Shown: one piece after another, positions 1-64,000 of the stretch
Layout: each line of letters opens with the position of its first letter
Numbering within the stretch: the stretch's first letter is position 1
Assembly: GCA_964016885.1 (NCBI GenBank)
Contig: OZ024740.1
Location: forward strand, 89,404,001 to 89,468,000
Length of the DNA: 64,000 nt
Direction: 5' to 3'
From: Eledone cirrhosa
Lineage: Eukaryota
Notes under the pieces: generated by a model
Told to the model about the DNA's origin: nothing
The model's database searches: none
Seen by the model: the letters and a program-made list of their open reading frames with translations, nothing else
Program-made: the position numbers and the translations under genes

Positions 1-1690
1 TATCTCCAGCCTGTGTTGGCTGGCCATTGATTAAAGAGGGTGTTCGCTTGTGCCCTTAGGTTACCTTCGTACCGTGCTGTGGGCTCATCTGCGTTCTTGG
101 AAAGCAGTGTGTCAAGATGTTTCTTGAAAGTATCAACGTTCATGCAGATCTCTCGTATTTCTTGGGAGTTTGTTGACGATGTGAGGCCTTTGAATCCAAG
201 GCTATGGTAATATCTGCTCCTTATTCTAGATGTGAAAGACGGGACCTTTGGCACCACATAGTGACGTACTGTTCGGTGGTAACGGAACCTTTGGCCACCC
301 ATAGTCACGTACTGTTCGGTGGTTGGTCCAGCTCTGAATGCCAAAGTTTGGTGCCAGTCGCTCCAAGATTTTCCATATGTATATCACTGCGTATCTCTCC
401 CATCTTCACACCACAGAATATAGTTTTAGTTCTTTTAGCTTCTCCTATTAGCTCATATCCTTCATCGTGCCAATCCTCTTGGTGTAGCTTCATTGGGTTG
501 CCTGAAGCTCCGTGGTTAGTTTGATACTATAGGCTGACCACAGTTGGGAGCAGTGGTCCAGTCGGCTTAAGCCAAATATCCTCCTTAGTATCAACATGGT
601 CTCTCAGTCTCTTGTCCGGAAAGTGCTCAAGATCCAACCAACGAGTCGTCTGCACATTATCACCACCCTTGTGATATATGAGGAAAAAGATGCATCATCG
701 CTCATGTCTGTTCCCAGGTCTCGTGTCGATTTTGACACGGGGATTTCGATCCCTCCTCGTCTGGTTTACCTGAGTTGTACTATGTTAGCAGGTTCGTATT
801 GTAGGGACTCAAATTTTCTAGCATTAAACTACATGCTGTTGTCGTCAGCCCATTTGTATATGACATCCAGATCTTGTTGTAAAGTGGCAAAACAGTAGAA
901 GTCCCAGGAGTGTGCCCAGGAGCACCCAACTTGTTATTGATGTTTCCTTTGAGAGGGCCCCATTGGCATCAACCGTCTCGCTTCTGTCTTTTAAGAAATC
1001 ATGCAGCAATTCAGCTACATTTCTAATGATGCCGAGTCTGTGTGGTTTGTGACATATCATCCTTTGTTAAATATTGTCAAAGGCCTTCGCAAAGTCATGA
1101 TATATCACGTCCACATGTGATCTGTCCAGCAGTTGTTTCAGTACCCACTTACAGTGTTGTAACAGCTGTGTAAGGCAGCTTCCTTCTGGGCGAAACCCAT
1201 GCTGCGTGTTAGGCGGTCATTTTCTTCGAGGAATGTGATCAGTTTCTTTCTGATGATTTGTTCCCTGAATTTGCTGATATCTGACGTCAGGGAGACTGGC
1301 CTGTAGGTGTTGGCCTTAGCTCTTCTTCCTGCTTTATGGAAAGGGCATATCATGCCTTCTTTTAGCTCTCTGGGTAGTTTACCGCTAGAAAAAGAACTTC
1401 TAAATAGGATCTTCAGTGGTTTTCCTAGTGCACATTTATCTCTTTTTAGGAGGTCGTCCATCAGGTCCAGCAGCTGAGTTTTTTTCTAATTTCTTCTATT
1501 GCGGATATCACAACCTCTTCCGTTATGTGTATGATGGCCGCCATTTCTTCGTGGTGTATTGTGGCATCAAATAAATCCTCTGGGTTTGTCATTTTCATGT
1601 GCCTCAATGGGGGTGTAAACATACTTTTCTACTGTTTATTCAGTATTTCACTTATTCCTTGGGGATCCTCGGTAATGAACCATTTTTATG
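1..1690 (-). mobile_element. Decayed CR1/L2-group LINE, reverse transcriptase (RT) and 3' region
   Basis: Minus-strand fragments KPLKILFRSSFSSGKLP...NTYRPVSLTS (1138-1461), VDVIYHDFAKAFD (about 1075-1115) and an ADD motif near 840-850, with many stops and frameshifts. Confidence 0.8.
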
Positions 1691-1741
1691 TGATTTTTAA
1701 ATAATATACGTATGCATCAGTTCCAATAGGATATTAAGTAA

Positions 1742-1816
<75 letters not shown>

Positions 1817-3061
1817 CTGTGTGTGTGTGCGTGTGTGTGTGTGTGTGTGTCTATAACACACACACAAGTATAGACATGTATATGAGGGAGACAAATCATT
1901 ACCAGCTTTGCTCATTGAAGGAATAAAAAAGAATCAATTACACACAGCATAATGAAATTATAATTAGGAATAGTAATCAAGATGAGAAAAATTTACCTGT
2001 TTACTTCAATGTGCAGACTGCAGTTTTCCTGAGTAATCGCAGTATGAGTATTTAAAAATATCTTATTTCATCACAGAACTTGTCAATCAAAAACAAACTT
2101 ATTCGAAGTCATAACGGATAATTTTGATGAATTTCTTCTTGTTTGTGAAGTTCCCTAATTAGCTGCGATCTCTCACAGTGCTCAAAATTGCGATTACTCG
2201 GGGAAAGTGCACTCGGAACATCAAAGTTAATAGGAATTTTTTTCTTATCTTATTTACTTTTCCCAAATATTATTTCATATATAATGCATTAGTACCTGGA
2301 CTAAGGCATTATATAACAAATTATATGTTATATGTAGAAAGGATCAAATTCTCTACCAATAGGAAATAATTTATCTCACTATTTAACTTACTAGCGCGCA
2401 CGCCACTTTCCATTAAATTGGTTTCTTAATGATACTAGCTTAATTAAAATATTTAGTGAGAAGAAAATCAATGGAGTGTTTTTTGGTCTTAACCTTCGTT
2501 TAAGGATATGTGGATTTGTGTGTATTAAACAAGGAGGATACTGGGTGATTCAATTGATGAAATGGTAAGTACTTTAACGATTTGCATATGTTAATCTGTC
2601 GATACAATAATTACATAGATTTCATAGCTTTGGCTGGGTTGTTGTATTACGTCTGCGTATGCTCAAAGTGAATTTGTTGAGTAAACTGTAAACAACAATA
2701 TCGAACTTACCGGATATGGATGAAAGTCCTTAATAATATTATTACCAAGAATACCTAACGGTATGTCTTCATACACTCTTTATTTTCGAATTTTCTTTAC
2801 TTGTCTACTTTAATTTCTGTAACTCGTTTGTGATTATGTCTCTAAGTTTGTACTCCTAATAAAGGGCTAAGTCGTTAAACTAATAAGACTATTTGTACCA
2901 CTGTTTGCAGTCTCATATATATATATATACATACGTACAAACACGCACACACACACTTATATATATATATATATATATATATACTATCCTGGAGCTTCCA
3001 ACAGTACTGGTTGCATTTTTAAGGAAATGTCAATACTTATTTATAAAACTGATCTATATTG

Positions 3062-3126
3062 TATTTTGTCTGATGAAATCACATCATAATTTAACGTGGT
3101 GTCCTTGAAATATGTATTATAAAATA
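3062..3126 (+). ncRNA. Type I hammerhead ribozyme motif (family A)
   Basis: TATTTTGT-CTGATGA(3070)-stem II ACATCAT/GTGGTGT-GAAA(3107)-near-palindromic stem III ATATGTAT-T-ATAAAATA. Stem I is 8 bp with one G-U pair. Cleavage triplet AUU. Confidence 0.65.
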
Positions 3127-3165
3127 AATATGGTTTTATAAATATAGTTTCCATTTGTTAATATC

Positions 3166-3221
<56 letters not shown>

Positions 3222-3273
3222 CTGTGTGTGTGTGTGTATTTAAAAAAATAGAGGTATGACACACGAGTTGTGA

Positions 3274-5453
<2,180 letters not shown>

Positions 5454-5459
5454 ATAGTA

Positions 5460-5600
5460 ATAATAATACATTTGAAGACTAAAATGCAAAGAGGGCTCGC
5501 TAGGGGATAAATATATATCAAATATATAAGAACCGTAGAGCAAATATTTATTAAAATAACAGATTAAAGTTTAAGCAAAGCATCGCTGCTTTCACCGTTA
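5460..5600 (-). repeat. Fragment of family D Penelope-like pLTR
   Basis: Reverse complement matches 26685-26825 and 52565-52710. It is truncated inside hammerhead stem II. Confidence 0.75.
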
Positions 5601-5716
5601 GGTATGTTTTGAAACAGCGAGCAAGTTTTAAATTAGAAAAAAGAAGCTTTCACCGTATTTTTTGACTAAAGAAATTTCAGCTTGATAGCCTGATGCTTAA
5701 AAAAATCAAATAATAC

Positions 5717-5774
<58 letters not shown>

Positions 5775-6610
5775 GAGGAAGAAGAAAAAGAAGGGAAGAA
5801 GACGCACGAGGTGGTAGAACGTCACGAAATTGCTCCCGTAAGTTTTTTTATTTTTAACATATTTAAATCAATTGTGAAAGAACAATGCTTAGCACAAATG
5901 TTGCATAAAGGCACCGAATGAGGTCCCATAAAGTTTCGGATCCATATTATATTGTTGTATCGCTCAAATATTCAATTCTGTATTATATATTTTGTATTCA
6001 AAAAAAGAAAATGGTTATAAATGGAACAAAACACCCTCTGTCTACACTATATATAACAGCAGCAATTTCAATTTCACCAACACCAGAAACTTGATACACT
6101 ACCTATCCCATCACACTAAATACAACAGCCAGATAACGGCAATTTCACCAGCATCATAATAATAATTACTATTATTATTGTCTCAAATTTAAAAAAAATG
6201 TTTAATTCAAATTTTACGGGAATATGTCAACACAAAATATAATAAAAATATATATTAAACATACGAACACAAACTTATAGATACTATATCAGTAACCACA
6301 ACACCACCGCTGCCACCACTCCACCACATCCATCATCGCCGCCACCACTCATTCAATGCTACTGATACTATTCCCCTGTTAACTTGAGAGAGAAAAGGGA
6401 AGGTGGCGGTAGCACTAGACAAGAGAGAGGCTAGCAAAAGATATAAATAGATTGACTTGGTGACCTTGCCACGGCCAAACGTCTACATCAACAATTATGG
6501 GACTGCTGGCTCACCCCTTCCTCACCAACAATATAAAAAGCCCCGGCACCACCACCGACATAGCCAACAACAATAACAGCCAACTACAACAAAAAGTATA
6601 TTATATTATT

Positions 6611-6660
6611 GTAATGCACTGGGTGATTGCTGGCCTTGTGCCTGGAGTGGAGACAATTAT
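6611..6660 (+). mobile_element. 3' fragment of cephalopod tRNA-derived SINE
   Basis: gtaatgcactgggtgattgctggccttgtgcc...gacaattat matches the 3' end of the SINE at 59441-59628. Confidence 0.65.
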
Positions 6661-6744
6661 TATTAATAATTTCATTCTTAAGCCACGCAATGCTCACATT
6701 AAGGAACCACTCATGATAATAACAATTTAAAAAAAACAACAAAA

Positions 6745-9700
6745 AGAAAACCCCGTGACCAAGAAATACCGGGATGGCGGCCGGTGGGGAATAGCCATGT
6801 CTCTAGGGGAGAACGACCCCTCTAGTCTTGGTTGACACTCGTTCTAGAAGTGGTAACACGAAATGATTACCCCTTGGCGGATAAGGATAAAACGCGACAA
6901 AATAAAGTAAATGTCTAATGATAAAATCTCATACCGGATCGGCCGTCACCCGGGTAAAAAAGGGCCGCGTCCCTCAGAGAGGAACCAGACTGGGGTCGAA
7001 AAATCAGCTAATGGTTCAAACCTTCCCATCACTTCGGAGCTGGAGACCTCCCATAACCGGAATACTCCTACTGTTGGCCCTCCATGCTCACCACCAAGAA
7101 ATCCAAAGAAAAAGACAGAAAAATGGTCAAGGGAAGATAATAAAGAAGTCCTTGAGGCTTTCTACACTGCCATGTACTACCCATCAAATACATCGAATAC
7201 AGAACAAACATATATCAACTGGAAAAAGAAACATCCCGAAAACAGAGTCTATATTGACAGTAACAAACTAGCCAATATACGAAGAAATATTGTAAGGAAA
7301 ATGTTACTAACTGATATAGAAATTGATCAGATCAAGCTAGTAGCACAAAGTCAGCGAAGGGAAAATGAAGCATGTGTCAGTGAAAACGAGGTAAACTGTA
7401 ACACTTCGAATCCCAGGGTTGGGGCGGAATCACTGGCAACAGAACAAATTAAAGAAAGGATCGAAAAAGTGGAGGGAGTGCATGCTCAGGATGAAACTCC
7501 AAATGAAAATAATGAGATCGTAAATGATAAAGAAATGAATGAGAATGAACTTGCCAACTTGAAGGATGAAATTATGATCGAATGGATGAAAATGAAAGAA
7601 TCTGACATGGGGCAACGAGACACCCTCCCTAAGATCCAGAACTCCAAACAGAACCAAAAGATAATACACAAGACTAACATAATTCTCAAAAACATTATCA
7701 TCACAAACAAACTAAACATTACTGACTTAAATCATCTCTATTATGCATCGGCTAAAGTCACCACTCACTTATGTGGAGTGAAGATGAAAAAACAAAGGAA
7801 TTCCCACAAGAAATCTACTTGGCAAGATAACATCAATCGCCAAATAAACCTTCTCCGATCTGACATAGAAATTTTAACAAACTATAAAGTAGGTGAACAT
7901 GTTAAACAAACTAAACTTAGAAAATTGAAAAAAAAGTACAGTATAAGATCAACATGTGACATAGACATGCTGATAGAAACAATCAAGCAAAAAGTGTCGG
8001 CCAAAGCTGCTCGTATAAGGCGCTTTGAAAAACGATCTAGATTCTATAAGGACAATAATATGTTCAAAAACAACCAAAGAAACTTCTACAGAAAAATTGG
8101 TAAGTCAACAATAACTGCTAAATCAATACCACCCAAGGAGGAAGTGCAAGAATTCTGGGAAAAGATCTGGGCCGAAGAAAAAGTTCATAACATACATGCC
8201 CCATGGATAGACAGACAAAAGAAAGAAACAGCTCACCTTGAAGAACAAACATGGGAAAATATAACAGTTGAACAGCTGCGCTTGGCTCTAAGAAAAACCA
8301 GCAAATGGAAATCCCCAGGAAAAGACGAAATACAAAACTTTTGGATAAATGCCTTCACAGAGTCTCATGAGCTGTTAGCCCAACTTTACAATGAAATAGT
8401 TAAGTAGCCAGAAAAGATACCATCATGGCTTGTTAACGGCATTACATTCCTGCTACCGAAGAATGATGAGACAAACAATCCCAAAAATTACAGACCGATA
8501 ACCTGCTTGACCACAATGTATACAATTTTAACATCAGTCCTAACTGAATACACATATGACCACCTGATAACAAATGACCTATTTCCCATTGAGCAGAAAG
8601 GGTGTAAACGAGGCTCATATGGCTATAAGGATCAACTTCTGGTTAACAAAATGATACTGGAAGATTGTCATAATAGACACAAACATCTATCGATTGCTTG
8701 GATAGATTATAAAAAAGCATTCGATAGTTTGCCACACAGTTGATTGAAAAATGTTTAGAGATTTTCAAAATATCCCCCGTTGTCAGGAGGTTTTTGTCAT
8801 TCAGTATGAGGACATGGAGAACGACACTCCTTTTGAATAGTGAAACAAAATCTCTGGAAGCTGGAGAAGTTAACATTAATTGTGGAATTTTTCAGGGTGA
8901 CTCATTATCACCGCTTTTATTCTGCATCGCACTTATACCATTAAGTAAAATGCTCAATGAAACAAAACATGGATATAGAGTCTATGACAAAACCATTAAT
9001 CACCTGTTCTACATGGATGACCTGAAACTATTTGCAAAAAATGATGAACAATTGCAAGGGCTATTATCCACTGTGAAGCAGTTCAGTGATGACATTAAAA
9101 TGGAGTTTGGACTGGATAAATGCGCCAAAGCAACGTTCACCAGAGGAAAGCTGCTGAGGAGTTCAGACATTAATCTTGATCGGGGGAACGTGATAAGAGA
9201 GCTTGATCAAGAAAAAACTTACAAATATCTAGGTGTTTGTGAAGGAGACGGAATCAAGCACTCGACAATGAGGGAAAGGATAAGGAAGGAATGTTACCGC
9301 AGAGTCAGAGCAATCTTAAGAACGGAATTGAATGCAAGGAATAGGATCGATGCCATAAACACGCTTGCCATACCAGTAGTAACCTACAGTTACAATGTCA
9401 TCAACTGGTCAAAAACAGAGATCCGTAGGCTCGATACAAAAATCCGAAAATTCTTATCCATGCACAGAATGCATCACCCTAAGGCAGACATAGATAGAAT
9501 ATATCTCCCTAGGAAAGAAGGAGGACGTGGGTTAATCCAGTTAGACATTGCGTTGAAAACTGCAACAATTGGATTATCCACATATCTAAGGGAATCACAT
9601 GATTGGATGATCAAACTCGTTTTGAAACACGAAAGCACCAAAATATCATATTCCATTACAAAAGATGCACAAAGATACAGTAATGGACTACAAATTTCAG

Positions 9701-10706
9701 AAGTCCCATTTACTGCTGAAATGGAAAACACAGAAAAAGCAAAGCAGGTAAAAGTAACTGCAAAGAAAGAACTGCAACAGAAACTGGCTAAGAAATGGCA
9801 AGAGAAGCCTCTGTATGGAAAATACCCAGAGCGAGCTAACAATCCTGATGTTGACAAAACTTTAACCCATCAGTGGTTGGCAACCTCTGGACTGAAATCG
9901 GAGACTGAAGGACTGATTATATCGGCACAAGATCAGTGTCTGCCAACAAAAAATTACCAAGCCAACATAATAAAAAATGGGTGCAGCCCATTATGCCGTG
10001 TATGCAAAAAACAACCAGAGACCATTGACCATATAATTTCAATGTGCAGTCCTATAGCTCCAACCGAATACCTAAACAGGCATGACAGAGCTGCACAATA
10101 CATACATTGGATAATGTGTAAGCATTTTGACCTGCCCCATCAAAAGAATTGGTGGGAGCATCAACCACCTCCCATACTTGAAAAAGATCACATCTCAATC
10201 TTCTGGAACTTTAGCATCCAAACAGACCGAAAAATAGATGCAAATAGACCTGATATAATATTGAAGGACTTTCAAAGGAGGGTATGACTGCTAATTGATA
10301 TGTCTGTTCCAATAGACAAGAATGTATCTATAAAAACATTTGAACAATTGAGCAAGTATAAGGACCTGGAGATAGAAATTGGAAAAATGTGGAAATTGAG
10401 AACTAAAACAATACCAGTGGTTGTAGGCGCTCTGGGAATGATACCTAAGGGGTCTAACGACTACTTATCGCAAATCCCAGGAAACCCGCGTATAGGAGAA
10501 ATACAAAAGATAGTACTAATGGGAACTGCCCATATACTAAGGAAGATCCTGTCAATATAAGTACATCACAACTCTAAACACTAAGGATGCATGTGTGAAT
10601 ATGTATGTTTTTTCTTGAACATGGCGGACCTTGTTGTCTCTTGAGGTCACTGGTTGTGACTTGGTGATAACTCGTATAAACATAAAGCAAGATAAATGCA
10701 AACAAA
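6745..10706 (+). mobile_element. Near full-length R4/Dong-clade non-LTR retrotransposon (RT plus restriction-like endonuclease)
   Basis: Single long disrupted ORF 6911-10560, GC-rich structured 5' UTR, and a 3' end running into (TAA)n at 10707-10757. Confidence 0.9.
6911..10560 (+). pseudogene. R4/Dong ORF (RT, CCHC zinc knuckle, PD-(D/E)xK endonuclease) with two stops and one frameshift
   Basis: Motifs NYRPITCL, IDYKKAFDS, GIFQGDSLSPLLF, YMDDLKL, CRVCKKQPETIDHIISMC and RPDIILKD...IDMSVP...KYKDL. TAG at 8405, 1-bp loss near 8742, TGA at 10285. Confidence 0.9.
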
Positions 10707-10757
<51 letters not shown>

Positions 10758-10759
<2 letters not shown>

Positions 10760-12804
10760 TTTCTTTATTAACCACAAGGGTGTACATAAAGTAGACATTA
10801 AGGACAGTGCAGGACAATGCAGGACGGTACAAATGGGCATTTCTGCGTGTAAAAAACAAAAACAGAGGATGTAACAAAAAATAACAATGAAAAATTCCCC
10901 AATAGGGGGCAGACTTCGGTGGGACATTTGTGGAGAAAGCCCAGTAAAAAGCCACAATGACCCTGACCACCAAGGCAAGTGCCCTCTCCCAGTTTTCCAC
11001 CTTTAATTTACAGATATATACTCAGAGTAGGCCCATTCACTCGGGCCATTCTTGCTTCTCTCACCCATCTTTCAACAAAATGCTGGGAAGAGAGCACTTC
11101 CCTCTCTACTCTGATTTTCCTTTTCAAATGAAATTTGAAAAAGTCAATCGGAGCATCACCGAAGAGGTAAGTGCTCGTCTTCAGCCCTTTCAAACGTGTC
11201 CACCATACTATCTCTTTCACCATGGCCACCAGGCAGATAAAAACTGCCTGCCCTTCCCGGCTAAAGGAGGAGGGCGGGGCAATCCTCACGATGGATTCAG
11301 ATGATAGCCGGATCCGTCCTAAACGCGACAGCAGGTGTTCGACATAAACCCACAAGTCAGCAATTTTCGGACACTGGACGAGTGCGTGCAGGACGGTTTC
11401 GTCGCCCTGCGCGCATCTCGGACATGCCCGGCTGACGGCACCTCCATGCCTGTAGAGTTTATCCCGAACTGGCAAGGCTCCTCGGTAGCACTGCCAGGCC
11501 AGAGATTTCTGGAAGTTGTCCATAGGCCCTGGCCCGAAAGTTCATCCGAAGAGATTGGCTAGTTGATTTTCGTGGACGCCTAGAGTTTCTCCAAGTACGT
11601 CGTCGCTCTTCCCCTCCACTAATCCCCTATAGAACGCCAAGGTGGAGTTTCCACCGATCACATTGCCCGATTGGTCGAGGGCTGTGAGCGCCTGAAAACA
11701 TTCCAGTCTCCAGGCGCTCCCTCTCGGTCTTCGCTTGTCCCAGGACTGCAGCTCCGTCAAGGAAACGAGCGGGGAAAAATGCGTCTAGCAAACGGCGACC
11801 ACACCTGATCACCGTCGAGGAAGAGGTGGAGATGTCGTAGCCTGAGCGCGTGCCTGCGCATCATCAGCCACGGCATGCCCAGCCCTCCACGTAGCGGGTG
11901 TTGACAACAGATGGACCGCCTGACCATCGGAGTACGTCCCTTCCACAAAAAGCGAAAGAGCAAACGCTCCAGCGCAGTCAGGCGAGGCTTAGGACAAGGT
12001 ACGACGGTCAGGCGGTAGCAGATGACAGACGCGATGTACGCGTTAGCCACCTCCGCTCGACCTTTCAGGGATAGCTTCCTCTCCGCCCATTTCTGGGTGA
12101 GAGAAGCCACCCTGCTCGTCACCTCGTCCCAGTTTTTGTCCGTCTGGAGGTCCGGACCGAACCAGACCCCTAGCAATTTAACCGGTCCGTCCGTCCAGCG
12201 CCCGACGACGCTGTTGGACGGCATGGACCTGCCTCTCCAGGTGCCGAGCTGCAGGCCCACTGACTTTTCCTGGTTGATCATTGCTCCTGTCACCGCTTCG
12301 TATTCTCTTAGTGTAGTGCCGATCGCCTCGATGTGTTTGGCGTTCGACACCACTACGGTGACATCGTCCGCATATGCTGACACGGATCTTCCGCATCCTA
12401 GTTCGCGCGGGACTCCCCTCAACGTCTCCAGTTTGTACAGTAATGGCTCGAGAGTCAATACGTACAAGAGGGACGAGAGGGGACATCCTTGGCGGACCGA
12501 GCGCATGATGTTGAACGGTTCCGACAGGTGACCGTTCACTCTCACCACAGAGCAGATGTCGCTGTGCATGGCAGCGATCCAGCCTCTGAAGACGGGCCCA
12601 AAGCTAGCCGCCCTCAGGACTGCCGCTAGGTAACGATGGTCGACCCTATCGAAAGCTTTCGACAGATCTAAATTGATCAAGGACCCACCCGTGCCAGGTT
12701 CCTTAGCTACCCTCTCTATGATGTATCGCATGAGGTGGAGGTTGTCGTGGATGGATCTGTCGGGAATGGCGCATGTCTGCGCCTCTCCCACCAGACCACC
12801 AACG
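10758..12804 (-). mobile_element. 5'-truncated Tx1/L1-clade LINE (copy 1)
   Basis: Motifs DLSKAFDRVDH, SVRQGCPLS, AYADD and CPRCAQGDETVLHALVQC. Nearly identical to 14412-16455. Both ends lie in (TAA)n. Confidence 0.9.
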
Positions 12805-12829
12805 AGAATAATAATAATAATAATAATAA

Positions 12830-14349
12830 TACTTCATGGACGATCTTAAGCTCTTCGGGAAAAGTGAGAAGGAGTTGGATGTGCTTGTTGACACTGTCCG
12901 TATTTTCAGCAGTGATATATGTATGCAGTTTGGTATTGGTAAATGTGGAGTCATTGTGATGAAGATTGGTAGGTTGAGCAGAAGTAACGGGATCCAGATA
13001 CCAACAGGTGAGATGATAAAGGAAATTGACTCTGAGGAAGGATAGAAGTATTTGGGCATTCTGGAGGCTGATGGCATAAAGAACAAAAAAATGAAGGAAT
13101 TGTTAAGAACTGAATACATTCGGAGAGTAAGGAGCGTATTTAAGTCACATCTGAACAGCAGAAATGCCATAAGCGCAGTAAATTCCCGAGCTGTGTCTAT
13201 TATTAGGTACAGTGCGGGAAATCTGAGATGGAATGTTGCTGAACAAAAAGAAATGGATAGGAAGACTAGAAAGCTATTGACTATCTACAACATGTTCCAT
13301 AAGAGGAGTGATGTCGATAGACTCTACCTAAGGAGGTCTGAGGGTGGAAGAGGTCTTATCAGCATAGAGGACTGTGTTCAGATGGAGAAAAACAACCTAT
13401 ACAAATACGTGACCTATAGTAAGGAGCCAATGCTCAGAACTGTACTGAAGGAGGAGACAGTAGGCCAGGGGATGTCCAAGGAGGAAATAACATCAAGGAG
13501 GAAGAGCAGCCTTAAGGGAAAATCCCTTCATAGTACCTTCTTTGAGAAAACTGAATTTAGAGATCCACATACATGGAACTGGTTGAGAAGAGGAGACCTC
13601 AAAAAGGCTACAGAAGGAATGCTAATGGCTGCGCAGGAGCAGGCCCTCAAAACGAAGTGGTTGAAGCACCATATCTACAAGGAGGAGGCTAGCCCACTGT
13701 GCAGGATCTGTGGAGAGAGAGAGAGGAGACTGTGGCTCACATTGTGTCCGAGTGTAAACACCTAGCCCAGACCCACTATAAGGGCTGGAGACACGATGTG
13801 ATGGGCAGGGTGATCCACTGGCACCTGTGCAAAGTAAACAATTTACCACATTCTGAGAAATGGTATGAGCATAGGCCAGAGGCGGTGATGGAGAACAATC
13901 AGGTGAAGGTGCTGTGGGATTTTAGGATACAGACGGACAAAAAACTGGAACACAATAGACATGACCTGGTGGTTGTGGACAAAGAAAAAAGATCGTGTCT
14001 GATTGTGGATGTGGCCTGCCCGTTCGACACGAGAGTGCAAGAGAAGGAGAGGGAGAAAATTAACCGATACCAGGACCTAAAGTGGGTGGTGAAAAGGATT
14101 TGGAACTGCCATGAAGTCAAAGTGATTCCGATTGTCATAGGCGCACTGGGGACTATCTCCAAATGTTTCCAGGGATGGTTAAAGAAAATCGGCCCCTTCA
14201 CGCTTTTTGGAACGCTTCAAAGGGCATGTTTGCTTGGAACAGCAAGAACCCTCCGATACGTCCTGAATATCTGAGGCTGCAGGTAGTGGCTTGATATTCA
14301 ATCCAACGGACTTTCTAGTTAACCAACATCAATGACTGAGATTCAAGGA
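12830..14349 (+). mobile_element. 5'-truncated second R4/Dong-clade element (different family)
   Basis: Starts at YFMDDLKLF directly after (TAA)n. Contains CRICGE...HIVSEC and HDLVVVD...VDVACP...RYQDL. Ends in (TAA)n at 14350-14411. Confidence 0.88.
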
Positions 14350-14375
14350 ATAACAACAATAATAATAATAATAAT

Positions 14376-14411
<36 letters not shown>

Positions 14412-14413
<2 letters not shown>

Positions 14414-17400
14414 TTTCTTTATTAACCACAAGGGTTTACATAAAGTAGACATTAAGGACAGTGCAGGACAATGCAGGACGGTACAAATGGGCATTTCTGC
14501 GTGTAAAAAACAAAAACAGAGGATGTAACAAAAATAACAATGAAAATAACAATGAAAAATTCCCCAATAGGGGGGAGACTTCGGAGGGACATTTGTGGAG
14601 AAAGCCCAGTAAAAAGCCACAATGACCCTGACCACCAAGTCAAGTGCCCTCTCCCAGTTTTCCACCTTTAGTTTACAGATATATACTCAGAGTCGGCCCA
14701 TTCACTCGGGCCATTCTTGCTTCTCTCACCCATCTTTCAACAAAATGCTGGGAAGAGAGCACTTCCTTCTCTACTCTGATTTTCCTTTTCAAATGAAATT
14801 TGAAAAAGTCAATCAGAGCATCACCGAAGAGGTAAGTGCTCGTCTTCAGCCCTTTCAAACGTGTCCACCATACTATCTCTTTCGCCATGGCCACCAGACA
14901 GATAAAAACTGCCTGCCTTTCCCGGCTAAAGGAGGAGGGCGGGGCAATCCTCACGATAGACTCAGATGATAGCTGGATCCGTCCTAAACGCGACAGCAGG
15001 TGTTCGACATAAACCCACAAGTCAGCAATTTTCGGACACTGGACGAGTGCGTGCAGGACGGTTTCGTCGCCCTGCGCGCATCTCGGACATGCCCGGCTGA
15101 CGGCACCTCCATGCCTGTAGAGTTTATCCCGAACTGGCAAGGCTCCTCGGTAGCACTGCCAGGCCAGAGATTTCTGGAAGTTGTCCATAGGCCCCGGCCC
15201 GAAAGTTCTTCCGAAGAGATTGGCTAGTTGATTTTCGTCGACGCCTAGAGTTTCCCCAAGTACGTCGTCGCTCTTCCCCTCCACTAATCCTCTATAGAAC
15301 GCCGAGGTGGAGTTTCCACCGATCACATTGCCCGATTGGTCGAGGGCTGTGAGCGCCTGAAGACATTCCAGTCTCCAGGCGCTCCCTCTCGGTCTTCGCT
15401 TGACCCAGGACTGCAGCTCCGTCAAGGAAACGAGCTGGGGAAAAACGCGTCTTGCAAACGGCGACCACACCTGATCACCGTCGAGGAAGAGGTGGAGATG
15501 TCGTAGCCTGAGCGCGTGCCTGCGCATCATCAGCCACGGCATGCCCAGCCCTCCACGTAGCGGGTGTTGACAACAGATGGACCGCCTGACCATCGGAGCA
15601 CGTCCCTTCCACAAAAAGCGAAAGAGCAAACGCTCCAGCGCAGTCAGGCGAGGCTTAGGACAAGGTACGACGGTCAGGCGGTAGCAGATGACAGACGCGA
15701 TGTACGCGTTAGCCACCTCCGCTCGACCTTTCAGGGATAGCTTCCTCTCCGCCCATTTCTGGGTGAGAGAAGCCACCCTGCTCGTCACCTCGTCCCAGTT
15801 TTTGTCCGTCTGGAGGTCCGGACCGAACCAGACCCCTAGCAATTTAACCGGTCCGTCCGTCCAGCGCCCGACGACGCTGTTGGACGGCATGGACCTGCCT
15901 CTCCAGGTGCCGAGCTGCAGGCCCACTGACTTTTCCTGGTTGATCATTGCTCCTGTCACCGCTTCGTATTCTCTTAGTGTAGTGCCGATCGCCTCGATGT
16001 GTTTGGCGTTCGACACCACTACGGTGACATCGTCCGCATATGCTGACACGGATCTTCCGCATCCTAGTTCGCGCGGGACTCCCCTCAACGTCTCCAGTTT
16101 GTGCAGTAATGGCTCGAGAGTCAATACGTACAAGAGGGACGAGAGGGGACATCCTTGGCGGACCGAGCGCATGATGTTGAACGGTTCACTCTCACCACAG
16201 AGCAGATGTTGCTGTGCATGGCAGCGATCCAGCCTCTGAAGACGGGCCCAAAGCCAGCCGCCCTCAGGACTGCCGCTAGGTAACGATGGTCGACCCTATC
16301 GAAAGCTTTCGACTGATCTAAATTGATCAAGAACCCACCCGTGCCAGGTTACCTAGCTACCCTCTTTACGATGTATCGCATGAGGTGGCGGTTGTCGTGG
16401 ATGGATCTGTCGGGAATGGTGCATGTCTGCCCCTCTCCCACCAGACCACCAACGACAAGCGCCAACCTCTTTGCTAGCACCTTGGCCAAAATCTTGAACT
16501 CTGTGTTTAGCAGAGTTGTGGGCCTAAAGCTATCTATGTTATCCCCTTGTTCGGATCCTTTCTCAGCAGCGCCAGCGTTCCTCGGCTCACAGAGCTGGGA
16601 ATTCTCCCGTTCTGTTGTCTGTTGCAGTAGACGTCCGCCAAGAGGCCTCCAAACAAGTCTGGAATTTGTACGTAAAGTTCATGTGGCAGATGATCCAAAC
16701 CAGGCGATTTACCCCTTGTGCAGCCAGTCATTGCCTCACGTACTTCAGCGGCTGTTATCGGCTTTTCGCAACACTCCGCCTCAGTGGCCGAGAGCCGCGG
16801 CAGTCCGTCGAGGTAGACACTAAAGTCCATCCCTCGATCCGGCCCGGCGCTGCCCCCGAACATTTGAGCGAAGTGTCGCTGAAAAGCTTCCCATATTTGC
16901 CCGGGATCAAGTAGCATGCGCCCGTCGTGGTCCACCAAAAACCGGATCGTGGCTCTGTTGCCACGACGCGCCTCCGCCACTTGGTCAAGGGCCAATTTCG
17001 CCGCAAGTACGTCGGTCGCGATGACTTTGCTAAGCGCCTCCTCTAACTTTCTAACTAGTTCTCCCTCTGCTCTATTTTTCTCTATAGCTAAAGCGTTACT
17101 AAATCTAGTGGACTCTATTCTAATTGCTCTTTTCAGAGCAGACCAGCACTTGTTGTTGACGATGGCCCCCGTCAACGCCCGCTTAACTAGTTCGCTAATC
17201 CGGTCTCTGTAGGCCTAGCGCGCTGGTAAGGACGCGTTTAGCTTCCAGTAGCCGGGTCCTCGTCTATGAAGCCTATCTAAGTCAAGCACTCAGATCACCA
17301 ATATGTGGTCCGTGTAGCTGACTATCTTGAATTGTGGACAGCCTAAGCTAGACCTATCTATTTCCCTACAAAATACTCTATCAAGATATGATCTGGATGA

Positions 17401-20026
17401 CCCTAAACGATTTGTCCATGTCCTCATTGGCACATTCAGGAAAAACAATCAGTACCTTTTCAGACAGTTCAAAACGCCTAATCAGGTTGGTGAGGCTCTT
17501 GCACACTCCTCCCTATCCACTAATCCCACACAGTCCCAGCGTGCATCTAACATACCGTTCCAGTCGCCCACTAACACTAAAGAGCGGGACGTTCCAAGAA
17601 AGGTCTCCAGACGCCGGAAGAAATCAGGCTGCCCTGCTCCTGTCGGGGCATAGACGGCCACTAACCTGAAAGCTTGCCCTTCTCCGCTGGTCACGTCCAG
17701 CACCACCAGCTTACCTTCTGGGTCCAGGAAGATGGCCCGTATGGCAAGATCCAAACCTCTCCGAAAAAGCAAAGCAACTCCCCCCCCCCCGATCCCGGAC
17801 GGCTGGGAGATGCGTACACATCGTAGCCGCCGAAGATCGGTGCGAAGGCCCGTGCTTCGGAGATTCTGGTCTCGCTGATGGCCACTACATCTATGTTTAG
17901 TGACCTGAGGACGTTGAGCAGGTGGCCCTGCTTCCATGACGACCCCAATCCACGTGCATTTATGCTGCCTATTCTGAGTGAGGCCATGTTGAAATGGGGT
18001 GGAAAAGATGGGAAAGACCACTTACCTTACTTCTCGTAGAGGAAGGACGGTTTTTCCATCCTTTTCACTGCTTGTGGCCTCCCCAGGCAGGATGTCCTTA
18101 TTAATCCTCCTGGAGAGTGCTTGTCGGAAGTCTCCAATGTCTTTGGGGAATTTTTGTTTTAGTGTCATGTACGTTTTCTGTGTGATGCGAGTGATTTGCA
18201 TGTGTGGAGGTGTGAATTTTTGTGTAGTCTTTTTCTGTGATGCTGGTGTTGTGTTAGATGTAGTGTAATAATTGGTTGTTGTTCAAATTTAATGATGTGT
18301 AGTGTGTATCGTTTTGGTTGTTTTGTTTTGTTTGCGTTTGTTGTGAGTTTGTTTCTGTTATGCTTTTTGGTCACTTTTGTGGTGTTGGTGTTTGTGGTGA
18401 TGGGGTTGGTGATGCTTTTTTCCTGATACCGTTTCCCACTCCTCGTCGTCACAATCTGTCTCCAGTTGTGATAGGCCGGGGAGTGGAAAATCCTCCACAG
18501 GCGTTAGTTTTGTTTGTGGCGTGATGGATGGTGTAGGAGCTGGTGCTAGTTCTGAATAGTTGGGTGGTGGTGGTGTTGGTTTTGCTACTGTTGGTGGAGT
18601 TGTTGTTATAGTTGCTTCTGTTGTTGCTGCTACAGTTGTTGCTGCCATCTCCGCTACTGGTGGTGTTGATGGTTGAGTCACTGGGGTGGGTAGGAGCGGT
18701 GGCCTCAACCTTTTAGCCTGAGGGCAGAGAAAGCCGTTAGGTGGCTTCCTTCACCACAAACGACACACCTAGGCCTTCTGCCCTTGACAATTACGGTGAA
18801 GTGGCTGCCGTCAGTGAGGTCTATTACCTCTGCGATCTCCTCAATACTTTTTTGGTCAGCTTGGATCAGGAGCACCATCCCAGATCCGGACCAGTTCTCC
18901 TGCTTTTCATTTGATATTGCTATTATTTTCGTGTTGGCTTCGATGCCGGCCAGGACGGCCGCCATTAGCCAGGGAATTTCGGTGGCCGGTGGAACGTCGG
19001 TCTCGCTGATCTTTACGAGTCTCTGGCCACAATAGCTTGGAACGAGTGTGAAGTCGTCACTTCTTAATGGGGCCATGGAGTGTTCTCTAGCCTCCTCTGG
19101 TGTTTCAAAGAACACGTCCACGGTTCTATACTTCTGGCCAAGTCTGATGTGGGTTTTTCTTGCCCACACATGTCCCAAAGCTTTTTGGATTTGGGACGCG
19201 GATGCCCGTTCCACTCGGCGCGATTTTACATTAATTGTTCGATACGACACGGTGCATAGGCGCCGATGCTCCATTTTATTAGGTGGAGGGTGAGGCTGAC
19301 CCTGTACCCATCTTTCTTTACCATTTTTTTGGCATTTTCTAATTCCTCCTGAGTTATCTGAAATGCTTCGCACTGTTTTGCTACTCTCGTAAAACTCAGG
19401 GTGGTTTTTTTAATGTCATTGTTGCTGTTGTTGTTATCGTTATTTTTGTTATTATTAATTTTAGTTTCAGTTGTGGTGGTGGTGACGTCAGTGGTGTTCG
19501 GTATGGAAGAGTCCATTTTGGTTGAATTCATTTCGACATCAGGAGTTAATTTATATTTTTCTTTTGTTTCTGTTGTCGCGGTGGTGGTGGGGGTGGGGGG
19601 TTGTCGCGGTGGTGGTGGTGGTGGTGGCGGCTTTAACACCTGCAGTCATTGGTAATGGCGGGAAATGAATGTCTGCCTGAGACAAATTAAAAATATTGCT
19701 ACTGCTTAAATTTTTAGTGTTGGCAAACGTAGTAATATTTTCAATGGTGGTGTCGGTGTGAGGTGTTAGTTTATGAGGAAGGCTGTCAGCTTCGTGTGGC
19801 TGTGAGACTTCCATGTTTTTTTTCAAAGAAATTATTTTTTGATAATTATAAATTTTTAAATTTTGGGCACAAGGCACCAATCTTTTTGGGTGTCCTTTTC
19901 GGAAAACAATGTATGTGCGCTTATATACAGTTAACAATAAAATTTTCCATAAATGGCAATTTTCAACAAACGGAAACAACAAACATTTGCGGAGCTCATG
20001 TAATACGATTTACTACGTAGGTGGCC
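14412..20026 (-). mobile_element. Full-length decayed Tx1/L1-clade LINE (copy 2) with ORF1 and ORF2
   Basis: ORF1 pieces at 18705-19982 include the zinc knuckle remnant CVVCGEGSH. ORF2 starts at 17987 with MASLRIGSINARGL and carries VYAP and GDWN (APE endonuclease), RT and CCHC through 14673. Flanked by (TAA)n. Confidence 0.9.
14673..17987 (-). pseudogene. Tx1 ORF2 (APE endonuclease, RT, zinc finger), frameshifted
   Basis: ORF fragments 17691-17987, 17482-18021, 16534-17175, 16121-16330 and 14673-16172. A short deletion near 16185 relative to copy 1 shifts the frame. Confidence 0.88.
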
Positions 20027-20065
<39 letters not shown>

Positions 20066-20067
<2 letters not shown>

Positions 20068-23062
20068 TTTCATTTATTAGCCACAAGGGCCGACATGTAG
20101 GTCAAGTAAAAAAGGTCGAGTAAAAGTGCACAATGGTAAGACTAATTTAACAATGAAAATATAAAAATATAAAATAAACTATGCATAAATATAACAAAAT
20201 AAATTCCCCGATAGGGGGTGGACGATGCTGGGGTGATTCGGGTACCCCACTAATGCTGAACCATACTGCGCTTCTAGGGCACCCCTCTCCTCAAGTTAGC
20301 CAGCCTATAGGCGCATGGTCAGAGTAGGCCAATTCACACGAGCCATTCTCGCCACATTCACCCACCTTTTAGCAAATGTACTGGGGAGAAGCACTTCTCT
20401 CTCCAGCCTCACCTTACTTTCCAGGTGAAACTTGAAGAAGTTGATGAGGGATTGGCCGAAGAGAAAAGTGTCTGTCTTTAGTCCTTTCCACCTGGTCCAC
20501 TATATAATCTCTTTCGCAACTGCCACCAGACAGAGGAAAATTTCCTGCTCTTCCTGACCTAAGGAAGGCGGTGGATCGATCTTCACTATGGGCTCAGCCG
20601 ATAGCCGGATTCGTTCCACACGCGACAGTAGCTGTTCGACATAACTCCACAAGTCAGTAATGCACGGACAATGGACAAGTGCGTGCAGAACGGTTTCGTC
20701 GTTCTGTGCGCAACTTGGGCAGGTCCGTCTGACAGCACTTCCGTGCCTGTAGAGTTTGTCCCGAACCGGCAGTGCCCCCCGGTAGCACTGCCAAGCGAGG
20801 GATTCCTGGAAATTGTCCATCGTCCCTGGCTCAAACGTCCTCCGTTACAGACTGGTCAGATCGACTTCGTCGAGGCCCAAATCTTCTCCGAGTGCGTCAT
20901 CGCACTTGCCCACCACTAATCCTCTGTAGAACTCGAGAGTGGAAGTTCCACTGATCGCATTTCCCGCTTGGTAGTGGGCAGTGAGTGCCTGACAACATTC
21001 CAGGTGCCAGTCACCCAGTCTCGGTCTCTTCTTGGCCCAGGACTGCAGCTCAGTCAAAGAAATGAGCTGCGAAAAGGCCCGTCTGATAAACGGTGACCAC
21101 ACCTGTTCACCGTTGAGGCAAAATATCTGGAGATGTCGCAGTCTCAACGCATGTCTGCGCATCATTAGCCACGGCATGCCCAGCCCTCCGCGTAGAGGGT
21201 GCTGGCAGCAGATGGACCGCCTCAGCAACGGAACTTGTCCCCTCCACAACAATTTGAAGAGGAGCCGTTCCAACTTGACGAGGCGCGGACGGGGGCAAGG
21301 CACGACGGTCAGGTGGTAGTAGATGACGGACGCGATGTACGCATTCGCCACCTCCGCGCGACCTTTCAGTGATAGCTTCCTCCCAGTCCATTTTTGGGTG
21401 AGACTGGCTACTCTGCTCGTTACCTCGTCCCAATTCTTTTCCACCTAGAGGTCTGGTACGAACCAAACCCCGAGCAACTTTAGCGGTCCGTCCGTCCAGC
21501 ACCCCACGACGTTGTTGGACGGCATGGGCTTGCCTCTAGAGGTTCCGAGCTGCAAGCCCACCGACCATTCCGGGTTAAGTTTGGCTCCTTTCAACCTTTC
21601 ATATTCCTTCAATAAGGTGCCGACCACCTCGATTTCTGAGGTGTTCGACACCATCACGGTGATGTCGTCTGCATAAGCCGACACCGCCTTTCCACGTCCC
21701 GGTTCGAGCGGGATGCCCTGCAACAGCTCCAGCTTCCGCAGTAAAGGCTCGAGAGTCAATACATACAGAAATGAAGAGGGGGGCACCCTTGACGCACCGA
21801 TCGGGAGAGCTCAAATGGTTCCGAGAGGTGGCCATTAACCTTGACCACCGAGCGTGTGCCGCTGTGCATTGCAACGATCCAGCTTCTAAAGACAGGGCCG
21901 AAGCCAGGTTTACACCCTACCCTCTCTATGATGGATCGCATGAGGTGAAGATTGTCGTGTATGGACCTGGCTGGGATTGCGCAGGTTTGCGCCTCCACAA
22001 TCAAATCCTCGACGACAAGCGCCAATCTCTTTGCTAACACCTTGGCCAAAATCTTAAACTCTGTGTTGAGCAGAGTTATGGGCCTGAATTTGTCTAATGT
22101 ATCCCTCTTGTTGTCGTCTTTCCTTATCAGCGTCACCACTCCCCTGCTCACAGAACTGGGAATACTCCCATTCTGCTGCCAGTTGCAGTAGAGTGGTTCG
22201 AGGAGTTCGGAGAACAAGTCTGGCATATTTACGTAAAGCTCGTTGGGCAGGCTATCCAAACCGGGTGACTTGCGCCTCATGTAGCCGACAAGGGCGTCCT
22301 GAATTTCGGTTGAAGTAATCGGCTTTCGCAGCGCTCAGCGTGAACCGTCGAGATGCGCGGCAAGCCGTCAAGGTAGGGACTGATATGCGCTACTCTCTCT
22401 GACTCGCCACTCTCCCTGAACAACCGAGCAAAGTGCTGGCGAAAGGCCTCACACATCCGCTTGGAATCGCTTATCTCGTGTCCGTCTCGGTCCGCCAAAG
22501 ACCGAATTGTGGTTTTATTACAACGCTGCGCCTCCGCCACGCGGGCCCATCGAACAGCTTTAGTTCCCTCGTTTCTCAGCGCACGCGCCTTAGCTCTGAC
22601 AATGCAACCTTCGTGTTTCGCATTGAAGAAATGGTCTAATGCCATTCTCGCCGCTAGCACGTCAGTTGCGATGCCACTGCAAATAGCCTCGTCTAACTTA
22701 TCTACCAGCTCACCCTCCTTTCTATTTTTCTCTAGCGCTAGTTCTTTGCTGAAATCTATCGAATTTACTCTAATATCTCTTTTGAGAGCCACCCATTATC
22801 TGTTGTTGATGATCCCCCCTGTCAACTTTTGCTTAACTAAGTTGTTGACTCGGTCCCTGTAAGCCTTACGTGCCGGAAATGACATGTTCAGCTTCCAGTA
22901 ACCCGGTCCTAACCTACGCGTTTTATTTATGTCGACCTTACAGATCACACATTTGTGATCTGAATAGGCGACCGTTTTAAAAAGTGGACAGCCCACACTA
23001 TTTTTATCTATTTTCCTAATGAAGATCCTGTCTATATACGATCTAGATGACCCTATGCGGTT
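20066..23062 (-). mobile_element. 5'-truncated Tx1/L1-clade LINE of a second subfamily (copy 3)
   Basis: Motifs YIDRIF...SDH...GYWKLN, FRPITLLNTEFKILAK, AYADD and CPSC...HALVHC. The 3' UTR is distinct from copies 1 and 2. The 3' end lies in (TAA)n. Confidence 0.88.
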
Positions 23063-23727
23063 TTTCTGAGGTAGAGTTATTTTATTTTTATCTGGGTACC
23101 TATTGATAAACACAGAAAAAGTTGATTAACTCACTGCTAATTAGTTAATTATTTTACTATTATACCATCCTTTGTGAAACATGTTTGAAGGTTGAAGTTC
23201 TGACCGATCTGCGGAAAAAGTTTGTATTTTGAATTTTAAACGTGTCTAGGTACCAAGGCTTTTTGCCCATATGAGTCTGTGAGTATTGATTTATTATTTT
23301 CTAGATCGTACAGGCAGACCTTATGTTGTTTAATTAAGATTTTTCACTCTAGCAATCTTATTAGTCAATTGCAACTAAAACATGTAAATGTTCATCAAAT
23401 ATTAAGTTATACTGCTCAGAAGCGATTTCTAGAGCTGAAATGATTTTAAATGACCTCTTTGAGTCTAAACTCTAAGCTTTTTATCACTGCTCCCCCCAGG
23501 TGAGCTGAATTTTGTAATCCCATATAAACGGCTGTTATTTCTAGCACTATGTGTGGGACGTTAGAGGACTGGAATAAGCCGTGTGCAAAACCTCGTGTAT
23601 TTTCGCTACGCTAACCGGACCTTAGATATTTTTCTGAGGTAGTGTTATTTTATTTTTATCTGGGTACCTATTGATAAACACAGAAAAAGTTGATTAACAA
23701 TTGCAACTAAAACATGTAAATGTTCAT

Positions 23728-23733
<6 letters not shown>
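23062..23733. repeat. Unclassified ~670-bp insert with internal direct duplications
   Basis: 23062-23130 repeats at 23632-23698, and 23368-23403 repeats at 23699-23733. Followed by (TA)n. Confidence 0.55.
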
Positions 23734-23786
<53 letters not shown>

Positions 23787-23895
23787 TTTGCCAGAGCCAC
23801 CCTTATTAATATTTTACATTTTACATTTACACATATCATTACCCTTGTAGACAAAAGTCACTGACCCGTTGCCAAACTCTCTACTCTGGGTTGTA

Positions 23896-23934
<39 letters not shown>

Positions 23935-24194
23935 CACTCAGTCAAACGACCAGATTTCAATCCCAACATATACAACAACAATAACACCGGCACTAATGTT
24001 TACAGCAACATCAGCTTCAGAATGAAATAAAATGAACAACATTTACAACATCTGATGATAAAAAAAAAATAACACAGACGCAGTACAACAACAACATCAA
24101 GTGCCACCACCATCAACACCACCATCCACCGACGCCATCGCCATCACCATCACCAGCGATCGGGCCTTAAGAAAACAACAACTTTAATGATAAT

Positions 24195-24310
24195 AATGTG
24201 TATGCTTTTGGCAAGGAGCCAGCGATTTTTCCAGCGCATTACTGGTGCTCTCTTTTGTTGACTGCGTGGGGATGAAAGGCAAGGTTGACCACGGCGGGAT
24301 TTGAGCTCGG
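24195..24310 (-). mobile_element. Degenerate partial SINE
   Basis: ggatgaaaggcaaggttgaccacggcgggatttgagctc is the reverse complement of the SINE core. Confidence 0.7.
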
Positions 24311-24417
24311 AGCTTTAAAGCAATTATAATAATACTGAACAGTAACACGAAGGGCTTCAATTATACGAACTCTTTCGAAAGTCAACAATTTACATAATCT
24401 TGTATCAGTTGTGACGA

Positions 24418-24667
<250 letters not shown>

Positions 24668-24689
24668 CTACCCAACTCGTCCCATGGAC

Positions 24690-25490
24690 TGAGTGTTCTA
24701 CCACTACGGATATTACCTTCCAGTGTCCTACCACTATATATATATAGTGCAAATTTGGACGGGAACGAAACAGAGGGGCAGACAAATAAAGGTTTATTAG
24801 GTTCACGCTCTTAAGAGTGGGGGGGGGGGTCGACATATCGGGCATAAGCCTTTCTTCAGGAGAAAATAGGTTAGGAAGAGAGTTTCGAGGGTGTGTGGGG
24901 TAGGGGTAGAAATACATTTAGAAAAAAGGGGGAAGGAGAACAAATAAAAATAAAAATAGACGTAAAAATAAACATGAGAATAAACAATAAAATGAACACA
25001 TGGTGGAATGGTGTGAGGCGTGTAAGGGTTGTGGCGGGTGGAGTTGGGAGAGGGAGGCGGGGGGTCGAAGCGGGTAAGGCTGAAGGTGGTGTTTGTGTAT
25101 GTGTGAAGGTGTACGTGTTTGTATGTGTGCGTGGGTATGTGAACGTGAGAGTTGGGAGACGAACGAGGTTCCATGTTCAGGAAAAGGTGTGTGCGTTGGG
25201 TGGGGTGTAAGTGGGTGTGTGCGCACGGGTGAAGGGAGAGGGGTAATGTGTGTGTGTGTGGGGGGGGGGGGATTTCGGAGGTGGAGTGTGTATATGTGAG
25301 GGTACGCACGTGTGTGTTTGTGTTTATACGTGGTGTGGATGTAGGTGGCGTGGTGCGAAAATAAAAGAGTGTATGTTCGTGGGTAAGTTCCTGAGCTAGT
25401 TCCGTCGAGCGTTGCTGGATATTTTTCATGCTATGGCGTGGCTGATTAGAGAGATGACCGATGGTGTAGAATCAAAAGTTGGTGGTGATA
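24690..25490 (-). mobile_element. 3' remnant of a Penelope-like element with a degenerate minimal hammerhead at 24830-24861
   Basis: Minus strand TC-CTGAAGA-AAGGCTTATGCCC-GATA-TGTC-GA resembles the CTGAAGAAGGG...CCCGAAACGTC PLE motif. CA-rich 3' region, bounded by (TA)n. Confidence 0.5.
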
Positions 25491-25502
25491 TATATATATG
25501 TG

Positions 25503-25564
<62 letters not shown>

Positions 25565-25615
25565 GAATAAAATAATAGCAGGCTGGACTGGTTTAAATCC
25601 TTGAAAAGTTTATTT

Positions 25616-25671
25616 TACAATGATCATTTCAATGACCGGGTTCCGTATGGATCCGGTGATATCATCAGGTA
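25616..25671 (-). ncRNA. Type I hammerhead ribozyme (family C)
   Basis: TAC-CTGATGA-long stem II (ACCGGATCC ATAC GGAACCCGGT)-GAAA-TGATCA-TT-GTA. Same family as 58606 and 58778. Confidence 0.75.
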
Positions 25672-25964
25672 TTCGAAATATAACAAAAAGAATATATAAA
25701 ATCCATGGGTCCGAAAATCAGAGAGGACGACTGACCAACTAGCTGTATTCACCTCGGTCAGTCGCCCTGAAGTGATTGTTATTCGGTCTACTAATGACCA
25801 TCCAGTGAAGGAGCGAAGGCTTATAATGTACAACCACCTCTCCGTCAGAGAATTAAAAAAGCGAAGAAAGAACGAGGAACATTCAGCGTAAGGGTCACAC
25901 TACAGTCAGGCAAGAAAACGCGGCGAAAATGTTATTCCAAAGAACCTATATTTTAACAAAGGCA

Positions 25965-26144
25965 TATATAATGGGTGTCTGTATGGTCAAATGTGGGAAC
26001 AGAAAATTGGAACGTTAACTTATGTTAAGAGTTAAAGGATGAAATTAAATTAAAAGTTAACTTTTAATTAAATTTCCTCCTTTAACTCCTAACATATATA
26101 CGTTCCAATTCTCTGTTCACACATTTGACCATACAGACACCCAT

Positions 26145-26152
<8 letters not shown>
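25965..26152. repeat. ~190-bp imperfect palindrome next to (TA)n
   Basis: taatgggtgtctgtatggtcaaatgtg...cacatttgaccatacagacacccatta, centred on aaaagttaactttt. Confidence 0.85.
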
Positions 26153-26235
<83 letters not shown>

Positions 26236-26242
<7 letters not shown>

Positions 26243-26830
26243 TAACAGATTAAACAAAGAATCGCTGCTTTCACCCTTAGTCTACGACTTCTGCTATACC
26301 ATTTACGTGGTTTTGTCTTTGCACGCTATTGTTCTCCACGCTCCACATATGACTTATTATCTTCGTTTTTTCGTTCATTGCCAGAGAACGTCTCTATGCA
26401 CCACTTAGAGAACATTAGTCTACGACCTCTTTTATACCATAAACGTGGTTCTCTCCTTGCACGTAATTGTTTTTCACCGCTCCTATTAATGACGTATTAT
26501 ACACTGGGATAATTGCTGGCCTTGTGCCAAAAGTAGAAACAATTATTCGTTTTTTCCCGTTCTTTGCCAGCGAACGTCACCATGAACCAAAGCATCGTCT
26601 TCCTGTCTTCCTCCGGTTGCAACGTTTTTTTAAATATCCAGTTCTGCGTTTACAGATTGACTTTGTTAGTTTCAGAAGATCCCGTTAAGGGTGAAAGCAG
26701 CGATTCTTTGCTTAAACTTTAATCTGTTATTTTAATAAATATTTGCTCTTCGGTTCTTATATATTTGATATATATTTTCCTTATCGAGCCCTCTCTGGAT
26801 TTTAGTCTTCAATTTTATTATTATTACTAT
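26236..26830 (+). repeat. Family D Penelope-like pLTR with a short 5' inverted piece and a SINE fragment at about 26500-26545
   Basis: Matches 52200-52710. 26236-26280 is an inverted copy of about 26685-26735. Confidence 0.8.
26652..26727 (+). ncRNA. Type I hammerhead, U4A core variant (family D)
   Basis: GTTT-CAGAAGA(26673)-T.CCC GTTAA GGG.T-GAAA-GCA...TGC-TT-AAAC, plus distal stem I ACAGATT/AATCTGT. Confidence 0.7.
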
Positions 26831-27099
26831 TATTATTACTATATATATATATATAAATTAATAAAATAATGAATAAACAAAGAAACAGTTCCTTATATTA
26901 AAAAAAATCATCATTTTACGATCGTTTCTAGGATATATATGTGTTAGAGTTGGTATGCATATTCTATAGATCTATGTACAATATTTACAATATTTATACA
27001 AACTATCAGAGGGAATATACATACCTACACATATATATGCTGTCTTCAGAAATAATGATATTTGTTTATTGAAAAAAACAAAGATTCAATACAATTGGT

Positions 27100-29183
27100 C
27101 TATTGAAAATTACAATGAGTTCATATATAAAGAACTCAGGAAAAATTATAGAAAAACAAATAATGCGTCACTTACCAACATCAACAACAAAACACACAGC
27201 ATAGTGAATAGACTTAATATTGAAGATAGAACTGAACCTTTGGCATTGAAAAGACCACACTTCAACTGAAAGATCATAAATCTAACTTTAACTCTAATCC
27301 TTCTATAGGGCTTATATGCCCTTCCAAATCTGATATTGGAATAATTAGTAAAACAATTTTAGATAGAGTCATCCCACAACTAAGAAATCATGTTAATTTA
27401 CCACTCTGGGAAAACACATCCCAAGTAATTAACTGGTTTAATAATATTGGAAATAAATCCTCTGCTTCATTCCTACAATTTGATATAGATAATTATTATT
27501 CTTCTATACCACCTATACTCCTGAACAAAGCCTTGATATTTGCTAAAAATAGATCTAACTTAACTTTGGATGACATTAATATTATTACACATGCTAGACT
27601 AACAATATTGGAATTTCAGAATGAATACTGGACCAGAAACACATATAGTAATCTATTCGATATTACTATGGGCTCAAGCGATTCTGCCCAAATTACTGAT
27701 CTTGTGGGCCTCTTTCTTCTTTTTAACATATATGCTTCTTTTCCCCACCTTAAAGGTGGTTTATATCGTGACGACTGTCTTCTTCTTTCCAATAACCTTA
27801 ACCTCTCAGAGATAGAAAAAAATAAAAAGCTTATTAGAACTTTCCTCAAAGACTATTATAGTCTAGATATTACATTTTAAAACTCAAGTAAAGTAGTTAA
27901 TTTCCTAGATATAACATTAGACTTATCTACGGGTATCTACCAACCTTACCATAAACCCAACCAAAATTTACACTACATACACTCACAATCTAATAACCCT
28001 AAATCTATCCTTAAAAACCTTGCATATAATATATCACTTAGAATGTCTAACCTTTCGTCTAACCAAGATGTATTTGATAAAAATGTGAACTTTTATAACG
28101 AAGCTCTAGCTAGAAGTGGCCACAAAAATAGATTAGTATATATACCTTCTACCAATAACACTACAAACATACAACCTAATATTACCAACAAACACCAAAT
28201 GAAACATACACACGTAAATGCCACTCACACTATACCCCAAAACACCAACATAAAACCAAATTTCTCTAACTCTTCTAATATACAGTATAGTAACTCTCAA
28301 AAAACTACTCATCCTACAACTCTAATAAATGTTAATAATAAAACTCCTAATAAACAAGCTAAAACACCTAAATCAATAATTCTACCTAAAAATGTGTGTG
28401 GTGAGGTCATTAACAATAATTCTCTTAATAAACATCAGGATGCATCCTATAAAAACAATAAACAACATCGAAACCGTAATAGACGAGTTACTTGGTACAA
28501 TGCTCCATTTAATTTACAAATTACGGATAATATAACTAAAAAATTCTTTAATATCCTAGAGAAAAACTTCCCGCCAAACCACAAATACCATCAAATCTTA
28601 AATAGATCAACGGTTAAATTCTCCTACTCAACAACCAAAAACATAAAACAAAATATAAGTGCCTATAATGCATATAAATGTAAAAAAAACCATGAGTATA
28701 CCACCAGTACATCAAACTAACCATAATATCTCCTCAGATACAGGATTCACGAAAAATTGTAACTGTAGAAACAAGGCAAACTGTCCATTAAAAGGAAATT
28801 GCCTTGTTAATAACATAGTATATAAATGTAAAGTTAACACTAAGGACTCAATTTATTCATATATAGGAGCTACCTCTAACAAATTTAAGGTAAGATTTAA
28901 TACCCACAAACATAGTTTTAAAAATGCCGCACTAGCTAATACAACAACTCTAGCTGAAATAATAAATAGTTATAGAAAGAGGAATATAGAATATAACCTG
29001 ACCTGGAGTGTGCTCAAAAGGGCCACCCCTTATCAAAATAGTAGAAATGAATGTAGATTATGTTCCCAAGAACTTTTTGAAATAATGAAATCCATGGATA
29101 TCCTATTAAATAAGCGACAGGAATTAATAATATCGTGTAATCATAAACTGAGAAAAACCTTTAAATATTATAAACCTAATTAA
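27100..29183 (+). pseudogene. Naiad-type PLE RT plus GIY-YIG endonuclease, disrupted
   Basis: Motifs FDIENYYSSI, FDITMGSSDSAQ, GGLYRDD, VNFLDITL, TWYNAPF, CNCRNKANCPLKGNC, IVY...YIG...FKVRFNTH, CRLCSQE and LLNKRQEL. Confidence 0.88.
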
Positions 29184-29600
29184 TATACACTTTAGTAATT
29201 CATTTATAAATTATTTTTATTTTAGTTCACCTATAATTAATATTCTACTACTGATGAACTACATAATTCTGCTTTAAAAATTATAAACCTAATTAATATA
29301 CACTTTAGAAATTAATATATAAACTATTTTTAATTCAGTCAACCTATAATTAATATTCTACTACTGATGAACTACAAAATGTTGCTTTCCTTCTTACAAA
29401 TATCATTTCCTAAAAGTGATACCATTAAGTAAACATGTATAATGCTTTAACTTCAGGTTATGACTCTATGTTCCTTGAAAACTATATATATTTACTATTT
29501 CTCACTAATAAATTTAATCCCCCCCCAATAATTATTTGTATATATAAGTGTATATGTGTGTGTATATGTAAGTGTATGTATGTATATATGCATGTATATA

Positions 29601-29683
<83 letters not shown>

Positions 29684-29739
29684 GTGAGGTTTTTTTTACA
29701 AAATGAAAAATAACCGAGGTGTCCTACACGAGTAAAAGT

Positions 29740-30034
29740 ATAAAGAAAAAGAGATGAAATCGAAAATGCAACTGAAGTCTTATTTTTTTAAAAAATATAT
29801 ATATTTATTTGGTTCCTTTACCGGTGTCGCAGTTCTTCTGCTTTTCAAAAGGTGAGTTGAGATGGATGGTCTGTGGTTTTTCTCACATCTGATGTGAGAA
29901 AAACCACAGACCCTCCATCTCAACTCACCTTTTGAAAAGCAGAAGAACTGCGAAACCGGTAAAGGAACCAAATAAATATATATATTTTTTAAAAAAATAA
30001 GACTTCAGTTGCATTTTCGATTTCATCTCTTTTT

Positions 30035-30040
<6 letters not shown>
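29740..30040. repeat. ~300-bp near-perfect palindrome made of two pLTR fragments (family F)
   Basis: Centre at about 29890 (ctcacatc-t-gatgtgag). The right arm recurs at 31606-31741. Confidence 0.92.
29928..29965 (+). ncRNA. Minimal type I hammerhead with U3-A8 core swap (family F); copies at 29815-29852 (-) and 31643-31679 (+)
   Basis: CCTT-TTGAAAA-GCAG AAGAA CTGC-GAAA-CCGG-TA-AAGG. Palindromic stem III ACCGGT and a GUA site. Confidence 0.78.
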
Positions 30041-30081
<41 letters not shown>

Positions 30082-30082
30082 T

Positions 30083-30135
30083 GAGATTCTACTGGACTAG
30101 AACTGTTTCATTCATTAGAAATCATCAGGAATCTC
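30083..30135 (-). ncRNA. Type I hammerhead (family G)
   Basis: GAGATTC-CTGATGA-T.TTC TAAT GAA.T-GAAA-CAGTTCTAGTCCAG-TA-GAATCTC. Stem I is 7 bp. Confidence 0.78.
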
Positions 30136-30181
30136 AACCCGGAATAACGTACATATATATATATATATATATGTGTGTATA

Positions 30182-30224
<43 letters not shown>

Positions 30225-30280
30225 ATGTGTGTGTGTGTGTATGTGTATATATATGTATATATATATATATATATGTATAA

Positions 30281-30326
<46 letters not shown>

Positions 30327-31011
30327 ATGTGTATATATGTGTATATGTATTCATGTATAAATATATATATATATATTATTTATATATTCTTTTAATTTCC
30401 CCTCATCTCTAACAGCACTTTTCAACTGCATCTAACTCTTATTTATCATATTTATATGTATTAGTATAATTTTATCAATATAAATATACCAATCAATTAA
30501 ATTAATTTATATTCTTTTCATAGATGTATTATTTTCACTAACATTCTTATCTTAAAAATGTAGTCACCTTTGATATTTGTATTGGCATTACTATTTTATA
30601 ACAGCAACTGCTTGTATACCATTTACTGACCACCTGACCTATTTTCACCCCTAAAATAAGCTTCAATTACTACTATTTTACAATTTGGCCAATTATTAAC
30701 TTTCTATTGGTTAATTCTAAACCTCTTACCAAACAGACATAATATATTAGATCTTTGTTGGTTTTATTCAATGAAAAAATAAAATTATTTCTGAGGTCAG
30801 CATAAGACCTATTTCTTCCCTTAAATAATCCTTCATTCATAATATTCTTTTACATCCAAAACTGAAATTTACATTCCTCTACCCATAATTTAAGGTTCTC
30901 CTACTACTATATTACTATCCTGACCTTCACTATCTATCTATTGGTCAATTCAAAACCTGTTCCCAAACAGACCTATTGTATTGAATCTTTGTTTTTTTTC
31001 AATAAACAAAT

Positions 31012-31161
31012 ATCACTATTTCTGAAGACAGCATATATATGTGTAGGTATGTATATTCCCTCTGATAGTTTGTATAAATATTGTAAATATTGTACATAGA
31101 TCTATAGAATATGCATACCAACTCTAACACTTATATATCCTAGAAACGATCGTAAAATGAT
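31012..31161 (+). ncRNA. Type I hammerhead with 114-nt stem II (family E); inverted copy at 26910-27059
   Basis: ATTT-CTGAAGA(31022)...GAAA(31143)-CGATCG-TA-AAAT. The intervening sequence folds as ATATATA/TATATAT, GTGT/ACAC and GGTATGTATATTC/GAATATGCATACC. Confidence 0.72.
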
Positions 31162-31342
31162 GAATTTTTTTAAATATAAGGAACTGTTTCTTTGTTTATT
31201 CATTATTTTATTAATTTATCTTGACTCTCTTTTCCGTTTATTTTTTACCGAAAGTAGTTTTTGAATGCATCATCTCTTTTCATGATATCCGGATTACATT
31301 GAGTTCTTCATACGGATTGGACAATACCGTTAACTTTTGGTA

Positions 31343-31429
<87 letters not shown>

Positions 31430-31747
31430 AGGATGAATATAAAATGAAAGTGCTTTTGTTAAAAAAGGAATTTATTAGGTATTGACATATGTTTCTGTAA
31501 CAGACCGAATACCTATGTATCGCTGCTTGCGTAATCATATAATGTTAGCAAGTATTCGATAGCAAATGTATAATCAGTTGTATAATCATATATATATTTA
31601 TAAGTGTGTGAGAAAAACCACAGACCCTCCATCTCAACTCTACTTTTGAAAAGCAGAAGAACTGCGAAACCGGTAAAGGAACCAAATAAATATATATATA
31701 TTTTTTTTAAATAAGACTCCAGTTGCATTTTCGATTTCATCTTTATT

Positions 31748-31830
<83 letters not shown>

Positions 31831-31833
<3 letters not shown>

Positions 31834-33360
31834 ACTATACAGATCATTTGAAGTTTTTTCCAAATTGAAGGATGAGTATTTTAAACTTTATTTTATCATG
31901 AGTTGATTTTTCCCTGGATTTCACTAAATTCTGTTGGGTGAATCTATATCCTGATTCTTTTTGAGTTGAGTTTGAATTATTTTTCCCACATCTTACGTTA
32001 ACTATTTTTCCCATGTTGACGCTATAGTCACTTATATATTATGGAATACTGTTGGCCTTTTGCTACAATATTTTCTATACCTTTGATTTATATATTTATA
32101 CTCGGATTTCTTTCCTAGAGTGCTTAAATTATTTGTGACTAATCCCGGTATTTTTATATAAAAAAACCGCGATAATATTGCTTTTTGCTGAACTCCTTAT
32201 TGTAGAGTTTTTTTCAGAATGTTTTTGACTGTTGTTTCTTGTAAACAAACATTCGTCTCATTCTGACGTCACCAGCCCTGTCTTTCCACATGTGCGTTTT
32301 ATTTTCATAATAACGCATGATGGTGAACTAGCCTGCTTTTAATTCCCTTTTTGGCATATTAATCAGTGAGAAATTTTGGTTATCGAGTTGAGCTCTGCTG
32401 AGGATCGGATTCCAACCATGAGCATCTCCACTGAAAGTTTTCGTGAAATGGCCTTCAAGACTATACACTGCATTTGAAGTTTTTTTCAAAATTGAAGGAT
32501 GAGTATTTAAAACTTTATTTTATTATAAATTAAGGCTCTATTGATTTTTTCCTGGATTTCACTAAATTCTGTTGGATGAATCTATATCCTGATTCTTTTT
32601 GAGTTGAGTTTGAATTATTTTTCCCACATCTTACGTTAAATATTTTTCCCATTTTGACGCTATAGTCACTTATATATTATGGAATACTGTTGGCTATTTG
32701 CTACAATATTTTCTATACCTTTCATTTATATATTTATACTCGGATTTCTTTCCTAGAGGGCTTAAATTATTTGAGACTAATCCCGGTATTGTTATATAGA
32801 AAAAACCGCGATAATATTGCTTTTTGCTGAACTCTTTATTGTAGAGTTTTTTTCGGAATGTTTTTGAATGTTGTTTCTTGTAAACAAACATTCGTCTCAT
32901 TCTGACGTCACGAGCCCTCTCTTTCCACATGTGCGTTTTATTTTCATAATCATGCATGATGGTGAACTAGACTGCTTTTAGTTCCCTTTTTGGCATATTA
33001 ATCACTGAGAATTGTTGGTTATAGAGTTGAGCTCTGCTGAGGATCGGATTCCAACCGTGAACATCTCCACTGAAAGTTTTCGTGAAATAGCCTTCAAGAC
33101 TATACAGAGCACTTGAAGTTTTTTCAAAATTGAAGGATGAGTATTTTAAACTTATGTTATCATGACTTAAGGCTCTATTGATATTTCCCTGGATTTCACT
33201 AAATTCTGTTGGATGAATCTATATCCTGATTCTTTTTGAGTTCAGGTTGAATTATTTTTCCCACATCTTACGTTAACTATTTTTCCCATGTCGACGCTAT
33301 AGTCACTTATATATTATGGAATACTGTTGGCTTTTTGCTACAATATTTTCTATACCTTTC

Positions 33361-33366
<6 letters not shown>
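31831..33366 (+). repeat. Tandem array of ~630-bp units (about 2.4 copies) with a hammerhead at each junction
   Basis: Units start at aagactataca at 31831, 32457 and 33096. The array has (TA)n on both sides. Confidence 0.92.
33031..33110 (+). ncRNA. Type I hammerhead (family H); second copy at 32392-32471
   Basis: GCTCTG-CTGAGGA(33037)-T.CGGA...TTCG.T-GAAA(33084)-TAG CCTTCAAGA CTA-TA-CAGAGC. Stem I is 6 bp, with an AUA site. Confidence 0.75.
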
Positions 33367-33405
<39 letters not shown>

Positions 33406-33454
33406 TATAGTGACGAAACATAAGTCAATTGCATGAACTCATAATCCGTTATTT

Positions 33455-33510
33455 ACTGCTATATATATTTCGATGATAGCCATTGAATGGCTATGACCTC
33501 ATCAGGCAGT
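33455..33510 (-). ncRNA. Type I hammerhead (family I), canonical core
   Basis: ACTGC-CTGATGA-GGT c ATAGCCA TTCAA TGGCTAT c ATC-GAAA-TATATA-TA-GCAGT. Confidence 0.85.
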
Positions 33511-33570
33511 TAGTCTGTTCTTAGATATGCCAGCTCTGTGTTTATAGTGTTGATGGTATCAGAACATTGG

Positions 33571-33658
<88 letters not shown>

Positions 33659-33662
33659 CATA

Positions 33663-33804
33663 TGTTGCCAATAAGAAACACACGCAGCAGTTGCTTTCAC
33701 TTCATTTTATTATGAATTAAATTCCTAAATTCCTAAATTTATAAATTTAATTGATAATTAATTGAAATGAAAGCATCTGGTGCGTGTGTTCCTTATTGGC
33801 AACA
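33663..33804. repeat. Short inverted repeat between (TA)n tracts
   Basis: tgttgccaataagaaacacacgca...tgcgtgtgttccttattggcaaca. Confidence 0.8.
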
Positions 33805-33883
33805 TGACCCTCCCAACGTATAACAATATCGGTTTCAACACACGTTTTCAGATAAAGAATATTGCTAAACAAATTCAGAAACG

Positions 33884-34029
<146 letters not shown>

Positions 34030-34288
34030 GTGTCCCTAGACGCTTTTTGCGTGTAGTGATATATACTTTATTATTATTAACTCCTCTTGGTCGAGATAAA
34101 ATTTGGTCGTTCTGACTGCTGCTATTTATAGTGGTTGTAGACTGACCTCCCTGCCTCTGCTTCTATCTTTACACACGTCACTGGACAGAATTGCTTCCAC
34201 ATCATTCAATTTCAGCTCGGGAACAATTTTGAATAGCGCCAGTTCGTAATTTGAACTCGGGAATTTGATATTCTTCGAGTGAAAAGTT

Positions 34289-34373
34289 CCTTCTGACGAG
34301 AGTTTATTTTTTCAATGGAAGGCCGCAAGGACTGTCCATTTATTTTTGAGACTCTAAACCGATTCGGTAAAGG
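34289..34373 (+). ncRNA. Hammerhead motif with G12U, probably inactive (family J)
   Basis: CCTT-CTGACGA-GAGTTT...AGACTC-TAAA-CCGATTCGG-TA-AAGG. The inner stem II is capped by a GCAA tetraloop. Confidence 0.65.
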
Positions 34374-34454
34374 TAACCATAGTGAGTACAGTGAATCTTT
34401 TAAAATTTATTCTGAAACTTTTTCTTATTTGATTATATATATATATATATATAT

Positions 34455-35430
34455 ATAGATAAGGTTAATATATCTGAGGGTACTATGTACCCCCAGAAAT
34501 ATATAGGGTGTCTATGATTTAAGGTGGTTCTATGGTAATAATTTGATATACCAGAACTTAATATCAAGATAAGCAGAACAAGTAAAATTCAACCAATTTT
34601 TCCAAATAAATCATAATTAATTTACAATTAAACTTAATCAAAATTAAAAAAATATAATATAAATATTTACCTATTCGAGTAGCTCTTACTGTACAGTTTC
34701 ACTTTGCAAAACATTAGATATCACATGGATATTAATGGAAAAGCAAATATCATCAGAGAAGCATTTTCCTTTTTTAGGGTTAAAAACCCCAGGAACGATA
34801 AAATATATGACCTCACTCCAACTAATACAGGTCTGAAAGGTCGTGAAAGTGACCCATAAATACGTTGGTGTATAGTGAAGGCGGGAAATCGTAGACTTGT
34901 TGTCTATGTTCGCTACCAAAAAAAATTTTTAGCAGCTAGATAGAACGACAGAATTTTTTTCTCTACATAATCGGAGAATAATGGATAAGGTTAATATATC
35001 TGAGGGTACAATGTACCCCCAGAAATATATAGGGTGTCTATGATTTAAGGTGGTTCTCATGGTAATAATTTGATATACCAGAACTTTATCGTTCCTGGGG
35101 TTTTTAACCCTAGGAAAGGAAAATGCTTCTCTGATGATCTTTGCTTTTCCATTAATATCCATGTGATATCTAATGTTTTGCAAAGTGAAACTGTACAGTA
35201 AGAGCTACTCGAATAGGTAAATATTTATATTATATTTTTTAATTTTGATTAATTTTAATTGTAAATTAATTTTGATTTATTTGGAAAAATTGGTTGAATT
35301 TTACTTGTTCTGCTTATCTTGATATTAAGTTCTGGTATATCAAATTATTACCATAGAACCACCTTAAATCATAGATACCCTATATATTTCTGGGGGTACA
35401 TTGTACCCTCAGATATATTAACCTTATCTA
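34455..35430. mobile_element. Short PLE-type insertion: inverted ~345-bp pLTRs plus a partial third copy (family K)
   Basis: 34457-34800 is the reverse complement of 35087-35430. 34985-35085 repeats 34457-34560. Confidence 0.85.
35125..35205 (+). ncRNA. Type I hammerhead (family K); inverted copy at 34682-34762
   Basis: TCT-CTGATGA(35131)-T.CTTTGC...CATTA.ATATC/GATAT.TAATG...GCAAAG.T-GAAA-CTGTACAG-TA-AGA. Palindromic stem III ACTGTACAGT. Confidence 0.82.
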
Positions 35431-37700
35431 TAAATGTGGAACAGCTCAAGGTCACCGACAGCTTCTCATAATACTCCGATATGGGGGCGCGTTCGATAAT
35501 TTTTTCCACTTCAGGGTGTATGGTGGTTACTTTCCCTCAGTTGCCAAGTCTTGTTTGCAAGGGTAGTTACATAACGATGTTGGGAATGTTTCATTGCGTA
35601 ACGGTGTGTATACCAATGGGCTTTAAATGTATTCCCAGTCGCTCCGATGTAATACCATTTCTGGTTGTCTGATTCTACTGTGTATTGTTAAACCAGGTTA
35701 GACTGCATACATTCATTATGTAATGGACATGTTTCAGGTAGGTGACAGTTACATTTCTTGTCATGGGCAACTTTGGCATTATTGGTGGGCTCCGATGCCT
35801 GTACAAGTGTGTTACGTTTTGTTTGCCTATTAGCGGGTGGTTGTGTATTAGATATTATGTTGTGTTCAATGGTGATTGTATTGTTATTGTTATACATTTG
35901 TGTTCTGGTATTGTTATGTATATTTTTAGCGTTAATAATCTTAATGGGTGCCTCTATGTTTGGTGCCGTGGAGTAATAGATTTGGTGCTAAGGATTTTGC
36001 TGTATCTATGTGAATCTGGAAAGTGCTTATTTATTATTCTAAAGAAGGTAGAGGGTAGGTTAGTACTATTATGGGGTTATACCAAATATATTTTATACTG
36101 CGTGACTTGTTTGATTTCGATGTTGATTTCTATTTACAGTATAATTTGTAGTTCTATGCGTAAATGCGTGTGTGCGTGTGTTTCTGGAGTTTGTGTTATG
36201 CGTGTTCGTGTACGCTTTGCGGAGGCTCTCATCTATATATTCTACTCTATCTAAGTGGCCTGCCTTGTCTGGTGCGGTATTGTAGTATTATGCATGTTCC
36301 TCGAAGATTTGTCGGTTAGACGAGAGGCGGGAGATCCTAAGGAGATATGCTGCGTGGAATGGATTTAATTATGGATAGTGGGTGGTTTGAGTTACAGTTG
36401 ATGTATGTTAAGTTTTCATTAATCTTGTGAAAAGGGCTTATATGTCCCGTATTTAGGTTAGGCATCGCGTCAAAAAAGTTAACTATTTTTGTGCTATACT
36501 CATACGTTATGCTAAGGCCTAGTTTTCCGAGAGTCTTTCTAATATTCTTACGGTGTCTTTCTATGCTCTGGTTGTTTAGCTTCTTAACTAGGAGAAGGGC
36601 GTCGTCTCTGTAGATTCCACCGTGAAGATCGCGAAACTAATTCTGTAAACTATGGGCCATGTAAATACCTATTAACCTGTGACTTGAGCCGAGTCATTAG
36701 CCCCCATCGTGATGTCAAAGTTATTTAATCTATCCTTACGTTCCCAATAGGCGTTTTCAAATTTAATTATTGTTTTCCTAGCAGCTAATATAATTTTTAT
36801 CTCGTCGTCTGTTAGGTCATAATTGGCTTTAGCGAATGCTAAAGCTTTATCCAAGGTGTTGGGCGATACAGAGGAGTAATAGTCGTTACTGTCGAATTGT
36901 ATAAACTTAGATATTTTTTTGTTAGCTATATTGTTAAACCACTTAATTGTTTCGTAGCGTTACCCCATAGTTTAATCACTAGTTTATTCTTCATTTGTGC
37001 TATCACTCTGTCTAATATATGTTTACTAATATTCCCAATGTCCGATTTGGACGGGCATGTAAGTCCAATTGTGGCTTTACAATCAAAGTTTACCGTGTGA
37101 TCCTTGAGATTAAATGTGGGGGTACATGGCCTAAGTGGCTCCGTTCTGTCGTCTATTCCTAGGTGTTTGACTATATTGTGTGCCTCGTTGTTTATGTTTA
37201 TCAGTGCCGCCTCGTTAGTTTTTTGTATTTCCTATGTAATTCTTTCCGTATGAAGTTATTGTACGTTTTAATATCCATCGTATACACATTTGAGGTTTTA
37301 TCCGCTTTGACAATATTTCCATTGGTAGTTCGCTGCTTTTTTAGGAATGTATTCATATCATTCTGGAGTTTACTCTTCCTCCGCTTTTTGAATTTGATGT
37401 TCATAATCATCTTCAGTAAGTCCTGTTCAAAGGCATCCAGTTGAGGGTTGGTAGGTGGGTTCCTACATGATTTGAAGCCGTATGTTTCCTTGTTGTATTC
37501 CAAGGTGCGACCGTTACGTCCTTTGTCGAAATGGAAAGTTTTCCATCTAACCCGGCGTATAAAGTCGGGTGTTCGCTGTATCATCCCGAGGGTATAATCC
37601 TTTCTCAAAGGTATAGGAATGTTCTTTAGGGATATACCTATGTAATGATTTTCCATAGTACTACCGTGTGTTTAGGTGGTTGCTCGACCAATGAGGAGCC
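35431..37700 (-). mobile_element. Nearly complete, decayed Naiad-type Penelope-like element ORF
   Basis: N-terminus SLKNIPIP...RVRWKT...YGFKS...ADKTSN (37201-37656), then FDITMGANDSAQ, GGIYRDD, CNCHLPETCPLHNEC and YYIGATGNTFK. Confidence 0.88.
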
Positions 37701-37877
37701 TGTAGTGAGGGAAGCAGGAAAATGCTTATTGTGATCCAGTTCGTGGTTAAGAAAGCCAGTTCTGTGGACGGTTACAACGTACAGTTAGGGGTAATTCCAC
37801 AAGTTTGTAAGAATTCCGTTCAATCTTGGAGTATAAAGTATAAAAGAGAAAACACAAGTAAGCATTATATATATATA

Positions 37878-38095
37878 GGGCGTTGGATTGGCAGTATCGG
37901 TATAGGGTCGGACGCTACGCTTTGTAACGTAGAGTTGTGGTCCTTTATGATCTGAGTTCAAATCCCGCCGAGTTAACTTAACCTTTCATCCTTACGGGGT
38001 CGATAAAATAAAATACCAGTCATAAACTGGGGTCGATTTAATCGACTTTCCCCTCTCCCAAAATTGCTGGCTTTGTGCTTAAAAATGAAACCAAT
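37878..38095 (+). mobile_element. Full-length cephalopod tRNA-derived SINE
   Basis: A-box-like tggcagtatcgg, B-box-like gagttcaaatcc, core cctttcatccttacggggtcgataaa, and a gtcgat/atcgac hairpin. Confidence 0.85.
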
Positions 38096-38224
38096 ATATA
38101 TATATACATACATATGTGTGTGTGTGTGTGTGTTGGTGTGTGCGCGCGTATGTATGTGTGTTTGAGCGTGTGTGTATGTTGTACGGATGAGTGTCAATAA
38201 GTGAGTTTTTTTGTTTTTTGTATG

Positions 38225-41200
38225 CACGGGGACATAGAAATAGTCGGGCTGGATACGCGAACGTGCAGTTAAACCACTGGGAGTGAAGGACCCCTAGCCC
38301 TTGTCAGGGCATTCTTCTAGGAGAAGGCAACTCAGGAAACTGGGTTAACTCCGACATAAACCTGCGCTCAGTAGTTACCGATGATGTTGATATTTTCTTC
38401 TTTTCAGGTTATAGCTACTGTCGCTCAGAGAGTGGGATTGGTTCAGTGCACAGTCTTTCCTCACTTTAAACATATTCTTCACGCACAGGCATTGCACGAT
38501 TGCATCAATTAATAATCATTAATAGTGTGTTATTATTATTATTATTATCGTTACTATTATTATTACTTATTTTTTCCAATTCAATGATGTTCCATGACAA
38601 TATAAAAGAGATAATTGGCAATAAGGGTTCTGGAACAAAAGAGATAATTGGCAATATGGGCAGGGGCCCCAGGTTATCACAGCCTGGGCCCGCTCGTCAT
38701 CGTGCTACTGTAATAGAGCCAAACAAGGCATTTGGTCTTTGCTACTAGAACGTACAGACGCTGCTAGACAGGGATTCCTTGGAACGTCCTGAACGAAGGA
38801 CCGCTCTTGTTGCAAAAGAGTTTCGACGTTACGATCTTGACATCGTAGCTTTATCTGAGACGACGTTAGCTGGAGATGGTCATCTTACAGAATTTTGTGG
38901 AGAATATACAATCTTCTGGAAAGGAAGAGATGAAGGACCAGAAGGGAGGCCGGAGTAACATTTGCTGTTACGACTGCTCTTGTGGATACAGTAGAATCAT
39001 TTCCAGTGGGGATTAGTTACCGTCTTATGTCCATCAAAATTACGCTGGACAAAGAAAGATATGCAACCCTAGTGAATGTGTATGCTCCATCTATGAATTC
39101 TGTCGATGAAGAAAAAGTGTCCTTTTACTATTCATTGAAAGGTGTTTTAAGAAATATCCCTCAGGCAGACAAAGTCATCGTGCTTGGTGACTTTAATGCT
39201 AGAGTGGGTAGTGATTTTAACACATGGAATGTAATCGGAAGTCATGGGGTGGGAAAGTGTAACAACAATGGTATGCACTTGCTGCAGAAGTGTGAGCAGC
39301 TGGATCTGTGTGTTACCAACACCATGTTCCAACAAAAGAACAAATTTAAGACTACATGCCATTTTTTGAACTACGTCCTTGTCAGGATGCGAAACAGAAG
39401 GGGTGTGCAGAGTGTTCCTTCTCTTCGTGGAGCTGAGTACTGGACGGACCACCGCCTGGTACGCGCAAAAGTGAAACTAATCCCTAAACATAAAATCAGG
39501 GCTCCTTGTGTTACCCTGCCCAGAAGATTGAATGCTGTTCGTCTTAGGGATAAAAATCTGAAGAGGACATTGCGAGAAGAGATGCAGGTTGCAGATCTTG
39601 GTGAGGATTGGCCGACTCTTAAAAAGTTGGTTTATGATGTAGGCGGGCGTGTTCTGGGATTGGTGCAGAGAAAACATCGAGACTTGTTTAATGAGAATGA
39701 TGAACATATAGAAGATTTGTTGGCTGATAAGAGGCGTGCTCTGTCACGCTACTTGACAGCAAAACCAGAGGAGAAGAATATGTTGCATAGGGAACTAAAA
39801 GATGTGAAATCAGGTGTTAGGCGGAGTCTTTCTCAGATGAAGGATCAGTCGTGTAGTGAGAAGGCTGATGAGATACAAGCTGTGTCAGATTCCAATAACA
39901 CAAAGCTGTTGTACAGTCTTTTGCATGAAGTTTATGGACCGTCTTCTTCTCTTGTGACACCGATTCGCAGCAAGGATGGCAAATAACTTCTTCGGGACTT
40001 ACAAGGAATTCTACGAAGGTGGCGAGAGCACTTTCATGTACTTTTGAATCAGCTGTCTGTCGTCAATGAAGATTTCCTCAATCTCATTCCAGAAAGTCCC
40101 GTGGAAGTAGCTAACGCAGAACCTCCGAGGCTTGTAGAGGTTGCAGTAGCTATCTCGAAGCTGAACAGTGGAAGGTCTCCAGGTATGTATGGCATACGTG
40201 CAGAGCTCCTACAATATGGTGGTGAGAGACTTCTGCAACATCTTCACTATTTGTTTGGCAGGATATGGGCTAATGAATCTGGGGGTGGAGGGATGCAGTA
40301 ATGGTGGACTTGTACAAGGAAAAGTGTAACGGGAATCATTGTGGGAACTACAGAGGTATATCATTGCATTCTGTCGTTGGGAAAGTTTTATGTAGGGTGC
40401 TTCTGGACCGTCTGCTGACACACATTGCAGATTGTTTTCTTCCTGAAATTCAATCTAGTTTTTGTGCTGGACGCGACACTACTGATATGATCTTCTAATC
40501 TAGACAGCTCCAGGAGAGGTGCATGGAAAAGGTTTGGATCTGTATCAGATTGTAGTCGATCTGACAAAAGCTTTCGATACTGTTAACATAAATGCATTAT
40601 GGAAGGTTCTCCAGAAACTTGGTTGCCCTAATAAGTTCCTTGCTTTGGTTAGGTCTTTCCATGACGTCAAGAAGGCTTGGGGTAATGTCGGAGGTAACAT
40701 ATAGGAGTCTATCTCAGTAAAAAAATGGAGTTAAACAGGGGATATTCCCGCACCGACACTGTTTGCCATATACTTTGCAATGGTTTTCTATATTGCATTC
40801 AGGAATTACGATCATGGTGTTTACTTCCAATATCGAATCTCAGGCAGCATATTTAACATCAGGCGCTTTGCTGCAAAACAAAAGTATTTACATCAATCAT
40901 GAGAGACCTATTGTATGCAGATGATTGAGATATTGTAGCGCTCACAGATAGTGATATGCATCACATTTTGAATGCATTTTCTGATGCTTGCACTGCCCTA
41001 GGATTGACTGTCAGTCTCAAGAAAACCGTTGTCATGTACCAACCGGCCCTGGTAAGCAGTACACTGAACCAAATATCTATGTGTATGGTAAACGACTTAG
41101 AGTGGTTGATCAGTTTGAATACCTTGGAAGCACTGTCAATCGATACAGCAACCTTGATATTGAAATCCCACTCAGCATTAGGAAAGCAAGTTATGCTTTC

Positions 41201-42018
41201 GGAAAGCTAGAAAGCCGAATCTGGGGTCGGTGAGACATATGCAAGAAGACAAAAGTAAAGGTGTACAAAGCAAGTGTGTCATCTTCTATTCTTTATGGCT
41301 GCGAGACCTGGGTCACATATCGACACCACCTTAAGCAATTGGAGCGTTTCTATCAGATATGTCTCAGATGGATCCATGTCCTTCACTGGAGGGACCACAT
41401 CATTGATGTAGAGATTTTGGAAAGCTCTCTCTGTGACAGTATAGAAGGTCTTGTGCTTAAGCAAAGACTCCGTTGGAGTTGTCACCTTGCCAGAATGAAG
41501 GATTCTAGAATACCCAAACAACTCCCTTATGGAGAGTTAGTTAAAGGAAAACGACCTCCAAATAAACCAAAAAAGAGGTATAAGGATTCCTTGAAAGCCT
41601 CTTTGAAAGACGTTAACATCTCTGCTGATACATGAGAAAATGTTGCTGCTAATCGTAATAAATGGAGAAAGACTGTATATGAGGGGAAAGTTGCATTTGA
41701 GGCATGTCGTCTCGCATACGAGAACGTAGTTTTAAAGTGAGACCAGTGGTTGACTAACAGGCTACTGTGGGAGATGCCACTCATCATGCTTCCCAAGCAT
41801 GTGGTAGAGAATGTAAATCAGCAGGAGGGCTCAAACGACATGCCAAAGTACCTGAATTCCAACCACAGCCGACTATTCCCAGTGATTGTTTTGGTTGCCA
41901 ACTCTGTGCAAGACATTTTAGGTCATTGGCTGGGCTAAAAAAGCCACATTCGATCCCAGCGCTGTTAATTGCTATCGTATGTGTGTGTAGATATTTTTAT
42001 GTGTGTGTGTGTACGTTC

Positions 42019-42054
<36 letters not shown>

Positions 42055-42085
42055 ATGTGTGTGGTTGGTTGTTTGTGTGTGTGTG

Positions 42086-42124
<39 letters not shown>

Positions 42125-42204
42125 ATTATTGTTATTTATTATTAATATTATGTTGTTTTTTTTCGTGCAATGACCATACTCGATAACGAGGGGGCAGCGC
42201 CATC

Positions 42205-42205
<1 letters not shown>
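38225..42205 (+). mobile_element. Full-length decayed RTE-clade LINE
   Basis: 5' UTR motif tctaggagaagg. APE motifs VYAP, LGDFNARVG and TDHRLV. RT motifs YRGISL, DLTKAFDTV, GVKQG and LYADD. C-terminal C2H2-like fingers. 3' hairpin ctcgataacgag after a (TG)n interruption. Confidence 0.88.
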
Positions 42206-42240
<35 letters not shown>

Positions 42241-42527
42241 ATCATAAATCATGTCTTTAGAATCATCAGATAATAAAATGTATACTATTTCTTCTTCTAA
42301 TTAGCATAACTAACCATATAAAAAATCAATCAGAACAAGCTATAAGAATAAATGCTCTTATGGGGAAATCTCCGACAAATAACCGAACGTAGCCTCTTCG
42401 CGGCGGCCTCAATCGAGTATTTTTCCAACATTTCGACAGTATGTAGAAACTGACTAAATATACCATCAACCATACACAATTAGGTGTAAAATTTAACTTA
42501 GAAGAAATGTGCACATACCGTATTTAT

Positions 42528-42603
42528 ATCTCTACCATGGTTTCTTCCCTATTTTAGACATCCAAATAATAGGAATGTCCTGAGTTAGGATTCATCAGGA
42601 GAC
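42528..42603 (-). ncRNA. Type I hammerhead with branched stem II (family L)
   Basis: GTCTC-CTGATGA-A[TCC TAACTCA GGA]CA[TTCCTATT...AATAGGGA]A-GAAA-CCATGG-TA-GAGAT. Confidence 0.72.
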
Positions 42604-42896
42604 AAACTCAAAATCAGACATTTAGTTTTTCAATCCGATACCGTCAAAAATAGATTCAAAAATGGCTAAGATACGCTATGTGGCTGTGGACAAGCCAGAG
42701 AGAAAGGATGTGATTGGTTGCTTACGGCGGGTAGGCTAGAAAGCGCAGCCAAATATCGCCAAATTTAATCTCAACCTATTGGGAGATTAATTATATATAT
42801 ATATATGTATATATACATATATATATACACACACACACAAATATATATATATGTACTTATACTAGAACTGTTTCATTCGGGAGAAATCATCAGGAA

Positions 42897-42945
42897 GCTT
42901 CCTGATGATTTCTACCGAATGAAACAGTTCTAGTCCTGTAGAAGC
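42897..42945 (+). ncRNA. Type I hammerhead (family G), canonical; truncated inverted copy at 42861-42898
   Basis: GCTTC-CTGATGA-T.TTC TACC GAA.T-GAAA-CAG TTCTAGTC CTG-TA-GAAGC. Confidence 0.87.
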
Positions 42946-43339
42946 CATTTCTATATTAAATATGTATACTCTGCTATATATTGAGTACCTTTCTTACTAT
43001 GGATACCCCCGCACAACCATCTATAAATATAGATTAACAGACATATAGCCTTACGTTAGTAATGATATTTCATATGTTGATATGAATAGGCAGAATCAAC
43101 ACTTATATTTGTAGAAAATCTAATATTATTGCTTTATAATCAACCAATCAATAATTTCCAGTTATAATGCCTTCAGGAATATTTCAGTGCTTTTTTCATG
43201 ATGTAGTGAGACAAAGGAAATAAATAGTATTTATTATTGTTAGGTTATATCCTTTCCTTTTGGCAACATATTGACATTGTTTTTGTTTTATCGTTAGAAA
43301 TTAATTGTTAATCTTGAATTGTTATCCATTATTTTTAAT

Positions 43340-43521
43340 GATTGGCAGTATCGGTAGAGGGTCGGATGTCATGCTTTGACACATAGAGTTACGGCCCTTA
43401 CTATTCTGTGTTAAAATCCCGCCGTGATCAACTTTACCTTTCATCCTTACAGGGTCGATAAAATAAAGTACCAGTAATGTTCTGGGTAATTGCTGGCCTT
43501 GTGCCAAAAGTAGAAACAATT
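43340..43521 (+). mobile_element. Cephalopod tRNA-derived SINE
   Basis: Colinear match to 59441-59628. Confidence 0.85.
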
Positions 43522-44408
43522 ACTTTCAATACTTATCCACCTCAGAAAATCTCCCATCTTGTTTGTTAAATTTTCATTTAATATGCTACATTTCAAAGAA
43601 ATTATTTAATATTATCTGAGCGTTAAAACCAGTATGTTTTAGTATGCCGTAATACTTTTCCATCGTTTTTGATTCCATTGGTTTTAAGTACATGAGGCAA
43701 ACGTTCATTTCTCCCTATTATGAGAAAAGGTATTTGGTTTTAATTTAGTTCTCTAAGATATTTTCTGCTATCGTTTTCTATTATTTAAGCATATTTAGGA
43801 TTAAGTGTGATATCGTTTAGACTGGGGTATGGCTTTAGATAATTCGTCACGAGAACAGTGCTTGAAATAAATCTGATCCTAGATTCTAATCAGGTACTTT
43901 TCTCTACACTTATTACAATTACGGCAAATATAGATCGCAATATCGATTGCAACTGTTGTTCAAAGAATTGGTGGAGTGTCAAACACAACTGCTTTCGTCA
44001 AGTATTGAATAATCGTCGCCTGAATTCCAATAATTCCAACACCATGATTTTCATAATAATAATAAAGAGTACTGAAAAATATAGGCACCAGTCAAATACA
44101 AGGACCAATCTCATAATTATAATGATATAATTGCTAGGATTTCAGCAGTAAAAAAATGTTTTTTTAAATCAATTGAAATCCATTAGAATATTATTATATT
44201 TTACTTACGATGAAAAATACGTATGTCAAATGGGTAAACATAAAAATGTAATTCCGGATAACAGAAGAGACAATGTGCGGTATAACAGTGTGTACGTTTA
44301 CGTTAAGTATACAATTGGTAAATTAGAAACACACACATCGTCGGGATTTTACATCTCTGTCTCTCTCTCTTTCTCTCTATTACACTACCTCTGTCTCTAT
44401 GTATACAT

Positions 44409-44462
<54 letters not shown>

Positions 44463-45044
44463 GTATCTATGGGTGGTTGTGTGTGTGTATGTGTGTGCGT
44501 GTGTGTATGTGTGTGTATGTAGTAAGCTAAACAGAACTTTCCATTACGGGAAGGTGAACTCTTACTGACGACGCAGTCTGGCGCCAAATTACGTAACGGA
44601 TTACCTAACTTTTGCACATGGTGGTTTCGCTTGCTCGGACCCACTACATATAAATAGATAGATACTTATACAGATAGAATATCGGGTGTTTGTGATTTCA
44701 TTCACAACCACAATCACACAATGGTATTTTAAATGAAATATTGACATTGTTCTTTTTTCTCCTACATTCTGTATTTAGAAAGATTTTAGGATGAACTAGT
44801 TGGGCTCCCATGAGCTTTCGGTTCACATGTTCTTTTGTTTTATCTTTATTTCTATGCAGCTTTATCATGTATAAAACATATAACTTTGTAGTCTCCTATG
44901 CATATCTTCATGTTCAACCGAACATATTATAAGAATATCCATTACATTCGCAGGGGATTATTTGGAAAGAGAAAACTCGTTGTATATTAAATCTGAAATC
45001 ATGTTTTGTGTGATTTCAATTCTGTTTCTTTTCCGACATACATC

Positions 45045-45125
<81 letters not shown>

Positions 45126-45273
45126 GCATGCATTTATGTATTCATGTATACATCGCTATTTCAAAGCACCAATCCTAATACGTTACTTTTGCTGGACCGG
45201 CAATCGCTCTGTATAATCAGCTCCTGATTATTACTGGAATTCTATAAGAATCCAGCTTGTATAATTGTCGGCA

Positions 45274-45343
45274 GAAGGGGGCAGTACGTAGCTCTGATGA
45301 TTGCTAAACTGCACGAAACAGGCTGTTAGCGTCTTTGCCTTCT
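45274..45343 (+). ncRNA. Type I hammerhead (family M)
   Basis: GCT-CTGATGA(45294)-T.TGC TAAACT GCA.C-GAAA-CAGGCTG-TT-AGC, with distal pairing of GAAGG...GGCA to TGCCTTC. Confidence 0.78.
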
Positions 45344-45441
45344 TTCGAAAATAACTAAGTGAGAGAGTCACTACTTTAAAATGATAGCCTAAGGTCTTCA
45401 AAATGTTTTTAATTAAACATATTAAACATACGTTATATTGC

Positions 45442-45537
<96 letters not shown>

Positions 45538-45539
<2 letters not shown>

Positions 45540-46503
45540 AAATTAAGATAAATTAAATGAATTTAATCCAAATCGAAATTGTGGGTGTCATGCCTTAACG
45601 GGGTGCGCCATATCGCCCGGAAGATAAGCTCAAAGAATTTGTAGGTCCGACCATTTTATAATACCTAGAAATTGATCAACATATATATAAATAAATATAA
45701 ACATGAATAATCACAGGAGATCATTTTTACAAGCGTGTAACCACGCATAGCTAGTAGGTAACAAATAAATAAAGTTAACTAGAACTTCAAAAATAGATAC
45801 CTTTTAATGATTAACCTTCCCGGAATATATTCCATTAAAGAAATATATTTCACCAATTAATCAGATAGTAAGTCACAGAAAGTGGATATTATTGGATTAT
45901 CAACAAGGAAGAACAATATTCCAGCAATCCATGTTTACAGGGCGAGCCAAAATCCTCAACTGGCCGCTACCACGTGTTGTTTTTACACATCACAGCGGCA
46001 TCGTCTCAGTGGCAAGAATAGGTATTCGACAACTATAAATAGCAGTGATTCCTTTCAACAGAGTTAGCTCTACAATTAAGGAGCCGTATTTATATATCTA
46101 TATCCAAAATTAAGATAAATTAAATGAATTTAATCCAAATCGAAATTGTGGGTGTCATGCCTTAACGGCGTGCGCCATATTGCCCGGAAAATAAGCTCAA
46201 AGATTTTGTAGGTCCGAGCATTTTATAATAACTAGAAATTGATCAACATATATATAAATAAATATAAACATGAATAATCACAGGAGATAATTTTTACAAG
46301 CGTGTAACCACGCATAACTAGTAGGTAACAAATGGAATATATTCAGGGAAGATTAATCATTAAAAGGTATCTATTTTTGAAGTTCTAGTTAACTTTATTT
46401 ATTTGTTACCTACTAGCTATGCGTGGTTACACGCTTGTAAAAATGATCTCCTGTGATTATTCATGTTTATATTTATTTATATATATGTTGATCAATTTCT
46501 AGT

Positions 46504-46510
<7 letters not shown>
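45538..46510. repeat. pLTR-like element: ~567-bp tandem period plus inverted segment, inside (TA)n
   Basis: 45538-45765 repeats at 46105-46332. 46335-46510 is the reverse complement of about 45655-45832. Confidence 0.85.
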
Positions 46511-46559
<49 letters not shown>

Positions 46560-46568
<9 letters not shown>

Positions 46569-47250
46569 TAACAGACTAAAATTTAAGCAAATAATCGCTG
46601 CGTTCAATCTTAACGGGATCTTCTGAAACTAACAAAGTCAATCTGTGAACGCAGAAGTGAATATTTCAAGAAACGTTGCGACCAGAAGAAGACAGGAATA
46701 CGATACTTTGGTCGTGGAAACGTTGCCTGGCAAAGAAAGAGAGAACACGAATATAATACGTCATTATTTGGAGCGGTGAAAAACAATTACACGCAAAGAC
46801 AAAACCGCGTTTAAGGTATAAAAGAAGTCATAGACTAATATTCTATTAGGTGCATCATAGAGACGTTCTCTGGCAATGAACGGAATCAACGAAGATAATA
46901 CATCATATGTTGAGTGTGGGGAACAATTGTACGCAAAGACAAAACCACGTAAATGGTATAACTGAAGTCGTGGACTAAAATTCTAACTAGGAAACCGAGT
47001 GATTCTCGGCTTCAGAGTTAAGAATAAAGTAAATAAAATACAGAGCTAATAGAAATTAAATAAATACATACACGCATCCATATACCTACATACACAAGTA
47101 TACGCGAAAACACTCGCCTTAGGTATACAAATACACGCACGTACATCCCCCCCCCCGAAAAAAAAACCCCGCACGCACCTACAGTACCCACGCAATGCCT
47201 GTACCCGCACGAATACGAATGAATACACCAAATACACATAAAAATATATT
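46560..47250 (-). repeat. Solo family D pLTR with degenerate U4A hammerhead at 46581-46629
   Basis: Reverse complement of about 52040-52620. Confidence 0.85.
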
Positions 47251-47258
47251 TAAAAAAT

Positions 47259-47304
<46 letters not shown>

Positions 47305-47504
47305 GTATTAAGGATACTATTTATGGTTATGTATATAATAAAACATTTTATGGTTATATATTTTAAACTCTAAATAGTGAAAGACAGTAATTCATTACTA
47401 TCTTATTACCAGTGAGATAAATAGCTCAATGTAATAACATCAGTTGTTGTACAGAGCAGTTATATAGAAATTAAATGAATCAAAGTTCAGTTTAAATCAT
47501 TTAT

Positions 47505-47553
47505 TTGCTTACAATTGTTTCCTCGAAACCGAGGTTTGGATTCTTCGGAGCAA
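47505..47553 (-). ncRNA. Type I hammerhead, U4C variant (family N)
   Basis: TTGCT-CCGAAGA-ATC c AAACC TC GGTTT c GAG-GAAA-CAATTG-TA-AGCAA. Confidence 0.65.
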
Positions 47554-48024
47554 CTATTTAGTGGTTTTTTACATACTTGACCTCCTTTTCAACACAAGAG
47601 ACATGTAAAAACATATGTATATATTGATCCACAGTGGGTTGACACCCGTCATAATAGTGTAGCATGGCAATTTACATACAAAGGTTACAGTCATATTAAA
47701 GGACAAAATTAAAGTTAAAATTAAAATTAAAATGAAAATAAAACATTGGCAGTTTATGAAGATAAAGCAAGAGGAAAGTTTAGAGTAGTCAGTGTATGAA
47801 ACAGTCTCACGTGTGGCATGCACGCGTGTCTTATTTATACAGGATTATAGTGCGGCAGATTGTTACATGTAAAAACAAGCTGTTAAAGCAAGCAATCAAT
47901 AGCATCATGGGGGCTGTATTGTTAAAGCATTTTTCACACACACCTGTACGATAAATAAGCCCGTTTGTAGAGAAACACCAAAAAATATCAAAAATATTAC
48001 AAATGTTACATACATACATGCATA

Positions 48025-48537
48025 CATGGTGGCTGCCAACTCGTTTTCGAGTATGGCCACTACTTTATATCCATGTAGGAGAATCCCTACCGATGCGCTG
48101 AACGAGTGTGACTTTTTAGTCCAGCCAGCGACTTGAAAACTCTGGTACAAACACTGCACTTGTGACAATTATTGACACATAGTGCTGGTACCATGGTACC
48201 ATGTGATGACAAGTGCAGAGAGATCTCCAGATATAAAGCAATGCCTGTGCCGTGAAGCTTTTATAGTGAGTAAAGGCACTGCATAAAGCCATTCCCACTC
48301 TCTTAACCAAGATGATATTTACCAAAAAGAAGAACAAGTCAACATCATTGGATACCATCAGGGTTGCAGGTGTTATATCAGAGTTTTCCTTCTCCTAGAA
48401 TTCTGCCTTGACAAAGGCTAAGGGGCCATCTCTCCCGGTGATTTTGGATGGCCATTGACTCCCAAGAGCTCCCTTGCCCTTTGACAGGTTTTGTCAAAGG
48501 GCAAAGGAGCTCCCAAGAGTCAATGGCCATCCAAAAT
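48025..48537 (-). mobile_element. Bipartite non-autonomous RTE derivative (5' UTR fused to 3' end) with a terminal hairpin
   Basis: Minus strand carries ttctaggagaaggaaaactctga and gagtgggaatgg...gcacaggcattgc (like 38315-38497), then CSVCTRVFKSLAGLKSH and ccatactcgaaaacgag (like 41880-42200). Confidence 0.75.
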
Positions 48538-49041
48538 ATATATATACATATATATATATATATACACATACATACATACATATATATACATTCACATACA
48601 TACATATATATGTATAGACACATATATATATACACATACATATATATACATAGACATAGACACACACATACATATATATACACACATACATATATACATA
48701 CACACATACAGATTATATATATATATACATACATACATACAAACACATATATACATACATACACATATATATATATATACATACATACACATTTATATAT
48801 ATACACAAACACATACATACACTCATACACATATACATACACACACACATACATACACTACTACACACACACACACTGTTATATATATATATATATACAC
48901 ACACACATACATACACATATACATATATATATATATATATACACACACATATATATATATACATACATACATACACTCATACACACATATATATATACAC
49001 ACACACACATATATACACATACACATATATATATACACACA
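48538..49041. repeat. Compound (TA/CA/TACA)n microsatellite
   Basis: Directly visible. Confidence 0.95.
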
Positions 49042-49081
49042 CGAAGACAATTTAAAAAATGAGACATTATATCAAAATAAA

Positions 49082-49990
49082 TTATAATTTGTCCCTCAAC
49101 GAAATGAAAACATCTTTGGCGATCTCAAAAACAGAGGCGATTCTCTGCTGGTTGAGAAGTTCCTGCTTAGTTTTGGCTATTTCTAGCCTCAATTTCTCCT
49201 TTTCTAGCAATAATAGGGACCTGTGGAGGTCCTGGCAGTCGTGGGAGGGCGTGGACCATGATGTGGGGGCCGGAAACGACGTTGAAGGGCCGTGGGACTT
49301 GAGTCTTTTGTGAGAAGGCGGGGCCGAACATGGATCCTGTTCGTGGGGGTGGTGTTGTTGTTGATGATGATGCTGGTGGTGGTGGTGGTGGTGGCTGTTG
49401 TTGTTGTTGCATACATACATACATACATACATACATACATACATACATACATACATACAAACATATATACATACATACATTTACGTATGTATATAGCTAT
49501 GCATTTATACATTTTTATATATATACATGCATTTATATTTATGTTTTTTTTTGGGGGGGGGGGGAGAACGTTTTGTCTCCAGATTTTATTACCTAGGGAG
49601 ATTAAATACCACAGCTCTGGCTGAAAGCTGACCAGGTTCTCAACCTCATCAAACACTAACGCAGGCCTGTGTGTGTATATGTGCGTATGTATATGTATGT
49701 ATGTATGTTTGTATGTATGTATGTATGTATGTATGTATGTATGTATGTATGTACGTATGCATGTGTGTGTATGTTCATCACCATTGTTTCTTTTTGTTAT
49801 CATTTCTGTTGAAGTTGTTCTTGTAACTGTTGTCAAAGTTGACATCCTTATGTCTATTTTCTTTTGATTTCTTTCGTTTGTTTTCTTATCTTCCGAGGCA
49901 ATTCGTTGTCAAGCTTTTATTTGTTTTCTTGATTTTCTTCATTCAAATGCATTCACACTGGCTGTCTAAGAGACGTACAAATATGACTTA
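49082..49990 (-). pseudogene. Possible Myb/SANT-like (Harbinger-type accessory protein) remnant
   Basis: Fragments HKDVNF...KKKQW, PALVFDEVENLV and a coiled-coil tail LLLLEKEKLRLEIAKTKQELL, separated by microsatellites. Similarity judged from memory only. Confidence 0.3.
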
Positions 49991-50009
49991 TAAAACTTAC
50001 CAAACTAAA

Positions 50010-52710
50010 AAACTAAGTCAATCTGTAAACGCAGAAGTGGATATTTCAGTAAACGTTGCAACCGGAGGAAGACATGAAGAAGATACTTTGGTTCGTGGAA
50101 ACGTTGCCTGGCAAAGAAAGGGAAAAAAACGAATATAATACGTCATTAATAGGAGCAGTGAAAAACTATTGCACTCAAAGACAGGACCACGTTTATGGTA
50201 TGAAAGAAGTCGTAGAATAATCTTCTCTTAGCTGGTTTGTAGAGACGTTCTCCGACAATGAACGGAAAAAACGAAGATATTACGTCATATGGGGAGCGTA
50301 AAGAACAATTGCACGCAAAGACAAAACCACGTAAATGGTATAGCTGAAGTTGTAGACTAAAATTCTAACTAGGAAACCGAATGATTCTCCGCTTCAGAGT
50401 TAAGAATAAAGTAAATAAAATACAATACAGAGGTAAATGAAATGAAATAAATACATACACGCGTCCAAATACGTACATACACAAGAATACGCGAAATCAA
50501 CGCGGGCGGTGGTTTGTACCGTGATGATGGTCTTTTGACCATGAATAAGTGCGGCCCTCGTGCTTGTGACAGGTTCAGAAAAGAACTCACATACATTTTT
50601 AAAGGCTTCAACCACTCTATACAGGTTGCGGCCAACCTCTCGGTCGTTAATTACCTCGACGTTACCCTCAATTTTTCGAATGGCTTGTATTATCGGTATA
50701 GAAAGCCGATATGATACGCTTGATTACATAAGTAAGCATTCCAACCATCCTGCCAGCATTACCAAGAACCTGGTAAGAAACGTTTCGTTGAGGCTTTTCC
50801 GTCTATCTACTAACGAGCATATTTTCAATGACCTTTCCACTTATTACAATGAAGCTCTTGCTCGAAGTGGATTTGTCGATAAGGTAGCATATACAGAATA
50901 CGAGAATAGACCTAGAAGAAATAGATCCCGTCGCATTATATGGTATAACCCAGCATATAATATGGAGGTGGCCACACCATTAGCTAAGATCTTTCTATCC
51001 CTTATTACGAAGCATTTTCCCCCTACACATAAATATAGTAACATTTTTAATAGAAATTCTATTAAAATGTCTTACTCTACGACTCCTAAACTTGCACATG
51101 ACATCACAGCTTCAATGTTATCTAAACTACCTAGCCGTAGTAACACGTGCAACCCTGTAGTTAGTACTAATTGTAATTGGAGGAATCGGGTTGATTGCCC
51201 CCTTTCCGGGAAATGACTCTCTAGTAACATTGTCTACAAATGTAAGTTTGAAAAACCCACGTCCCGTAGGGCCTACATAGGGTTAACCGCCAATAGATTC
51301 AAGCAGCGTCTTTACATGCATACCCATTCTTTTTGTTACCCTCTAAGAAGGAATATGACGTCACTTTCAGCTTATATCTGGAGTCTAAAAGAGATCACAC
51401 CCAATATAAGTTGCACTGGGAGACCTAGCTAGCGCTAGATCGTATAACACAAATAAAGGACCATGTGACCTCTGCGCCGTTGAGACTCTGGAAATACTTT
51501 ATGCCACAGACCACATCTTAAACATAAAATCTGAGGCAATTTCGGCTTGTAAACATAAATTGCACAAAACTTACCTGTATTACAGCCTCACATTTTAACC
51601 TAACGGATAGTACGATCTATACGTGGATATTTTACGTCTTGATGTGGTAGCTAAGTATATGTTATGTTTATACCATTACTTATTTGCATAGGTAAGTATA
51701 TATTACCTTATTGTCTTGTGAAGGTACGTATACTTTCTCGTACGTATATTTGATTGTATATGTTATGGCGTATATGTTTATATATTGTGGTACATATGCT
51801 TTTGTTTATGTGTATACGGGAGTGTTGCGTCTGTGTGAGTATGCGCGTTCGTACGTATGTTGGATGTGGGTATGTGTACTTCGTGTTTTGGTTGACATAC
51901 GTCTCCGAACATTTGTGTAATTACATGTAGGTACGTGTGTGCGCTTCTTATATAAATATTTATTTATTTATATACGTTTATTTAATTATTTATTTATATC
52001 TATAGACGCACATACATACACACATATTTATATGTGCGTGGTTTTGTATACCTATGGCGAGTGTTTTCGCGTATGCTTGTGTATGTAAGTATTTGTTTGC
52101 GTGTATTTATTTATTTCATTTCATTTACCTCTGTATTGTATTTTATTTACTTTATTATTAACTCTGAAGCGGAGAATCATTCGGTTTCCTAGTTAGAATT
52201 TTAGTCTACGACTTCAGCTATACCATTTACGTGGTTTTGTCTTTGCGTGCAACTGTTCTTCACGCTCCACATATGACGTATTATCTTCGTTTTTTCCGTT
52301 CATTGCCGGAGAACGTCTCTACAAACCACCTAAGAGAACATTAGTCTACGACTTCTTTTATACCATAAATGTGGTCCTGTCTTTGCGTGTAATTGTTTTT
52401 CACCTTTCCTATTAATGACGTATAATATTCGTTTTTTCCCGTTCTTTGCCAGGGAACGTTTCCACGAACCAAAGTATCGTCTTCCTGTCTTCCTCCGGTT
52501 GCAACGTTTTTTGAAATATCCACTTCTGCGTTTACAGATTGACTTTGTTAGTTTCAGAAGATCCCGTTAACGGTGAAAACAGCGATTCTTTGCTTAAACA
52601 TTAATCTGTTATTTTAATAAATATTTGCTATACGGTTCTTATATATTTGATATTTATTTATCCTTATCGACCCCTCTATGGATTTTAATCTTCAAATTTA
52701 TTATTATTAC
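50010..52710 (+). mobile_element. 5'-truncated Naiad-type PLE with inverted family D pLTRs
   Basis: Motifs GGLYRDDGL, VNYLDVTL, IWYNPAY, CNWRNRVDCPLSGK*LSSNIVYKC, YIG and CDLC. 50010-50490 is the reverse complement of 52065-52545. U4A hammerhead at 52551-52599. Confidence 0.87.
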
Positions 52711-52756
<46 letters not shown>

Positions 52757-55358
52757 TACGTGTGAACGTATAATTAAAACCAAGCTATAGTTGTAGCTAC
52801 TGCATATGGTATGCCAAGAATGGAGTGAAACATGTTGAAAATACAATCGCGGTGAATATGTAAACCAATATATATGATAGTGAAATGGTAAAGTGATAGG
52901 GTTTACGGCATGTCAACTGATAAATATTTTCCTTTGTTTTCCCACCAATAATGATGACAGTCTAACAATGGTCAATGAACGCACCACTATATAAACATTT
53001 CAATTTTTTAGAAAAAGAAATTATAGAGGAACAATGAATAAAATAATATCGTCCAATGCCTCTAAATTATATGATCAAATCTGCGTTTGTTGTCAATGTG
53101 AATTATTTATCGTCATATAAACAGACAACTCTTATTCAATACGTGTAATTTATGATTCGTGAGATTTCCACTTTAACATCATATGTACAATTGCAGAACT
53201 TTAACAGCTTGCCGACATAATATATCCTTAATTCGAAAAATGGTAATATATATAGTACAAACATAAGGGTTGCTGACTTTATGGAGCTGAAGTACAGTTT
53301 AAACATAAGAAAAAATATCGTCTGCATTTTATGATAGGGTTACTTCCATTTATATCTCAGAATACATCAGGAGATTGAGGTATAAAGGAATTAAAAGTTG
53401 GCCTTATTCTAGCAACCAACAAAATTACTGCACATATATATCCAAAATGATTTTCCAACTTTCTACTAAAAATTCTGCCATGTCAAGTAGGGAACTCACC
53501 ATTAAGATATCTTACATGAGAGCAATGATGGATTCTCCATGATAGCAGGGAGGTATTGACGGGTCACAAGTAAATAATACCATGGTGCACCAGTTATTAG
53601 AAGAATGGTAACCCAATTGCCATTAGTAGTTTTCATCGGTCATTCAATCACCTGTACGAATATAAGAGCTAGAAAATGCTTTACGTCTTTCACTTTCTAA
53701 ATAAATGAACTCTCGTTGATACCGCATAATAACATATCTATATTTTATCCCTCCGTATTTCTCCTTATGTATAGTTGTGTATATATACAAGACTGAAGAA
53801 TGCTATGCGTGGAGGACATGTCAGTACACATGTATATAAATGGGTATATTTGAAAATCAAGGATATACATTTAGTAGATAATGAGTATATGACAATTTGT
53901 CTAGAAACCATATATGGAATGTATTCGATATATACTACATATGCTCTGCATTTTAAAATAGTTATACTATTTGAATACCTATTGTCTACCCATCGATCCA
54001 TCATTATTTTACAAGTCGATGATCATAGGCTTTTAAGACAACATCATGCAATATTTTCCTTCAGGTATAATGTATTTAACGTCTCCATTGTTACCGTGTA
54101 CATAGTGTCCATTTAATCATCTTATGTGTGATCGTAGAAGATATAACTACAGTGCTTCACAGGACGAACAACACATTACAGCTTCCTATGCCTCGAGATA
54201 ACAAAAGAATTAAGCATATGTGCTGGTTCATTGTTTAGATACTCTGTTGAGTGCAACGTGTTTATAGAATGCCTTGCAGCAGCTTAAACAAGCAACAGCA
54301 TGCAGCAAATTTTGTACTTGATGTGGTCATGTGATTCTTTCAAAGACTCAATATAGCAATTCGTCGCAATATATTTCTTTTACATTAACTCGCTTTGATA
54401 GTGGATTTTCTATGTTACGCAAAAAGAATATATATGTAGATGGAATAAACATAAATATATATATAATCGTAAACAAGAATACAATCTAGCACAAGCATAC
54501 AAACAAAATCATACTTATAAACAGATACATTTCGCATATTTATGTGTATCCTACGACACAGTTCACAATATATCTTCCACTATAATTATGATTAACTATT
54601 TATTTTACTTTGAGGGGCTTTTGCATATCCATTGAATTGGGATTTAATGTAGGCATATGATTCAAAATAATCAATCGTAGTATGTTTTATGTGATGAAAG
54701 AAAACAAAGTATTTAATCAAACAAGCAAATGATCATATACAGAAACACACCAGTATATTATTCTATCTTCAATAATGCGTTTATATTTTCTTTAGTTCTC
54801 TACGCTTGCATTCCTTCTTTCTAAAAATATCAAGAGTGTAATTTGCAAGAAATCCATACCGAATGCACCACGATATCCAAGTCATTATTCATTTATATCT
54901 AAAAGTACCTACACATTAATATCCTTTATAATTTGTCTGCCTTATTTTCTTAGGTATGTCAAAACATAAGGAGATAATTGTGATATCATTCTAAATTTCA
55001 CTGATATGCGATTTAATTAAATCTATAGTCATGTATAAAATAAATAATCTGATATACACTGAAATTCATGTATAGATACATGTGTCAGTGAGTGCGTGCT
55101 TGCATTTGTATGCATGTATATATGTGTGTGAAGAGATCTTATTTAAAGAAAAAATAATTCTACGATATAACCAAATATATTAAACACAATTTCAAACAAT
55201 TAATAGTAATAAATATCCTTACATAAGTCAGCATAGATATATATGCATATAACAATATGTTTATGTACTTATTCATATATAGGAATCGGAACAAGCTCAG
55301 ACACACCTACACACATCATACACTTTTACACATACAGATATATATATTAAAATATATT

Positions 55359-55419
<61 letters not shown>

Positions 55420-57009
55420 GCACGCACGCACACACACACATATATTTAGGAGTTTGTGAGATATTGTTCTGACTCATACATAAATAGTATATGTAACTAT
55501 GAGTTAAGCAAGAAATATATTATATATTAACGGTATATATTTCTTGTAAACCTCAGGCTTAAAGACATCATATTGATTTTGGATTATAAATTTAAAAGAT
55601 TATTAACCATCAAGCATTTACAACGATAAAGAAACACTTGCTGTGTAATGTTTTAGAAACAATAAATATTTTATTAGTGTTTTTGTAAATTTATCCTTTG
55701 CATCTAAGTGTCGTTTTGTTTACCTAAATACTTTCCTCTTCTATTCTCTTTACTCCATTCTTTATTTATTTCCAGCAAATGAAGTATTTCAAGCTGATTG
55801 ATGTTCAACTGGCATTCCACTTCAAACTGGTTGATGGTTGAATGCTATTGATTCGACGTCTGTTATAAAGAAATCTCTATTGACAGAACTGTATAACTTA
55901 ACTAACAATACTGAATTTGTGTGATTCCAGATTTGATTTAACAAGCGTAAATTCCGTTAGACTCATCTCATGATGCTGCTGCCTAGAAAAGTAGCTTTCT
56001 GTTTGATTTACGCCGAGGATAAAACTAAGTATATAGGGAATCATTTGATTTATCTATTTATCTATCTATCTTTTTTGTTTGTTTGTTTGGCGTATGTTAC
56101 TACACAATACTATAGATTTAAGAACTTTTTTTTCATTATTTTCTTTTTTTTTTGCTGTCTTATCTGACAGAGAAGAAATATACAAATCAGGATTTTCACG
56201 TAGAATGAAAATAATTGTCTTCGTTAATCTTCCTGATGGTATTGACAGGATATTAAATAAATAAATACAAAATAAGAACCATTATTTATAACTAGATAAC
56301 GACCAAAGAAATATGTTTATTTAATTTACCACGAAATAAATTCATTACATCTTTCTATGAGTTATTTCAATAATTTTCCATATGTCGTTTATTTCTCTTT
56401 ACTCCTGAAAATCTATTAAAGTTGAAAAAAGTTGAGGATTATTGTTTCAGAAATGTATCTTGTTTTCACCGTGGATTTTTCTTACAACTTATAGTTGAAT
56501 ATATGTTTAGAATACAATGATTATGAACATTCTAAAACGAAAAGGAACATTTGTACGAAATTTAAACAATATATTATTTTTAGAGTTTATATATGAGTGT
56601 GTATTTGTTTGTCTACATGCTGGCGCAACCGCCTGTATGTGTGTGCATGTGTACGTGTATGTGTACGAAGTGAGAAGAGAAATCCGAAACATGCCGGCGT
56701 TTCAGTAGCTGTATTTACGGAGTTGAGTTGGGAATGATAGTATTCCGGTGATGAGAAACAGTTAATTTATTGCTCGACACCACATTAGATATCTATGTTT
56801 TAGCAAGTAGACGAATATGAAAAGAAAAATTGGCAATGCCGATGATGCTTGAAACGCCCAAATGAGGAAGGCTAGCGTGTGTCAAAACGATAGTTTTACC
56901 TCAGAGATTTTCAAACAATGCAAATACCTTTAGAAATTCTTAGATTTATGTGTACATTTTGAGATATCGTGTGGGTATGAGTTGGTGTACGCATGTGTGG
57001 AGATCATGC

Positions 57010-57190
57010 ATTGGCAGTATTGGTAGAGGGTCCAACGCAGTGCTTTCCAGCATAGAGTTACGCCCCTTTATGATGTGAGTTCAAATCCCGCCGAGGTTAA
57101 CTTTGCGTTTCATCCTTACGGGGTCGATAAAATACAGTACCAGTAATACACTGAGATAATTGCTGACCTTGCGCCAATAGTAGAACCATT
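57010..57190 (+). mobile_element. Cephalopod tRNA-derived SINE
   Basis: Colinear match to 59441-59628. Confidence 0.85.
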
Positions 57191-58292
57191 TATTTCTTAA
57201 TGGTTGTGGTGGTGGTGATGTGATTGTTTGCTTGAATTCATCATCAGTGTGTGTGATGCTGTGTGTGATCCAATCACAAAGTGGATGTAGGTGCGTGAAT
57301 GTTTCATTTCATATGTGTGTATGGTTGTGGGCATGTTGGGTTGTATGTCATGTTTACATGCGTCTGTATGTCATGTGTATCTGTGTACCTCTACACCTAA
57401 TCTAGCACTCGCCTACATAAATAGCTTTACCTATTTAAATGTGGACAACGACCGCAAACCCTTCATGCAACATACATACGCAACTAAGAAAATAACATAG
57501 GCCCTTACAGTGTATAATCAATTATTAATTAACTATTCTACCTATTCACTGTAGAACTATGAAATAAAATCACCACTACAAACTCAGTAGTACACCGAAA
57601 CCTGGATATCAGAAATAAATCAAGCTTTGACAGCTAATCGTATCTGTAGGGACTTAAGTTTCAGAGTAATTATAGCTAATTAATTATACTATATATTAAC
57701 CCATTTAGCAGCGGTTAATTGACCACGTATGTATCATTTTATACTTAATTATTTAATCTATCTTTTATATTTGTGATTTAAATAGAAATTTTATTTTCGA
57801 TTCCATCCCTGCAATCGTTATCTACAACTTAACTTTAACATTTTTCTCCTCAAAGTCTCGTGTTCCCTCTAAAATCAAAAAAATTGTGATTTGTGAACAA
57901 GGCTTATATCCAGATTACAATCAGCCCAATTTAGAAAGCACACTCATATATGTACGTATATCTTTTATTTATATATATAAATAACAGATATAATCCTTAC
58001 CGTGCCCTCTTCGGATTTTAATCTTGACATTTTTTATATTATTATTATATATATATATATACATACAAACACACACGCATATGTATATATATACATATAT
58101 GCAAAATTAGGTAGTAACATGGGATTATGCCGTATTGACTAAGCAGTATAAGTCTGTTAGCTGGGGTTTAAAAAAACAATCCCTGAATGGAAAAAAGTTG
58201 AGTATTGACGTATATGGGACACGAACCGAATTCTCTAGTTTGCCGGAACAATGCGTTACCATTACACCAATATGCCATATATATATATATAT

Positions 58293-58407
<115 letters not shown>

Positions 58408-58554
58408 ATTTAGGTTTGAAGGTCCACCACTGGATAGAGCTGGTCAATTCCGTATGGTCAATCTTGATGCAATAATATGGAGAGTACTCAACGTAAAGCA
58501 TCTCAACCGTCTTCGTTTGTGTAGTTGGTGGTACGATTACGGAGTTAAATATTA

Positions 58555-58890
58555 TAATAAAATAATAGGAGGGTGGACTTGTGTAAATCCTTGAAAGGTT
58601 TATTATACTATGATCATTTCAATGACCGGGTTCCGTATGAATCCGGTGATATCATCAGGTATTGGAAATTGAGGGCGACCGGCTAAAGTGGAAGATGCTA
58701 GATGGTCGGTCGTCCTCGGGTCTATAACTTTCAGCCCCATGGATTTTATCTGTTACATTCATTTATTATATTTCGAATACCTGATGATAACATCGGATTC
58801 ATACGGAACCCGGTCATTGAAATGATCATAGTACAATAAAGCTTTCAAGGATTTACACAAGTCCAGCCCCCCATTAATTTATTAAAATTA
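58555..58890. repeat. Inverted pLTR pair (family C) within (TA)n
   Basis: 58574-58668 is the reverse complement of 58771-58865. Confidence 0.88.
58778..58833 (+). ncRNA. Type I hammerhead (family C); inverted copy at 58606-58661
   Basis: TAC-CTGATGA(58781)-stem II-GAAA(58819)-TGATCA-TA-GTA. Palindromic stem III ATGATCAT. Confidence 0.78.
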
Positions 58891-59030
58891 TATTATATAT
58901 ATATATATATATATATAGTAAAAAGAAAACGGCTGCAATAGAGCCCCTATAACCATTCGTATTCCGGATCTTCTAAATGCCGACCGAGTGTATTTACCCC
59001 TGTTCTATCGTGACACTAGCGTGCTTTTAA

Positions 59031-59138
59031 AAGAAGAAGAAGAAGAAGAAGAAGAAGAAGAAGAAGAAGAAGAAGAAGAAGAAGAAGAAGAAGAAGAAGA
59101 AGAAGAAGAAGAAGAAGAAGAAGAAGAAGAAGAAGAAG
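59031..59138. repeat. (GAA)n microsatellite
   Basis: About 35 perfect GAA units. Confidence 0.97.
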
Positions 59139-59192
59139 ACGACATGATGCTATACTGTATGTGTAGAAATATGTCCCCTACGTGTTATTCTT

Positions 59193-59706
59193 GTGTCACG
59201 ATATCCTGGGAAGCGCAACCAAATCCTAGAATTGTAACTCTGATGTGATTAAATATAAAAAAATTGTATATAATGAATGTTGATTATGTGTATATTTGTA
59301 TATATATTCCTTGTTTCTTCATATATATATATGTATGTATATATATATATATATAAGTACATATATATATATATGAAGAATCAAGGAACATATATACAAA
59401 TATACACATAATCACAATTCATTATATACAATTTTCTTTTGGCAGTGGATTGGGAGTATCGGTAGAGGGTCGGACGCCATGCTTTCCAGCATAGTTACGT
59501 CCCTTTACGATCTGAGTTCAAATCCCGCCGAGGTTGACTTTGCCTTTCATCCTTACGGAGTCGATAAAATAAAGTACCAGTAATGCACTGGATGATTGCT
59601 GGCCTTGTGCCTAAAGTAGAAACAATTATATACATTTTTTTATATTTAATCACATCAGAGTTACATTTCAAATATTTGGTTGCGCTTCCCAGGATATAGT
59701 GACACA
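59193..59706. repeat. Palindrome whose right arm is split by a SINE
   Basis: 59193-59335 pairs with 59360-59433 plus 59635-59706. Confidence 0.8.
59441..59628 (+). mobile_element. Cephalopod tRNA-derived SINE
   Basis: B-box-like gagttcaaatcc, core gactttgcctttcatcc...gtcgataaa, and tail ggccttgtgcctaaagtagaaacaatt. Confidence 0.87.
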
Positions 59707-59709
59707 CAC

Positions 59710-59754
<45 letters not shown>

Positions 59755-60306
59755 GGTGTGTCTGTGTGTATATATATAGTTTTTGTAACATAATACATAT
59801 GGTGAAGCTGCTAGAATGAGAAGTTACCGGACCAAAATATAAGCATTACGCAATTTATTTTACATATTTAACATTATGAATTTACTGGTATCGATTTTAC
59901 TATTCATTTCCTTGAAATTCGTAAAATAAGTACCTTTCATGTATATAGATGATTCAACCCACAAAAATGTTGCTTTGATATGTCGTGTGAAAATCAATAC
60001 TATTTTAACAACTAAGGCGGTAATAAATATCACCAGCAATATAAAGTCATGCAGAATTTATAGCAATTTGAAATATTTCCTTAAAACGAAGATCTAAAAA
60101 TGTTATCAGTACTAAGGTTAAACACACATTACGGACCGTGTAGTATGCAATAATTCGTTGTTATTGAGACGCATGTCTACGGTAGAAACATTAATTTTGC
60201 ATTGAATTCAAAAGTTAATTCTCGTCACAAACATTAATATTTCCCATGGTTCTTAACTACTTAAAATTGCTGATCCAGGCAAGAGAGTAATACTTCAATT
60301 AATAAT

Positions 60307-60427
60307 TGTTTCTACTTTTGTCACAAGGCCAGCAAATACTAGTACATTACTGGTACTTAATTTCATCGACCCCGTAAGGATGAAAGGCAAAGTTAACCTC
60401 GGCGCGATTTGAACTGAGAATCGCAAG
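60307..60427 (-). mobile_element. 5'-truncated SINE with 18-bp target-site duplication (TSD)
   Basis: AATACTTCAATTAATAAT occurs at 60289-60306 and 60428-60445. Confidence 0.85.
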
Positions 60428-60694
60428 AATACTTCAATTAATAATGAATGTGACATCGTCATGAAAGAATAATATTAACATCTTACTAATGTATCAAAAT
60501 ACCATCGTTATAAACTCGAAGTCTCCATTCATAATGCAGCCAAAAATGAGAAAATTGTAATTGAACATTGGCGATATAATGCATGCAAGATCCACGAAAG
60601 AAGACTAGAAAAAAAGAATCACAATATCGCAATTATTTTGGATAATATTATTATTAATATTGGTAGTATTAGTACTATAATTATTATTATCATT

Positions 60695-62075
60695 GCTTCA
60701 TACAAGGAGGACCATGAAGGACGCATGTAACTCGATCCCAGGTAAATGTGTTCGGCTTCTCAGAGACACTTCACTCAGCTGTTCGGGGGGTGTGCCGGGC
60801 CGGGTCTTGGGATGGACTTTAGTGCCTACCTCGAGGGAATGCCGCGGCTCTCAGCCATTGAGGAGGAGTGTTACGTAAAGCCGATAACATCCGCTGAAGT
60901 AAGGGAGGCAATGATTGATTACTGTCAATACCCACTATGTGGAGGGCTAGGCATGCCATGGCTGATGAAATGCAAACATGCGCTTAGGCTACGGAATCTC
61001 CACCTCTTCCTCGATGAGGATCAGGTGTGGTCGCTGTTTGCTAGACGCATTTTTCACCAGCTCGACTCCATAACGGAGCTGCAGTCCTCGATCAAGCGAA
61101 GATCGAGAGGGAGTGCTTGGAGATTGGAATGTCTTCAGTCGCAAACAGACTTCGACCAATAGGGTGAAATCTCCACGTGGAATCTCCACATTGGCTTTCT
61201 ATAGAGGGATAGTGGAGGGATAGAGCAACGACGGCCTAGGGGAGATCCTGGGTGTCAACGAAAATCAACTAGCCAAACTCTACAGGAGAACTTTCGGGCC
61301 GGGCCCATGGACATCTTCCAGAAATCCCTGGCCTGGCAAAGCTAAAGGGTAGCTTTGCCAGTTCGGCATAAACTCTACAGGAATGGGAGTGCCGTCAACC
61401 GGGCCTGTCCGAGATGCACGCATTCATCTTGCACGCACTCGTCCTGTGTACGAGCATTGCTGAATTGTGGGTTTATGCCGAAGACCTGCTGTCACGTGTA
61501 GGACAGATCCGGCTATCAGCTGAGTCCATCGTGAGGATTGCCCCACCGCCTTCCTTTAACAAGGAAGGGCAGGCATATTTTATCTGCCTGGTGGCCATAG
61601 CGAAGGAGGTCGTGTGGTGGACACGTTTGAAAGGGCTCTGAAGACGAGCACTTACCTCTTCGGTGATGCACTGATTAACATTTACAAATTTCATTTGAAA
61701 AGGAAAATTAGTGTGGAGAGGCAAGTGCTCTCTTCCTAGCAATCTGTTGAAAGATGGGTGAAAGAGGCAAGCATGGCCCGGGTGAATGGGCCCGCGCTGA
61801 GTATGCGCCTGTAGATTGGAAGTGGAGAGCTGGAAGAGAGCACTTGCACTAGAGGTCAGTATCACCGTGGCTTTTTTAATGGGCTCTCTTTACGAGTGTC
61901 GCTCGGAAGTCTGTCCCTATCGGCAAATTTACCCTTGTCTCATTTTTTTTGTAATTTCCTTTCTTTTTTTTTTTTTCTTTACACGCAGAAATGCTCATTG
62001 GTACCGTCCTGTACCATCCTGTGCTGTCCTTAATAGTATACTTTATATCAAAACTTGTGGATAATGAAGCAATCA
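60695..62075 (+). mobile_element. Tx1-clade LINE remnant (copy 1/2 subfamily) with the RT core deleted
   Basis: VREAM joins directly to CQYPLCGGLGMPWL near 60920. The 3' UTR resembles 10758-11000. Bounded by (ATT)n. Confidence 0.85.
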
Positions 62076-62177
62076 TTATTATTATTTTTTTTCATTTAAC
62101 ATGCTTTATGTACATGCGAGTTATCACCATGTCACAGAGCAGTGTCCTCAAGATTATTATTATCATTATTATTATCA

Positions 62178-64000
62178 ATAATTTAGTTCAGCAAAATTTG
62201 ACAGGGGAGATCATCAACAACATATGCTGGGGCTTTCTCAAAAGAGAGATTAGAGTAACGTCGATAAAGATCAGCAAAGAACTAGCGTTAGAGAAAACTA
62301 GAAAGAAGGGGGAGTTGGTAGACAAGTTAGACGAGGCTATTTGTACTGGTATGGCAACTGACGTGCTAACGGCAAGAATGTCATTAGATCATTTCTTCAA
62401 TTCTAAACACGAAACTTGCATTGTCAGAGCCAAGCCGCGTGCTGTGAAAAACTAGGGAACCAAAGCTGCTTGATGGGCCTGCGTGGCAGAGGCGCAGCGT
62501 TGTAACAAAACCACGATTCGGCCTTTGAAAGACCGAGACAGACACCAGCTGAGCGATTCCAAGCGGATGTGTGAGGCCTTTCGCCCACATTTTGCTCGGT
62601 TTTTCGGGGATGTGGCGGGTTAGAGACGGTGGCGGACTTCAGTCCCTACCTTGATGGCTTGCCGCAACTCTCGACGGTCGATGCTGAGCGCCGCAAAATG
62701 CCAATTACTTCAGCCGAGATTCAGGATGCCCTTGACGGCTGCATGAGACGCAAGCCACCCGGTCTTGATGGTCTGCCCTACGAGCTTTGCGCAAACATGC
62801 CAGACTTGTTCTCCGATCTCATCGAAACGTTCTACTGCAACTGGCAGCAGAACGGAAGTATTCCCAGTTCTGTGAGCCGGGGCGTAGTGACGTTGATAAG
62901 AGGGAAGCATTAGACAATGTTAGGCCCATAACTCTGCTCAACACAGAGTTTAAGAATTTGGCCAAGGTGCTGGCGAAGAGTTTGGTGCTTTTCGTCGAGG
63001 ATTTCGTTGGAGAGGCGCAAACATGCGGCATCTTCTCAGTGGTCAAAGTTAATGGCCACCTCTCAGAACCGTTTCAGATCCTCCGATTGGTCCGCCAAGG
63101 GTTCCTGCTCTCCTACCTTCTATACGTATTGACTCTCGAGCCTTTACTACGGAAGCTGAAGCTGTGGCAGGGCATATCCCGCTCGAACCAGGACGCGGAA
63201 AGGCTGTGTCGGCTTATGCTGACGACATCGCCGTGATGGTGTCGGGCACCTCAGAAATCGAGGTGGTCGGCAACTTAGTGGAGGAATATGAAAGGTTGAC
63301 GGGAGCAAAATTTAAACTGGAAAAGTCAGTGGGCTTGCAAGTCGGCACATGTTTTGTTTTGGGCCACAGCTCCAGGTAGAAAAGAATTGTGGCGAGGGGA
63401 CGGGTAGTGTTGCCAGTCTCACCCAGAAATGTGCTGCGAGGAAGCTATCACTGAAAGGTCGGGCAGAGGTGTCGAACGCGGACATTGCGTCCGTCATCTA
63501 CTACCGCCTGACCGTAATCCCTTGCCCCCGTTCGCACCTCACCAACTTGGAACGGCTCCTCTTCAAATTCATGTGGAGGGGACAGGTTCCGTTTGTGAGT
63601 CGGTCCATCTACTGCCAGCACCCTCTATGTGGAGAGCTGGCTAACGATGCGCAGACATGCGCTGAGACTGCGGCTTCTCCAGATATTATGCCTAAAAGAT
63701 CAACAGGTGTGGTCGCCGTTTATCAGACGGGCGTTTCCGCAGCTCCTCTCTTTGACTGAGCTGCAGTTCTGGATCAAGTAGAGACCGAGACTGGGTGATT
63801 TGCATCGGAAATGTTGCCAGGCACTCACTGCGCTCTACCAGGTGGGCAATGCGGCCAATGGCACTTCCACTCTCGAGTTCTATAGCGGATTATTGGTGGG
63901 CAAGTGCGACGACGCACTCGGTGATGCTCTGGGCGTCGACGAAGTCGAACTAACCAGTCTATTCCGGAGGACCCTCGAGCCTGCGACGATGGATAATTTC
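62178..64000 (+). mobile_element. Tx1-clade LINE remnant (copy 3 subfamily), running off the window
   Basis: Motifs RPITLLNTEFK, AYADD and RKLSLKGRAEV. Colinear with 20820-22840 (-). Preceded by (ATT)n. Confidence 0.85.

What the first reader, a model, noticed from the sequence alone, without database searches (positions are those of the whole stretch)
29928..29965. Natural U3-A8 compensatory swap in a 38-nt hammerhead
Seen: the core is UUGAAAA instead of CUGANGA, with a perfect stem I (CCUU/AAGG), stem II (GCAG/CUGC), GAAA, palindromic ACCGGU and GUA. All three copies have the swap, and the minus copy additionally has GACA. Known: C3-G8 is a Watson-Crick pair in the active fold, and U3-A8 can substitute but is rare in nature. 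The double change is good evidence of selection on catalysis.
Basis: partly seen in the sequence, partly recalled or inferred. Interest (0 to 1): 0.75.

Follow-up and report, generated by a model that had tools for sequence, protein, structure and literature searches.

The report
Variant hammerhead in Penelope retrotransposon stub
This 38-base motif is one of about 11,600 near-identical copies carried by a young Penelope-type jumping gene; its unusual base pair is an already published variant that all copies inherited from one ancestor, and the motif is predicted to cut RNA slowly at best, which has not been tested.

Summary
The motif is real: a minimal type I hammerhead with U3-A8 at 29928-29965. 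It lies in a 360-bp head-to-head stub of a young Penelope-like retrotransposon; 11,626 genomic sites match it. The three window copies are not independent. Two are arms of one insertion, and GACA is a private change. No swap is seen inside the family: C3-G8 occurs in 0 young and 2 decayed old copies. U3-A8 is shared with a sister family (proteins about 52% identical) and is published for Penelope-element hammerheads (Cervera 2014). This scan also noted it before on other DNA (43 findings).

For selection on the fold: two compensatory stem changes between the families and 26 of 30 conserved bases. Against selection on cutting:
- The sister family spread to 4,076 sites with a core change, A13C.
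- U3 is predicted to mispair with A17.
- 51 of 88 copies start at a putative transcription start and run through the uncut site.
- At most about 1% start at the cut site, with no clear excess over controls.

Verdict: a new member of a known kind, probably a slow, dimer-dependent ribozyme; cutting is untested.

The parts
29928..29965 (+). Minimal type I hammerhead motif with U3 (29932)-A8 (29937); predicted cut after A17 = 29961
29955..29960 (+). Palindromic stem III (A15.1 to U16.1), predicted to pair between two RNA copies; its last five bases are invariant in all 9 aligned subfamily representatives
29891..30039 (+). Right arm of the stub: from the putative transcription start (about 29892) to the short 3' end (about 75 nt after the cut site), followed by (TA)n
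29677..29889 (-). Left (inverted) arm of the same insertion: from the same putative start to the long 3' end (about 143 nt after the cut site), preceded by (TA)n
29815..29852 (-). Hammerhead copy in the left arm with A14C (GACA); private, likely a post-insertion change
31642..31679 (+). Third copy, from a slightly older subfamily with a 3-bp stem I, in a separate stub of about 140 bp (about 31607-31745)
3392..3429 (-). Hammerhead of sister family B (U3-A8, A13C, compensatory stem changes; this copy has one more change at 15.1), downstream of a decayed RT/GIY-YIG fragment at about 4598-5151 (-)
34289..34373 (+). Hammerhead of another repeat family with canonical C3-G8 and the same stem I sequence (this copy has G12U); used as in-genome comparison

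Best explanation
The motif is the U3-A8 variant of the minimal hammerhead found in the terminal repeat of a young Penelope-like retrotransposon, here in a short head-to-head stub that likely cannot act by itself; in the parent element's RNA it is predicted to cut slowly, and only as a dimer or with protein help. Shown: intact parent elements carry the motif in both terminal repeats, flanking ORF1 and an RT/GIY-YIG ORF, about 170 nt before the first ATG; copies end at two fixed 3' points and mostly begin about 40 nt upstream of the core, 32 nt below a TATAAAA; U3-A8 is shared by all sampled subfamilies and by a sister family. Inferred: the -40 point is the transcription start; reverse transcription begins at the two internal points, runs through the uncut hammerhead to the RNA 5' end, and two such short cDNAs are joined head-to-head in (TA)n; the C3-G8 to U3-A8 change happened once, before the two families split; two RNAs pair through ACCGGU to form the double hammerhead; a U3-A17 pair and the lack of evident loop-loop contacts keep cutting slow, so most templates stay whole.
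For: Element anatomy: (GIY-YIG E=3.7e-06, above cut-off; RVT_1 E=4.9e-06, below cut-off). Youth: mean 0.5% divergence among 14 intact ORF2 copies. Two 3' ends in 25 of 30 loci, counting near-matches (16 long, 9 short). Start cluster 30-46 nt upstream in 51 of 88 copies, all three window copies included. Fold under constraint: 26 of 30 bases identical between families A and B against 120 of 200 in the flanks (Fisher p=0.004); two pairs changed on both sides (C-G to U-A in stem I, G-C to U-A in stem II). All 9 clusters that I judged clear hammerheads besides A+B use C3-G8. Dimer fold. Literature: natural U3-A8 and in-vitro activity cited (Perreault 2011); low, dimer-dependent activity of these motifs (Cervera 2014); protein-assisted cutting, two internal RT starts and uncut RNA as main substrate in another Penelope element (PMC11167929).
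Against: No cutting was shown. Copies starting at the cut site are estimated at 56 (95% CI 41-71), against 18 (11-27) and 40 (24-57) at two control positions, so there is no clear footprint. Family B spread to 4,076 sites with A13C in 99 of the first 100 listed. Older A subfamilies (1,588 sites) have a mismatched fourth pair in stem II, some a G10.1-U11.1 pair, and a 3-bp stem I. Hammerhead conservation does not differ significantly from the adjacent 41-nt leader (29 of 41, p=0.15). Roberts 2023 reports low activity for core doubles other than G3-C8. Monomer folding z-score is only -0.94. No C3-G8 sister lineage was found to give the direction of the change.
Confidence: 0.6

Rival explanations
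1. The fold is kept for a non-cutting job. The ACCGGU palindrome and stems pair two element RNAs or bind the RT protein, and catalysis has been lost or is dispensable in this clade.
For: A13C is near-fixed in family B while the stems covary and the palindrome stays the same. The U3-A17 trap is predicted in monomer and dimer. Templates are copied uncut. Insertions are often two-armed with one arm from each RT start. Catalytic mutants did not affect insertion in vitro for another element (PMC11167929).
Against: Family A keeps every catalytic-core base through all sampled subfamilies. A13C could be a loss confined to family B. A weak excess of starts at the cut site is not excluded.
Confidence: 0.25
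2. Neutral decay. An ancestral C3-G8 hammerhead lost its use; C-to-T and G-to-A changes gave U3-A8 by coincidence, and the region is conserved only as part of the promoter and leader.
For: Both changes are transitions toward AT in an AT-rich region (inference). Only one event is documented. The leader is conserved almost as well as the motif (p=0.15). Stem II pair 4 passed through mismatched states in successful subfamilies.
Against: Two compensated stem pairs between A and B. U4, G5, A6, A9 and G12 are invariant across families whose proteins are about 48% diverged. U3-A8 recurs in unrelated elements.
Confidence: 0.12
3. The motif has a host function at this locus, for example as a regulatory ribozyme or hairpin RNA.
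For: The insertion could form a 151-bp RNA hairpin (-241.6 kcal/mol).
Against: It is one of about 11,600 young copies. The stub lacks the upstream TATA region. A read-through RNA would bury both hammerheads in the hairpin. One arm already has a core change.
Confidence: 0.03

Closest known systems
Minimal hammerheads of metazoan Penelope-like elements, including the U3-A8 variant of Schistosoma Cercyon elements (Cervera and de la Pena 2014, PMC4209133; parts 1-2 of 4 of the text read)
   Same: Type I, short stem I, tiny palindromic stem III, position in both terminal repeats, motifs on opposite strands 100-700 bp apart, U3-A8 covariation.
   Different: Stem II is 4 bp without the extra base after A9 that the paper describes as usual; copies are very uniform (young family); a sister family has near-fixed A13C.
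C-terminal-endonuclease Penelope-like elements of the Neptune/Nematis type (Craig et al. 2021, PMC8557442; passages read)
   Same: RT plus C-terminal GIY-YIG, CX4CxxC linker, (TA)n targets, 5'-truncated and inverted copies, optional tail, an upstream ORF1.
   Different: Clade not fixed by a tree here; the tail is about 68 nt rather than 30-40; ORF1 overlaps ORF2 in the -1 frame at a TTTTTTA heptamer kept in both families.
Anolis Poseidon element PAc (PMC11167929; passages read)
   Same: Two fixed internal 3' ends, AT-rich targets, uncut RNA as main template.
   Different: PAc has C3-G8 and its hammerhead overlaps the start codon; here it lies about 170 nt upstream, and both RT starts fall in the leader.
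Natural U3-A8 hammerheads (Perreault et al. 2011, PMC3088659; section 8 and passages read)
   Same: Same core covariation.
   Different: Here the variant is fixed in more than 17,000 genomic sites of one retroelement clade and is combined with A17.

Membership tests
Hammerhead ribozyme (type I) | Core C3 U4 G5 A6 N7 G8 A9 / G12 A13 A14 / A15 U16 H17, with a Watson-Crick 3-8 pair | tested here: met
   All positions canonical except U3-A8, a listed natural covariant. Not met in the minus arm (A14C) or in family B (A13C).
Hammerhead ribozyme (type I) | Stems I, II and III around the core | tested here: met
   Stems I and II 4 bp each; stem III only as an intermolecular 6-bp palindrome.
Hammerhead ribozyme (type I) | Match to an Rfam hammerhead model | tested here: not met
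   No hit at gathering score or at E<=10; minimal variants are probably outside those models (inference).
Hammerhead ribozyme (type I) | Loop-loop or pseudoknot contacts for fast cutting | tested here: inconclusive
   None evident from the folds; not searched systematically.
Hammerhead ribozyme (type I) | Site-specific self-cleavage | not testable with these tools
   The indirect footprint test was inconclusive.
Penelope-like element, endonuclease-bearing | RT with C-terminal GIY-YIG endonuclease | tested here: met
   775-codon frame in parent copies; PF01541 above cut-off, PF00078 below; atlas neighbours at 0.98.
Penelope-like element, endonuclease-bearing | Pseudo-LTRs with a hammerhead in both | tested here: met
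   4 of 16 fetched stretches (L073, L076, L077, L078) show the motif on both sides of the ORFs in the same orientation.
Penelope-like element, endonuclease-bearing | 5'-truncated, inverted copies with an optional tail | tested here: met
Neptune/Nematis clade | CX2-5CxxC linker before the endonuclease; (TA)n targeting | tested here: met
   CX4CxxC seen in the translation; (TA)n flanks; features from PMC8557442.
Neptune/Nematis clade | Placement in an RT phylogeny | not tested
   No reference set was available; no tree built.
Non-LTR retrozyme (non-coding tandem units) | No coding capacity; head-to-tail units of a few hundred bases | tested here: not met
   The motif belongs to a coding element.

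The most novel reading that the evidence does not exclude
In this clade the hammerhead has turned from a cutter into an RNA-pairing device. U3-A17 locks the cut site, family B lost A13 without cost, and the conserved ACCGGU palindrome joins two element RNAs so that an RT dimer copies both at once from two start points and writes the head-to-head, unequal-armed insertions. Families A and B would then be a natural test of whether Penelope hammerheads need to cut at all.
Probability: 0.15. Interest if true: 0.65.

Novelty: new member of a known kind. Interest (0 to 1): 0.25.

Why it matters
The U3-A8 variant itself is known, so the finding as written adds one more large family. Its value is as a test case for an open question, what hammerheads do in Penelope-like elements. 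One genome holds a young family with an intact but predicted slow core, a successful sister family with a core change, and thousands of stubs showing that the copied RNA was uncut. Intact 0.5%-diverged parent copies make a direct assay possible.

Tried and rejected
- DNA similarity search of the own genome returned nothing because common words are skipped; patterns were used instead.
- Rfam gave no hammerhead hit; the microRNA hits come from the palindrome and lie below threshold.
- Search for a C3-G8 sister lineage: 14 hits against 6 in the control. Most were inversion-junction artefacts or other repeats; L095 and L096 are decayed old family-A copies. Two double revertants is more than the roughly 0.05 I would expect by multiplying single rates (my estimate); unexplained, but no further C3-G8 copy appeared within one mismatch.
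- A random sample of 464 kb was too sparse for a covariation test.
- In one search, 8 of 18 clusters (2-7 members, non-pairing or mixed 3-8 states) were set aside by eye as chance matches or decayed copies; not tested.
- Cut-site footprint test: inconclusive. It used 52 of 108, 50 of 61 and 30 of 86 matches, and junction detection differs between positions.
- No RNA holder was listed, so expression is open. Contigs of two other coded organisms covered the motif at low depth without listed changes; not used as evidence.
- The neighbouring decayed ORF at 27236-29183 is not the parent: 25% identity.
- Not held in the library: Lunse 2017, Przybilski and Hammann 2007, Nelson and Uhlenbeck 2008. A search for A13C data found nothing. 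That A13 changes strongly reduce cutting is recalled; one search shows only that A13 is part of the consensus core.
- A cephalopod host was my guess, used only as a literature search word; not tested.
- Supplements and figures of Cervera 2014, Craig 2021 and Roberts 2023 were not seen; they may list this family or the C3U/G8A value.

Full report
Observation. The 38 bases at 29928-29965 are as described: stem I CCTT/AAGG, core TTGAAAA (U3 = 29932, A8 = 29937), stem II GCAG/CTGC, GAAA, palindromic ACCGGT and GTA, with the predicted cut after 29961. Three close copies lie in the window. The minus copy, with A14C, is the other arm of a 151-bp, 99% inverted repeat, so it belongs to the same insertion. 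The third copy has a 3-bp stem I. Rfam does not recognise the motif.

Copy number. A pattern from stem I to the cut site with positions 3, 7 and 8 left free matches 11,626 places in the 3.0-Gb genome, control 0; 99 of the first 100 listed have U3-A8. The C3-G8 version with up to one mismatch gives 73 hits, all single revertants (about 50 C3-A8 and 23 U3-G8 by my count) and no C3-G8. These look like post-insertion changes (inference). The swap is therefore not seen happening in this family; it is inferred from the hammerhead consensus.

Parent element. Longer copies lead upstream into the end of a GIY-YIG endonuclease. Many genomic copies have an intact 775-codon RT/endonuclease frame, and 14 such copies differ by 0.5% on average. 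Four of 16 fetched stretches show the full layout: terminal repeat with hammerhead, ORF1 of about 400 codons, ORF2, terminal repeat with hammerhead. The CX4CxxC linker and (TA)n flanks match the Neptune/Nematis type as described in PMC8557442 (passages); I built no tree. Inverted 5'-truncated copies and optional tails are described there as typical.

How the stub arose. Among the first 30 loci, 16 end 145-148 nt and 9 end 79 nt after the cut site, including a few bases of TA overlap; six inverted pairs have one arm of each kind. This matches the two internal RT starts shown for another Penelope element (PMC11167929, passages). 51 of 88 family copies begin 30-46 nt upstream of U3, most often at 40-41, which is 32 nt below a TATAAAA; all three window copies begin there. 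Family B shows the cluster less clearly, 6 of 29. These cDNAs run through the cut site, so their templates were uncut. Copies that start at the cut site are estimated at 56 (41-71), against 18 (11-27) and 40 (24-57) at control positions, from 52 of 108, 50 of 61 and 30 of 86 matches inspected. That is at most about 1% of copies and not a clear excess. This stub lacks the promoter region, and a read-through RNA would fold into one long hairpin that buries both motifs.

Is the pair under selection? Older subfamilies (1,588 sites) have U3 in all and A8 in 99 of the first 100 listed. C3-G8 appears in only two decayed copies. These subfamilies carry a mismatched fourth pair of stem II, some a G10.1-U11.1 pair, and a 3-bp stem I. 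A sister family B, about 52% identical in protein, has 4,076 sites; all 100 listed have U3-A8 and 99 have A13C. Between A and B, one pair of stem I and one of stem II changed on both sides (9 hand-picked related rows, so its shuffle counts are not probabilities). 26 of 30 bases are identical against 120 of 200 in the flanks (p=0.004), but against 29 of 41 in the adjacent leader (p=0.15). Of 18 recurring descriptor clusters in 1.14 Mb of held sequence, one is A+B, nine are C3-G8, and eight small ones were set aside by eye. So the fold is probably constrained, U3-A8 arose once for A+B (inferred), and constraint on cutting is not shown.

Predicted activity. Two copies pair through ACCGGU with probability 0.92, giving the double-hammerhead fold. 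With U at 3 and A at 17, stem I is predicted to extend by a U3-A17 pair: probability 0.56 in the monomer and 0.46 in the dimer, 1.4 kcal/mol more stable for both sites together. This parallels the inactive C3-G17 state discussed in PMC3884650 (passages); the parallel is my inference. Perreault 2011 reports natural U3-A8 and cites in-vitro activity (section 8). Roberts 2023 found strong rescue only for G3-C8 and low activity for other core doubles in one hammerhead (passages; heat map not seen). Cervera 2014 found low activity for such minimal motifs even as dimers. Slow, dimer- or protein-dependent cutting is the most likely reading (0.6); a non-cutting role (0.25) and neutral decay (0.12) remain open.

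Novelty. U3-A8 in Penelope-element hammerheads is in print, with about 1,300 hits in Schistosoma (PMC4209133). This scan's index holds 43 notes with these words in at least 10 genomes, two of those shown from this genome; none matched this sequence. I found no paper on this family, on an A13C family or on the U3-A17 trap, but Lunse 2017 and the supplements were not available. Verdict: new member of a known kind, interest 0.25. What is worth keeping is the A versus B contrast as a ready test of whether these ribozymes must cut.

Noticed in passing
L076:1232-4698 and L072-L079; family B in L176: ORF1 and ORF2 overlap by about 90 nt in the -1 frame in 8 of 8 copies spanning the site, with a TTTTTTA heptamer (NHFLD) that family B also keeps. 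Likely a programmed frameshift; PMC8557442 Fig. 1 mentions such frameshifts without my seeing for which clade.
   Followed up: partly
window 3240-5151 (-); L169-L198: Sister family B, 4,076 sites, with near-fixed A13C; the change also creates a second palindrome (TGCGCA) next to ACCGGT.
   Followed up: partly
window 34289-34373 (+); L101-L120: C3-G8 hammerhead with the same stem I and a long stem II; 1,064 sites, often about 485 nt apart in tandem, retrozyme-like.
   Followed up: partly
window about 33455-33510 (-) and 34700-34760 (-): Two further canonical minimal hammerheads with palindromic stem III, of other repeat families.
   Followed up: no
window 27236-29183 (+) and 29240-29380: Decayed RT/GIY-YIG-like frames of a different Penelope-type family, followed by two tandem repeats of about 113 nt that hold a CTGATGA core half.
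   Followed up: no
window 31903-33441: Three tandem units of about 638 nt, next to a hammerhead at about 33460; not examined.
   Followed up: no
window 8728-22331 and 38934-39986: Several LINE-like reverse transcriptase and endonuclease fragments.
   Followed up: no
L095, L096: Two old family-A copies with full C3-G8, more than single-change rates predict; no sister copies found.
   Followed up: partly
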